Assembly: GCA_002269645.1 (NCBI GenBank) | Contig: NIVC01002339.1 | Span: forward strand, 1-54,334 | Direction of reading: 5' to 3' | Length of the DNA: 54,334 nt | Origin: Macrostomum lignano | Taxonomy: Eukaryota | Shown here: one piece after another, positions 1 through 54,334 of the stretch | How the letters are laid out: every line of letters begins with the position of its first letter | Numbering within the stretch: position 1 is the stretch's first letter | Made by a program: the position numbers and the translations under genes | Notes under the pieces: model-generated | What the model saw: the letters and a program-made list of their open reading frames with translations, nothing else | Told to the model about the DNA's origin: nothing | The model's database searches: none

Positions 1-474
1 TTGTTTTGAAAATGTCCCACGCTTTTTTGGCCACTTTGGTGCCCAAGCCTTCGGCATTTGCCATCGGGCAGGCGCTGAGTGCCAGCGCGAAAACGAGAAG
101 CTGGGCGCCTTGCATCCTTTTGAACGAACGCGACTTGTGTTATCGCTATCAACCACTGGCGCTGTCGATTGAGTCAAATACAATGCAATAATTAGCTGCT
201 ACCAATATTATAATTACATGTACACGGAAACCATATTATCGAATACTAAGTTATTTTTTTAAACCATTTAACTATTATTTCATTCAGGGCCTCGAGTTGG
301 TAATTTCAGATTCGTCATCGACGCTAGATAGAAAAGCTAGAGATGCAGCAAAAATTCAACTTCATAGAAATAAATGTAATTTCAATTTTGTCGCATGACT
401 TGAAAAAATTTGTGTGACAATGTCACTTAAAGTGCGCCAGGGTGCACACAGCCCCCTGTCTCTAATAAAAGATA

Positions 475-760
475 TACTCAGCAACATTGAAAAGTCACTA
501 CCCTTTGCGCCAGTGGCAGTGTCTTTTGACCAGTGTCTATCACCTGGACAACCATTTTAATATTAAAAAATGCTTTAAAAAACAATGAAAACGGGCGGAA
601 GCTTTAATCCATCCAATCTTCGCCCTCCGCTCTTCCCAATCCCTCCTCACCCAGCCCAACTCTGCGTCGCGTGGCGCAAGTTGCGTCACTCAAAAGTCAA
701 TACTGAGCCAGAATTTACTGCGCTCTCTCAAAGGTGGCGACTTTTTAATGTTGTTGAGTA
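475..760. mobile_element. Tc1/mariner-type MITE
   Basis: Terminal inverted repeats TACTCAGCAACATTGAAAAGTC... / ...GACTTTTTAATGTTGTTGAGTA, TA on both sides (473-474, 761-762). Same termini as 31040-31317 and 33426-34086. Confidence 0.75.
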
Positions 761-880
761 TAGGTCGACTATGCTTACTTGGTAAATTCAACCAAGTACG
801 TGGCATTTGCGATTCTTACTAGCATACTAATACAGAACTTTGTAAAGTCAATAAATGGAAACGTACATCTCAGTATATAA

Positions 881-2138
881 TATAGCTTCTGTCGTGCTAT
901 ACGGAACAGCGGGCATGCAAAACGGAACGGTCCATTAGAACTCTATGGCCAAGCGGTTGAATTAACTTACAAAAGTTACAAAAGCAAGTCATAAGATAAG
1001 CCGATTTGTCTTGCAATATGGAACGGTGAGCCAGAATAGAATAAATGATTTGAGTTCTATTTAATCAACTTTGCCTGTTCGCCTTGCCTATGTCCCTAGT
1101 GTTAAGCTCGCGGAGATTATTGGTAGCGTTAACTCGCCACCATAGACAAACTTAAAATTGATAGTAAAACAAGAACACGTATATTTATTGAACGTTAAAA
1201 CGGTAAACAAGCGTTTAGTCAGTTATAGTTGTTTTAGTTCGTTAGTCTACAACTTTTTATTGCTATCACTATTGCATCTTGTTTGTCGGGGAACTGAAAT
1301 TGATCGTGGTTGGCCCGTAGAAGTTTAGTACAGGGGCGGACCATTGTTGACTTAGAGCCAAAGCCTGCGGTCCGGAAATATTGTAAATATTGAGGCTTCG
1401 CCTCGGAGATTCTGCATAGAGTATCTCCTCGTTTCAGTGGTTTATTACACATTTAAAGAAAGAATAAAAACTGAATCAATAAAGCATATTTTGTCACAGA
1501 TTGAAAGCATCAAAATTTACAAAAATTAACTCTCAAAACTGATGTCGCTGCAGAGACAATTCAAACAATCTGTTGCAGGGCAGCTCCAACCCAGCGCACT
1601 TTCCAGCAGTGATTGCGTGGCCCAACGGCTTCAGCCGCCTCTCTCTCGATTTTTAACATGAATCTCAACTGCTTAAGTGCCATGCACTGCTTCAGGATTC
1701 GTGTTGAAGTTCTGTTCCGATGGTTCTCAGGGATCTCCGTACGCTACGATAGAAATTCGGGCCATACATAAAATTAAAAACTACCCAGTTTCGCTTAGGG
1801 TCCAGTTGTTGGCAGCTGTCTGCTAAGTGGTGTCTGCTAGTGCTAATTAAGTGGCAGCTTCCAACCTGCGCCGTCTTGTCTTTTAGAATGTTGACCAAAT
1901 GCGGTGAACAGAAAAATTGGATACTCCTAACAACACTGTCACAACCCTTCATCGACAGTCCACGGTGCAAGGCGGCGACGATGCGCTGCAGATCGCGTAC
2001 CGTTCCATATTGCATGAAAAATCTGGTTATCTATATATGGTTTGCTTTTGTAAGTTAATTCAACCGCTTGGCCATGAATTCTTATGGACCGTTCCGTTTT
2101 GCATGCCCACTGCTCCACATAGCAGGACAAAAGCAATA
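881..2138. repeat. Pair of ~140-bp inverted repeat copies (881-1027 and 1999-2138)
   Basis: GGGCATGCAAAACGGAACGGTCCA...GGCCAAGCGGTTGAATTAACTTACAAAAG...GCAATATGGAACGGT at ~916-1027 recurs as its reverse complement at 1999-2138. Confidence 0.75.
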
Positions 2139-2929
2139 CTTGTCATGACTTTTGATTGTCAACGTTAAAAGTTTTTCTTCTCCGATAGAAATCCAAAGTT
2201 AAAAACTGCAGGCATTGCTAATGACGAACTAGCTATCAGAATTAGCAGGTCTGATATAGAGGCTGAATAGAGAACTAATCTAGGGTGATGAGTGTCGAAG
2301 CGAGTCTTGCAAGCACTCGGTGATCGGGCTGAGCTCGAAAACTTCTAGAATAACCCGCGTATCGAACTATTTTTTATGCCAGGTGAATAAATTAAATAAA
2401 ATTATGCTTGTAAATTCCAAATTCCTAAGTATAAAAATTATCAAAAAGAATAACCGAGTGTCTTTACTTACGAGTACCGGTTAGATCGTTTAGTTTTCGG
2501 AAAGAAAATATCTCTCGTCGATAGTGCTGATCCAAATCGCCCAGGAGCAATTGACCGATCGCAGCAGGGTCCAAGTTTATCGACAAAAAATGAAACAGCT
2601 GCAAGCTTTGCATGTGGCTAGCAGAGCACCAACGTGGTGGCCGCGGTGGCATCGGTCAAATTCAAGTGCTGCCCTCTGGTCGTATTGCCGGAAGAAAGGA
2701 ATCTATTTGACTTTAGGGGGAAACGATTCGCAGGTTTCAATCAATCAGTCAATCAATTTTAGTTGTTGATGCAAGTTAGCTAATAATAAACGCGCTCAAC
2801 TATTAGTCAAGGACTACTGAAGTAGAAGGAGTAGTCCTTGGAGTAAATTTGGAGTGAAGGAGTAAATTTCGTTATATCCTAATACTCGTATAACGAAAAG
2901 CTCTATGAGTATCAATACATGTAGAGATA

Positions 2930-4941
<2,012 letters not shown>

Positions 4942-6041
4942 CGTCCATCACCTCACTACAATCTGTCGCCTTCTTTTGCTTTCCATTTAGCTCGTACGTA
5001 GTCATCAAACTTGCCCATAATCATGTCTTTTTTCTTTAAAATCTCCAACAGGAAGATCTTTCTCGCCTCTTGTGAGACCATGTTCGATGTGAGGTGAAAG
5101 ATCAAGACGATGGAGACACCAGTTTATCTTTTTAACTTATTTTTTTAGCTGTGGACATACTTCGGTATGCATGCAGTGAGAAGCGAAATAAATAGTCTAT
5201 GGCAAAACTTGTGTAACAACAGATTGTAACTGCGGATAAAAAGAAAATGATTTTAACAGTGGTTTATAAAATCTATTTTTCTGCCACATAAAATCCACGA
5301 AAAATTAAGTGCAAATCATTGTCTCGGTTCGACTTTCGAATTTCTCTGCACTCGTTGCAGGGCCTGCAATAGGATGCAATACTCAGACAACGTTAGTTTC
5401 CACTTCGAATCCACTGGTCAACTCTTCTCAATTGATCTCGGCCCCAAAGTGACACCGCAGTTCAACTGTGGGTGATGCAATTTACTATAGATGTAAGTCA
5501 TTGGTACACAATGGAATAAATGAATTCAAATCATAGCATATACTATATATTGTGTATATATTTTTCTAGCAATTGTATACACGCCCACTGATGATCGATT
5601 TGGCAAACCATAAAACAGCTCCAACTCACTCGTATAATAAACATATTATATATTTTCAGTGCAGCATACGCTCGTACGTTTAGCTGGCCTTTCTGAATTC
5701 ATAGCTGTTATTGACTCGTAACCAACGAAGTGAATTTATAGCTGACTTAAGCACTATACTATTCTAATTCCTGAGATAGCACATGGGTGTTCTGGACATA
5801 TATTTAAAAACTATATGGCTACTAACAAAACCCAAACAATAGAATTATATAAGGTTTCTATAAGTAAGAAAATGCCAAGTCCAACCAGTAGTTTCCAACA
5901 CCAGCAAACAAGCAGCCAGTAGGAAGATCGATCCGCTCTGCAATATGGTTGAGTTTTATCCGGGGATCTTGCTCTTAAAACTCCTAACACCATAAGGACA
6001 CGGAAGTGAGAAATTTAGGCTCACTTGCAGTGTCATACATT

Positions 6042-7302
6042 GCCAGCTACAGAGGAGCGCCAGCGACAGAGAGGGGCACCAGTTACAGAAGGGGGCACCA
6101 GCTATAGAGGAGGGCGCCAGCTACACTGGAGGGCGCCAGCTACACTGGAGGGCGCCAGCTACAGAGGGTGGCGCCAGCTACACTGGAGAGCGCCAGCTAC
6201 AGATGGCGCCAGCTACAGATGGCGCCAGTTACAGAAGGGGGCACCAGCTACAGAAGGGGCACCAGCTACAGAGGGCACCAGCTACAGAGGGCGCCAGCTA
6301 CACTGGAGGGCGCCAGCTACAGAGGGGGGCGCCAGCTACACTGGAGGGCGCCAGCTACAGAGGGGCGCCAGTTACACTGGAGGGCGCCAGCTACAGAGGG
6401 TGGCGCCAGCTACACTGGAGAGCGCCAGCTACAGATGGCGCCAGCTACAGATGGCGCCAGTTACAGAAGGGGGCACCAGCTACAGAGGGCACCAGCTACA
6501 GAGGGCGCCAGCTACACTGGAGGGCGCCAGCTACAGAGGGGGGCGCCAGCTACACTGGAGGGCGCCAGCTACAGAGGGGCGCCAGTTACAGAAGGGGCAC
6601 CAGCTACAGAGGGGCGCCAGTTACAGAAGGGGGCACCAGCTACAGAGGGGCGCCAGTTACAGAAGGGGGCACCAGCTACAGAGGGGCGCCAGTTACAGAA
6701 GGGGGCACCAGCTACAGAGGGGCGCCAGCTACAGAGGGGGGCGCCAGCTACACTGGAGGGCGCCAGCTACAGAGGGGCGCCAGTTACAGAAGGGGGCACC
6801 AGCTACAGAGGGCACAAGCTACAGAAGGGGGCACCAGCTACAGAAGGGGGCACCAGCTACAGAAGGGGGCACCAGCTACAGAGGGGCGCCAGTTACAGAA
6901 GGGGGCACCAGCTACAGAGGGCGCCAGCTACACTGGAGGGCGCCAGCTACAGAGGGGGGCGCCAGCTACACTGGAGGGCGCCAGCTACAGAGGGGCGCCA
7001 GTTACAGAAGGGGGCACCAGCTACAGAGGGCGCCAGCTACACTGGAGGGCGCCAGCTACAGAGGGGGGCGCCAGCTACACTGGAGGGCGCCAGCTACAGA
7101 GGGGCGCCAGTTACAGAAGGGGGCACCAGCTACAGAGGGGGGCGCCAGCTACACTGGAGGGCGCCAGCTACAGAGGGGCGCCAGTTACAGAAGGGGGCAC
7201 CAGCTACAGAGGGCGCCAGTTACAGAAGGGGGCACCAGCTACAGAGGGGCGCCAGCTACAGAGGGGCGCCAGTTACAGAAGGGGGCACCAGCTACAGAGG
7301 GC
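6042..7302. repeat. GC-rich minisatellite (GGCGCCAGCTACAGAGG / GGCACCAGCTACAGAAGG / CTACACTGGAGG variants)
   Basis: Directly visible tandem array. The three overlapping 369-442 aa ORFs are translations of the repeat. Confidence 0.95.
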
Positions 7303-8506
7303 CTACCCCTAGCACCCGCAAACGAGCAGAGTGCATGTAACCAATTCAGTTGAAAGCCTTCAATCTGACTAATAAGTTAAATCCAGAGTATCTAGTTGCT
7401 AACCGAATCGCAAAAAATAATAAAATTTAATAATTTAGCCATTTTGAAATTTTATTATTCAATAAGAATTACCAGTACAGCATTAATTAGTTAGGTAAAT
7501 TTTGGCTGCCAGGGTTACAAACTGTCTTTCCGGTTGTATTTGAAAATAAAATTTCAACTATTTTAGTATTATAGAAGCCACAGAGATGGTAAACCTAACA
7601 AACCAACCGAGCCGATTTGCTGATGTTTAGCTGGTTTTTACCAACTGCGAAAGGGACTTACTGTACAGCAATTACAAGGAGGAAATTACAGGGTACTATT
7701 GGTAGAGCTACACTACATGAGTTGGGAACAAATGCTAGCGCAGCCCACAGATACTAAAATTAACTAGATGAGCTCAGGCATATATACGCGTACTTAGTAA
7801 AACTGCTTTCTACTTTCAGTTCAGTAGCAAAGAAGAATATATAAGCTATTTTATAAAAATAAAGGCAGCTGAAATGGCTTTGATAAGTTTAGAAGCCCAA
7901 GCTTGCAGGCGTAAACAGCTTGCTAATTGGTTCAGCAATAATGTTCATTAGCCAGTCCACTGAATGTACATGGCCGCTTTAGGCTGGAATTCCGAGAAAG
8001 GCAATAAAATTTGGGGCAGGGCGGGAAGTATTGTGGAAGGCGCGGTTGGAGGGTTTAGGCGGGGGGGGGGGTAAGAGACAATAAATGAGCCTTGGCTTTA
8101 AAAATACATTAAAATACTACTACTAAAATACTACTGAACTGAAAGTAGCTTACACGCAAATGTGCTGACTGGCACATCTTAGTTTTTCTAGTATTAGTGG
8201 CGCAGACCAAATAAAATATTTAATAGTTAAACAGACAACAGAATAGATAAACAATGCACATGTACAGGCGAGTCCATGCGGCACTAATTGTGATAGCGAT
8301 AAGAAAAATGGGACACAAAAACACAATAACTAATTAAGTCATAAACCGCATCATATTGTATACGCTCAATCTAGCTATTTTCACACAGACACGTATTTAA
8401 AAAAATAGTAACTTTTCCCGCTTTCTTCAGCCGATCGGGTTTGACCTTGATTTGTTCTTCCCCGACCAGGCCCAACAGCCATCCGAAAAAAACACACAAA
8501 TTTAAT

Positions 8507-9152
8507 TCACAATCCGCCACGTCGAATCCCGCCGCGCCAGGCGCCGATACCGCCGCCGCGAGGAGGAAACAGCGCCTGCGGCGGCATCAACGGCGGTCGT
8601 AGAATGCCGCTACCAATGCCGCCGCCGCCACCGCCGATGCCACCTCGAAAGAATCCCTGAGGCGGCCTAGGACGAGGCGGAGGAATCGGGGTTCGAACGT
8701 GTTGATGCGGCTGCTGCGGCGGCTGCTGCGGCGGCTGTGTCGACGGCGGCGGCGGCGGCATCGGCAGAAGCGTCGTTCGCTGCGGCGGCTGTTTCGACGC
8801 AGCAACAGCAGCAGTGGGACTAACTATAGCCGGCGGCGGTGCCGGATCAGCAGCCGCTGACGTCGAGGACGTCAACGTCGAAGACACAGTTGGCGGCATC
8901 GGCGGCGGCGGGATGAACGCATGAAAATTCGGCGGCATCATTGGAAGCGGCGGACGTTGCGGCGGCTGCGGTGGAAGTGGCGGCGGTGGCGGCAGGTTCA
9001 AAGCTGGCGCTGCAATGCCGCTCACGGTTGGCGGCAGCGGGGCGGTGGCGGTGGCGGAGCCAGCGGCTGATCGGCGGCATCGGGCGGATCCGGATCGCGG
9101 AGCAGATCGATGAGTTCAATCGGCACGCTGTCCTGATCGATGAACGCGCCGC
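8507..9152 (-). CDS. SCAF4/SCAF8: SCAF4/SCAF8-like RNA Pol II CTD-associated factor, coding exon 5 (Pro-rich/RGG tail; one apparent 1-nt frameshift near 9040)
   Basis: Acceptor TTCCAG|GC at 9153/9152. Phase 1 joins exon 4 to give QGGAFIDQDSV (SCAF EGGxIDxxT-like). The Pro-rich frame ends at the 8507 stop after a shift in a C-run. Confidence 0.75.
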
Positions 9153-9292
9153 CTGGAATAGATAGATTGTGCTATAAATTGCACTCCTAAATTACTACTG
9201 ACACAAGTAGGCTGTCCAGCCCGCGACTTTTCATTTAACATTATATTATTTAAATAATAATAAAAATATAATAACTGGTTACACCTGCCCTA

Positions 9293-9483
9293 ATTGGGCC
9301 AGATGTGCAACCGACAGCTCAGCCGCAGCTATTGCGCGGCGCATCTGAAGGCTGCGTACGGCTGTTCAGTCCAAGGACTGGGGGAAGGGGGTCGCTACAC
9401 CCCCAAATTATTCCGAGTAGTTTAAGAATCGAACCCCCGACCTTTCAGTTGAGTCCGATGCTCTAACCACCAGGCTACAACCC
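9293..9483 (-). mobile_element. tRNA-derived SINE, internally deleted relative of 27971-28264
   Basis: Minus-strand head GTAGCCTGGTGGTTAGAGCATCGGAC...GGTTCGATT (A/B boxes). Body matches 27991-28090; CORE segment absent. Confidence 0.7.
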
Positions 9484-9719
9484 GCCTTTTCTTATCTTGC
9501 GAATCAGTAAAACTTCGATACACTACGAGGACCAACCCCCAAGGCAAAAGGGTGTGTGCACTGCTTCACGTTGATGAGAAAGTCAAGGCTCTGCTGTACA
9601 TCTTGTGTTCATGCTTAACGGATCAGCAAAAATGATGCACACTGAAGTTGGTACTGACATAAGTAGGCTGCCTCCTCGCTAGCTTGCGTTGAGCACCAAA
9701 CCAGTGACTTAGCAAGGAT

Positions 9720-10397
9720 TTTAGCACTAATTTAGTACCATAGACAAGCCTTTAGCGATAATTTACTGCCATAGACAAGCTTTTAGCGATAATTTATTGC
9801 CATAGACAAGCCTTTAGCGCTAATTTTTTGCTATAGACAAGCCTTTAGCGATAATTTATTGCCATAGACAAGCCTTTAGCGCTAATTTATTGCCATAGAC
9901 AAGCCTTTAGCGCTAATTTTTTGCCATAGACAAGCCTTTAGCGATAATTTATTGCCATAGACAAGCCTTTAGCGATAATTTACTGCCATAGACAAGCCTT
10001 TAGCGATAATTTACTACCATAGACAAGCCTTTAGCGATAATTTACTACCATAGACAAGCCTTTAGCGATAATTTACTGCCATAGACAAGCCTTTAGCGAT
10101 AATTTACTACCATAGACAAGCCTTTAGCGATAATTTACTACCATAGACAAGCTTTAGCGATAATTTACTGCCATAGACAAGCTTTAGCGATAATTTACTG
10201 CCATAGACAAGCCTTTAGCGATAATTTACTGCCATAGACAAGCCTTTAGCGCTAATTTATTGCCATAGACAAGCCTTTAGCGCTAATTTATTGCCATAGA
10301 CAAGCCTTTAGCGATAATTTATTGCCATAGACAAGCCTTTAGCGCTAATTTATTGCCATAGACAAGACTTTACCGCTAATTTATCGCCATAGACAAG
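9720..10397. repeat. 31-bp minisatellite (CATAGACAAGCCTTTAGCGATAATTTACTGC) in SCAF intron 4
   Basis: About 20 tandem copies visible. Confidence 0.95.
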
Positions 10398-10526
10398 ACA
10401 AGACAACACTGTTAAAGTGTTGAGCTAAAAATTAGGATTCAAATTTTTTTCATGTTCGGCGGTCTTGACGGGTCCTGATCTTAATGACATCCCTTTATTA
10501 CGAACTAAAATATCAATTGTACTCAC

Positions 10527-11676
10527 CTTGCAGCAGTTCGCGCCAAGACTGGTCCCTAGGAAACTTTTCGTACGGTATATAAGTGCAGCCCTCCTCTTCG
10601 TCCCAGTACTCTTTCAATTCGGAGTCTTTAATGCCTTTATTTGGCGCCCAAGCGACTCGCAGGCTGGCGCCGTCCAGACGAGTGCTTCGCAGCTTATCAA
10701 TAGCCTTGGCCGCGTGCTTTCGCTTGGAATAGACTACAAATCCGCAGCCGCGGGAAGAGATGAGCACAAGCGCTTGCACTTGTCCGTATTCCTCTAGCAA
10801 AGAGCGGAGCCGAGCCTCCGTGGTGGATTTCTGCAATTTGCCAATAAAAATGGTGGCGCTAACAATCGATAGGCGACCATTGCGTAACCGGGGCAACGAT
10901 TTACGCTTGCGCTCTTTTCTGCGACGCTCCGAGCTCTCGCCGCGACCGCCGCCGCTGTGACTTCGGCGACGTCGTCTAGACGATGTTGTTGCTGTTGCTG
11001 GAGATCTCGCCGGATGGCGAGTGCTGTGATGACTGTGTCCGTGACTGTGCCCGTGACGACTGCGATCGGCTCCGGTCTCTTCTACTGCCGCGCTGCCCTC
11101 GGGCGCACTGTTATCAATACCGTAGTCATTATAGTTGCTAAGCTTATTAATAGAGGAAGCAGCAGGCACAGCTGCTTTGGCTAACGCCTCTTCGTCAATT
11201 TCGCCTTCTTCGTAGGACAGCCGCTGCCGAGCTGTCTGCTGCTGCTGGTAGAACTGCTCCTCGTGTTGCTGCTGCTGCTGCTGCTCAGCTTCTTCCAGCT
11301 GCTGCTGCATCATAGCCGACTGCAGCTGCTCTTGCAGCACTCGAGTCTGCTCCAGCATATCCGTCATCTGTTGCAGCTGGTCAAGAAAGTTCTGATCAAC
11401 ACCGCCGCTGGTTGCTGGATAAGCGGCATTCAATTTGGACCTCTGCTGCCTCTGCAGTCCGTTGCTGCCCGCGTTGTCGTCCGAGTCCGACTCGTCTCCG
11501 TAGTCGTAAGCTACCACATCCTTGGCTCGTTGGGCCTCCTGGTCGCGTTCAAAGGCAGCCCGAGCGGTCTTGGTTAGCTCCTTCAGCAAGACCTGCAGCT
11601 GGGCCAGGATCTCCGGGTCGATCATCTGCTGCTGGCTGAGCATGCTGCTCTGCTGAAGAATCTTTTCCTGCAGACT
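10527..11676 (-). CDS. SCAF4/SCAF8: SCAF4/SCAF8-like, coding exon 4 (Q-rich, RS-like, RRM)
   Basis: RRM SATIFIGKL...RGCGFVVY...LRVAWAPNKGIK...YWDEEEGCTYIPY matches the SCAF4/8 RRM pattern (AWALNKG..., YWD...GVTYIPW). Acceptor CGCAG at 11677, donor G|GTGAGT at 10526. Confidence 0.9.
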
Positions 11677-11722
11677 CTGCGATAGGAATTTTTAAAAATA
11701 GACGTTTAGCCTCACTCTGTGG

Positions 11723-12280
11723 ATATGGAGCTCTAGATGCAGCTCTATAGATATGGAGCTCTAGATGCAGCTCTATAGATATGGAGCTCTAGATGCAGCT
11801 CTATAGATATGGAGCTCTAGATGCAGCTCTATAGATATGGAGCTCTAGATGCAGCTCTATAGATATGGAGCTCTAGATGCAGCTCTATAGATATGGAGCT
11901 CTAGATGCAGCTCTATAGATATGGAGCTCTAGATGCAGCTCTATAGATATGGAGCTCTAGATGAAGCTCTATAGACATGGAGCTCTAGATGCAGCTCTAT
12001 AGATATGGAGCTCTAGATGCAGCTCTATAGATATGGAGCTCTAGATGCGGCTATCAATAGATATGGAGCTCTAGATGCGGCTCTATAGATATGGAGCTCT
12101 AGATGCGGCTATCAATAGATATGGAGCTCTAGATGCGGCTCTATAGATATGGAGCTCTAGATGCGGCTATCAATAGATATGGAGCTCTAGATGCAGCTCT
12201 ATAGATATGGAGCTCTAGATGCGGCTCTATAGATATGGAACTCTAGATGCAGCTCTATAGATATGGAGCTCTAGATGCAG
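11723..12280. repeat. 28-bp minisatellite (ATATGGAGCTCTAGATGCAGCTCTATAG) in SCAF intron 3
   Basis: About 20 tandem copies visible. Confidence 0.95.
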
Positions 12281-12368
12281 TATTTGAAAGGAAAGTAATA
12301 GAGATAAAACAAACTGCAAATAGCTAGCTACAAAGACTTGGATGAAAACTTTGGATCAGGACATTCAC

Positions 12369-12788
12369 CTGCAGCTGATTGATCTGGTCGCGAACATCAT
12401 CGCTGTCCTGAAATTTCTGTAACAGTTCGGCTACAGAGCTGATAATACCACCCTGTGGCATTGCAATCGAGGCCTGTTCAGCAGCAGAGGGCTCGTTGCT
12501 ATTGTCGCCAACGTAGTCGAATTCGCCGTCGCCGACAGGCATGGTTTCCATAGCAACGCCAGCGCCAATCGGATTGTCGTTGTTGTCAACGAAATCTTGG
12601 CTACTATGCTGACGCTGCCTGTGCCCGTGATGATGACCGTGGTGATGATGCGGTCGCTTCAATCGACGAGCTGAGTTGCCGCCGCTTGAGCTGGCAGTGG
12701 CCTGGTTGTTGATGGCCACAGACACCTGGGCCTGAGCCAGAGCCAGCAGGTTGGCGTCCTCGGGATTGTCAGCCAGACTGAGCAGCGA
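12369..12788 (-). CDS. SCAF4/SCAF8: SCAF4/SCAF8-like, coding exon 3
   Basis: Acceptor TTTAG|TCG, donor CAG|GTGAAT; 420 nt, phase 0. Begins SLLSLADN, continuing the CID C-terminus (IIQ-PLLDMA-like). Confidence 0.8.
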
Positions 12789-12870
12789 CTAAACGGCAAG
12801 TGTAAACAATTGGACCGGTTAGATTAGCATCTGTACTGCGCATAAAAATTAGAATGGGTCACATAGATGA

Positions 12871-13787
12871 CCATGGAACAGCCCTCAGTTTCAGAGGCCC
12901 ATGGAACAGCCCTCAGTTTCAGAAGCCCATGGAACAGCCCTCAGTTTCAGAAGCCCATGGAACAGCCCTCAGTTTCAGAAGCCCATGGAACAGCCCTCAG
13001 TTTCAGAAGCCCATGGAACAGCCCTCAGTTTCAGAAGCCCATGGAATAGCCCTCAGTTTCAGAGGCCCATGGAACAGCCCTCAGTTTCAGAAGCCCATGG
13101 AATAGCCCTCAGTTTCAGAGGCCCATGGAACAGCCCTCAGTTTCAGAGGCCCATGGAACAGCCCTCAGTTTCAGAAGCCCATGGAACAGCCCTCAGTTTC
13201 AGAAGCCCATGGAACAGCCCTCAGTTTCAGAGGCCCATGGAACAGCCCTCAGTTTCAGAATAGCCCTCAGTTTCAGAGGCCCATGGAACAGCCCTCAGTT
13301 TCAGAAGCCCATGGAACAGCCCTCAGTTTCAGAAGCCCATGGAACAGCCCTCAGTTTCAGAAGCCCATGGAATAGCCCTCAGTTTCAGAGGCCCATGGAA
13401 CAGCCCTCAGTTTCAGAAGCCCATGGAACAGCCCTCAGTTTCAGAAGCCCATGGAATAGCCCTCAGTTTCAGAAGCCCATGGAACAGCCCTCAGTTTCAG
13501 AGGACCATGGAACAGCCCTCAGTTTCAGAGGCCCATGGAACAGCCCTCAGTTTCAGAGGACCATGGAACAGCCCTCAGTTTCAGAAGCCCATGGAACAGC
13601 CCTCAGTTTCAGAAGCCCATGGAATAGCCCTCAGTTTCAGAGGCCCATGGAACAGCCCTCAGTTTCAGAGGCCCATGGAACAGCCCTCAGTTTCAGAGGC
13701 CCATGGAACAGCCCTCAGTTTCAGAGGACCATGGAACAGCCCTCAGTTTCAGAGGACCATGGAACAGCCCTCAGTTTTAAAGGACCC
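12871..13787. repeat. 28-bp minisatellite (CCATGGAACAGCCCTCAGTTTCAGAAGC) in SCAF intron 2
   Basis: About 30 tandem copies. The ORFs predicted here are repeat artefacts. Confidence 0.95.
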
Positions 13788-13874
13788 TGAAAAAGGCCAA
13801 ACATTTCAAAGGACCCTGGAATTCCATAGATTAACCCAAAATAAATCCCACCTAGAATTGTCCCAATTAATTAC

Positions 13875-14231
13875 CTGAATAACTTCCGGCGGAAAAGTCT
13901 CATTTTTCAGCCACAAATTCAATACCCGAACAACCAGCGGTCGGTCTTTTTCGTCGCAACGAAACAGCTGTTGAAATGTGGGCAGCAGATTCTTTAGAAA
14001 TCTTGGCGCAAACACGTCTCTCTCTGCGCCGTACTGATGCCGGCTCTGCCGTATGATGGCGTCCATGACGTACAGGCCGGGAACTTTGTAGTCTGGCGAG
14101 CACTTTTGAATGAACTTTTCAACGCTTTGCACAATGTGCTTGTAGAATTTGATGCCCCGTATAGCCGATTTAGTGATCATGGACATTTTTTGCCGCGACA
14201 CTGGTGGCCGGTGATCCAGTAGGCTTTTCAT
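13875..14231 (-). CDS. SCAF4/SCAF8: SCAF4/SCAF8-like, coding exon 2 (CTD-interacting domain)
   Basis: IKFYKHIVQSVEKFIQKC..YKVPGLYVMDAIIRQSRHQYG.ERDVFAPRF...VRVLNLW is the SCAF4/8 CID. Acceptor CCTAG|ATG, donor CAG|GTAATT; 357 nt. Confidence 0.95.
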
Positions 14232-17200
14232 CTAGGATTATATTTGCAGGAACAGGCTTTCAGTGTAAGTGAATAAATGTGAATAATATGTTAAATATGT
14301 GCCTGTAGCTGTCAGCTTTCACATTGGCAATGGCTGGCATTGGCATCTACATCCCATACTCAATGTCACGTCATTTTATATCGCGACCCCGATGCCAAAC
14401 TAAATACCAAGATGCCAGGTGACATCAATAAAAAAGTTCAAAATTAAGAAAATTCCAATATCTTTAACCTGCGCCCCCACACTGCTCTGACTGAGCCTCT
14501 GACCCAAGTCCCAAATTCCCAATGCACTAAATTGTTATTCTACTGAATTCTATCCAATTTTAGATCAACCATCGGATAATTGAATTTGCTTATAACAAGT
14601 TTAGATAAGTTGGCAACAATCTCAGAAAAAAACCGGGTGTCAATTTGGCATTGGGGGTCCAAATCCAGGATGCCATGGCGCCTGTATACCACAAAAAACC
14701 TCAGGTAGAGATGTTGGCAATCTATTTGATTTTGAATTCATCGACTGATGTCAGCTGGCATCCTTGGTTTTCAATTTCATTGCAATTCAGATGCTTATAA
14801 AAGACACAGATGCCATTATTGCAACTGATAGGGGTTTAGTAGATGCTGTCCAGCATATCTAGCCATAATTCATAATAATTTTGTACTTTTGACTGCAAAT
14901 GCAAATAAGTTAGCTTATTATGCAACTTTATTTGTTTGTTATTCTTTTGCTTTCTTACTTTGTTTTGCCTTTTTATCTTTTTTCAAACCACTTTTTTCTT
15001 CTTTTCTTTCTTTGCTTTTTCTTATTTAGTTGAACAACTAAGAAACATTGATACTTGTTTGGCAAAGATTCTTCAAAAAATTGTAATTAAATATTATAAA
15101 TTTTTATATTGAGAAATTGATGTTCTTCTAAATTTGTTTCAATTCCTATAAAAGTTTGTAAGTCATTTATTAATTTTTTAAAATGAGAAAATTGATTACA
15201 TATATTATCATCTAAAATTGAAAATGGTTATGGTATACCAGTGATATGAAGACACAGTTATGACATATTTACACTTATATTCTACCATTCTATGATTTGC
15301 ACAAAAGGTAATGCTGTCTTTGCCATTTTGCTTACTATGATGACAATAACTTCCAAGCCTCTTGTTGCCTTTATTCTATCTCCTTTGCTAGCCAATCACA
15401 GAATAACAAATATATCAGCCAATAGAAGTGAATCCCCATACTAGTAGTAGTGCCAATAACAATATCCTAATTTTGCTAAATGAGCCACAATCAATACTGT
15501 GTATAGATAAGAAGCTAATGCTCCCTTTTGAAATAATTATAGAAAGTAGCAAGCACAATAAGGTAGTGTTAACCATCAATAGCTACTGTGTTTTGTCAAG
15601 TCAAAGGTCTCCAAGTATTTGTCAACAGAAGATCCCATGAGCTATGAGCATTGGAATGACAAATCAACTTAGTAATAACTATCATGCTATTATTTTCTAA
15701 TATCATCATTCCATTAGCAATAGTTAAAATAACTAGCATAAAAACTACAAAAAATAATAGGAGGTTGACTATATTTGCCATTATATTTAGAGCCTAGATA
15801 ATTTTGTAAGCATTTTAAAGTGAAACTAGAGATAAAAGCCATAGTCAAGGTAATATAGTATGTCAAAATAAATTTTTGGAAGACAATTTATTATATTTAC
15901 TATTTATATATTAATATGTATGTTATCTTATATCTAAAGCAAAGCAGACTAGCTAGCTAGGTTTTATATATATATCTCTTCTTAAATAGCTACCAACAAA
16001 AATTTATGACTATATATTATCAATAGAATTTTCCTACAGAACTAAAAAGCTATTTTAATGTTGGAAATTTAAAAACTACAAGCATTAGTCTTTTTAAAAA
16101 AAGCAAAAAAAAATTTTCAACCTTCTTTGGCCACTTTGTCTCTCCAATGGAGGGGTGGTGGCATGTTTTTAAAAAGGGTAGAAGGAAGATGGCAATTAAT
16201 TTATAACTGTCACTATGTATTGGAGGGGTGGGTATATTCAATGCAAATACCCCCCTCCCTATAAAAGGTACAAATAAACTTTAATGCTTGTTTGCTAGAG
16301 AGAAGTTGAGTGCCCATTTGCACTATTAAATTGAACTGTGTACATTTTGTGGGGTGGTAGGAAGATCAGCTACATTGATTTCTTGGCAATAGAAGGGCTG
16401 ACAAACCATGTGATTATTTAACTGGGTGCTACTATATCAAGATTCAATTGGTTTTATTATCAATAGCAGCCCTATGTATTAGCTAGATAGTGAAATTAAC
16501 ATAGCAGGCAATGAACTTACTCAATACTTCAATGCTTTAAATTGAGAAGTTTCAAATGCTAATAATTGTTCCTTGAGTTTTAAACTTTGAAAGGAGAGAC
16601 TTATATTGCTAAAAAGATCTTGCAATGCTGATGAAGAAGATGCATTTCAATGAATGGAATTCTGGCACAATAGGAGTTCTACTTCTCTATCCCTTTATAA
16701 ACAACTATGTAAAATATACACAAAAATTAATTAATTAAACAATAAAAAATTCAAAATCATTTAACAAATGTTTTACAATAGCTGCTAAAAAGTTGTGCAC
16801 TATATACAATAAAGACCTTAGCATGTGCCATGATTATATGCCAAATGTATTAGAATTCCCTTGTATACACTAGAATTTGTTATAACAACGGCCATTTTCT
16901 TAATTATAAACTATAAGGTGTTTCTATGACTTGTCACAATATTAAGGTAGACTAAATGAGGTTTAATTTTTAAAAAATCTAAAATTAGTTTATGTTATAG
17001 CTAATGAAAGATTTTTGGCTTTTATCATATTATCTTTAGAATTTAAACTTAGTCTAGTCTTCAACAAATCTGATAGGCCTAGCTCAAATACTTTTTGAAG
17101 AGTGCCAAATGACTATCTATAAAAATTTTACTTATTCTAATAGGGGTTTATAGCATCTATATTCTAAATTTAGGTTCTTTTTAGATTTGTTTACAGATGA

Positions 17201-20200
17201 TACCATTTTGATATTGAATTATTATTATCAAAGTAGATAATATTAATAAGATTTCTTACTCTAGAAGAAAATTTACTACAATGCTAACTTACAAAAAGAG
17301 TATTTTTTTCTTTTTTATCTAATATTGTTGCTATTATAAGGTGAAAGCTTAAAATATTATTCAATTTTGACCAAAATAGAATGAAACATATTTGACCAAA
17401 AAGAATATTAAATATTAAATAGAATATTAAGAATTAAGAATATTAAATAGAATTGGGATTGCCCCCTCCCAACAAAGGGCAGTTGTGCTAGTTAGTAAGT
17501 AATCATATATTTACAAACTGTTTTTGAGACTTAACAAACTTTTCTTGTATTATACGTAACTTTGTCTAGCAAGAAGTATTTAAAAAAAGATTTTTAAAGG
17601 ACCCTAAACTAATATTATATCAAATATACTGTTACATTCTATGTGTAAAAATCCAAGTAGCTAAAGTGGCTCAAAAAGCAAAAATTTATATTTTGTTTAA
17701 AAGAAAGAAAATTGATTAACAACTTCTTTTATCATTTATAAACAGTTAGGACTAGAATTAAAATTATAAAAATCTTGCAAGAGCCCAATATTGGCAATAG
17801 TTTGGCAATAGTTTCAACACTTGATCTATTACAATATTAAGTTCTCTTTGCCAAGGCCTAAAATGTCCCATCAAAGAGGATATAGCTAAAATGGTAGAGT
17901 TCTTCTCTCCTCTCACATTATATAAATGTAAATCAATATAATATATAATACTATAATAATATTTATAATAATATTATTAATAATAATGGAATTCCTTTGG
18001 TTTGCAATCATTGAAATTAGTGACGCTCATCATTAGAGAGATAGGGAAGAGACAAAAGTGTTGCTTTTTTATCAAAATGCAAATGAACAATTGACAAGCA
18101 CTCCAATCCTTTTTATTTATCCACCATAGCACTATCACTTCATGTTGCAAATAAAAAACCAAAGGTTAAGGGGTTTTAGTGATTGATTTCACAATTCCAA
18201 AAATTCAAAAACAAATCCATGAAGACAATCCTATGAGTATATTTCCACTTTGGTTTATAATCATTTGAACAGAAAGAAATACATGTAAATGATTATGAAC
18301 CAAAGCTAGCATGTATATAAGGGGGTTATATTGCATGAATTCAATTTCCAAAAACAAATCCATGAAGAGGATCATATATATCCATGTTGGTTGATGATCA
18401 TTTGAATGGAAGAAATGATTGTGAACCAACTAGCAAGTGTGTATATAACAAGCACTTGAAATCAATCACTATCTTAATACATGCTAGCTTTGGTTCACAA
18501 TCATTTACATGTATTGCTTCTATTTAAATGATTATAAACCAAAGCTGAGGGGGGGGGGATAGCATGCAGGGAATAAAGTGTTAATTTAATTTGGAGTGCA
18601 CATTAATTCAATACATTTCAATCGCTGACAAGTCCAAGTTGAACAAATAAGTATATGCAACAATATATGCGCAACCTCCAAAATTTTGTCAGCCATGTGA
18701 CTTAGTTTTAACAAAAAATGTGAATGAAGTTTTAGGCCAAAATGTGACTTTCTTATAAAAGAAACCCTAGAGCAAAATTATTGCAACTTTGGGTAAATGG
18801 CAAGAATAAATATGACTGTCTTATTAAGGCAAAATGCCTCATTATCTACTTAGTACTACTTGGGTATTTATTTGGGTGGGCATTTTTGTGACTTATCTCA
18901 GTTGGCTACCAAATTGGTTGGCTAGCTGACTTGCCTGACTGTTGTGCATGTATGTATGTGACTATGTCTTTCACATCCTCTCAGCTTTAGTACACAATCA
19001 TTTAAATGGAAGCAATACATATAAACAAAGGTGTTGCAAGATCTTGATGAGATGAGATTCAAGAAAATATCTTTAAATTTTTCTTGTCTTGAGAAATCTC
19101 GACTTTTGTAGAAAATTTTGAGATGAGTTTTGAGAAATCAAGACATTTTTGGACCATTAAAAATGAAATTTTTGATTAAAAAATATGTTAAAAGGCAAGT
19201 ATTTTCTATTGTTGAACTTGAGCTTTTTGTTTGAATATTTCAGCAAGAATATTTTGAAATGGATAAATTCTGTGATAGGTTAGGTTAGTTGAGCAGTATT
19301 ACATCATTGTAATAAATGCAAACATTTTTATAAATGCTGACATATAAACTTGTACTAATACATTTTTTGTTATTATTTCAATCTTGCAACAAAGAGATTT
19401 GGCAGCAGACTCAAAGGATCTGCTGATCCTATGGCATATTTGTTGTAATGAGATATATTTTTTCAATTTTTTAAAATCTTATTTTGTCTTATCTCAAAAG
19501 TTCTCGACTTCAGACTTTTCTCATCTCAAATTTCATCTTGGTCTAAATCTTGTTTTCCAATAGCTTTGCATGTAGATGATTGTGAACCAAAGCATGTATT
19601 GAGATAGTGATTGAATTTAGATAATGCTTATAAAACACTAAAACCTTTTTACACACACACTAGCTTTGGTTCACAATCATTTACATGTATTGTTTCCATT
19701 TATATGATCGTAAACCAAAGTAGATACATAGAAATACCTCCGACCACATAGTTAGAATCATGGCATATTTATACCAGACCAATCCTATCAAAAAAATTTT
19801 GCTTACACTGTGTCAGAAATTTTGTTCATAAAAATGCAAAATCCATAATTATCCTTTTGAAAAATACTATTAAAACATACATTTGAATCTGTTTTATAGA
19901 AAATGCAACATTTATGTATATTAATTAAATAAGCAATCAATACACTAGCAAAAAGTGCTAATAAAAAGAAACTACAAGCTAATTTTTGGTCTAAGGAAAT
20001 ATTGTCTTATTAGAAGTTTTTGTCTTATACCAAATTTGCCAATTTTTTTGTATTGCACCATACTATGCCAGATTTTTCTCTCCTTTGCTTGTTATTGTGC
20101 TGGAATGTGCCAGTAGGTCACATGTCTAACCCCTTTTAGCACTAGAATTTTCTGTGAAAAAGGCCATCTTCCTGACTATGGATATATATAGGACACTAGA

Positions 20201-20482
20201 CATGAGACATTAGATCTTCTATCATTCAGTTTCTTTAGTAAACCAAATATGCCTAGTTTTTTTCAATTAGGCCATTATTGCTAAAATGGAAATTTACATA
20301 GGGATTGTGAACCAAAATGTGGGTAGAAAAATGAATGTAAACTGAAAGAATACCATAATAATAACAATAAGAATAATTGATAAAATTTGTCCTAATTGGG
20401 CAAGATTCAAGATAGAAATATAGCATATTTAGTTGAAGTTATAAAAATACTTCAGACAACATATAAAACATTACAAACTTAC

Positions 20483-20512
20483 CTCTTTATTAAAGTTTTG
20501 TACAACTTCCAT
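20483..20512 (-). CDS. SCAF4/SCAF8: SCAF4/SCAF8-like, 30-nt first coding exon (MEVVQNFNKE)
   Basis: ATG GAA GTT GTA CAA AAC TTT AAT AAA GAG|GTAAGT supplies the missing SCAF N-terminus (MEAVKTFNSE-like) with a consensus donor in phase 0. Confidence 0.85.
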
Positions 20513-21191
20513 TATCAATAAATTTTAAGTCAAGAAGTTTTAAATAAAAGTTACAATTTACAAGAAAATTTGTAACAAAGGTTGCAACCTTAGGATTTTG
20601 TTGAAGTGCTTCAAAGAAATAAAGCATGTATGTTAGGCCTATAAAAGCCTTACTTTACTTTTGTTCAAAATATTGGTAGGACTGGGACAAAATTAAATGA
20701 GTCTTGCATTTACCCATAGAATTATAATATACACCTACAAACTATCAATATAAAAAAGTGGATTTTAAACTGCGTGGTAATGTCTATTTATAAGCTATAA
20801 AATATAAAATATATATGTGAATTTCCCTGATAGCAACAGCAATGACTGCAATTTATTCGAGTAATTATAACCTTCCAGCTTCGCTTTACAAGCCTGATTC
20901 AATGTCGATATCTAGTCTAGTCAAGTCTAGGTCTTAGGTCTTATGCATTTCCAGGAACATAGGTTCGACGAAATTTATTTTGAAAACGTAGTCACCATAT
21001 AACAATTCTTACTGAACAAAGTAAACTTTACTAGCAATAAAAGCGATTTGAGGATACCTACGTTTATATCTAATAATCTAAAAATGAATGTACTTATTTA
21101 AGCTTACAATGTATATTTAGAAGATGTACTTTGATCTGACACTTCATAAATCGTCGAAACATCGATGTTAAAATCGGATATCGGGTATTAG

Positions 21192-21358
21192 TGTCAGTGA
21201 TGCACTTCTAACTATAATTTATTGTACGCTCATCTGCGCCCCAGCCGCCCCGTCCCCCAATCATGTACGTTGCTATCGATTGCTCAGTCCACCTCGCCCC
21301 CTCTATGTAAAATGCTTTTTGACACTCTTGAATATCTCTCGGTTGCACGTTCATTACA
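21192..21358 (+). repeat. 5' LTR (167 bp)
   Basis: TGTCAGTGATGCAC...GTTCATTACA, near-identical to 25706-25879. Confidence 0.95.
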
Positions 21359-21387
21359 TGGGGTCGCAAGCTAGCTAGCCTCAGTGC

Positions 21388-22260
21388 ATGGACCTGAAGC
21401 CACCCGAAGAGTTGGAGACGGACGTACTCCAACAAGTCTTGGAAACGCTGGCGACAAAGATTTTGAAATACCTCAAGGCTACTGGCATTGTTGGAGAAGA
21501 GCGTCGAATAAAGTTGCTTTTGCACCCGATCGGTGACAATGGCCTTGACATTTATAACACCCTGGAGACAGAAATAGAAGAGGAAACAGCGGAGGGTGCA
21601 ACGGCAAGGCGACCAATAGCTTTGACGAGTTGCTGGAGCTATTCGACGAGCACTTCTAGTCCGCGTACGAGCGAAGTCTTCGAGCGTTTTAAGTTCTGGG
21701 AACGCGACCAGAAGGAGTCTGAGCCAGTCGACCTGTTTGTGACTGACTTGAAACGTCTGGCTGGAACGTGCAATTTCGAAACACAAAAAGAGAAAATGAT
21801 TCGAGACAAGATTGTCCTGGGGTGCAACGACTCAGGAATGCGAGAGCGGCTACTTCGAGAACCGGACTTGGACCTGAGAACGGCAATTGACATGTGCAGA
21901 GCTGCAGAGTCCGCGCGACATCAGCTAAAGGAAGTCTAAAAAGGCCTAAACGTCGTAAGGTTGTCACCTGCTCCGGCAGCGCCGCGGCAGCAACAAATCC
22001 GCAACTCGGGGCGCCCAGTGTCGAGTACAGCGGCCCAGTCGACGGCGCAGGGCCAACCTTGCCAAAGTTCGAACCCGAGTCAACTTCAGGGACGCCTTCC
22101 TGGAGAAAGTCGCTGTCACAACTGCGGTTACAGTCATCGTGATGGCAAGTGTCCGGCTTTTGGTAAGCGGTGTTTGTCCTGTGGCCGTCTGAACCACTTT
22201 CGCAGTCAATGCCGAAGCAACAATATCCGGAGGGTTGGTTATGACTGTAACAGCAGCTGA
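21388..22260 (+). pseudogene. gag: Gypsy gag (disrupted)
   Basis: FWERDQKESEPVDLFVTDLKRLAGTCNF...MIRDKIVLG and CCHC knuckle CLSCGRLNHFRSQC. Frameshift and a stop at ~21937. Confidence 0.85.
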
Positions 22261-22289
22261 AGGTGAGGATGCCAGTGCTGGTGAAGAGG

Positions 22290-25200
22290 TGTATTTTATC
22301 GGAACGCTGCAGACTGAACGCGGTTCCCGTTGGTTAGCAGAAGTCCAGCTTCCAGATGGTAATAAGCTGCAATGCAAGCTAGACACCGGAGCAGAGGTGA
22401 GCGTGCTGCCAGCAGATTATTTCCCAGTCGGTGAGCAGTTGCTAAAAACTCACACTGTGCTGACGGCGTTTGGAGGAGCTCGCATTCCTGTCGTTGAAAA
22501 GTGTCGTTGAAGGTCAAGGTGCAGGGTCGGCCGTGCGAGATAGAGTTTATGGTTTCAGAGGTTGAACAAGCAATCATTGGTTTACCAGCGCTAAAGGATC
22601 TGGACCTAATTCGACGAGTTGAAAGCGTTAGACAGCTACCAGTGATTGACGAAAAGTTAGTGCTAGAGGAATTCAGTGACCTGTTTGACGACAAACTTGG
22701 CTGTTTGCCTTACGTGCACTCGTTTACTCTCGATGAACATGCTGTTCCTGTCGTCAATGCTCCGAGAAAGATTCCCTTTTGCGCTGCAAGGCAAAGTTCA
22801 GGAGGAGTTAGAGCGCATGGAGGCCCTCGGAGTCATCGTTAAAGTTTCTCAGCCAACGGATTGGGTAAACTCTTTGGTTACTGTACACAAGCCAGATGGC
22901 AGCCTGCGACTGTGTATCGATCCGACACATCTCAACAAAGCTATCAAGCGCGCTCACTACCCGATGACAACAGTTGAGCAAGTTGTTGCGCGCATTCCAG
23001 GTGCCAAGTACTTTACCGTGCTGGATGCAAAGACTGGTTTTTGGCAGATAAGACTTGACGAAGAAAGTACACAGCTCTGTACTTTCAACACTCCGTGGGG
23101 CAGATACAAGTTCGTTCGCCTGCCCCCAGGAACTATTGATGCACCGGAAGTCTACCAACGTGAGCTAAGCAAAATTTTTAGCAGCTGGGCTGAGGTAATT
23201 GTTGATGATATGCTTGTCTGGGGACGGACCCGCGAAGAGCACGATCAGAAGCTACTCAAGGTGCTCAGTGAGGCCCGTCAGTCGAATTTAAAGCTAAATC
23301 GCAAGAAATTGAAAGTTGGTGTTTCTTCAGTAAACTATGTTGGTCACGTGATCTCATCTGACGGTGTTCGTCCAGATCCTGCTAAAGTAAAAGCCATTCA
23401 AGAGCTTCCGGTTCCAGGTGATAAGCAGGCAGTGATGCGGCTGCTTGGCATGACAACCTACCTGGGCAAGTTTATTCCGAATGCGTCGGACATCACTGAA
23501 CCTCTTCGTGCCCTGCTCAAGAAGGAGGTGCTTTTTGACTGGCAAGAGAAGCAGCAACAAGCTTTTTAGAAGCTAAAAGATGTTCTGACGAACGCTCCTG
23601 TGCTAAGGTTGTTTGACGCCGATATGGAAGTTGAGCTTCAAGTTGACAGTTCATCGATCGGAGTTGGTTGCGTTTTGCTGCAGAATGGACAGCCTGTGGC
23701 GTATGGATCGGCTGCGCTGACCAACACGCAAAAGAACTATGCTCAGATTGAGAAGGAGACTCTGGCCGTTGTTATTGCCTGCAAGAAATTCCATGACTAC
23801 ATATATGGCCTTCCAGTAGTACGAGTGACTACAGACCACAAGCCCCTGGAGGTCATTTTTAAGCGTGACTTGCTTCATGTTCCGCCACGCATTGCTCGAA
23901 TGCTGTACCAACTCAAAATATATAATCTGCATGTATCCTGGGCACCGGGATCCAAGATGCTGATTGCCGAAATGCTTTCAAGAGCTTACCTTCCGGAGGC
24001 CGAGGCTGCTCTAGACGACGAAATTGAGGTGGAGGTGCATCAGATGAGCAAGAGCCTCACGATTTCTGCCATTCGTTTGCAGTAAATCCGAGACGAGACC
24101 CGCAAAGATTCGGACTTAAGTTCTGTAGCCCGGTTTGTTCTGACGGGTTGGCCAAGCAACTTTCGGAACATTTGCCACTCTGTCCGTCAGTATTGGAGCT
24201 TCAAGGAGGACTTGACCTACAATGCTGGCGTGCTGATGAAGTTGGACCGCGTTATTGTTCCAGCATCGTTGCGGCAGAAGATTCTGCAAATTTTACACGA
24301 AGGTCATGCTGGCGCGGGCAAGACGGAGGCCCGAGCTCGTCAAATTCTGTACTGGCCAGGAATGTCAGCGGACATTAAGAACTTCGTGAAGAACTGCAGC
24401 ACCTGTCAAACGTTTCAGCCGGCTAACCCAAAGGAACCGCTGTTGAACCATCAGATTCCGAATGCACCATGGACCAAGGTTGGTTGTGATCTGCTGGACT
24501 TCAATGGTGACAAGTGGCTAGTCGTTACCTGCTATTACAGCAACTGGATCGAACTGGCAAAGTTAGGTCAACAGTCTGGAGCTGACCTGGTGATTGCTCG
24601 AATTAAGTCGATGTTTGCCAGGTTCGGTATCGTCGAAGAGCTGGTCAGTGACATGGGCCCCCATTCAGCTCGTTTAAGTTTCAAGAGTTTGCTGCACAGT
24701 TTGGTTTCGTGCACACGCGCTAGTCACGCGGATACCCGCAGTCCAACGGAATGGCTGAGAAGGCAGTCACGGTGGCAAAGAGCACCCTGAGGAAAGCTGA
24801 CTAGCCTGAAATTGCGCTAATGGAATATCGAGCTTCACCAATTAGCGGTACGAGCACCAGCCCCAGCGAGCTCATGTTCGGTCGGTTGATTCGGACGAAG
24901 CTACCAGCAGGTGAAGAGGCGCTGCTCAAAGACAGAACAACCGGATTCTCCAAAGCCCCGCTGCAGGCTGCTCAAAAACGGCACTACGACCAGCAAGCCC
25001 GACCGCTCTCAACACTGAATCGGGGAGATGCAGTTCGTTTTCGGCACGGTTTCAGATGGGAGCCAGCTGTTGTGACGCAAGCTGACCCGGAGCACCGCAA
25101 CTACCGATTGCTGACTCAAAGCGGCAGGGAGCTGATTCGCAATCGCCGGGACCTGCGACCAGTGCCGCCGCAGCAGTCCACTGCTGAAGCCGAAGACGTC

Positions 25201-25335
25201 CAGCCGGCGGCCCAGGCGGCTCCGGCCGGCGATGAGTTGGCGGCATCAGATCTTGCGAAGCCTGAAGAGCCACTGCGCCGCTCTGCCAGGGCCACAAAGG
25301 GCATTCCGCCTCTCCGCTACAGACATGACGTGTGA
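22290..25335 (+). pseudogene. pol: Gypsy pol: protease, RT, RNase H, integrase (disrupted)
   Basis: KLDTGAEVS (PR); LDAKTGFWQI, IVDDMLVWG (RT); VDSSSIGVG, YAQIEKE, TDHKPL (RH); HEGHAG...CSTC, VGCDLLDF, LVSDMGP (IN). Confidence 0.9.
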
Positions 25336-25705
25336 GTGATAGGGACAGTGACTTTTGTTTGTTTTCAAGGACTGTTACATGGTTTTTCAATGCAAAGATT
25401 AGGGTTAATCCGCTGACTTGGTTGCTGAGAAAATATTCCAAATTTTTTAATTCCTTGTTTAAATCGAATTTCGTTGTTGATTTTTTTGTATCAAAGATAT
25501 GGAGAAAAACAATTTTTTGCATTTGTTTTAAAAGAACTATTTATGCCTAATGCGCAAATAATGAAAGATTTTGGAAGCGATAATTCCTTCGAGCAATTGA
25601 TTTTAATGCTTCTCGATTTGTTGCTATTGGAAGAGAATGATTAGTGATAATTCCTTCGAGCAATTGATTTTAATTCCTCTCGATTTGTTGCTATTAGAAG
25701 AGAGA

Positions 25706-25879
25706 TGTCAGTGATGCACTTGTAACTATAATTTATTGTACGCTCATCTGCGCCCCAGCCGCCCCGTCCCCCTATCATGTACGTTGCTATCGATTGCTCA
25801 GTCCACCTCGCCCCCTCTATAATATGCTTTTTGGCACTCTTGAATAATACACGTTTCTCTCGGTTGCACGTTCATTACA
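25706..25879 (+). repeat. 3' LTR (174 bp)
   Basis: Matches the 5' LTR with a few substitutions and a short insertion. Confidence 0.95.
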
Positions 25880-27970
25880 ATTAGAAATATACTTGATTTC
25901 AGAAGTAGCAAACAAGTTCCATGAGTATTTGCAACTTAGGCTAATTAAACGAAAAGGAAACAATTAAAGATGAAAATGATCTAAACTTTCACTAACAACT
26001 TAATAAAATGGACGAGCAGTAACATGCTAAATAAATAGTAATGTTCACTGCCCCAGATCAAATGCATTCATTGATTTTGTCATGAAAAAAAAAGTTTTTT
26101 GCCTATCTCCACAGTGTAATTTTTACGGGAAATTGGCCTCCTAAAAATACACAATCTTTCGCTTTATGTCCTGCATGGTTGCATGATGTGTAAACAGTAC
26201 TGCAATGAGGTATACCATTCGGCGTGGATGACATGATGGCCTTCGGCTAGCTGAAATTTTCGACGCCGCAACAGGTCGCCTGTGTTGGCAGAAAAAAATT
26301 TGCGCTATAAAATTTCACGTTTTCTATGGTAACAGCACAGCTACCTTTAGTGATATGGATTGCGACGCACATCAGCGGTATCGATAAAGACCATTGTGCA
26401 AACTAACAAGCAGCGGTACTCTGCAGTACAGAAATGGTAGAGTTTGCAAAGGTAGAGTTGATCAATCCCTTATTCAATTTGGATATCCATGCAGCTAGAG
26501 ATTCTCTACCAGCGTATCGAACTAGTAGAAGCTTTCCACTGGATGGCACAAAGCTGCAGCTGAGAGAGAACGCAGCTGATGTAAAAAACGAGGTAATCCG
26601 GAGCTAATACAACGATCAGTACCAGTACTAGGATTTGTCTTGGCATCTCAGACGCAAATCATCAGTCACAAACTTCCAAATCCTACATGTACATGTATAT
26701 TACCAAGAAAGAATTGTGGGACCTTCTCAGATCAAGTTGCAGAATCCTGCCGTAGCCGAAGTTTTCTCGGACACATTCGTCCACTCAAGACCTGCCCACC
26801 GAGAGAAACTCCCCAGTGCACAGTGCTCTTGTCGTCGGTCTGAAGGACAGTACATAGCAGAAAAACTTGCACCACGTCAACTTACTGTTTAAGAGTCTGT
26901 CAGTCAGTGTCTATAGGTATGTACGTCTGATTAGTGTTGTAAAGACTGGCGCAGGCAGAGCACGACTGTCTTCTGTGAATCTTGTCCGGCTGTCGCTGGG
27001 CACCCTCAACGGTTAAGGACAGCAGGAAGAGATCGTCACCAAAGCCAAGCAGACTGATTTAGCAGCCCCTCCGGCTGGCGTCGACTCACTCGTTGACTGC
27101 AGCAGACCGTCCGGTGTTGACCTATACTAGAAGTGTTCGTGTCTCGGTACATTGCCATGATGAAGGAAACCAGCTGTTCTGGTACGTATTACGTACAGGG
27201 CAACCATTGGGAGCACGTGACGGCCCTTACGAACAAGTCGACTACGAGGACGCAGCGGCTCAGGACGCAAGTGCGGATGCAGCAAGGGCTGAAACCGGGG
27301 CAGCAAAATCCGGTTGAAGAGCTCCATTGCACAGCGCAGGACTGGAGGCAGATGCCTCGATGCTACTCATCAAGCCTTGTGGTGCCTGCCTTCTTGGGAA
27401 TAGCGATGATTTGGGCCGTGTGGTCTATTCGTTGGGTGCCTCCTCACAGAGGACCTCAATCCGGACCCTGCGCGCTTTCCTGCCCGGCAAACTGTTAGGC
27501 GAGCCTCACAACATCGGCAGTGCTGACTGCTGCTTTGCTGAACTTCTCCTCCAACAATGGCGTTTTCAGAGGAAACGCCAGATTGGCAGCGGAGGTTTCT
27601 CAAACAAGGAGCCGATGATCGAACCGAAAAGCTAGCGGTGTGATGGTGCGGCGGTCGACGGGATCTGTGTGCAGAGAGCAGAGTGCCTGCCTCCGTGTTC
27701 CGTTCCGGCCGCGCGCAGGACTAGGACTACCAATGTGTCATGCTGCGCCGTTGCCTTCACCTGCACTGAGAGCTGCTCGAAGAAGACTTGAGCCTTATCA
27801 ACAGGTATCTTTTCAAGCCGTAAAATCGGACGTTGACCCCAAGTAGCCAGGAGGACAGGGAGGTTATAATGTCAGTGTCCAATTAGCACTCAAACTCCAA
27901 AATGGGCTCTGTCATACGTAGTATAGGGTCCATCCCGCGCTAAGGTTCTCAATGATAAAACTTCGGTGCT

Positions 27971-28264
27971 CAATTATAATTGTATCAGCCAATGGGCAGA
28001 TGTGCAACCGACAGCTCAGCCGCAGCTTTTGCGTGGCGCATCTGAAGGCTGCGTACGGCTCTTCAGTCCAAGGACTGGGGGGTCGCCACACATACCCTCA
28101 ATTATCCCAGCTAATGCTGGCACCCATTTTACAGCTGGGTGAACTGAAGCAATGCAGAGTTAAGTGTCTTGCTCAAGGACACAAATTTTTCCAGTGGGAT
28201 CGGGTATCGAACCCCCGACCTCCAAGTCGTGAGTCCGACGCTCTAACCGCTAGGCTACAACCCC
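27971..28264 (-). mobile_element. tRNA-derived CORE-SINE
   Basis: Minus strand: GTAGCCTAGCGGTTAGAGCG (A box), GGTTCGATACCC (B box), then TGTGTCCTTGAGCAAGACACTTAAC...CAGCTGTAAAATGGG, resembling the MIR/CORE domain. Confidence 0.8.
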
Positions 28265-29040
28265 TTATAGCTACAATCCCCTAGATGTTCATTATCTAGA
28301 GTTTCATAGGAATAGAATCTGTTTAGGGCTATGTAAATAAAGCGGGTCCTTATACACAGCATACGTGTAACTCACTGTTCATGCATATAAATTCAAAGAA
28401 GTATGTAAGTTCCAAAAACTTAAGCTGGAATATCCTACAAGGATTATTAAAGGATTAAAGTAAACTTTACTTTAAAAATAGAGGACACAGTATAAATAGC
28501 TACGTTAAACTCCATCGCAGCTAACACACATGTAAAATAATGTAGCACTAATCTAAGAACGATGCCATAGCCAAATTCCGTAGTTTTACTGTGAAACACC
28601 GGAAGTCCAATTGCACCGCTAACCAGATTTTGCTTGCATGCTAGCAACCACAGTAATTAATTTAGCTGAGCAAACACTGTGACAAAAGTTATTCTCCGAG
28701 ATCATGAAGTGCCTGCGAGGGTCAGTTCACGCAAAACCTGCCTCTAATTAATTAATATTTTCCAAACAAAGAGAAGTCTAACTCACTGACTGGAACCAAC
28801 TCGCGATTGAACGAGCACCTGCACAATTAGGTAAACAAACTGACCGTGGATGGAACTGCTACGGCGCAGAGCTCGTTGCTATGGAAACAATGCAAGTATA
28901 TATGCAGCGGAAAAGAACTCCAGTTAAAGTCCAAAGCCCAGTGGGAAGATATAGCTGCAGTTTAAATATAATGCGTTCAAATTGTAACCTATTACAAAAA
29001 CTACAAATACAGTCTGAGCTTTAGGTAAAACTAAAGAATT

Positions 29041-30746
29041 ATGGTTTCAAAACTACAGCCTCTGTACGAGATTGTCCGGGACTCCGTGGCCAACACCACC
29101 GCTCACGCTATCGGCCGAGTGGCTCCTGCGAGTCGACCCGTCGCTCTTCGGGTTTTCTGGCTGCTCACTTTTTTATCCTTTCTTGGCCTGCTACTCAACA
29201 CCTGCATCGTCTACATTGGGAAGCTCAACAGTCCGGGCGTCAAGTCCGAGTTCGAAGCCGAAAAGGTTCCGTTCGAGTTTCCCGACGTGTACTTTTGCAA
29301 CAGTCTGCAAACAGCTGGATCCTTCACGTGTCGCTTGAACAAGTCCGAAGCTGACCAGGTGAAAACTCCATTCTACGCTGCAAATGCCTCATTCCAAGAT
29401 GCGCTCAACTCCCTGAACTCATCGGCCCACATTACCGTCGCACTGGACGAGCTTCGGCCAACAAGCTTGATCCAGTCGCTCCCGTACAAAGTTCTCGCTG
29501 ACATCGTCGGTCAGCGGAAGCTGCAGACTTTCTACATGAACTTCGGCATATTCAGTGCAGGCTCTGAGCCAACACTCGACAAGCCGATTGCGGTCGAGAC
29601 ATTGTACCACCCGAATCACCTGAAGTGCTTTAAGCTGGCCTTGACCGACACTGAGTTGCTCAAAATGCAAAACACAAACAGCAGACTCAAGCTTAATTTA
29701 CACTTGGATCCATACTTTCGCGACTTTGACGAAAAAGGTTTGTTCTCACCACCTGATCAGCGCCTCCCGAACATGACTACAATTGTTTCAGGAAAGTCAG
29801 TAAATGTATATCCGTATGACTGGGACCTGGAGAACCCAATCGGATTCGATAAAGGCAGCGGAATGTACCTCTACCTTACTCCCAGAGGTCAGTATCCTTC
29901 GCGACTCACGTCGACTGTGGTCAGCCTTGGTCCTGGAAGAGCCTATGATATCTCGATCGCGATGCGAGATGTTCTCATGAAGCCGTCGGACTTCCCGGCA
30001 AGTGTGTCTCACAGCACGACGAGCCAGTGTTGTTCCTCAACCCGCGCACCGGTTCTGCCGACGCGTTTAGCTACAGCGAGGCCCACTGCTACTACTCGGA
30101 GATCGCCAGGAGCAGACAGCAGATGTACAACTGCAGTCCTTCACCGGACCCGACACCATGGGAGTTCAGACACTTGGCCTTGTGTCTCAACCTCACTGCA
30201 GCGGCATCGATGGACACCATCCACAGAAATATGAATGCGTTTCTGAGAGCTCGAGAAGACGCTGACAGCGCAAACAGCTCGTGGGACAAAGCGTGCTCAG
30301 AGAAGCGACTGTGCAATCAGCGGCTGTACGATGTGACGTCATCGTACGGATTGTGGCCGAACCAGGGCAGCCTGATTCGCCTAGTGAAAAACCTGTTAGG
30401 ATCTCTGCTAGCGTCTGTGGATCCAACGGATTATAGGTCTTTGGAAACTGGTGTCAAGATTATGAAATTTATGGATGCTTCTGACAGGCTTGGTTTCGAG
30501 GAGGGAGTGTCGCGTTATTTTTCGCGAGCCGCAGTGAGCGTCACGCTTCGAGCGGATGCAACAATGAGCTCTCTGACAACATTCAGTCTTGACTACAATC
30601 TGTCCCAGTTTATCGCTGACATCGGCAGCGCTCTCGGATTGTATCTGGGCTGCTCTCTGCTGACTGTGCTGGAGCTGTTTGAGCTGCTGCACGACGTGAT
30701 TCTGCGTGCGAGTTGCTTGAGGCGCGCGGACAATACGCTCGAATGA
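29041..30746 (+). CDS. DEG/ENaC (degenerin/ASIC family) channel subunit, copy 1; one 1-nt deletion at 29996/29997 relative to copy 2
   Basis: NTTAHAIGRV, TM1 VFWLLTFLSFLGLLL, FPDVYFCN, Cys-rich region, TM2 FIADIGSALGLYLGCSLLTVLE. CCCGGC here versus CCCTGGC in copy 2 splits the ORF. Confidence 0.85.
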
Positions 30747-31039
30747 TTGCCATATTCTTTTTTGTGTTTATTTCTTGCCTTAATTTCTGAACTGATTTTC
30801 TTCTTGTGTTATGAAATCTCTCTTTTTATAATTTAAACCTCTTTAAACTCGTTCTAGCTTTGAAATGCAAACTCCAGTTAAAGGTTTTAAATGCTTTGTC
30901 AGAACACGACGTCAAGCATCATACCTATACATGCTGTGAGCTTGTATTTCAGTTGGGCGTATTTTATGAGCCCATGTCGCGCAGGAACGAAGCAATATGG
31001 CTCCCTTTAAGACGATATTTTCACGATGTATTTTATTTA

Positions 31040-31317
31040 TACTTAGCAACATTGAAAAGTCGCCACTCTATGCGCAAGTGAGCAGTTTCTCTTGGACCAT
31101 TCTAAAATAAAAGATGCGAGAAAACTCATCAGGGTAGCTTTAATCCGTCCAACCCTCGCACACAGCTCCCCCACTTCATTCCTCAACTCAAGTCTTTCGC
31201 GTGGCGTATGGCTAAGTTGCGTCACTCGCAAGATCGAGAGACTTTACCTGCACTCTCAAAAGTGGCGACCGCAGACGAAATCTTAACGTGATGGCGACTT
31301 TTCAAAGTTGCTGAGTA
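31040..31317. mobile_element. Tc1/mariner-type MITE
   Basis: TIRs TACTTAGCAACATTGAAAAGTCGCCA / TGGCGACTTTTCAAAGTTGCTGAGTA flanked by TA (31038-39, 31318-19). Confidence 0.8.
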
Positions 31318-31974
31318 TATTTCTGACACGATACAAGAAAATATTTTAAGCAACTGCATACGACACACTGCAATTACATGTTAAAGTTTCCACGCTGAAA
31401 CCAGTTCATGAGGACTGAGAACTGAGAGTTGCAGCTTCGATGCAATTCTATCCATAAGTCTCCCGCTCTCTCCTCTCCAGTCTGCAAACAGCTACCTACT
31501 GCCATTTAAGCAGATGGCAGTAGGTAGACGCGCGAACGAATTGCCCATTTTTTTTCCAGCCGAGGCTTGCCAAGTACATGTTTTTTCTTGCAGCAGTACA
31601 TTTAGCCACGCGGCAGATTTTGTCTGAATTGCCCTCCAATGGTTAGAAAGTCTTAATAAAAGGTATTAACCCCATCAAACGTTTTGATAGTAACTGCATA
31701 TCAAATTAATATTTTTCTTGTAGGTATTCAGTTCAATATACATGCAGTGAGCTACTAATTCAAGCATATGCCGTCTCACTTTGTCTCCGAAATCTCTTAA
31801 ATAAATAAGACCTACGCGGTACTATAGCATTGGGAGGGGGGAAATGCAGACAGAATCTAAAATACGCCGCTGGGAAAAACATTTTCGGGCAAGCCTCGGT
31901 GGGAGAAAACTCGGCGAACAAATCGCTCGCGGGCAATTTGCACTGCGGGCAAATCTCGGCGGGAAATCACCAGG

Positions 31975-32487
31975 TACCTGAAGAGCGGTGCCTATTCTGT
32001 CGCTCAGGCACTAAAAAACACTGAGCACTTTATCTGCCACTGCGCGGTCTTCACCAGGGCCAGGCTCACTCTGCTCGAGTCAAATCTGGTTCTCCCCGTC
32101 GCCCGTTACCTCCGGGACACGAGACGAGCTGATTTCTTCCCCACTGCCGGTGAAGACCACGCTAAAGGCGAGACCGACGGGTTCCCCTGAGCGACATCAC
32201 TTCGACGGAAATCATTGGTCGCCAGGAGCTAGCAGAATGGGCGATCTTCTCCGCCTCCTCGCTGCACCCGCGGACGATGCTCACTGCAGCTAAGTCAAGT
32301 AAGTCAAGCCCTGCCCTGTACTGTCTAGACCTGTGACTACAGTTGTACAGTTGGACATTGTTGGACAGACTGGCAGGTCTCTCGCGACGCGCTCTCTCTG
32401 ACGCTCAAGTAATTCCAAGTCAGTCATGCTAGCGGGTTATCGTACGCCCCTCGGCTGGGAAGGCCTATATTTGTTTGTTTATTTATT
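31975..32487 (+). mobile_element. 3' fragment of a non-LTR retrotransposon
   Basis: ERCLFCRSG...TEHFICHC zinc-knuckle-like motif (as at the 3' end of the 2930-4941 LINE), a stop, a UTR-like stretch and a TTTG/TTTA tail. Confidence 0.5.
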
Positions 32488-33425
32488 GCCATGTTTATCG
32501 TCAAACTGTAGTGAGTTCATTCCTTTCTCAAGCTATTAACTCATTCAAATACAAATTACCATTAAATTGTTAGGAAAACAAGCCCTAACTAAACAGAAAA
32601 ACTAAACCATGCTAAGAGAATCTATTGCTGTGGGGTATATAGCATTGTTATTGTGGGTTATCGCTGTTATTGGGAAATATTTTATTGTTTTGGGGTAGCA
32701 ATAATGCTAGGGTGCATGTAGCATTGCTGTTGTTTGTAGGGCGCCATCTGTTGTTGGGGAGGTTGTTGTTTGAGAGTAACGATGTTGTTGGTGTAGCAGT
32801 TGGGGGGGGGGCTGCATTTTTTGGAGTATTGTTGTGATAAGCCGGATTGTAGCTGCGAGCTAGACCTGAAAATAAGCAAGTGACGCGACTCACTCTTTGA
32901 CTCGACACAGCAGTGACAGTGGCGGCGGCAGGAGTGGGCTTTCTGCAATTCTGGCAACGAATGCCTTCAAGTATAGACTGATTTTTAGCTCGGTTATTTT
33001 TGTGATTGTCTGCTGAGCCTAGATCGGTGCGGAGGGTGGCCTCCCATACCGCCGCACACGCCAACATATATTAGCACTAGCTGATTAAGCCCCGGGGTAT
33101 TATTGCTAACTCAGGCGCAGCTAGCCAAACCTACAAAACTCACAGCTTACAGAACGCGACGGGGTCGTGATAGGTCGATAGGAGAAAAGGCCGCCAGCCA
33201 ATCGCGGGGCAAGCTAGAGGGGGCGCGCTGGGGGGGGGGCGCAGCCAGCCAAAGCCGACTGGCCCAGACAGGCAGTGGGGTTGGTGGCGCGTACACAACT
33301 GCGTAAACAACTGAAGGGGGAAAAGTGCTGTGGCGGGTGCACTGACTGCAAGCCTGATAGGGCTATTGGCTAAAAAGGGCAGATGCACCCCGACACAACA
33401 CTACCAGCCTTAAACGTAAAGTCTA

Positions 33426-34086
33426 TACTCAGCAACAGCTAAACCCCCCCCCCCAACTCACGCTGTCACACGGCCCAAAAGTTTTGTGTGCCATCGGTGA
33501 CTCAGAAATGTGTGAAGGCTGCCGTCGCCAGACGCGAGCGCAAAGTGCGGCATGGGGGATTTGGGGAGGGGATGGCGCAACTCAACCCACTGGTGGCTGC
33601 ATTGCGCAATGGTAAACCATCAAAGCTACAGCTACAGCAGCAGTTTCTGCCATTTGCTACGACAACCTTTGGCGGCCCGCAGAACTGCATTCTTCAAGAC
33701 GACAACGCTGCGCCACATCGAGCAGCACACGTGCAGCTGCTGAAGGAGCAGCTCGGCATTCGCACATTGAACTGGCCGTCAAAGTCTCCAGACATGAACC
33801 CCATCGAGCATGTCTGGGACTTTGTAAAGCGAAGAGTTCAGCAGGATGCCCCACAGAATGCTGAACAGTTGCGACTGGCGGTGCTGAATGCCTGGCAGCA
33901 GCTGCCCCAAGAGTTCATCAACCGGCTGGTGATCAGGATGCCACGACGAGTCACGGCACTTTTGCATGCTCGTGGTTCCTACACACGATACTGAGACTAG
34001 AATTAAAGACATTGCTTAACTTTTGTGCCCGTGTGACAGCGTGAGTTGGGACCTAAACCCTATCAGGTTTTAGCTGTTGCTGAGTA
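33426..34086 (+). mobile_element. Internally deleted Tc1-family DNA transposon
   Basis: TIR TACTCAGCAACAGCTAAA at both ends with TA flanks, plus inner IR CCCAACTCACGCTGTCACACGG. ORF 33488-33994 encodes LQDDNAAPH...WPSKSPDMNPIEHVW (C-terminal DDE half); the DNA-binding region is absent. Confidence 0.9.
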
Positions 34087-35198
34087 TATTTTCTTGCACC
34101 ACAAAACGCCACAAATTCCTTGATGTAAGTGCCAGATCTGTGCGATTTCACGCGAACACTTAATCAACCAAGGACTAAAAACAGTGAAGCATATGTCCGC
34201 GTACTGGTAACTCAGACCCATTGTCACCAATTGCCAATCCAGTCACCTTTTCCGGCTACTACATTCTGACATCAGTAGAGAAATGTGAGCAGCCCAAGTC
34301 ACAGTTCGCGCAGACAAACTCGGGAGCGAACCTGAGCACAATTGGTCGTATTGGTCGGAGTTGGAAGCTATATATTTAGTTCATTCAAAAATTTTTATTC
34401 CATATTTTGTTGCCACCCCCCCCCCAACGGGGGGCGCTGCTCGCTAGTCGCTAGGCTGAAGATCCAGACGCCATGTGTGGCGCAGTGACTGGAGGCAAGC
34501 TGAACATCTGCATGCTTGCCTAAAGTTTTGCTTCTTCAAGTAGCCTCAGGTGCTGCAGTAATGCTAACGCGCACCATTTGAGTTGCTTTGCATCCCTGTT
34601 GAAAAAATGCTACTCTATTGCACCAAGAACTACTAGACTAGAACATTCCAGTGGTCCTTGTATTGCACACAATACACCTGTGCTTTGCTCCAATGAGATT
34701 TCATTATTTACGCTTACAAATTACATCCCCATAAGGCAGGCAATTATGACTGAGGAAGCGACAAGTTGCAGTTTCATACTTTCAGAGGATACAACGTAGA
34801 GGGGGATATAGTGTAACTGTATAGATTAAAAATAGTTTCTAATAGCTAACACACATTGAGCTGCAGTTTGCTACAATCAAGCAAACTAGTCATTAAACTG
34901 GCAGCACTCAGATACGCAAATAACTGTATGCAAATAACGACCACTATGGGATGCAAACACACGGGAACACATTAAAACAAGATTCTTTGTCAAAAAAGTT
35001 TCTCTCAGAAAGCATTCAACCGGGAATCGCTAGCTAATTGCATCGAGAGCAACATGACGCTGGTAGTTTATTGATCCACAAAAATTCTGTCATTTGTCGA
35101 CTTGGATTATAATCTGTTCTATGTCCAAATACAGAGACATTGCACGCGGTTAGTTACAAAGCTTTCTTTTAAAGTTACATTCTTACTGTAGAGTCCTC

Positions 35199-36905
35199 AT
35201 GGTTTCACAGCGCCTGCCTCTGTCAGAGATTGTCCGGGACTCCGTGGCCAACACCACCGCTCACGCTATCGGCCGAGTGGCTCCTGCGAGTCGACACGTC
35301 GCTCTTCGGGTTTTCTGGCTGCTCACTTTTTTATCCTTTCTTGGCCTGCTACTCAACACCTGCATCGTCTACATTGGGAAGCTCAACAGTCCGGGCGTCA
35401 AGTCTGAGTTCGAAGCCGAAAAGGTTCCGTTCGAGTTTCCCGACGTGTACTTTTGCAACAGTCTGCAAACAGCTGGATCCTTCACGTGTCGCTTGAACAA
35501 TTCCGAAGCTGACCAGGTGAAAACTCCATTCTACGCTGCAAATGCCTCATTCCAAGATGCGTTCAACTCCCTGAACTCATCGGCCAACATTACCGTCGCA
35601 CTGGACGAGCTTCGGCCAACAAGCTTGATCCAGTCGCTCCCGTACAAAGTTCTCGCTGACATCGTCGGTCAGCGGAAGCTGCAGACTTTCTACATGAACT
35701 TCGGCATATTCAGTGCAGGCTCTGAGCCAACACTCGACAAGCCGATTGCGGTCGAGACCTTGTACCACCCGAATCACCTGAAGTGCTTTAAGCTGGCCTT
35801 GACCGACGCTGAGTTGCTCAAAATGCAAAACACAAACAGCAGACTCAAGCTTAATTTACACTTGGATCCATACTTTCGCGACTTTGACGAAAAAAGTTTG
35901 TTCTCACCACCTGATCAGCGCCTCCCGAACATGACTATAATTGTTTCAGGAAAGTCAGTAAATGTATATCCGTATGACTGGGACCTGGAGAACCCAATCG
36001 GATTCGATAAAGGCAGCGGAATGTACCTCTACCTTACTCCCAGAGGTCAGTATCCTTCGCGACTCACGTCGACTGTGGTCAGCCTTGGTCCTGGAAGAGC
36101 CTATGATATCTCGATCGCGATGCGAGATGTTCTCATGAAGCCGTCGGACTTCCCTGGCAAGTGTGTCTCACAGCACGACGAGCCAGTGTTGTTCCTCAAC
36201 CCGCGCACCGGTTCTGCCGACGCGTTTAGCTACAGCGAGGCCCACTGCTACTACTCGGAGATCGCCAGGAGCAGACAGCAGATGTACAACTGCAGTCCTT
36301 CACCGGACCCGACACCATGGGAGTTCAGACACTTGGCCTTGTGTCTCAACCTCACTGCAGCGGCATCGATGGACACCATCCACAGAAATATGAATGCGTT
36401 TCTGAGAGCTCGAGAAGACGCTGACAGCGCAAACAGCTCGTGGGACAAAGCGTGCTCAGAGAAGCGACTGTGCAATCAGCGGCTGTACGATGTGACGTCA
36501 TCGTACGGATTGTGGCCGAACCAGGGCAGCCTGATTCGCCTAGTGGAAAACCTGTTAGGATCTCTGATAGCGACTGTGGATCCAACGGATTATAGGTCTT
36601 TGGAAACTGGTGTCAAGATTATGAAATTTATGGATGCTTCTGACAGGCTTGGTTTCGAGGAGGGAGTGTCGCGTTATTTTTCGCGAGCCGCAGTGAGCGT
36701 CACGCTTCGAGCGGATGCAACAATGAGCTCTCTGACAACATTCAGTCTTGACTACAATCTGTCCCAGTTTATCGCTGACATCGGCAGCGCTCTTGGATTG
36801 TATCTGGGCTGCTCTCTGCTGACTGTGCTGGAGCTGTTTGAGCTGCTGCATGACGTAATGCTGGGTGCGAGTTGCTGGAAGCGCGCGGAAGAACAACTAA
36901 ACTGA
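35199..36905 (+). CDS. DEG/ENaC channel subunit, copy 2 (intact, intronless, 568 aa)
   Basis: Two TM segments, FPDVYFCN (FPAVTICN-like), Cys-rich ectodomain, TM2 with GCS filter (G-x-S). Confidence 0.92.
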   Translation: MVSQRLPLSEIVRDSVANTTAHAIGRVAPASRHVALRVFWLLTFLSFLGLLLNTCIVYIGKLNSPGVKSEFEAEKVPFEFPDVYFCNSLQTAGSFTCRLNNSEADQVKTPFYAANASFQDAFNSLNSSANITVALDELRPTSLIQSLPYKVLADIVGQRKLQTFYMNFGIFSAGSEPTLDKPIAVETLYHPNHLKCFKLALTDAELLKMQNTNSRLKLNLHLDPYFRDFDEKSLFSPPDQRLPNMTIIVSGKSVNVYPYDWDLENPIGFDKGSGMYLYLTPRGQYPSRLTSTVVSLGPGRAYDISIAMRDVLMKPSDFPGKCVSQHDEPVLFLNPRTGSADAFSYSEAHCYYSEIARSRQQMYNCSPSPDPTPWEFRHLALCLNLTAAASMDTIHRNMNAFLRAREDADSANSSWDKACSEKRLCNQRLYDVTSSYGLWPNQGSLIRLVENLLGSLIATVDPTDYRSLETGVKIMKFMDASDRLGFEEGVSRYFSRAAVSVTLRADATMSSLTTFSLDYNLSQFIADIGSALGLYLGCSLLTVLELFELLHDVMLGASCWKRAEEQLN

Positions 36906-37829
36906 TGTGCTGATGGATATTACTAGATGAGCAATAATTTATAAAGACATGTAACCCGCTTTTGTCGTACCGCATTTTTTTGAAGCACACGCCACACTTA
37001 GAAATGTTTTATTAGAAACTGCAAAGTGGCCGAATCCGTCCTAAGTACTTCTGTCCAAGAGTTTGTTTTCTGTGTTGCAGAGAGAAGTCCTAGGCAATTG
37101 TCTGCACACACTTACGAGTACGTGGCGTAACCTTTTGCGACAGATACACGTTTTACTACATGTAGTTTTTTACACATTTTGTGGGTCGTACTAGAGTACT
37201 TCAAGCAGACTGTATGTATACAGTGTAAAACAAACATGGACGATTATATACTCGGTGCAAATGTTGCCACGCAATCCGACCGCTCATTCTACGAGCTATT
37301 AAATCCCACGTTTCACAGGCGCCCTTTCTCTACTGTCATCAGTCATCAGTTTCTCTAATGTCATTTTTATACTTTCCTATCCGAACCCTGGCCCTGTGAC
37401 TTTCTTCCGTCTTGTTATTTTTCATGGTCATCGTGAGCAATATTGAGCAGGAGAATTGTGTCTGCCTATTTTTTTAGTAGAACCAGGGACATGTGGGATT
37501 TACTTGTATTATCATAGGAACGCTCGCAAAGAGAACAAAAAACTCGCGGCTTTAGTAATTAAACTAGCAATTAAGACCCTTCTAATTTGGGAATAATATG
37601 TGTATACCAAAAGAACATAAAACACTACACCCTTAAGCATTGACAACTCCTATTTAACATACGATTCCCAATATCAGAAGACAGAAAAAATAGTAGGCAT
37701 ATTCAGAAAGACATATTTTACAAACGCATATTTACCCATTAGACGTGCAGGTTTACGCATTAAACTATGCAGTCTCTACAGGTCTTCTCAGAGCACTTTA
37801 TACATTGGCAGCAGCTGCAGAACACGTTA

Positions 37830-38610
37830 CAAGTGACTGTGAGACAAATGCACTTTTGAGATAAAAAGGTCGCAAGTGGCAACAGCCTGGGCAGCGCTGG
37901 ACGAACTGGGTTACATCCTGCTGCATGCCAGGCCACCAGCAGGACGCTGAGAGCAGGTTGTACGAAGCTTGTGCACCTGAATGAGTGTCATGAATGGCCT
38001 CAAACGCTGCCTTGCGCAGCCGCGGTGGTATAAACACCCGTCTCTGCAAATAGAGAAGTCCGTTCTCCAGCGTTAGTGTCTCTGCAACCTTCTTGAAGGG
38101 TGCCTCTGCCTGACTGCAACTCTTCCAATGGCCGGAGCGTACACGCTCCAAGATGCGTTGAACGAACGCGTCAGTACTTACACAGCCTAGAAATTGCGTC
38201 AGCGTGAGGAAAGCTGCTCCCTCGCGCGTACCGGATTTCGAAGTCGAACTGCATTAAGTACATGGCCCAGCGGCCAATCCTCGCTGACGTATTAAGCGGA
38301 ATCCCGCTTCCATAGAGGCGCAGTAGCGGCTGATGATCTGTCTGAATGCTTGAGTTGGGAGACGGCCCAGAAGATTGCAAGTGCTTCGCGTTCGATGTTT
38401 GAATAGTTGCTTTCAGCGGCCGAAAGGGTACGGGAGACGTATATTACCGGGTGACCCTCCTGCGCTGCCACGGCGGCGAGTGCACCTTTGGACGCATCTG
38501 TCGTCAGAATCACCTCTTTAGTCAGACTATATGGCTGTAATGGATGCAATCTCTGCTTTCAGATTATTGAACGCTCGAGAACACTCGTCTGACCAGGTGA
38601 ACGGAATGCC
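37830..38610 (-). mobile_element. Ty3/Gypsy pol fragment (RNase H and integrase N-terminus)
   Basis: LTTDASKGALAAV, YVSRTL..AESNYSNIEREALAI, TDHQPL, IGRWAMYLMQFDFEIRY, HADAISRL, HDTHSG...WWPGM...CPGC. Confidence 0.85.
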
Positions 38611-39049
38611 AGACACCCAATACCTCCTATAGAAATCCAATACCTCCCCTAGACATCCACGTCCCTTAGACACACGAAGACCTATCAAAAAATCTAAAAC
38701 TTAACTTTCAAGATTGATATATAATCGTAAATCAATGAATCAAAGTGCATATTGATATATTTATTTACTGTATAAACCAATGCTTTCATGTATTTCTACA
38801 ACTTTCGCAATCACTACTAATATTAGCATGCATGTACAATATTGGCAAATTGTTCTTAGTATCTGTCTGTCTGTCTGTCTGTGTGTCTGTCTGTCTGTAT
38901 AATTTAAAAAATAGCGCCTAAAAGGTACACTATAATCGCTCATTAACTGTTTAAGTGTAACATATCAAAATTAGCTATTGGATTAATTACATTTTATATA
39001 ATTATTAAAATTGAGCCAAAGGATTGAGCGATTGAGCGATTAAAAATTG

Positions 39050-39545
39050 AGCGACCCAGGGTCCATAGGCAGTGGCCCAGCAGCATCTGGCGGCGCCGGC
39101 GCAGGGTAGCGCTCAGGGGCGGAGTTCCAGCGCGGGCCATCAGAGCGTTGGTCGGCCGGCGCTTCGGGTAGTGCACACCCAGCTCGTAGCGCAGCAGCGA
39201 TCGGTAAAGCGCGTCCAAGGCTCGCTCTCGTGTCTCGGTCAGCGGCACAGCCTCCATACCGTACAGCAGGATCGGCTCGACGGCCGCGTGGAACAGGTGC
39301 ACCTTCAGGTCGTCTCTGGCAGCTGAATTGAAAACGTTCCTGAGGAGGTGCGCGGCGCGCCAGGCCTGGTTCCTCCTGCCAGGGACAATCGCATCGGGGT
39401 TCATCACCAGAACGCTGAGGTACCGGAAGTCCCTGCACACCGCGATGCGGTCTCCATTGGGCAGCGTGAGACTTCAGGTGGTATTCGTGCCCACGTGCAG
39501 CACCTCCGCCTTGCGAGCGTTCACCAGCTCGCAGAAGCTTTTACT
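39050..39545 (-). mobile_element. Non-LTR retrotransposon RT C-terminal fragment (RTE-like)
   Basis: VNARKAEV, DFRYL, KVHLFHAAVEPILLYGME, LDALYRSLLR, RRRQMLLGH. Confidence 0.8.
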
Positions 39546-39575
39546 GACTCACAGAAGCTTGCAATGCGTCACAAA

Positions 39576-40586
39576 ATGTCCAGCCTCCTACATCTCGCTG
39601 TTCTGTGCGCCTTGCTCTCGGTCTCTGACTGTGTGAACGGAGACAGAACTGCACAGCACAGAGTAGTCAACAATGACTGCCTGAACTTGTCGCTGTCGGT
39701 GTGGCAGATGCCGCGACCCTCCGCCTCCCTACTCGACTGCTTCATGTCGAGTCGGTCGTTCCGTCTCGGCAGCGTCGGCGTGGTGCAGCGGAACAAGCGA
39801 GACGCCTCGTGCGCGCTGTTCCGCTTCGGTGAGGTGTGCCGCCTGCTTAACATGAGCTCGATCAACTCGTCTACACCGACTGCGGTAGTGGCCGCTGAGA
39901 GCATCTGCGAGACCGTGGTGGACTCGGAGTACGACGCGATCGCTGCGAACGAGCACTTCAGCGCTGTGTGGGTCGGAGACAGGGGACCGGCGCTGGAGAA
40001 TCTGGTGTGCGGCTCCGAGGGACAGAGGAACCCCGTGAAGTCGCTCAATGTGACCTGGACGAGTGAGGGCGCTCGCATGGACGGAGTCTCGTCTCGGCTG
40101 TGGGTGGACGACCCCACAGGTCTGGACTTCACGGCGTCCTACACCTGGGTGCTGCACCTGAAGAGAACTCCAGGTAGAGCCGTCTTTCTGGAGCTGAGCA
40201 GCTGCATCGGATCCGGCAACATGCTCGACCACCTGCAAGAGTACTCAGTGATGACCGGAGTGAGTCGCGCCCTCTTCCTGAACCCGGGTTACTTCGCCAG
40301 ATTCCAGACCGGCTCGGTGCTACCTGCGGACCCGAACGAGTTCTTCATCGCTGGCGTCTCATTCAGGAGGCAGCGGAACCTGACTCGCTTCTTCTATGGA
40401 TCAACGTTTCTACCGACTGCCGGAGTCTTCGCTCAGACGAACAGCTTCAACGAGACAGGAGCCTGCATCCACCTGGGATTTCGGTTCGAAGGCAAAAACG
40501 TGCTTCAAGGTGTGGTCAGAGCCGTGGCGGTTTCTAAAACGAATCTGCCAGAGGAAGCCATTAATAAAATTTTCTTCGGTGTTTGA
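39576..40586 (+). CDS. Secreted protein (336 aa): signal peptide, Cys-containing N-terminal domain, probable ConA-like/LamG C-terminal domain
   Basis: MSSLLHLAVLCALLSVSDC signal-like start; ARMDGVSSRLWV...DFTASYTWVL resembles LamG-like jelly-roll starts. The 39348 start in the ORF track runs through the LINE fragment. Confidence 0.65.
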   Translation: MSSLLHLAVLCALLSVSDCVNGDRTAQHRVVNNDCLNLSLSVWQMPRPSASLLDCFMSSRSFRLGSVGVVQRNKRDASCALFRFGEVCRLLNMSSINSSTPTAVVAAESICETVVDSEYDAIAANEHFSAVWVGDRGPALENLVCGSEGQRNPVKSLNVTWTSEGARMDGVSSRLWVDDPTGLDFTASYTWVLHLKRTPGRAVFLELSSCIGSGNMLDHLQEYSVMTGVSRALFLNPGYFARFQTGSVLPADPNEFFIAGVSFRRQRNLTRFFYGSTFLPTAGVFAQTNSFNETGACIHLGFRFEGKNVLQGVVRAVAVSKTNLPEEAINKIFFGV

Positions 40587-42091
40587 AACTAAATACAGCT
40601 TTATAAGTTAGCACAGAAAAGTTCGCCAACAACATTACTTGGAAAAAATTGTCCATTTAAACGACCAACTATTCAAACATTATTATGAATTAATATTATT
40701 CTGATGTTATTCGAATCAAAATGTTACAACTCCTCGATTTTTTAGTACTTGACGCCTTTTTCTGCTAAATTGAACTTTCGTAGGTAAATCTTGTAGTGAA
40801 GCTTTATTACTAATCTCTTTGAACGATTAAGTCAAATAAGCTACTGACCACAGCAACCGGGAAGGCGTGCACCTTTGACGTTATCAATTAATCGAAACCT
40901 GCAGCCCGCATATCCGTTGTGATTCCTAATTATGCACTTGAATTTGTTGAAACCACATAATATTTTGTTGTATTGTCTTATCGATTGTTAAAACCGTCTT
41001 AGTGCTTGGACTATGACTATTAATGTTGTTGTCTGCAATGACAATTTTCTGGATGCAGCACCAAACTTTGTGTGCCCATATACTCGCATTATAGTTTCTG
41101 TCTAAATGAATAACTATAGGTAAGTTGACAAAATTTGTGCCCAACTTCAAATATACTTAACGCACAACTTTATCTTAACTATCCGGTCCATCCCTGGTGT
41201 GTGTTTATGTCCACGTGTATAATGCTATACTTTTGAGTAGCAAATGAAGCAAGCCGGATGTCGTGAAAATAGTTCTTGTACCAGACTAACAACATTTAAA
41301 TTAGAGTTAAATTGATACTGAGAGAGAAGTCGCAGTAAGTGGGCGCAGGGCCCAAACCAGTATATTTATATGACATTAAATAGCAGGGGGTTTGAATTGA
41401 AGATAATAAAGAGAGGGGTGGAGTGCGCGACTAAAAAGAGAGGGGAGAATGGAGAGCCAATCAGAAGGCGACGAGGGAGAGGTAAGAATAACAAGATTGA
41501 GCTAGACAGAAAACAGAGTAAACAGAGACAAGTGAAGGTGAACTAAATAAATGACTAGGAAAGTCGCGACACCGGAGGTGTACTTACATGTTTATCGAGA
41601 CATTTTTGCTTATGAAATCCTCAAGGACTACTTGAGTAGAAGGTAGACTACGTTTTTTGGAAATGTTTAAGAGGCAGGAGTTTTACCAAAAAAAAATACT
41701 TACGGAGAATGAATGGTTTCATTTTTTTTCAGCACAAAAATCTATTGATATTTATAAAGCCTTTCGTTTAGAAAATTAGAATTCTATGGTCATTTTTTGA
41801 ACGAATGTCAGTGTCGGAGTCGCATTCAGCGCTAAGCAGACAGAAGATCCTTTATGAAGCTAAAAATTCAGGTATTATCCAAAGCTTGGGCAGCTTTTTG
41901 AGATGCCTTTCAACCCTGTCCTACCAGTCGAATCGGCTGTTTTGCTTGACTGGCAACTGACAAAGTTCTGTTTGCCTGAAGCAATCTGTGCTCAACAGAC
42001 TGAAACCAGCGCAGCAGTTTTAAGTCACATTGTCGTTTCAGTTCATTGTTTGAAGCATGCATTTTTTACTGAAAACTAAAAATGAGTTGTC

Positions 42092-42450
42092 AGGGGGGCC
42101 GTAGCCCAGCGGTAGCGCAGCTGCTCTGGTGTGCCAGCGACCCAGGCTCGATTCCAAGTGCACTCACATTAATTTGGGGCTGAATTGGAATCTCGGCTTG
42201 GCTCTGCTCGTGCAATTAACGGCCTTGAGAGCCAACCCCCCAAGGCGCAGTGAAGTGTACATGCCTAACGATAAAATAAAGTTAGGGCCGCTGTACACTC
42301 CTGTGTGAGTGTGTGCCTGCGTACGTATCCGCGCGCTTGTGTGCCTGCTCAGGGGAGTCGGCGGAATGGGCAGTAATGCCTCTCGCCGGTTGTGTGCCTA
42401 TGTCGGTTAAAGTGCGCCAGGGTGCACACAACCCCGGCTGCCTCTAAAAA
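42092..42450 (+). mobile_element. tRNA-derived SINE with poly-A tail and 14-bp TSD
   Basis: A box GTAGCCCAGCGGTAG, B box GGCTCGATTCC, A-tail at 42446. TSD AAAAATGAGTTGTC at 42078-42091 and 42451-42464. Confidence 0.85.
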
Positions 42451-43025
42451 AAAAATGAGTTGTCTGTATGTGGGTAGGTATGCGATTGATTTTAGAATAG
42501 GCTCAACCAATTTTCTTCAAATTTGCACCATTCGATCAGAAATTTTCCTGGGACGGTACATACATCTTGGCTAAGAAATTGCTTAATGCTAAAGGGATTA
42601 AATATTCGAAAAACATGCTTTTTGCAAAGGTCAAGCAGCTCTTTCGACCTGAAATGCATTGTAAGAATGCTAGAGAAAAAACTGACTGACTGAATTCCGA
42701 TTGTGATAAAGATTGCATCACAACAAGTTGAAAACAGTGCCGAAGAAATGCACACACGACTTGATTTAAATTGCGTAACCATATTGCTAACTTGAATTAA
42801 GACTGATACTGGCTGACTGAGAAATTGATTATGTCGTAACTTTTTACTCTAACTGACTTGCTTAGTTAAGGGCAGCAGTTAATTAAGGGCAGCAGTTCAT
42901 GTTCTCCAATTGAAAAGAGATAGCCTAGATGCGAACAGACTGCACTGCTAATGTAGCGACCTGGGTTCGAATCTTAGTAGCGGAAAATAATTTTTTTATT
43001 AAAACACCTTAAAAACACAAAATGC

Positions 43026-43230
43026 TAAACATAAAAGAAGCGCAATATCAAGCATAAAAGAGCCACCATTTCAAACATTAAAGAGCCACCATGTCAAACA
43101 TAAAAGAGCCACCATGTCAAACATAAAAGAGCTACCATGTCAAATTTTAAAGAGCCACCATGTCAAACATAAAAGAGCAACCATGTCAAACATATACGTG
43201 ACTCCATGTCAAACATTAAATATAAAAGAG
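43026..43230. repeat. 23-bp tandem repeat (AAAGAGCCACCATGTCAAACATA) abutting the Polinton end
   Basis: About 8 degenerate copies visible. Confidence 0.85.
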
Positions 43231-43233
43231 ACA

Positions 43234-43504
43234 AGTAGTATATAAAAAGACGCTTCTAGACCCAGAGCACTTTTTTAATGACCGTTTTAAGGGTCTAGAG
43301 GGGGGACACGGGGGGTAAATAAAAAAACACATCTAAACACCATTAATACATCTAATCACCCATAATCACCCCTAACAATAAAAATCACTTCCAAACACTT
43401 CCAAACACTCCCCAACACCCCCCTCGCGTCCCCCCTCTTAAGACCTTACAAACGGCCATTAAAATAAGGTCTGATCTAGAAGCGTCTTTTTCTATACTAC
43501 TACT
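43234..43504. repeat. ~85-bp imperfect inverted repeat with AGTAGT...ACTACT ends around a C/A-rich spacer
   Basis: 43234-43316 AGTAGTATATAAAAAGACGCTTCTAGA...GAGGGGGGACACGGGGG versus the reverse complement of 43418-43504. Confidence 0.9.
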
Positions 43505-43558
43505 CTATAACCCCTTGCCCGCGCCGCAGGCGCGAAGGGTCTTTTTCTGTTACTAAAA

Positions 43559-43873
43559 ATGACCCGAGTTTACACTTTTTCTGTTAGTGATACTTTTGAG
43601 ACTGTTGCTAAAAATGCAGAGATAATAAAACAACATATTTTGAATGGAATAATTGATGAAGTTTATTTAAAATATGACGACAAGCACGACCTAAAACTTT
43701 ATCCATTAGAGCTAGATGAGATGTATGATTTAGAACAAGAGGGTGAGTTAATATTTCAACTTGGAGATTATTTAAATTCGGATGATTGGGAGGTTAGATC
43801 AACAGATTCCGAATCAACAAATAGTTCATATGAAACCAGCGATTCAGAGAATGAAAGTGAAATTTTTATGTGA
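43559..43873 (+). CDS. Polinton hypothetical acidic protein (104 aa)
   Basis: ORF with TAAAAATG start; D/E/S-rich C-terminus. No family recognised. Confidence 0.6.
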   Translation: MTRVYTFSVSDTFETVAKNAEIIKQHILNGIIDEVYLKYDDKHDLKLYPLELDEMYDLEQEGELIFQLGDYLNSDDWEVRSTDSESTNSSYETSDSENESEIFM

Positions 43874-43889
43874 AAAAAATATTTAAAAA

Positions 43890-44114
43890 ATGAACTATTA
43901 TTCTATAACAGAAACGACATTTATTGTGAAAAATATATATAAAAAAATGAAGGTAAATTACTCCTACATCGGAAATGTGCCGATTAATGAACTTAATGAA
44001 AATTTAAGTTTGATAACAGTTGAACAAATGTCAATAATAATATTAGTAACAATAATAGTAATAATATTGTTTTTGTTTGTAATAAAAAATTTACTACCAT
44101 GTTGTCTTAAGTAA
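43890..44114 (+). CDS. Polinton small membrane protein (74 aa)
   Basis: TAAAAAATG start; C-terminal hydrophobic helix IIILVTIIVIILFLFVI. Confidence 0.55.
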   Translation: MNYYSITETTFIVKNIYKKMKVNYSYIGNVPINELNENLSLITVEQMSIIILVTIIVIILFLFVIKNLLPCCLK

Positions 44115-44124
44115 CTGTTTGAAC

Positions 44125-45730
44125 TTAGTTCGCAGACATTATCTGGTTCTCATAAAAAGAACCCAATATTTCTTCACCGTCCTTATCAGCAATTATATAG
44201 GTTGTAGGATTGGTATTTAAAACTTTACTGATAGTAAATTTCTCACTTATCTTCCAATATCCTTTTCTTCCTTTTTCAAACTTATCTTTCCATTTATAGA
44301 TATAAACAGAATCACCAACCTTAAAAGATTTCTTTTTATTTTTTTCAAATTTTCCAAAAGTAACTTTAACGTTTTCAGGATTGTTATAAGCTTGTTGAGG
44401 AGTCATCTTTATCGCCGAATGATATGAATTGTTATAATCTTTCACTACGTCTGGTAATATTTTTACCCACTTTTGGTTACCATTAAGACTAAACTGAAAC
44501 CATAATTTCTTACCTAAAGTTCTATTAAATCTTTCTATTAATGCGTTTTTACTCTCTCCATAAATAGAATAAATTTTATTAATATACTCCCCATTCGCGT
44601 CCTTTTTCCTTTCTTGTCCTTTTTCAAAATGATATAATTTATACATATGAGGATTGTAAAATTCTTTTCCTTCGTCAACACACAAACGTTCGCTTTTTTC
44701 TCCAAGACTTCTAAAAGCAGCAGCAACATCCTCTCCTTTTTTGGATTTCAAAGGAACAGCCCACGCGTATCGAGTAAAACCATCTAATATGGTTAAGATA
44801 TATTTATATCCTCTTTCGTTCGGCATCGACATTAAATCAGCATACCAAATTTCATTCTTTTTGAAGTTCATGATTTTTCTATAAAATTTAGGTTTTCGAT
44901 ATTCTTTATGAAGAATCTTTGCCTCATCAGAACTTAACCCACCGCCACTTAACAACAAACACTCAACACAATTATTTCCATGTTGATTATAATTAATTCC
45001 TAAACCAAATTTAACTTTAGATTGTAGAATTTTTTTAACCATCCACCTAGTTAATCTTTGCCCTACCGATAATCCCTGCAAGTTATCTAATCCTTGAATC
45101 ATTTTTTGATCGGCTTCATGTTTTAATCTTAATGCTTCCTCGGGCGGGTTCTTGTCAGCATCTCTATATGCTAAGTCGTGATAGTATGCTAACCAATCAA
45201 TCCCATTTATTGGAATTGAATCAGATTTTGGGGTGTCATCAGGATTTAATCTCAAATCTAAGCGAGTCCCGGCAGTTTACCCTCAATCTTTCGAAAGAGG
45301 CTGGAGCACACCTTAAGCGGTTAAATTACCGCCCATCTCCGTCTGCTCTCTGAACCTTCTCCTTATATTTAAAATACTTAGGAGCTTGGCTGCGCATTGC
45401 CACCGTGTCTTCAAGCTTGTTACCATCGAACCATAGGTTCGCGTGCAAAGCACGATTGGGAAGAGGAGTTACCTCTGTTCCTTCAAAAGATTTCTCAATT
45501 GAAGTGGTACTTGAAGCTGTATGATGGGTTTCACGCAATTTGGAGATGTCGCCACAAATAGTGACTAGCAAGGACATTGCCTTCCTCACTCAGGCCACGG
45601 GTTAACCTGTGAAGTTCATTGATGGTAGGTGTAGTTCCCCTGTATATTTACCAGTAGTAAAGATTGGTGGTAAGCTTGTTAATCCTTTTTGAACATCTAA
45701 CAATCCTCCTTCAAACACTATTTGGTTCAT
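44125..45730 (-). CDS. Polinton PLA2(X)-rve integrase fusion, 424 aa after removing the group I intron; exon 1 45730-45604, exon 2 45272-44125
   Basis: Spliced: ELHLPSMNFTG-S-GTRLDLRLN...IDWLAYYHDLAY...ADQKM (parvovirus-type PLA2 Ca loop and HD motif), then WYADLM...ILDGFTRYAW...CVDEGKEF...IERFNRTL (D,D,E) and FKVGDSV...GSFYENQI. Confidence 0.9.
45273..45603 (-). ncRNA. Group I self-splicing intron, subgroup IC1-like, 331 nt, no internal ORF recognised
   Basis: P1 CAGGUU/GGCCUG with U.G at the splice site; P10 CCCG/CGGG; P3 CAUCUCC/GGAGAUG; P element AAUUGCGUGAAA; Q element AAUGCGCAGCCAAG; P5abc with A-rich bulge and GAAA loop; receptor CCUAAG...UAAGG; P7 GAGCA/UGCUC with bulged A; P8; terminal G. 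Removal restores the frame. Confidence 0.93.
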
Positions 45731-46280
45731 TTTTAATAGCCTTAAAAATACATGAAAGCACCAATTGTTTTGCAAACTCTTCAATGGTTGGTTGTTTAAC
45801 TTTTTTATAGTTATTATCTACGCTAGTTAAGTATCTTTTATTTGTCCAATGTTCAGACTTTTTCATCTGATCTTCATCTTTGTAACTAAACGAAGAAGCG
45901 GGAATGAAATGATCAATATCTAAATTTCCAGTATAATCTTTTGAAACATAATATTTTCTTGTGAAATTTAACCAATCAAAAAAGAATTCTTTTGTGCAAT
46001 CAAGATATGAGATATAGTCCTTGTCATTAAAATTTTTCAACGCCCAATTTATTTTATTTCTAATTAAAACAATATGTTTGTAATTATCATCATTGTGATA
46101 CTTGTTTTTTCTATATTCATTAAACTTATCTTTATTGTTTTTCATCCAAATAGTAGATGAGGTATTATGACAAGATCGACAATCATTTCTAAATTTTTTT
46201 GAATCATTTCTCCAAAAATAAAATTCTTTCGTCATTGGTTTTTCTTGTTTACACTTAATACAAATCTTTTTAGGTTCCAT
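45711..46280 (-). CDS. Free-standing HNH-type endonuclease with N-terminal zinc finger (189 aa)
   Basis: CIKC...CRSC Zn finger; DIDHFIP...EHWTN...DNNYKK (HNH/N pattern); TAAAATG start; 3' end overlaps the PLA2 start. Confidence 0.75.
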   Translation of the reverse strand: MEPKKICIKCKQEKPMTKEFYFWRNDSKKFRNDCRSCHNTSSTIWMKNNKDKFNEYRKNKYHNDDNYKHIVLIRNKINWALKNFNDKDYISYLDCTKEFFFDWLNFTRKYYVSKDYTGNLDIDHFIPASSFSYKDEDQMKKSEHWTNKRYLTSVDNNYKKVKQPTIEEFAKQLVLSCIFKAIKNEPNSV

Positions 46281-46308
46281 TTTATAAAAAAATAAATTTA
46301 ACAATTAA

Positions 46309-46991
46309 TTAAACTCCAGTATGTCCAGCAGCTTTCGCAGCAGCTAAAACAAGTTTTCTAGGAGTTTTAAATCCATCACCAACAGCTGGTTTGTTATTTA
46401 TAGAATTAACAATCCATTTATACAAGCTGGTATTTTTAACAGCTCCTCCTAAATCATCATAAAAAATTCTAGCACTTACTAAATCATTCTAGTATAAAAA
46501 TCAGGGTTAAACTTAACCCTAGGGTTAGTAATAATTCTATATGCTCCGCCCAATTCTCTATATAGTTCATTTCGATCTTTATCAACGTTACCAATTCGGT
46601 AATTATTATTACCTAAATCTGTCACAGCAATACTAGCTGGTACTCTTGGAAATTGTTTAACTTCTTCACCCCTTTCTGCAGCCCTAATCTCTGCACGTCT
46701 AATCTCTGCAACTCTCAATTGAGCTTGATCAACATCATAAGCAGGCGGCTCATCCAAAATTTCATCCTCTTTTGGCTCAGTATTTTTAGCAATTTTTTCC
46801 AGAAGATCTTTATCTGTTTTTTCTAGTTCACTAATTTTCCCAGTAATAGGATTAACAAAAGGAGCAGCAAATCTTTCACCAGCTAATTGTATTCCTAACT
46901 TTCTTTTTTGTAAATTTCTAACAAAATCAGAATATCTTTGCTTCTCTTTATAAATCGCTAACTCTCCATCAACGTCCATAAATTGACTCAT
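46309..46991 (-). CDS. Conserved-type Polinton protein (one frameshift near 46486)
   Basis: N-terminal ERFAAPFVNPIT. A shifted frame continues ...VGDGFKTPRKLVLAAAKAAGHTGV to a stop at 46309, resembling the LLxA...AGN motif of Maverick core-like proteins (weak recognition). Confidence 0.55.
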
Positions 46992-47025
46992 TTTTTAACA
47001 TAAAAAACTTTTTTAACTTAAAAAA

Positions 47026-48497
47026 ATGGCTGAAACAAAAACTATGTGGAGTGATAAATTTCATTTCAAAAAGCACCGACAGTATATTAATGAGGTCAGA
47101 GCAAGAGATTTAAATTATACCCTACCAACAAGTGATAATTCAAATAACTTTACTACTGGAACGGTAACTTTTGACATCGGCGCAACCAACACTATATTGG
47201 ATATGAAAAATGCATTTTTCCGTGTTAGATGGTTGTATACTAGAAATGATGGAACTGCTCTTGCAGCCGGAGATATCGCAGATCGATCCGGAATAATAAT
47301 AGAAAATGATTGGTTTTATAAATGTTTTTCCCAAGCTCAACTAACTGTTAATGGTGCTGAGGTTGAGACATCATCAAACCCCGCAGAGATTAATGGAGTT
47401 TTGAAACATTTAAATTATACTTATTTATCAAAACAAGTTGGTGATAATGTTGGGTGGATGCCGGATAAAGGTAACGGGCAAGCAGTAGTTTTCCTAATGT
47501 ACAAAACGCAGCCGGTGCAGATACTGCAGCGCTAATTGTTTACCTTAATACAAACATAGTTCCAGTTGTAACCACTATGACTAATACAAAAGATATTAAT
47601 ACTGGTTTTATAGATCGTCAGAATAAATTCCCAGTCGCGGTTTTAACCACAGCAACAGCATATGAGCAGGACTTTTCAATCTTTCCACTATTTGGGTTTT
47701 TCTCACCAAATCGGGTATGGAAAGGATTAAAATTTGGGATACAGTTGCAAATATCTGGTGGATATCAGCCTAGGATACTTTATGGAACCTCAATTTCAAC
47801 CGATATAGCAGTTCGTATAGATTCAATTCAATTAGTCGTACCAACTATTGAGGTAACAGCCCCACTTTTAAAACACATCGATAATCAGTTAACGCATGAT
47901 CAGGAAATATTTTATTTGAATCGTCGACATTTTATGCGAACCATTAATAATAACCAGGATTCATTCCAGTGGCAAATACTGACATCAAAACGTCGGGTGA
48001 GATATATTTTTGTTTGGTTTAAGATAACAAATAGAAGGAGTAAAAGAGCAAATGGGGATTTATATTGGCTTCAATCCGGTGCCATAGCAGAACAAGCAGC
48101 CACCGCAACAGACAATGCGGCTGCAGCTATTAACGAGTTTAATGTTCAGAATATCCGCCTGCAGGTTGATGATCAATATTATCCGGTTAAAGACCCCCTA
48201 AATTTAAATATAGCAAATAATAATGTTAATGATTTTATAAAATATTATCAAGATTATGCTAAAAATGAAGCGTATGCCGTCCCTCAGTACACACCCACAG
48301 AGTTTCTAAACATTCATCCAGTGGTTGTTTATGATCTAACGGCACAGAAAGAAAACGTAGCCAATATTGGACTTAATTATATGTTAGAGATTAATAAAAC
48401 CGGTAATCAGGCACTTGACGCCCACGTATTGTTTCTAGAGGAATATATGTCAATTGCTAAAGCTGATGGCACGATTGTTCGGGACGCACCATTGTAA
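47026..48497 (+). CDS. Major capsid protein (double jelly-roll), split by one frameshift at ~47490
   Basis: FSQAQLTVNGAEVE, VRIDSIQLVVP, RYIFVWF, NIRLQVDDQYYP, VVYDLT. A shift in the T-run GTTTTCCT joins ORFs 47026-47535 and 47577-48497. Confidence 0.88.
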
Positions 48498-48581
48498 AAT
48501 GAGTGCAGTGCAAAGCACGTCGCACCACTTTAGTGTCGCAGGTCTCCGACCGTCGCGCCTATTTAAATTATTTCTTTAAAA

Positions 48582-49376
48582 ATGGTAAAGGCAAAACACA
48601 ATAAAATATTTCCAAATGATCCTTTTCTTTGTTTAGTAATCGGAGGATCAGGTAAAGGAAAAACACACTTTGTTTACGATTTATTAACAACAGATGGAAT
48701 GTTAGACTATAATAATTTAATAATTTATACTAATAAACCTAGAATAAAATATTATGAATTTCTTAAACATGGATTAAAAAACAAATTAAAAAAAGATGTC
48801 TTGTTTAGAATGTTAAGAGCATATGAGCAATATGAGGATGATGACGAACCGCGATTTAATCTAGCAGACATTGAGGATTTATGTAAAACAATGGCACAAC
48901 AGCCAGAAAACATCACCGATCGCCCCGAAGGGTCGCGGACTTCGTCCGATCGCGCCCCAACTGTTAGAGTATCAACCCGATTAGCCTATGATCAAATTCC
49001 AAAACATGATAAAACACTAATTATTTTTGATGATTGTATTAATGACGGTGATCAAGAATTGCAAAAGGAAATTTTTGTTAGTGGTAGAGGAGATGGAATT
49101 GGAGCTTTTTATCTTACTCAATCCTTTAGAGAATTAGAATCGATTATAAAAAAGAATGCTAGCTGTTGTGTAATGTTTGATTTAGATAACTATGATCTAC
49201 AAAATATTCACGCTAGATTTAATCCCGGATTGGATGCAAAACCATTTAAAAGTATGTGTAAAAAAATTTGGGATGATAGCCAATACAAACATATTTATAT
49301 CAATCCGAGGTTAGAAAGGAAACATAGAATTTTAACAAATTTGATAAAAGAAGATAATGAGGAAGAAGAGACATAG
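48582..49376 (+). CDS. A32/FtsK-like DNA packaging ATPase
   Basis: Walker A GGSGKGKT, Walker B LIIFDD, SGR (Arg finger), YLTQ, IKKNA. Confidence 0.93.
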   Translation: MVKAKHNKIFPNDPFLCLVIGGSGKGKTHFVYDLLTTDGMLDYNNLIIYTNKPRIKYYEFLKHGLKNKLKKDVLFRMLRAYEQYEDDDEPRFNLADIEDLCKTMAQQPENITDRPEGSRTSSDRAPTVRVSTRLAYDQIPKHDKTLIIFDDCINDGDQELQKEIFVSGRGDGIGAFYLTQSFRELESIIKKNASCCVMFDLDNYDLQNIHARFNPGLDAKPFKSMCKKIWDDSQYKHIYINPRLERKHRILTNLIKEDNEEEET

Positions 49377-49396
49377 CACAATTTCCCACTATAAAA

Positions 49397-50182
49397 ATGA
49401 CTACAAATTTAAATACTATAAAACAATTGGTAGATCGAACTAATTCAAAATTTAGTACAACATTACAGTTTATAATGACAACCAGCGAGCAACGGATTCA
49501 ATTGCGCGATCCATTACAACTTGATCAAAGCCTAAGTTATCAAATAGGTTTAATTCTATTTTCGGTTTTCAACATGCCTCAATTAATTAATGCAACAAAT
49601 AATCAATTTAGATATTCTAAAGATTCCGGAGCCAATTGGACAACATTTAGCATTAACCCAGGAGCGTATAGCTATACTGATTTGAATGCTTATATAGAAG
49701 GAGAATTAACAACTAATGGTGATTGGGTAACAGGAGCAATTGTTATAGGTGTTGATTTACCGTCTGGCAGATTCACACTATCACTAGGATCCGGATATCA
49801 GGTTGATTTCACAATTGCAAATTCACTCAGAACCATACTTGGATTTAATTCCCGAATAGTTACCACATCAAGCACCGGAGATACAGTGGGAAATATTGAG
49901 GGTGGAGTTAATACAATTAATATAACAACCGACATATCAAACGGTGGTTATATAACAGATAATAACGGAGTTTTGGTTCAACGTGGAATTATTTATTCAA
50001 TCCCATTTCTTGCTGTTCCAATTGGAGAGAAAATGATTGTTGCACCCCAAACCCCAATATATTATCCTTTAAATCAATATAGCGTTCAATCAATTTATAT
50101 TAGGATTGTAGATGAAAGCGATAGATTAATAAGTTTTGGTGGGCAATCAATAACAATAATTTTACGTATAAAACAGGTTTGA
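49397..50182 (+). CDS. Minor capsid protein (penton, single jelly-roll)
   Basis: NNQFRY, INPGAYSYTDLN, LRTILGF, IYYPL...IYIRIVDESDRLISFGGQSITIILRIK typical of Polinton pentons. Confidence 0.88.
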   Translation: MTTNLNTIKQLVDRTNSKFSTTLQFIMTTSEQRIQLRDPLQLDQSLSYQIGLILFSVFNMPQLINATNNQFRYSKDSGANWTTFSINPGAYSYTDLNAYIEGELTTNGDWVTGAIVIGVDLPSGRFTLSLGSGYQVDFTIANSLRTILGFNSRIVTTSSTGDTVGNIEGGVNTINITTDISNGGYITDNNGVLVQRGIIYSIPFLAVPIGEKMIVAPQTPIYYPLNQYSVQSIYIRIVDESDRLISFGGQSITIILRIKQV

Positions 50183-50226
50183 TCGAACCTTTGGTTCACG
50201 GACTTTGTCCGTTTCCTATAGTAAAA

Positions 50227-50430
50227 ATGGGTAATCGAACAACATGTTCGCGTGCAAAGCACGATAATAATTTAATAAAAAAACAATCAGAAAAAGTTAA
50301 AAAAGCTGAAGATAATTACGAACTAGAACTAGCAAAATTAAGGCAGTTACAAGCTGATAAAATAAGAAAGGAATTGTTAAAACCCACACCTACGAAACTA
50401 ACTAAAACCAAGAGTTTTTCAGGAACATAA
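50227..50430 (+). CDS. Small basic hypothetical protein (67 aa)
   Basis: TAAAAATG start at 50227; coiled-coil-like; contains an in-frame double-hairpin element. Confidence 0.5.
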   Translation: MGNRTTCSRAKHDNNLIKKQSEKVKKAEDNYELELAKLRQLQADKIRKELLKPTPTKLTKTKSFSGT

Positions 50431-50431
50431 A

Positions 50432-50872
50432 ATGACCATGACGTGGGATGATTTTAAACAAAGATATGGAACGGACACAACAAGCAATATCGAATTAACA
50501 AATTGGGCGAGGCAGTTAAAAATAAAACCATTCAGATGTGTTATGCGGGATGAGATAAAAGACTTACCACAATATGGATGTTTCATTGTTAATATTGAAA
50601 CAACAAAAGAAAATGGTGTTCATTGGTCAGCAGTTTATTCCAAACCTAAACTTGTTTATTTTTTTGATTCATATGCGCTTCCTCCGTTACAGGAAATAAA
50701 AGACAAATTTAATCATACTAAAAATCGTTTATGTGGAGATCATCACGAACAATTTCAAACCTTTGATAAAAGTTATTGCGGGCAAGCGGCGTTGTATTTT
50801 TTATATCGACTTTCGAATGAAGCTCGTGTAAACCCCGAAGTATTTAAGATGATTTTAGACTCTATAAAATAG
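50432..50872 (+). CDS. Adenain-like cysteine protease (capsid maturation)
   Basis: IVNI...GVHW, YFFDSY, QFQ...YCG: His-Asp-Gln-Cys arrangement. Confidence 0.92.
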   Translation: MTMTWDDFKQRYGTDTTSNIELTNWARQLKIKPFRCVMRDEIKDLPQYGCFIVNIETTKENGVHWSAVYSKPKLVYFFDSYALPPLQEIKDKFNHTKNRLCGDHHEQFQTFDKSYCGQAALYFLYRLSNEARVNPEVFKMILDSIK

Positions 50873-50882
50873 ACAGTAAAAA

Positions 50883-52922
50883 ATGTTATTTTCTGGAACA
50901 CCCTCATGGAACGGAACATCAAGTACTGGTGGTGGTACTTCTGGTGGAATAAGTGTTACATTCGGAGATAACCGATATATTAATGAAGATGAAGGTTATA
51001 AAAAAAGTGAAGTTGATACTAAACTAAATTTAAAAAGAAATGTTGCAGATTCCTATACCAAAACTCAAATAGATAATTCCCTAAATTTAAAACGGAACGT
51101 AGCCGATTCATATACAAAAACAGAGGTTGACAATGGGTTAAATTTAAAAAGAGATATAACTGATTCTTATTCTCGAACTCAAATAGATGATTCATTAAAT
51201 TTAAAACGCAATACGGCCGATTCTTATACCAAAACCGAAGTTGATAATTCCCTAAATTTAAAACGGAATGTTGCTGATTCCTATACCAAAACTGAAGTTG
51301 ATAATTCCCTAAATTTAAAAAGAGATATAACTGATTCCTATACCAAAACCGAAGTTGATAATTCCCTAAATTTAAAAAGAGATATAACTGATTCTTATAG
51401 CAAAACTGAAGTTGATAATTCCTTAAATTTAAAAAGAGATATAACTGATTCCTATACCAAAACGGAGGTTGATAATTTAGTTGGGGTGGAGCCCCAAAAC
51501 AAGATCGATTCCAAACGGTTGAAACTGGTCACATACCTACCATGGCAGATTGGAGTGGAAATGGTTTTGCAATAACCGCAAGCACTGCATTTAATACAAC
51601 TGATTTTGCAAGTTGGAAAGCGTTTGATGGAAATGATTCAACAGATTGGGCAACAAATAATACTCAAACCGATTATTGGATTCAAGTCCAATGCCCTTCC
51701 GCAATAATGTGTTATAAAATTGATTTACGTGTAGGCCATCACCTTCAACCGAGCACCAGCATCATGGCGATTTGAGGGAAGTAATGACAATACAAGTTGG
51801 GACGTATTAATACCTGCGGATAGTTCTGTAGCAATAAATAACTCAACTCAAACAATTAATGTCACACAAAATTTTGATAAAACATATTCATATTTCAGAT
51901 TGTTCTGTCTTACATCAACCTCGGGTTCAACCAACCCGGGTCTGTCAACCTTCCAGATTTATAGACAGACGTTTACAATTCTTGATTTAAATTTGGGAGT
52001 GGTTAATCAATCAATTGATATGGGAGGTAATACAATTACTAATATCTCTACTATAAACAATAACAGTTCTGTTGTTACTAAAGGTTATGTTGATACGCGA
52101 GTAACACAAACGGCGGATGGCCGAATGTCTTTTAACGATAAAATAAAATTGGATGGAATACCTGCAATCGATGCCGCTTTGTACGAGCCTGTAATTTGCA
52201 ATTGGACTGGATATCAAAACCCAACCACAGCCGGTGATATTTTTCCAACTGGAAGTTTTGTTGGTAGCGCTACTTATATTGATTATCAAAATGGAGCTAG
52301 AATTACTGATGAAGCAAGTGGTCAGTCTGGAGCGTTGCAATTTAATTTCACCCATTTTCGTAATATCTCCGCCTCCTTCTATTTCCGAGTTGCTAATGCT
52401 ACAGGAAGTGGTGCTGATGCGGTTTGGTTTTATGCATATTGTCACGAACGTCCAACAAGTGAATTTGGATCCGGGTTAACAACCCGCGCCGGCTTGATTG
52501 TGTTTGCGAGTGAATGGCATGATAGAGTTGGGTTGTTTGGAGCAATATAAAATCAGACGGTGCAACAGCTCGTAATGATGTTCTTAATGACGCAGATCAA
52601 ACTATAACCTATGCTAATATTGATAACGGCGATTGGCATCTTTTTGAAATTAATATTTTAAATCAAAGAGTTTGGTATCAAATAAGCACATACAATGTAT
52701 CAGCTAATACATATACGCTAATTGGCAAAACTTTTTTACATATGATAGTGGAACTTGGGGAGATTTAGATAAAACGGGAACTCTTATGGGTTTTGGTGCT
52801 CGAACTGGAGGAGCAGATGCCGCACATTTTATTCGTGGGCAGCCGTTTGTGGTAGCACATCAGCAGGATATGATTTTGCTGCGACCGCATATTTGGAACG
52901 GCCACAAACCGAAATACCTTAA
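50883..52922 (+). CDS. Fiber/receptor-binding-like protein: 18-aa repeat shaft, F5/8C-like domain, fiber motif, L-type lectin-like head; about five frameshifts
   Basis: About nine KR(N/D)xxDSYTKTEVDNSLNL repeats; WKAFDG...WIQVQCP...WRFEGSND...YSYFRL; IDMGGNTITNI...VTKGYVD; GADAVWF...WHLFEI...GFGARTGGADAAH. Confidence 0.75.
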
Positions 52923-53141
52923 ATATTTCTATATAAAATGGCTTTTAGTAGAACTCCATCGATGCGGCAAAATAATGTTATATTCCTATTCCTAAACAAG
53001 AATCAAATATAAAAACATTCAAATCTCATACCAAATTTTTATTTAGTACTGTAAATGTTCAGGATAAAAGAAGCTTCAAGAATTAATTAAGTTATTAAAA
53101 AATCATATTATACTTCAAGAGTTTTGGAAAATAGGATTTAA

Positions 53142-53909
53142 ATGGGAGAAAAAAGAAAGAATAACTCCAATACAATACCTATTAAGCTCGGGACAAATCC
53201 CCAAAGAGCGTGGGGAATTCATTGGTGCTATTAAAAATAGACGAGAATGTCGGTATCTGAAGCAGATAAATGGGAACGCGACCGGTTCAACCAACGTAAA
53301 AGGTCAGATGTTAGTAATGTTGATCGAATAAATATGATTATGATTTATATGCTAAAAAAGTAAGAAGAGTTTCAAACCATATAAGAAATATGGATTTTTT
53401 CAATATTGGATTTGGAAGCTTATCAATGTTATGTGTAATCGTTTTAGGTATTTTACAATCCATTCCAACTCTTAATTTATCTCAATTATTTTTAGGTATT
53501 TCAATTGGCTCAATATCAGGTTTTGAAATGATCAGAAACTTATCAATACTTTTAGCAATTAAATTATATCTTAAAAAACGAAAGCAAAAATATAAATCTT
53601 TAAGAGATGTTGCCAAGCAATATAAAAATCAATTATATTTATATGTGCAAAAAATATTGGATGACGGAGAGATAACGATTCATGAATTATCAACCGCGGT
53701 TGAATTATATGAAAAATATTTAAAAGATAGAAATAGAATTTTTAGATGTTGAAACTTTTACCGATATGGAATTAAAAGGTTTGGACTCGATAACCCAAAG
53801 CTCCACCTATAGAAACATTAGGCATTTACGAACCTGAAACTATTGCTACTGGGGCACAAAGCCGCAGCGTCAGGAGTGGCGGTAGAACTTCAGGTTGTTT
53901 AGTTTTCTA
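53142..53909 (+). pseudogene. Polinton membrane-associated protein, frameshifted (core ORF 53390-53752)
   Basis: Two hydrophobic segments then K-rich KYKSLRDVAKQ...KILDDGEITIHEL...YEKY, a pattern common in Maverick accessory ORFs. Flanking frames are broken. Confidence 0.5.
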
Positions 53910-54334
53910 ATGGCATATGTTATATATTCTTCCCAAAGTGTAACTCTCTTCTGATTCTAGGTTTAAATTTTTTATCAATACATAAAAATTCCAATGACTT
54001 TTTCAATAACATTTCGTTAGGTATGTTACCTATCCTTATAAACTTTGTATTCTCGAATAAGAAAATTGAAATAATATCCAACTAAAATTAAAATCCTTTC
54101 AGAGTCTTTCGAACTTAATCCCTTTCCTTTATTTAAATGGAAAAAGTTATTATATAAATAAACATTATTTCCGGGGAATTAAAATTGGATCAGAAATGTC
54201 TCTTGTAAATTTCTTAAAATTGTGTTTTAAAATAGTAATATGAGTTTTCAATCTTTTTTGTTTGTTTTTTCAAATTGATATATTTTAGAAACAATGAATA
54301 ACACATATGATATATATCTCCGTTTGCTGTTTGC

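Follow-up and report, generated by a model that had tools for sequence, protein, structure and literature searches.

Group I introns have been reported in Polinton-like viruses (PLVs) of protists. RF00028 introns were described for Rhodomonas lacustris (cluster C3), Paulinella micropora and Desmodesmus armatus; like the intron analyzed here, they are about 300-380 nt long and interrupt a protein-coding gene of a Polinton-type virus that is endogenous to a eukaryotic nucleus (PMC12220804). However, these cases were described as restricted to a few protist groups and involve a short gene upstream of MCP, whereas the intron described here interrupts a PLA2-integrase gene in an animal host and occurs together with intron-borne and free-standing nucleases, empty alleles and site avoidance. 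Eco47II is not mentioned in the main text of PMC12220804, and its tables S11-S12 list intron-bearing PLVs that could include animal elements. The initial annotation of our locus was aware of no such intron in Polintons; for Polinton-like viruses as such, the protist reports take this novelty away.

Group I introns with homing endonucleases are known in Bodo saltans virus (PMC5871332), and interference competition was described for gp210 of phage PhiPA3 (PMC11620839). As in our case, an essential viral gene contains the nuclease target, which the intron masks; introns occur both as nuclease-bearing "parents" and as ORF-less "offspring"; and competition between related viruses was proposed or shown (PMC5871332, PMC11620839). 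The nucleases in those lytic viruses are homing enzymes of the HNH or GIY-YIG type, whereas the present system has a protein resembling type IIP restriction enzymes, has lost a five-base site throughout the element and is found as copies in animal chromosomes. Collaborative homing in phages, in which a free-standing nuclease lies beside an ORF-less intron (PMC3984707, PMC11296320), has the same arrangement as 19 of our loci, and the intron-internal version of our nuclease corresponds to the end state predicted by that model. Our system differs in nuclease family and host, and its nuclease slot also holds an endonuclease VII/HNH-like ORF, including in intronless copies.

Eco47II homologs have been assigned GGNCC (PMC10305163). 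Our nuclease resembles the Eco47II/Sau96I systems and EcoO109I in family match, fold and PD-(D/E)xK residues, and exactly that site is depleted; unlike those restriction-modification systems, it has a 160-aa core and lies in or beside an intron, and no companion C5 methyltransferase motif was found near the gene.

According to a 2013 review, the nuclear group I introns known were all located in rRNA genes (PMC3679873). Introns of the rDNA IC1 class (Tetrahymena type) share P2.1, P5abc with an A-rich bulge, the L5b GAAA/P6a receptor pair and P9.0 with our intron, which differs in its protein-gene location, lack of P9.1/P9.2, variant P7 and mostly terminal A. Animal mitochondrial group I introns occur in sponges, placozoans and cnidarians (PMC9240083), including ND5-717, which lacks the terminal G (PMC6545197). 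These introns also reside in animal protein genes and provide a precedent for terminal-G loss, but are neither nuclear nor viral. We found no report of a group I intron in the nuclear DNA of animals, or in one of their Mavericks, in open-access PMC or bioRxiv.

A group I intron in a Maverick PLA2-integrase gene

The window, i.e., the whole stretch of DNA that was analyzed, comprises 54,334 nt of Macrostomum lignano (contig NIVC01002339.1). Its features are listed in Table 1.

Table 1. Features of the window discussed in the text
Feature	Positions	Strand	Evidence
Host DEG/ENaC channel gene, 6 kb from element end	35199..36905	+	Pfam ASC, E 1e-31
Maverick left end, begins AGTAGT, internal inverted repeat; host DNA to left	43234..43501	.	
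PLA2-integrase exon 2: remaining parvovirus-type PLA2 domain and rve integrase; one base short	44125..45272	-	
Group I intron, ORF-less form (family A), 332 nt	45273..45604	-	RF00028; copies and empty sites
Helices of family-A intron: P1, P2, P2.1, P3, P4, P5abc and two extra hairpins, P6/P6a/b, P7 variant, P8, P9.0, P9			
P9.0, P9 (GAAA loop), terminal base	45273..45302	-	
P7 with bulged A and G-C guanosine-binding pair	45303..45350	-	
P1: last five bases of exon 1 and two intron bases with internal guide sequence	45591..45609	-	
PLA2-integrase exon 1, 42 codons, ends at first Gly of Ca-binding loop	45605..45730	-	
Variable nuclease slot upstream of exon 1; here endonuclease VII/HNH-like ORF	45711..46280	-	
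Probable major capsid protein gene, two frames in window copy	47026..48497	+	
A32-type packaging ATPase	48582..49376	+	Pfam Pox_A32, 28.9 bits

The minus-strand intron matched Rfam RF00028 over model positions 1-253 of 253 with 62.1 bits (gathering score 50, E 2.6e-15), in agreement with the full-length group I intron proposed in the initial annotation. A scan of the whole window with fast filters at the gathering threshold returned no match, which was a filter miss. The minimum free energy had a z-score of -3.25, and 1 of 100 shuffles folded equally well. Double-sided changes were detected in 17 of 98 pairs, including three in P7, compared with no more than 4 in slid controls, in a covariation alignment that took in 19 of the 68 intron loci, had 98.2% of its cells paired and left out the inner P8 pairs because families A and B (see below) are unalignable there. 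The three P7 pairs differ between the two families, each by a double-sided change. This pattern indicates that the intron structure is under selection.

P3 (45548-45542/45340-45334), P4, P5a with its A-rich bulge, the L5b GAAA loop (45494-45491) and P6/P6a lie where they had been placed initially, and the variant P7 (45350-45344/45308-45303) was recovered as claimed. P8 was also placed correctly, but starts one base later, 45334 being part of P3. The U.G pair at the 5' splice site, after 45605, is kept in all 19 aligned variants and in metagenome contig L076. The proposed IC1 class agrees with P2.1, P5abc with its A-rich bulge, and the L5b GNRA loop with its P6a receptor, but not with the P9.1/P9.2 extensions, a feature of the Tetrahymena intron: there is room for P9.0 and P9 only between P7 and the 3' end.

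The 5' boundary, originally set at 45603 (331 nt), was moved to 45604 (332 nt) on the basis of copies, empty sites and homologs. A Gly/Pro codon junction was found in 38 of 40 close copies, 27/27 bounded family-B copies, a metagenome copy and four intronless sister genes, and the calcium loop reads G-P-G-T in all 11 database homologs that span it. The alternative of a Ser codon with a splice site at the second U was rejected for the family on the Gly/Pro junction of copies and empty sites, although it could conceivably apply to the window copy alone. It had looked right because the window copy (and one other among the 40) is one base short in the first bases of exon 2, and the exact frame restoration that had been claimed fails in this copy. 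The four-base-pair P10 of the initial annotation likewise required the shifted register; judged directly from the sequences and unscored, P10 becomes weak once the family junction is used.

At the 3' end, 45273 was upheld as the last intron base, supported by the P9.0 pairing 45302-45301/45275-45274, which was absent from the initial list of helices. Its identity as G could not be generalized: G is found in the window copy, in 6 of 40 close copies, in 27/27 bounded family-B copies and in L076, and A in 34 of the 40 close copies. A terminal A is known from a Coxiella intron; our literature search for terminal-A precedents recovered ND5-717 alone and did not find the Coxiella case.

Exon 2 gave 32.8 bits with Pfam rve and, when the piece was searched by itself, E 0.0026 with Phospholip_A2_4, and an in-frame ATG at 45102 lies upstream of the integrase domain. 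Both exons are under purifying selection in intron-bearing copies (pN/pS 0.08-0.21 in nine pairs, eight of them terminal-A). Exon 2 is open over at least 382 codons in 20 of 37 bounded close copies, in a survey in which regex bounds were missing for 4 of 68 intron loci. The ORF in the slot matched PHROG endonuclease VII (E 2.4e-6) and had no Pfam match.

Location in a Polinton/Maverick PLA2 gene, as initially annotated, was confirmed by the fused rve integrase, the A32 ATPase and AGT-repeat termini at unrelated host sites. At the left end (43234), GC content drops from about 45% to 33%, and all seven left ends examined start with AGTAGT and have different flanks. The right end of the window element is located past the end of the contig. 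Nine sister contigs, outside the window, encode protein-primed DNA polymerase B (PF03175) at a distance of about 11 kb from the intron. Candidate capsid, penton and protease ORFs had no match in the libraries searched; we take 47026..48497 to encode the major capsid protein, and the labels double jelly-roll capsid, penton and protease are our assumption. The intron core motif has 146 matches in the genome, Wnt genes lie on the same contigs as intron copies (C952, at a distance of 23 kb; C67, C506 and C393), and the stretch is present in 20 public runs from 7 studies under one organism label, none of the runs listed being recorded as RNA. Homolog searches with two host proteins returned no named relative, and searches for mir-124 and mir-2 were uninformative as to the host phylum. 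Mavericks with the intron are integrated many times in animal chromosomes, and the animal nuclear location initially suggested reflects neither a contaminant nor a chimeric join.

Sister introns, empty sites and an Eco47II-family nuclease

Sister introns at the same site (family B) encode an Eco47II-family nuclease in the P2.1 loop. The same intron, nuclease and site, in the same composite form, were found in the environmental Polinton-like contig L076, which shows that the intron is shared among Polintons but identifies no donor for the acquisition in another host that the initial annotation had suggested. Families A and B are 79-82% identical in the intron and 61-63% identical in exon 2, where silent sites are saturated; the high intron identity could reflect structural constraint, not transfer. 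A third intron type was present at seven loci, with Gly-Ala, not Gly-Pro, as the sole in-frame reading of its junction.

The initial annotation had proposed a search for intronless sisters. A narrow first pattern found none, and a broader one, blind to Gly-Ala or shifted junctions, found 22 empty sites, of which 19 belong to one lineage. Intronless family-A sites were rare (3 found). Intron types, empty sites and slot genes were scattered in an exon-2 tree that excluded family B, L072, L224 and duplicate rows and in which most nodes are weak; such scatter is compatible with homing-driven conversion and also fits recombination. Among viral contigs, the intron motif had no match, and single-sequence searches of viral and metagenome contigs with the nuclease and exon 2 returned none or one irrelevant locus. 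Alignment-based searches of these contigs succeeded where single-sequence queries had not.

The nuclease query had a marginal match to Pfam RE_Eco47II (PF09553; 26.3 bits, cut-off 25.9), and this family was matched by 66 of 70 aligned homologs. The predicted catalytic PD-(D/E)xK residues D65, E76 and K78 are nearly invariant, and pN/pS is about 0.3. The closest structure was EcoO109I (PDB 1wtd; TM 0.70, Z 9.2, rmsd 3.9, 156 of 160 aligned; next Z 6.6), an enzyme with the site RGGNCCY, at 13-14% identity. A C5 methyltransferase motif was sought with a regex in stretches near the nuclease gene: none was found in the element part of the window, L001-L075 or L218-L226, and 14 of 139 distant loci had one.

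Eleven of 40 close copies have a free-standing nuclease in the slot that immediately precedes exon 1. The intron was present in all 19 free-standing-nuclease loci with a downstream PLA2 gene (11 and 8 in two surveys), and contigs with intronless sites had no nuclease match (0/20). The nuclease is found inside or beside the intron and is absent from empty alleles, which represent few independent lineages. This association is not statistically independent evidence, because only three empty family-A sites are available, 19 of the 22 empty sites come from one lineage and the family-B nuclease is intron-internal. The endonuclease VII/HNH-like ORF was also considered as a partner of the intron and rejected, because all three intronless family-A loci contain it, and many loci with the intron have something else in its place or a reduced version of it.

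Several states were observed in one population: an empty site, a free-standing nuclease with an ORF-less intron, a nuclease inside the intron, and a rival intron type.

Avoidance of GGNCC

The empty junction spells GGNCC, a Gly-Pro codon pair. This pentamer is absent from the 11.1-kb element part of the window (10.6 expected) and from a family-B stretch (6.1 expected); in each, it is the most depleted of 16 palindromic pentamers, and in each lineage 1 of 2000 codon shuffles matched the absence. The host part of the window (43 kb) contains 101 sites (108 expected). Across the 68 loci, 206 kb of element DNA contain 2 sites, compared with 18 in 27 kb outside, and two unrelated Polinton contigs are undepleted (14 vs 13.9 and 7 vs 6.1 expected). 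In the three intronless family-A loci, the empty junction is the sole GGNCC. An intronless family-B sister is GGNCC-free over 6.4 kb (5.1 expected), so avoidance is a lineage trait, untied to present nuclease carriage. Absence of the pentamer over two silent-saturated lineages is what a short-site cutter predicts, and family and depletion together suggest GGNCC as the probable specificity of the nuclease.

Nuclease association, GGNCC avoidance, intronless sisters and the terminal-A majority had been overlooked in the initial annotation.

A proposed intron-nuclease module and its alternatives

We favor, with moderate confidence, the explanation that the intron is spliced and covers the one remaining target of a nuclease that has no methylase and serves homing or competition. 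The 332-nt intron would excise itself from the PLA2-integrase mRNA, perhaps aided by proteins, in a two-step guanosine-primed reaction that joins Gly to Pro in the PLA2 calcium loop. It would form one half of a selfish module in the Maverick population. The other half would be a small type II restriction-enzyme-like PD-(D/E)xK protein of the Eco47II family, seated in the P2.1 loop (family B and the metagenome relative) or upstream of exon 1 (many family-A copies), which most likely cuts GGNCC or a longer site containing it. The elements, in which no methylase was seen, would instead have shed GGNCC sites. Every Gly codon followed by a Pro codon contains GGNCC, which makes the conserved Gly-Pro of the PLA2 loop the most difficult site to eliminate. 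The intron would split this site in DNA, and splicing would rebuild the Gly-Pro sequence in RNA. Intron-bearing elements would thus be immune, whereas intronless elements would be cut and either lose out or be repaired from an intron-bearing template (homing). ORF-less introns may persist because they protect from the nuclease of co-resident or co-infecting copies.

Several observations sit uneasily with this explanation. Terminal A (34/40) would be expected to slow the second step where the binding site is G-C, the Gly-Ala junction of the third intron type suggests that Gly-Pro may be dispensable, and a five-base cutter would shred host DNA too (101 sites/43 kb), which is odd for a nuclear homing enzyme. 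In addition, the selection seen at PLA2 silent sites could in part be older than the gain of the intron, or result from recombination with genes lacking it. Assembled contigs on L002 (from three presumed-RNA runs and one unlabelled run) covered intron and exons with no intron-spanning joint; being short and from a multi-copy repeat, they are evidence neither for nor against splicing. We put forward more tentatively the full proposal that more than 100 working ribozyme copies reside in an animal protein gene, that the intron is the immunity part of a methylase-free GGNCC restriction system, that all stages coexist and that most members of one family splice with terminal A.

The best-surviving alternative, although unlikely, is an ordinary mobile intron with a true homing endonuclease that recognizes a long junction site and spreads by homing (collaborative when free-standing) with no wider role, GGNCC loss being due to relaxed specificity or another enzyme. 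The anatomy is classic (peripheral-loop ORF, catalytic-motif insertion, ORF-less derivatives and empty alleles), collaborative homing has been described in phages (PMC3984707), and a long site would spare the host genome; however, the bare pentamer is absent across two silent-saturated lineages, and the nearest families are type IIP restriction enzymes.

It is less likely still that the nuclease serves mainly as a weapon during the lytic cycle, directed at host chromatin or at a giant virus (helper or competitor), with avoidance and intron protecting self and homing incidental. Chlorovirus restriction enzymes are believed to degrade the chromatin of the host and did not cause viral exclusion (PMC7019647), giant-virus and other viral contigs contain distant homologs as free-standing genes, and of 16 scanned metagenome loci, 15 lacked an intron. 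Yet the gene is dispensable, swaps with the endonuclease VII/HNH-like ORF in one slot and, in family B and L076, is intron-internal like selfish homing genes. The masking step is common to this possibility and to our favored explanation.

We consider it very improbable that the family-A intron is a splicing-dead relic, in which terminal A blocks ligation, PLA2 is lost and integrase is made from the ATG at 45102. The terminal-A majority and this in-frame ATG ahead of the integrase domain are what such a relic would show, but terminal-A copies occur in the most divergent lineages, P7, P9.0 and P1 are intact and both PLA2 exons are under purifying selection; moreover, the exons of hexacoral ND5-717, which has no terminal G, are perfectly ligated in vivo (PMC6545197). 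Finally, contamination or a chimeric join with non-animal DNA, suggested by the many copies near contig ends, is largely refuted and its probability negligible, given sharp AGTAGT ends with different flanks in 7/7 copies, Wnt genes on the same contigs and presence in 20 public runs of 7 studies.

Nuclear group I introns have been described from rRNA genes of microbial eukaryotes alone (PMC3679873), and those of animals from non-bilaterian mitochondria alone (PMC9240083). If splicing is true, the intron described here would be a natural group I ribozyme in an animal protein-coding transcript and would bear on the rarity of such introns in nuclear mRNA genes. If our favored explanation is true, a type II restriction-enzyme family has been recruited as an intron passenger, with the intron replacing the methylase, and the proposed transition between collaborative homing and a composite mobile intron may be traced in one genome. 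The terminal-A majority offers a ready natural test of 3' splice-site chemistry. In addition, site avoidance suggests that these Mavericks multiply and compete in the form of free DNA, a matter long debated for Mavericks of animals.

The intron and its boundaries

The initial annotation had described the insert in the PLA2 coding region as a group I intron, and our analysis confirmed this. RF00028 aligned over 253/253 model positions (62.1 bits, cut-off 50 bits; E 2.6e-15), and this was the sole group I match to Rfam within 42000-54334; a fast Rfam scan over the entire window did not detect the intron. Folding of the minus strand beat 99/100 shuffles (z -3.25). From the window copy, 98 base pairs were assigned by hand in P1, P2, P2.1, P3, P4, P5abc, two extra hairpins, P6, P6a, P7, P8, P9.0 and P9, and were counted on 19 variants picked from 68 loci. 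Of these cells (98 pairs x 19 variants), 98.2% were paired, and double-sided changes occurred in 17/98 pairs, three of them in P7. Slid partners gave at most 4, which is the fairer test because the structure came from one row and both intron families (A, the ORF-less type of the window; B, ORF-bearing) are related. Group I membership is supported by model and structure, and there is virtually no doubt that the insert is a genuine intron; membership in IC1 is unproven.

The genome assembly (764 Mb, 5269 contigs) contained at least 40 close copies of 86-100% identity (40 scored among 198 candidates), and in 38/40 of these exon 2 begins with Pro-Gly codons, in frame with exon 1. A search for intronless sister elements, proposed in the initial annotation, found its pattern 22 times in the same genome, spread over 20 contigs (0 in the control). 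Four such genes were retrieved (82-94% identity to the intron-bearing families), and these, as well as 11/11 loop-spanning database homologs, had an uninterrupted x-x-G-P-G-T. The intron is therefore placed at the Gly/Pro junction (see table); its 5' end, supported by the 38 copies and the empty (intronless) sites, lies one base from that first proposed. The Ser junction suggested earlier was an artefact of the window copy, which, like one other (2/40), lacks a single base among the first few of exon 2. Given that the probable capsid gene of this copy also spans two frames, mutation and assembly error are both possible. The terminal base, set by P9.0 and empty sites, was A in 34/40 close copies, the most divergent included, and G in 6/40, so that the terminal G originally noted holds for a minority of the family. 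There is a precedent for terminal A in hexacoral ND5-717, whose exons are still ligated in vivo (PMC6545197).

A double hairpin was absent from about one quarter of close copies. Small GC-rich hairpin modules come and go in intron loops, including P2.1, P5 and P6 (loci L058, L055, L064 and others), and similar modules occur immediately upstream of exon 1. In appearance they resemble a very small palindromic mobile element.

Features of the window
Feature	Position	Strand	Remark
Group I intron	45604-45273	-	332 nt; separates the Gly and Pro codons
Final Gly codon of exon 1	45607-45605	-	
RF00028 match	45614-45282	-	
Double hairpin in intron	45427-45453		30 nt
Left-end internal inverted repeat	43234-43501		~270 bases; AGTAGT at one edge, ACTACT at the other
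DEG/ENaC channel genes, tandem pair	29041-30746 and 35199-36905		long ORFs, apparently intron-poor; one in two frames
Gypsy-like retrotransposon pieces (RT, RNase H, integrase)	22733-25335		host part

A Polinton in an animal nuclear genome

The intron-bearing gene is a PLA2-integrase fusion in an element that encodes an A32 ATPase, and in nine sister contigs a protein-primed polymerase lies ~11 kb away from the intron. At its left end, the element begins with AGTAGT (position 43234), and the flanking DNA differed in 7/7 copies. Its inverted repeat was common to 6/7 copies, the remaining one diverging after the same first bases. Wnt genes were present on intron-bearing contigs C952 (23 kb apart), C67, C506 and C393, and the window has DEG/ENaC genes at a distance of 6 kb from the element end. 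The stretch was also present in twenty public runs from seven studies with one organism label. The element ends and the shared Wnt contigs bear out the earlier proposal of a Polinton-borne intron integrated in an animal nuclear genome; the intron-bearing elements are almost certainly chromosomal and their host an animal. A 17-base core motif of the intron had 146 matches in the genome (control, 0); independent insertions are fewer, because in the assembly host genes often have two to four copies, near-identical and on different contigs, as was seen with the Wnt matches.

Novelty in Polintons, tentatively raised in the initial annotation, stands only in part, since group I introns have been reported in protist PLVs (PMC12220804). 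In the main texts of the open-access literature, we found no report of a group I intron from animal nuclear DNA or of an Eco47II-type intron nuclease. According to a 2013 review, group I introns of nuclei are confined to rRNA genes (PMC3679873); in a 2022 paper, those of animals are listed for non-bilaterian mitochondria only (PMC9240083); and the passages on PLA2 genes in the Adintovirus study describe them without introns of this kind (PMC8502044).

Intron types and the Eco47II-family nuclease

An Rfam search of the genome revealed family B (28 scored matches, 72.7-91 bits), which occupies the same junction in a PLA2-integrase only ~60% identical in protein. These introns are 836-895 nt long, end in G in 27/27 bounded copies and carry an ORF in the P2.1 loop. 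The ORF matched Pfam RE_Eco47II (26.3 bits, cut-off 25.9), as did 66/70 aligned homologs, and D65, E76 and K78 were nearly invariant. The predicted structure (pLDDT 96) was nearest to restriction enzyme EcoO109I (TM 0.70; Z 9.2, rmsd 3.9, 156 aligned; runner-up Z 6.6).

A free-standing paralogue (65% identity) was located immediately upstream of exon 1 in 11/40 close copies; the other 29/40, window included, had an endonuclease VII/HNH-like ORF or its remnant there. Nine additional nuclease loci were retrieved, with a PLA2 gene downstream in 8/9 and an intron in 8/8 of these, seven of a third type. At locus L224 (contig C1063) and on C1064, a nuclease homolog (57% identical) is followed by a RING-finger-like ORF and the PLA2 gene is absent; this is probably another endogenous virus. 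The third type (L218-L223, L225) uses the same 5' site, always behind a free-standing nuclease. It shares P2, P2.1, P5abc and P8 with A and B, differs in P1 and the P4/P6/P7 core, and scores 38.8-42.9 bits with RF00028, under the cut-off. Its junction allows no Pro-Gly-Thr reading. In frame it can be read solely as Ala-Gly-Leu-Thr and seems to encode Gly-Ala; this is one base away from where P9.0 and P10, judged by eye, would place the site.

No nuclease match was found on the 20 contigs with empty sites, an association weak by itself because empty alleles represent few independent lineages. Intron types, empty sites and upstream genes were scattered in an exon-2 tree (weak node support). A and B introns are 79-82% identical, and their exon DNA 61-63% with saturated silent sites. 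Scatter and intron identity fit movement between lineages but are also compatible with recombination and structural constraint.

Outside the genome, the identical junction is occupied in metagenome contig L076 by an intron (RF00028, 80.6 bits) together with the nuclease (54% identity). An intron core of this kind is also read through in three database protein clusters. In nuclease homologs P0016, P0017, P0166-P0168 and P0023 from Logan, ENA and JGI (58%, 54%, 43% identity), the C-terminal tail is the translation of a group I core; the composite intron therefore occurs in at least three other lineages, one known as DNA (L076) and the rest from protein sequences.

GGNCC avoidance and a possible role of the intron

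GGNCC is the site assigned to Eco47II homologs (PMC10305163). Every Gly-Pro codon pair spells GGNCC; therefore, the empty junction is itself a GGNCC site, split by the intron. The 11.1-kb element part of the window had 0 GGNCC (10.6 expected) and a 6.4-kb family B stretch 0 (6.1 expected), versus 101 (108 expected) in the host part. Among 16 palindromic pentamers, GGNCC showed the strongest depletion in each of the two element stretches, and zero was reached by 1/2000 codon shuffles in each lineage. When 68 non-independent loci were pooled, 2 GGNCC occurred in 206 kb of element DNA versus 18 in 27 kb outside. Depletion was not seen in two unrelated Polinton contigs. In three intronless family A loci, the sole GGNCC was the junction. 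The nuclease is probably GGNCC-directed. Distant free-standing homologs were frequent in giant-virus and other viral contigs (L077-L215). When the viral loci were pooled, GGNCC was the most depleted pentamer (154 vs 256), and it was lower without a nearby methylase motif (262 vs 474) than with one (30 vs 37.5).

By established group I chemistry (PMC3679873), the ribozyme in the precursor transcript, which carries a stop directly after exon 1, would use the G-C pair of P7 to hold a free guanosine, cut at the P1 U.G pair and then ligate at the base following P9.0. Among intron-bearing copies, pN/pS was 0.08-0.21 in both PLA2 exons and exon 2 was kept open in 20/37 bounded copies, suggesting that the spliced product is needed. 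Splicing in vivo is quite likely; contigs of runs presumed to be RNA had no spliced junction and were uninformative about it.

Alternatively, the nuclease may be a chlorovirus-like weapon that damages host DNA. Such damage is expected of a five-base cutter, and chlorovirus enzymes are thought to degrade host DNA, viral exclusion having been found not to be caused by them (PMC7019647). This damage counts against our preferred explanation, site hiding by the intron, as do the intronless family B sister, which likewise lacks GGNCC, and the third type's apparent Gly-Ala junction. Scanning the element part of the window and loci L001-L075 and L218-L226 revealed no C5-methylase motif, and the system does not qualify as restriction-modification in the strict sense. 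Functionally it would resemble a mobile group I intron accompanied by a competing nuclease; a role in competition was proposed for group I introns with homing nucleases in giant viruses (PMC5871332), and intron-nuclease interference was demonstrated in phage (PMC11620839). On balance, we lean toward the complete site-hiding scheme: the nuclease would most likely cut GGNCC, the elements would escape by having no such site, with the intron hiding the conserved Gly-Pro one and being removed by splicing, and empty alleles would be cut and then lost or converted.

Follow-up and report, generated by a model that had tools for sequence, protein, structure and literature searches.

Group I introns of three types at one codon boundary of a PLA2-integrase gene in Macrostomum lignano Polintons point to a selfish homing hot spot

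A 54,334-nt stretch of Macrostomum lignano DNA, which is one whole contig in a 764-Mb assembly and is called the window here, carries a Polinton copy whose PLA2-integrase gene is interrupted by a group I intron. The likely explanation, judging from comparison with sibling copies and relatives, is that this is a selfish homing intron lodged in a conserved codon of a polyprotein gene, and that it splices from mRNA in an animal nucleus. In the mechanism that we propose, the transcript would fold and guanosine bound in P7 would attack the U.G pair after 45605, P9.0 and P10 would align the 3′ end so that the exons are joined in phase, and the joined RNA would encode a 424-aa polyprotein, the 42-aa stub encoded by unspliced RNA being a side effect of the intron position. 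The PLA2, a probable virion protein, would bring the integrase into the particle, where the protease of the element would cut at GX|G and GG|X sites. The intron would home between co-resident elements by means of an Eco47II-like nuclease encoded inside it (type B) or, in types A and C, through an HNH-like or Eco47II-like nuclease just upstream, in what would be collaborative homing. A broader reading is more tentative, and we give it somewhat short of an even chance: that group I ribozymes actively splice from protein-coding animal mRNA and home among germ-line endogenous viruses, that the A-ending majority of them is host-assisted, and that the interrupted gene is a Gag-Pol analogue, in which an integrase is fused or -1 frameshifted to a virion phospholipase and matured by the protease.

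The Polinton copies sit integrated in an animal nuclear genome. Three contigs with intron copies (C506, C952 and C67) also carry Wnt genes, and the window contains three DEG/ENaC-family frames. Long single-frame host DEG/ENaC channel genes were seen at 29041-30746 and 35199-36905, with one broken into two frames, and the host flank also holds a reverse-transcriptase fragment (22733-23569). The Polinton copy spans from 43234 to the contig end, with the following features outside the interrupted gene:

43234..43503, no strand assigned: Polinton left end, beginning AGTAGT, with an imperfect internal inverted repeat (43234-43315 / 43420-43503)
47026..48497, plus strand: probable major capsid gene, assigned from size and position, broken near 47490 in the window copy
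48582..49376, plus strand: packaging ATPase (Pox_A32; Pfam scan, E 9.8e-07)
50432..50872, plus strand: adenain-like cysteine protease (H64, D79, Q109, C116)

Eight sibling loci align from 43234, and for seven the alignment covers about 970 bases at 98%; none extends further left. Of the two ends of the element, the window contains the left one only. An element-end inverted repeat starting AGTAGT was observed in both element families with different spacing (window 43234-43503; L036 3644-3745). The Polinton traits found were an rve integrase, a packaging ATPase, a cysteine protease and a protein-primed DNA polymerase B, the last in siblings; since in ten sibling copies polymerase B (PF03175) is 10-11 kb away from the intron, that of the window copy would fall beyond the contig end. 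The candidates for the double and single jelly-roll capsid proteins, ORFs of fitting size and place, gave no Pfam match, and their capsid identity is our reading of those two properties; in sibling L313 the major capsid candidate is one 493-aa frame, with 99% identity over 335 aa. The protease that the preliminary description of this DNA had assumed is encoded and intact, with all four residues in place; among 13 sequences H and D are invariant and Q and C at least 90% conserved. The best PDB match of the protease profile was adenovirus protease, a weak one (E 0.046), and a single protease sequence searched against PDB gave no match. Tandem 19-aa repeats (SYTKTEVDNSLNLKR-like) were noted at 50883-51500 in a probable fibre or penton-associated protein, which forms a single 484-aa frame in L313 and is split in the window. 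L313 also carries a Tc1/mariner-type transposase inserted within the element (L313:7777-8475).

That a ribozyme intron interrupts the gene had been proposed from the letters alone; an RF00028 match at 45282-45614 on the minus strand bears this out and places the intron in group I (62.1 bits, where the gathering score is 50; E 3.4e-15). A fast gathering-mode Rfam scan over the whole window overlooked this match. Folding of the intron region gave z = -3.88, none of 100 shuffles being equally good. The gene is laid out as follows:

45605..45730, minus strand: exon 1, 42 codons, the last being the Gly codon of the PLA2 calcium loop
45273..45604, minus strand: group I intron, type A, 332 nt, without an ORF, delimited by RF00028 and sibling comparison
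45595-45591, minus strand: guide sequence of the type-A intron
45350-45344 with 45308-45303, minus strand: P7 of the type-A intron
45300-45281, minus strand: P9 of the type-A intron, whose last base is the G at 45273
44125..45272, minus strand: exon 2, with the remaining PLA2, a linker and the rve integrase with its C-terminal domain; one base short in the first two codons here

We compared 40 type-A copies (first 30, then 10) out of 200 candidates. All of the first 30 have the counterpart of U45605 as the final base of exon 1 and a stop triplet at the start of the intron, and types B and C have the same codon boundary as their 5′ site. This last U of exon 1 pairs with a guide G, giving a U.G pair at the 5′ splice site. 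The intron-less natural alleles read Gly-Pro across the insertion site, and Pro follows the site in 55 of the 59 related loci that cover it, where the junction first suggested would give Ser. On these comparisons the family junction falls in the PLA2 calcium loop, where the Gly codon meets the Pro codon, at the most conserved codon boundary, and the intron is placed at 45604-45273. Its 3′ end is fixed because P9.0 changes compensatorily, from AG/CU in the window to GA/UC in the metagenome locus L079. P7 with its bulge and G-C guanosine site, P3, P4 and P9.0 are all present, with compensatory changes among type A, type B and L079; between A and B, P7 has three such pairs, and further ones occur in P3 and P4. 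The preliminary description was right that, from the ATG at 45730, 42 codons lead to a stop triplet at 45604-45602, at which unspliced RNA stops at once. It had composed this stop of the last exon U and two intron A's, and here it has to be corrected: the triplet is the first three bases of the intron, and the 5′ splice site follows U45605.

Of the 40 type-A copies, 38 keep exon 2 in phase, whereas the window copy and L028 are one base short. In the window, the missing base is at about 45272-45268 and the shortfall is absent from 10 of 10 siblings compared. Further private one-base shortfalls lie near 46490 (10/10 siblings differ) and near 47490 (5/5), the latter breaking the probable capsid gene, and these private indels elsewhere in the copy point to decay or assembly error for the shortfall at 45272-45268. 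The earlier junction at 45604 fitted because the window copy itself is one base short. The open frame of exon 2 runs for 382 aa in 18 of 30 copies and for 396 aa in one, and the 424-aa spliced product predicted for the window (42 + 382 aa) thus belongs, on this reading of the sequences, to the family and not to the window copy as assembled. The claim that PLA2 and rve share one frame downstream held, across the family and in intron-less relatives too, and between KFGLG and LSGGG the window has no stop. It is very improbable that the window copy alone is rescued by a cut one base later, at 45604, through a second U.G pair, to give 424 aa with Ser for Pro. The first intron U can indeed pair with the next guide G, and P10 would then be bulge-free, but such a cut would replace the Pro that those 55 of 59 related loci have at this position, and the shortfall that it would repair is private and stands alongside private indels that break neighbouring genes.

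Spliceosomal removal was considered as well, as the 5′ end resembles AG|GT, and was rejected: only 10 of 89 type-A introns end in AG, and the frame would shift. Contigs from four runs (three guessed to be RNA, one unknown) compared with sibling L002 gave no intron-spanning join, a result that is uninformative both ways, as contigs drop rare forms. Across 35 codons of exon 1, synonymous codon variants numbered 14 and non-synonymous ones 13, with one divergent haplotype excluded, and constraint on exon 1 is modest. Inserts at the start of exon 1 keep the frame in L046 and L047, one an A-ending and one a G-ending copy. These belong to a set of GC-rich palindromic inserts of 33-63 nt placed right after the start codon (window 45722-45727) in L046, L047, L283, L285, L291 and run contigs, with the frame kept in the copies read, and similar palindromes recur as loose ends elsewhere in the element.

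A genome-wide search with RF00028 gave 28 additional matches above cut-off. The 14 of these that were fetched are of a second kind, type B, which occupies the same insertion site, measures 836-895 nt and scores 72.7-91 bits. Its 5′ loop contains a 228-aa ORF that matches Pfam RE_Eco47II above cut-off, and most of these nuclease ORFs are broken, with 3 of 13 parsed reaching at least 228 aa. In type C, undetected by RF00028 at E <= 0.01, all 13 loci have the 5′ site and the peripheral stems of types A and B but another core, and guide and exon change together in 13 of 13. The 3′ end of type C cannot restore the canonical Gly-Pro-Gly-Thr, and the frame is kept only via non-canonical junctions (L279-L291, G000); this intron looks chimeric, with a P7 that may resemble subgroup IE. 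The 419-aa frames first taken as intron-less alleles turned out to be type C. In the genome we counted 141 exact A+B core 17-mers (control 0), 24 type-C copies and 26 intron-less motifs, that is, about 165 intron-bearing to 26 empty copies. In an unrelated metagenome contig (L079:1-175), the same PLA2 site is occupied by a homologous group I intron, of which the 3′ half is present, indicating that the invasion is not limited to this genome; an Rfam scan of 10 metagenome loci, this half intron included, gave no match.

The start of exon 1 overlaps a further gene:

45711..46280, minus strand: free-standing HNH-like nuclease gene; other copies have an Eco47II-like nuclease in this slot

Its product had no Pfam match, and in the Atlas the nearest clusters were unnamed viral proteins (0.95-0.96), the nearest named ones being HNH (0.87-0.89), and the HNH label is offered as a lead only. 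Of the 81 loci examined, the 67 with an intron all have a nuclease, either within it or immediately upstream, as against 2 of the 14 intron-less ones. In type B it is inside (14 loci); in type A it is upstream, HNH-like in 29 and Eco47II-like in 11, and type C has 8 HNH-like and 5 Eco47II-like cases, so that a free-standing nuclease accompanies an ORF-less intron in 53 of 53 type-A and type-C loci. Eco47II matches in 17 type-A loci were discarded, since the tail of the query overlapped the intron core and the matches were lost with a trimmed query. GGC precedes the site in 24 of the 26 empty sites, which comprise only five sequence types (four of the five have GGC); across four gene copies this codon accounts for 12 of 104 Gly codons, and every parsed intron copy has a U-ending codon instead. 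Both the nuclease and the GGC associations speak for homing, but they rest on few independent lineages. Three intron types, each with a nuclease, together with the empty alleles, favour a selfish homing hot spot over a regulatory gate, and it is to the former that the sequences point.

The preliminary description had proposed the gate, with the element having adopted ribozyme splicing as a switch that controls entry and integration together. The first triplet of the type-A intron is an in-frame stop, and expression from the exon-1 ATG therefore depends on splicing; the relatives, moreover, appear to meter integrase by -1 frameshift (below), which makes expression control plausible here, and a fixed terminal A could slow the second splicing step. 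However, open-frame intron-less alleles coexist in the genome, the site has received three unrelated or chimeric introns, each with a nuclease inside or alongside, nothing resembling a sensor was seen as an insert, and the in-frame stop is not conserved, falling several codons further in for types B and C, unlike type A. We consider an evolved gate improbable on these grounds. Expression does depend on splicing, but under the selfish homing explanation that we prefer this is a by-product.

A G at the 3′ end is near-universal in group I introns. The 3′ base of the type-A introns is A in 69 of 89 copies and G in 20, the window copy being among the latter; the terminal G is kept in 13 of 13 parsed type-B introns and in L079. 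P7 is unchanged between A-ending and G-ending type-A copies, and since L079 combines the same P7 type with a terminal G, a remodelled P7 was ruled out as the explanation for the terminal A. In favour of function in the A-ending copies, P2 is rewritten yet fully paired in five of them, though disrupted in one more, and 18 of the 19 full-length exon-2 frames come from A-ending copies. One A-ending group I intron is known to be spliced in vivo, the sea anemone mitochondrial ND5-717, according to the part of PMC8146996 available to us. The copies described here resemble it as natural A-ending group I introns in an animal; as far as that text goes, ND5-717 is mitochondrial and contains genes inside P8, whereas here A-ending and G-ending forms occur in one nuclear family.

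The introns might be passengers that splice poorly or not at all, with intron-less copies or an internal start supplying integrase and PLA2. The terminal A of most type-A copies and the non-canonical type-C junction would suit such a reading, the 26 intron-less alleles are possible helpers, and the integrase could start without splicing at Met 45102, since the 325-aa frame from this internal codon includes the entire integrase. We nevertheless find it unlikely: intron-bearing copies greatly outnumber empty ones in the counts given above, the core helices pair in nearly all copies with compensatory changes that include A-ending lineages, the exon-1 inserts keep the frame, and the ND5-717 case demonstrates that an A-ending intron can be spliced. 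Most type-A copies, A-ending as they are, would then probably still splice, more slowly or with assistance from the host, for which A-to-I editing of the terminal base is given as an example and is speculation on our part.

The introns probably came from the intron pool of giant viruses. Their exact P6/P7 core is present in at least 120 IMG/VR stretches, and 18 of these that we inspected hold mostly giant-virus capsid and RNA polymerase genes, as read from sequence motifs. Five of the 120 share the type-A P7 and J8/7 variant, and an HNH-like relative lies upstream of two such stretches (L180, L237). Although the P6/P7 core is identical, host gene and host range differ, and the similarity is confined to the core (75-87% over 60-160 nt). 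The 21 IMG/VR matches to the guide 16-mer did not extend and were put down to chance.

Group I introns are not known from animal mRNA. With about 165 natural copies, three types, A and G ends, and empty alleles as controls, the system described here makes the reason for their absence directly testable. Nuclear group I introns are stated, in the portions of PMC3679873 and PMC9223047 at hand, to occur only in rRNA genes of microbial eukaryotes; ours resemble those rDNA introns, as the same portions describe them, in being nuclear, in having a P1-P9 core and in the optional nuclease ORF in a peripheral loop, and differ in that the nucleus is that of an animal and the interrupted gene codes for a protein, albeit one of an endogenous virus. 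RF00028 introns are reported in PLVs of three protist groups only, namely Rhodomonas lacustris cluster C3, Paulinella and Desmodesmus (accessible text of PMC12220804). Both sets are group I introns, of 300-380 nt in the protists, that lie within a protein-coding gene of integrated Preplasmiviricota elements; in that text the protist introns are located in a short gene, itself upstream of the capsid gene, and have no nuclease assigned, whereas the M. lignano introns combine an animal host, a PLA2-integrase gene, and three intron types, nucleases and empty alleles together. Collaborative homing, in which a free-standing nuclease stands beside an ORF-less intron, is described from phages in the sections of PMC11296320 seen. 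The arrangement of types A and C is similar, and the nuclease family recurs within a sister intron; here the slot alternates between two nuclease folds, and types A and C are candidate collaborative homing systems. Every stage of a proposed route from free-standing to intron-encoded nuclease can be seen at this one site. Each part of the system is of a known kind; the novelty lies in the host, in the gene, in the competition of three intron types and in an A-ending majority. The literature searched contained neither a report of group I introns from animal Polintons nor any description of a PLA2-integrase fusion or frameshift; supplements, the genome maps of PMC8502044 and PMC11071296, the PMC12220804 ncRNA tables, Repbase and paywalled papers, which could hold cases, lay outside this search. 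The consulted parts of 10.1101/2023.08.22.554363, PMC3671162, PMC11131425, PMC11161782, 10.64898/2026.10.13.758929 and PMC8971849 held nothing on the matter.

The protein encoded by the interrupted gene has two domains and three Gly motifs, which the preliminary description had taken as protease-like cleavage sites at the domain borders:

45701..45715, minus strand: FEGG|L motif, N-terminal; agrees with GG|X but not with the strict adenain pattern; inside low-confidence segment 1-11
45001..45272, minus strand: PLA2 domain, exon-2 part, with the H-D catalytic pair and the later Asp present
44998..45009, minus strand: FGLG motif at the PLA2 end; fits GX|G but not the strict adenain pattern; start of a low-confidence segment
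44938..44952, minus strand: LSGGG motif; fits the strict adenain and mavirus patterns; end of low-confidence segment 134-154
44656..44862, minus strand: rve integrase core (PF00665), E 8.7e-08, with D, D and E invariant in 35 homologues

The PLA2 half encoded by exon 2 alone matches PF08398 below cut-off (E 0.0026), whereas intron-less homologues exceed it. A fold search with an intron-less natural sibling matched foamy-virus integrase (E 2.3e-14) and returned integrases only, so that the PLA2 is not confirmed by it. A structural model of an intron-less natural sibling, built from 35 sequences (pLDDT 79, pTM 0.51), has two confident domains, and pLDDT falls below 50 at 1-11 and 134-154, although the linker is thinly aligned, which may depress this value. 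The Gly motifs lie at 6-9, 132-134 and 150-154. All three motifs named earlier are present, at the edges of low-confidence linkers, but their fit to adenain fails for FEGG and FGLG: one of the three predicted sites conforms to the strict pattern, (M/L/I)XGG|X or (M/L/I)XGX|G, and all three to the looser mavirus pattern. The middle cut, drawn earlier as FGLG|I, would instead be GL|G under GX|G.

The motif (L/I)-x-G-x-G is kept in the four lineages with this linker, and x-G-x-G closes the PLA2 in 66 of the 66 related loci whose PLA2 match reaches the end. As G-x-G is kept even where just a short basic tail follows, it may be structural, and x-G-x-G at this position would fit a cut site or a structural cap. 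The mavirus protease MVP cuts GG|X and GX|G, and mavirus virions contain integrase and a cleaved hydrolase, according to the available text of PMC6048507, in which the integrase is a separate gene, unlike the fused PLA2-integrase here. We slightly favour the view that the protease of the element cuts the polyprotein at the GX|G and GG|X sites flanking its domains; no substrate of a Polinton protease was found in the literature searched. The adintoviruses, as described in the part of PMC8502044 consulted, share with the present element a parvovirus-VP1-type PLA2, an animal Polinton, an rve integrase, an ATPase and an adenain-like protease. Their PLA2X ends in a pX-like domain (same part of that source), which is lacking here, the order being PLA2, linker and integrase, in frame or, in relatives, with an apparent -1 frameshift.

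As to whether the fusion is ancestral, the comparison with related loci indicates that the link between PLA2 and integrase is old. Intron-less PLA2-rve fusions were found by Pfam scan outside this genome (P0001, P0003, P0005, P0007 and P0009), and P0003 alone as query gave no IMG/VR relative. PLA2 and rve are neighbours in 71 of 81 related loci; they share a frame in 23 of these and are split in 48. Of the split loci, 43 have a complete PLA2 end; relative to PLA2, the integrase there is at -1 in 38, at +1 in four and in the same frame in one; the 38 correspond to 30 clusters at 90% identity and 10 at 70%. An in-phase slippery heptamer is present in 29 of the 38 (15 and 14 in the other phases), and in 33 the conserved ELH motif of the integrase comes before the first Met. 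In the metagenome loci L111-L158 (e.g. L112, L130, L141) we observed PLA2 and integrase overlapping in the -1 frame, slippery heptamers and no early Met, and a programmed -1 frameshift giving a Gag-Pol-like product is probable in these Polinton-type elements. Frameshifts are proposed in section 16 of PMC11071296, the part seen, for penton and hexon-adenain and not for PLA2-integrase. Since both one-frame and -1 arrangements occur across the relatives, we infer an old link that looks like Gag-Pol, and such a fusion or frameshift suggests how Polintons package their integrase.

Two other proteins were noted in passing. In the 564-aa P0010, a Ulp1/adenain-like protease domain is fused to a C-terminal PLA2 domain. 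In the type-B element, the G-x-G-hydrophobic motif recurs in ORFs at L036:6268-7238, where GG is also followed by a hydrophobic stretch that is pX-like; these are further candidate protease substrates.

Follow-up and report, generated by a model that had tools for sequence, protein, structure and literature searches.

A group I intron interrupts a PLA2-integrase gene in an animal Polinton

The window, the whole 54,334-nt stretch analysed here, is contig C2339 of a 764-Mb genome (Macrostomum lignano). From an AGTAGT end at position 43234 through the contig end at 54334 it consists of an AT-rich Polinton/adintovirus-like element. Pfam recognised an rve integrase and an A32 ATPase (48582-49376), and with the AGT-repeat end these placed the element among the Polintons/Mavericks (adintovirus-like). 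A putative major capsid gene, which is split (47026-48497), and a putative minor capsid gene were assigned from position and size without a profile match, and a putative protease gene was also found. In sister copies, family-B polymerase motifs were visible by eye in an ORF in which Pfam recognised only an Endonuclease_7 insert. With the PF02945 insert of this polymerase-like ORF (L193:7048-9990), the nuclease domains of the element number three; the accessible part of 10.1101/2023.08.22.554363 reports a Polinton PolB that contains an HNH insert. An inverted repeat of ~27 bp, nearly perfect and starting with AGTAGT, flanks the initial 270 bp of the element (window 43234-43505). The window copy has frame breaks at ~45270, at the start of exon 2, and at 47535-47577 in the putative major capsid gene, which reflect either decay or assembly error. 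The host part of the window contains two DEG/ENaC genes (PF00858) with long uninterrupted ORFs (29041-30746 and 35199-36905), which mark the host as an animal.

The intron, 332 nt on the minus strand (45273..45604), lies between a Gly and a Pro codon. Exon 1 (45605..45730, minus strand) comprises 42 codons and ends at the Gly of the PLA2 loop, whose Gly-Pro has a calcium-loop role. Exon 2 (44125..45272, minus strand) encodes the rest of the PLA2-like domain and the integrase, and its frame is broken at the start in this copy. As judged from intronless copies, the gene that the intron splits encodes a fusion of a PLA2-like domain (PF08398) with an rve integrase (PF00665); the sequence-only reading had named PLA2 as the host gene, which held for the domain but not for a stand-alone protein. 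Natural intronless copies also fixed the Gly|Pro insertion point and excluded a 5' splice site one base further on.

The intron matched the RF00028 covariance model with 62.1 bits (E 6e-15; gathering score 50), and related introns scored 80-85 bits; a gathering scan of the whole window did not pick it up. P1 with a U.G pair at the 5' splice site, P2, P2.1, P3-P9 and P9.0 were present, including the P3/P7 core with its G-binding pair as read by eye, and a long P5 extension suggests an IC1-like ribozyme. The predicted fold was more stable than 99 of 100 shuffled sequences (z -3.3). Moreover, P3 and P7 stay paired although their sequence differs among the window, a locus of a second Polinton family of this genome (L146; ~60% integrase identity, family 2), a metagenome contig (L203) and a divergent intron type within the window's own family (type B).

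The end of the intron varies. A terminal omega-G was present in the window copy and in all 18 parsed family-2 introns. In 76 of 101 in-frame copies of the window's family (family 1), type-A introns ended in A instead of G; the G-binding pair of their P7 is the usual one. This count excludes 6 odd and 3 unparsed copies. Among the near-identical copies, the largest group has the A-ending form. Neither the geometry of P9.0 nor the intronless copies allowed an upstream G as 3' splice site of these introns. An intron that naturally ends in A occurs in Coxiella. Type B, a second divergent core found in 24 copies (L081:2261-2590 and 23 others; 32.9 bits against RF00028), uses the same 5' site as type A and has the P2 and P5 periphery in common with it, and Gly-Pro-Gly is not obviously re-formed at its 3' junction, identically in all 23 parsed copies. 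The A-ending type-A ends and the odd type-B junctions could mean poor splicing. In 4 of 23 sequencing runs, guessed to be RNA, contigs did not contain the exon-exon joint, which neither shows nor excludes splicing.

An 83-codon open frame runs through the ribozyme core (45326..45577, minus strand) and is probably vestigial. It had no Pfam match, consistent with the earlier description of the intron as lacking a recognisable ORF, but it is the same frame as that of the C-terminal tails of intron-encoded nucleases elsewhere (see below). The frame through the core was open for at least 60 codons in 71 of 76 parsed type-A introns.

A free-standing HNH nuclease lies upstream of the intron

Immediately upstream on the same strand is a free-standing ORF of 189 aa (45711..46280, minus strand) encoding a Zn-finger and an HNH (beta-beta-alpha-metal) nuclease, in what proved to be an exchangeable slot. 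The sequence-only reading had recognised this ORF, its 20-nt overlap with exon 1 (45711-45730) and the arrangement of a free-standing nuclease beside a group I intron that lacks an ORF, all of which were borne out; its distance of 108 nt to the 5' splice site counts both ends, and 106 nt lie between the stop codon and the splice site. An AT-rich 11-nt motif just 5' of the start codon (46294..46304, minus strand) may be a promoter. The element of the window contains the 9-nt core of this motif a single time, and the same 11-nt motif precedes the free-standing Eco47II-like ORF and the family-2 intron-encoded ORF described below.

The N-terminus of the protein has two CxxC pairs, and D123, H124, N147, N156 and K159, the first four of which form the DH...N...N catalytic set of HNH / beta-beta-alpha-metal nucleases, are kept and are invariant or nearly so in a 79-sequence family alignment. 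A Pfam scan of the ORF gave no match. The best PHROG match was phrog_1035, endonuclease VII (E 2.4e-6), which was also matched by 13 of 13 close homologues. The AlphaFold model was confident (pLDDT 95), but its structural matches were weak: the zinc repeat of Hpy99I (Z 5.2, rmsd 2.6, 41 residues) and the HNH domains of Cas9, Cap5 and BrxU (Z ~4), with nothing at E < 0.001 in a Foldseek search. PDB sequence searches gave nothing at E < 0.03. A word-index protein search scored none of 27 candidates, and a phage search returned two weak matches. Membership in the F-CphI family was considered and rejected: according to the accessible part of PMC6083498, the motif of that family (Endo VII) is DHDH flanked by CX2-4C and CX2C, whereas the present protein has only DH and carries both CxxC pairs in a separate N-terminal domain.

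The HNH protein is under purifying selection (dN/dS 0.48). The catalytic half, at 0.31, is more constrained than the variable N-terminal DNA-binding half, at 0.59; the PLA2-integrase gave 0.07 for comparison. The ORF was intact in 67 of 95 HNH copies as parsed. At least 5 types of N-terminus were found, which are mosaic and shuffled against exon-1 and intron types. One homologue, P0008 (E 1e-19), reads straight into the core of the same intron family, and its tail resembles the one in L203, where the intron occupies the same insertion site. HNH relatives can therefore apparently be passengers of this intron, and the HNH protein may also target the intron region. Viral-contig scans with P0008 and with both alignments revealed no relatives.

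Two unrelated nucleases alternate in one slot

We fetched all 150 PLA2 loci that were scored out of 493 candidates, and 137 of the 150 belong to family 1; these copies are mutually related, and the counts are not independent observations. HNH and intron occurred together in 92 of the 137 loci and HNH without the intron in 3. In a further 37 loci the HNH slot was filled by a different, Eco47II-like nuclease, always with the intron (0 without). The remaining 5 loci had the intron together with a stub, another gene or a truncation in the slot. An acidic ORF of ~155 aa with no Pfam match is a third occupant (L090:1559-2026 and L109), with an HNH stub behind it, and the same ORF also lies upstream in L097 and L114.

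Co-occurrence of HNH and intron across relatives, the check put forward earlier, was not supported: no association was detected among the 137 loci (Fisher p=0.55), in a test that is underpowered because only 3 copies are intronless. The Eco47II-like gene was likewise not associated with the intron within family 1 (p=0.56). Among the three intronless HNH copies, L097 and L100 have an intact HNH ORF beside an intact intronless junction, with an atypical exon-1 sequence; in the third the frame is broken.

These data bear on what the HNH protein does. Most likely, it is a second selfish nuclease that competes for the slot. One alternative is that it is a free-standing homing gene for a neighbouring site unrelated to the intron, or that it works for the virus, for instance in packaging or in the resolution of intermediates, with its position next to the intron being incidental. 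We consider this possible, if on balance doubtful. In its favour, the slot holds either HNH or one of two other genes, the mosaic N-terminal types of HNH are shuffled against exon-1 and intron types, and HNH coexists with intact junctions. Against it, HNH is optional, being absent from the 37 copies with the other nuclease, so that an essential role is doubtful, and P0008 suggests a tie to this intron family.

We regard as unlikely the alternative that the intronless PLA2 junction is cut by HNH itself, by way of a long target, that the intron blocks this cleavage and that both spread together, as do F-CphI and the psbA intron of cyanophage S-PM2, although this would be compatible with the explanation that we favour below. 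The intact catalytic residues, the majority of intact ORFs, the stronger constraint on the catalytic than on the DNA-binding half, the run of P0008 into the same intron core and the presence of the intron in 92 of 95 HNH copies would fit such a partnership. However, a full HNH gene is missing from 42 of 134 intron-bearing copies, L097 and L100 keep an intact HNH gene next to an intact junction, albeit with the unusual exon 1, and no association was detected. The proposal of a collaborative pair suits the layout well, but the evidence for one points mainly to the Eco47II-like nuclease that alternates in the slot rather than to HNH.

The alternative slot gene encodes an Eco47II-like nuclease that is intron-encoded elsewhere

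The alternative slot gene encodes a restriction-fold protein of 167 aa. Its intron-encoded form (see below) matched PF09553 above the cut-off (E 7e-6) and the free form below it (E 4e-4), and its neighbours in the Atlas were the PF09553 and EcoO109I clusters. The best fold match was EcoO109I (Z 9.8, rmsd 3.6), whose alignment covered 166 of 167 residues, and AvaII was likewise among the highest-ranked matches. Fold and profile thus both assign the protein to the PD-(D/E)xK nucleases, on the basis of sister copies only. Identity to solved enzymes is only 10-16%, and its specificity is therefore predicted from its relatives. As far as the accessible parts of the sources go, the site of an Eco47II homologue is given, without certainty, as GGNCC (PMC10305163), and those of EcoO109I and AvaII as RGGNCCY and GGWCC (PMC12944874). 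The gene has a dN/dS of 0.25. A plasmid search with the protein gave no match. For C5-methylases (PF00145), none of the 12 matches in the genome fell on a listed element contig, and no methylase was seen among the 19 element ORFs of at least 120 aa that were scanned; within these searches, the element does not carry the cognate methyltransferase of a type II restriction-modification system.

In family 2, the Eco47II-like ORF lies within the P2.1 loop of an intron at the same insertion site (L146 and 19 of 20 fetched loci). Counted by contig, 28 of 28 family-2 intron-pattern matches were on contigs with the Eco47II-like ORF, compared with 0 of 19 intronless junctions. Outside this genome, a metagenome scan yielded two loci: L203, with the nuclease inside an intron at the same site and in the same layout as in family 2, and L204, a weak partial match (E 2e-5). 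Furthermore, 6 of 9 database homologues of the nuclease read into the intron core. The free-standing clade sits among the intron-encoded clades in an unrooted tree. This position, the shared 11-nt motif and the read-through frame that remains open in the window's intron hint that the gene left the intron, a direction that is tentative because the tree is unrooted and that would be the reverse of the path described in the accessible part of PMC3984707.

Two further features of these elements were observed. A family-2 copy (L199:5593-8091) encodes an 832-aa primase-helicase (PriCT_2, D5_N) adjoining the polymerase-like ORF, and in the C110 copy (L191:2621-9998) the block from the protease to the accessory genes is duplicated internally in tandem.

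GGNCC and Gly-Pro are purged from the elements

GGNCC is the obligatory spelling of Gly-Pro codons, and the intron separates such a pair. The window's element contained no GGNCC against 14.2 expected, compared with 101 against 98.9 in the host part of the window; in host DNA the site occurs about every 400 bp. It was equally absent from a family-1 element with the Eco47II-like gene (0 observed, 18.0 expected) and from a family-2 element with the intron-encoded nuclease (0 of 16.5). Two intronless elements each had one (1 of 14.3 and 1 of 14.8), and this single site was the junction itself. Two diverged intronless family-1 elements had extra sites (2 of 15.3 and 5 of 18.5). In all seven family-1 and family-2 elements tested, GGNCC was the lowest of 256 gapped words. 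Across the 137 loci (311 kb), GGNCC occurred at the 3 intronless junctions and at 4 other loci where, as far as checked, there are insertions or the flanking gene is missing. L160, L165 and L190 have one non-junction site each.

The shortage extends to the proteins. Gly-Pro occurred 0 times in element proteins, against 7.4, 4.2 and 6.4 expected, compared with 6, 2 and 9 occurrences of Pro-Gly. GGNCC was also rarer than under a synonymous-shuffle null (P 0.007, 0.043 and 0.010).

A third Polinton family of the same genome (contig C234; L178 and L201) was not purged, with 27 GGNCC against 16.5 expected and 17 against 7.5 in the protein-anchored span, and a search of it for an Eco47II-like nuclease gave no match. 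It was the only control family among 20 stretches fetched, of which 11 had no Polinton protein match, 3 were short PLA2 fragments, L179 was interrupted (7 of 7.6) and L188-L190 were family-2-like. The lowest gapped word in the third family was GANTC (observed/expected 0.51), possibly owing to a different nuclease pressure.

It is improbable that the purge answers an outside enzyme, from the host, a helper giant virus or an earlier host, with the intron as a shield and the Eco47II-like gene as a bystander or a long-target enzyme: PF09553 clusters do occur in Nucleocytoviricota and intronless family-2 elements without the nuclease are purged as well, but the third family in the same genome is neither purged nor matched by the nuclease, and the families nearest to the nuclease have sites of the class to which the purged word belongs.

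Proposed explanation: a shielded restriction site as a homing target

The explanation that we consider probable is that the Eco47II-like protein is a methylase-free GGNCC cutter, and that the intron shields the last site that could not be avoided and homes into it. The window's Polintons would carry this small restriction-fold nuclease without a cognate methylase, or would descend from or recombine with carriers. The elements would protect themselves by erasing GGNCC everywhere, and with it every Gly-Pro dipeptide. The Gly-Pro of the PLA2 loop cannot be recoded, so the intron would split it in DNA and restore it in RNA. An intronless copy would be cut once, at the insertion site, and then repaired from an intron-bearing copy. 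As the purge leaves the junction site unique, a 5-bp cutter could in this way act as a homing endonuclease. In family 2, with the nuclease in the P2.1 loop, this would amount to ordinary homing, and in the window's family, with the nuclease free-standing just upstream, to collaborative homing.

Under this explanation, HNH would be a competing free-standing endonuclease gene that holds the same slot in most copies; its target would probably be longer, variable and near the locus, and the intron would not need it. Since the Eco47II-like gene is missing from the window's own copy, the purge of that copy must have been inherited or be maintained through co-infection. The host presumably tolerates such an enzyme despite its GGNCC-rich DNA, and our guess is that expression is confined to the replicative phase.

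A bolder form of the explanation, to which we give slightly less than even credence, is that these Polintons run a methylase-free restriction system, in which a GGNCC cutter is directed against rivals or the host and immunity comes from site erasure plus a ribozyme that hides the one site forced by the code. The intron would then be a shield and the 5-bp enzyme a homing endonuclease; free-standing and intron-encoded stages would be present in one genome, two unrelated nucleases would compete, and the A-ending introns would splice.

If true, the intron would be a useful shield and a 5-bp restriction enzyme would have been turned into a homing endonuclease. This would give a concrete selective reason for the persistence of a group I intron in an animal nuclear genome, and the target of a nuclease would have been predicted from genome composition alone. 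A single genome here holds one nuclease both free-standing and intron-encoded at the same site, so that the direction of the proposed path to mobile introns becomes open to examination. The system may also be evidence that integrated Polintons wage nuclease warfare, a role called unclear in the accessible part of a 2026 preprint (10.64898/2026.10.13.758929).

Relation to known systems

Searches of the open-access literature returned nothing on group I introns within PLA2 genes of animal Polintons, nor on avoidance of a site in connection with such an intron. The accessible text of PMC12220804 describes RF00028 introns of ~300-380 nt in Polinton-like viruses of protists, the only hosts it lists (Rhodomonas, Paulinella and Desmodesmus), and assigns no nuclease to them; the Rhodomonas intron lies in a short gene before the capsid gene. 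The present introns differ from these in their animal host, in the PLA2-integrase gene and in the linked nucleases. PLA2X of adintoviruses/Polintons, with its parvovirus-type PLA2 domain, is described without introns in the accessible part of PMC8502044, whereas here PLA2 is fused to the integrase and a group I intron is inserted.

Collaborative homing is described for F-CphI with the psbA intron of cyanophage S-PM2 (accessible parts of PMC6083498 and PMC3984707). The accessible parts of PMC11296320 and 10.64898/2026.10.13.758929 describe it for phages and propose it for Polinton-like viruses by analogy only. Unlike the S-PM2 system, the present one resides in an animal Polinton rather than a phage, its slot alternates between two unrelated nucleases, and its HNH protein does not have the F-CphI motif layout. 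The better-supported partner here has a restriction fold, and the 5-bp site predicted for it is unique after an element-wide purge.

A parallel for the intron-encoded forms is I-Ssp6803I, a PD-(D/E)xK homing endonuclease of a mobile group I intron with a 17-bp target (accessible part of PMC3424549). As in introns of that type, the restriction-fold ORF of family 2 and L203 lies in an intron loop and reads into the core; it belongs, however, to the Eco47II/EcoO109I group, and avoidance of a short site is not expected for homing enzymes with long targets. The same accessible part of PMC3424549 enters the Eco47II/EcoO109I group as bacterial type II restriction enzymes. Compared with Eco47II, EcoO109I and AvaII, the Polinton protein is small (only 167 aa), no methylase partner was found for it in the searches above, and self-protection would rely on site loss plus the ribozyme; Pfam, Atlas and fold similarity connect it to these three enzymes, whose sites have a GGNCC core.
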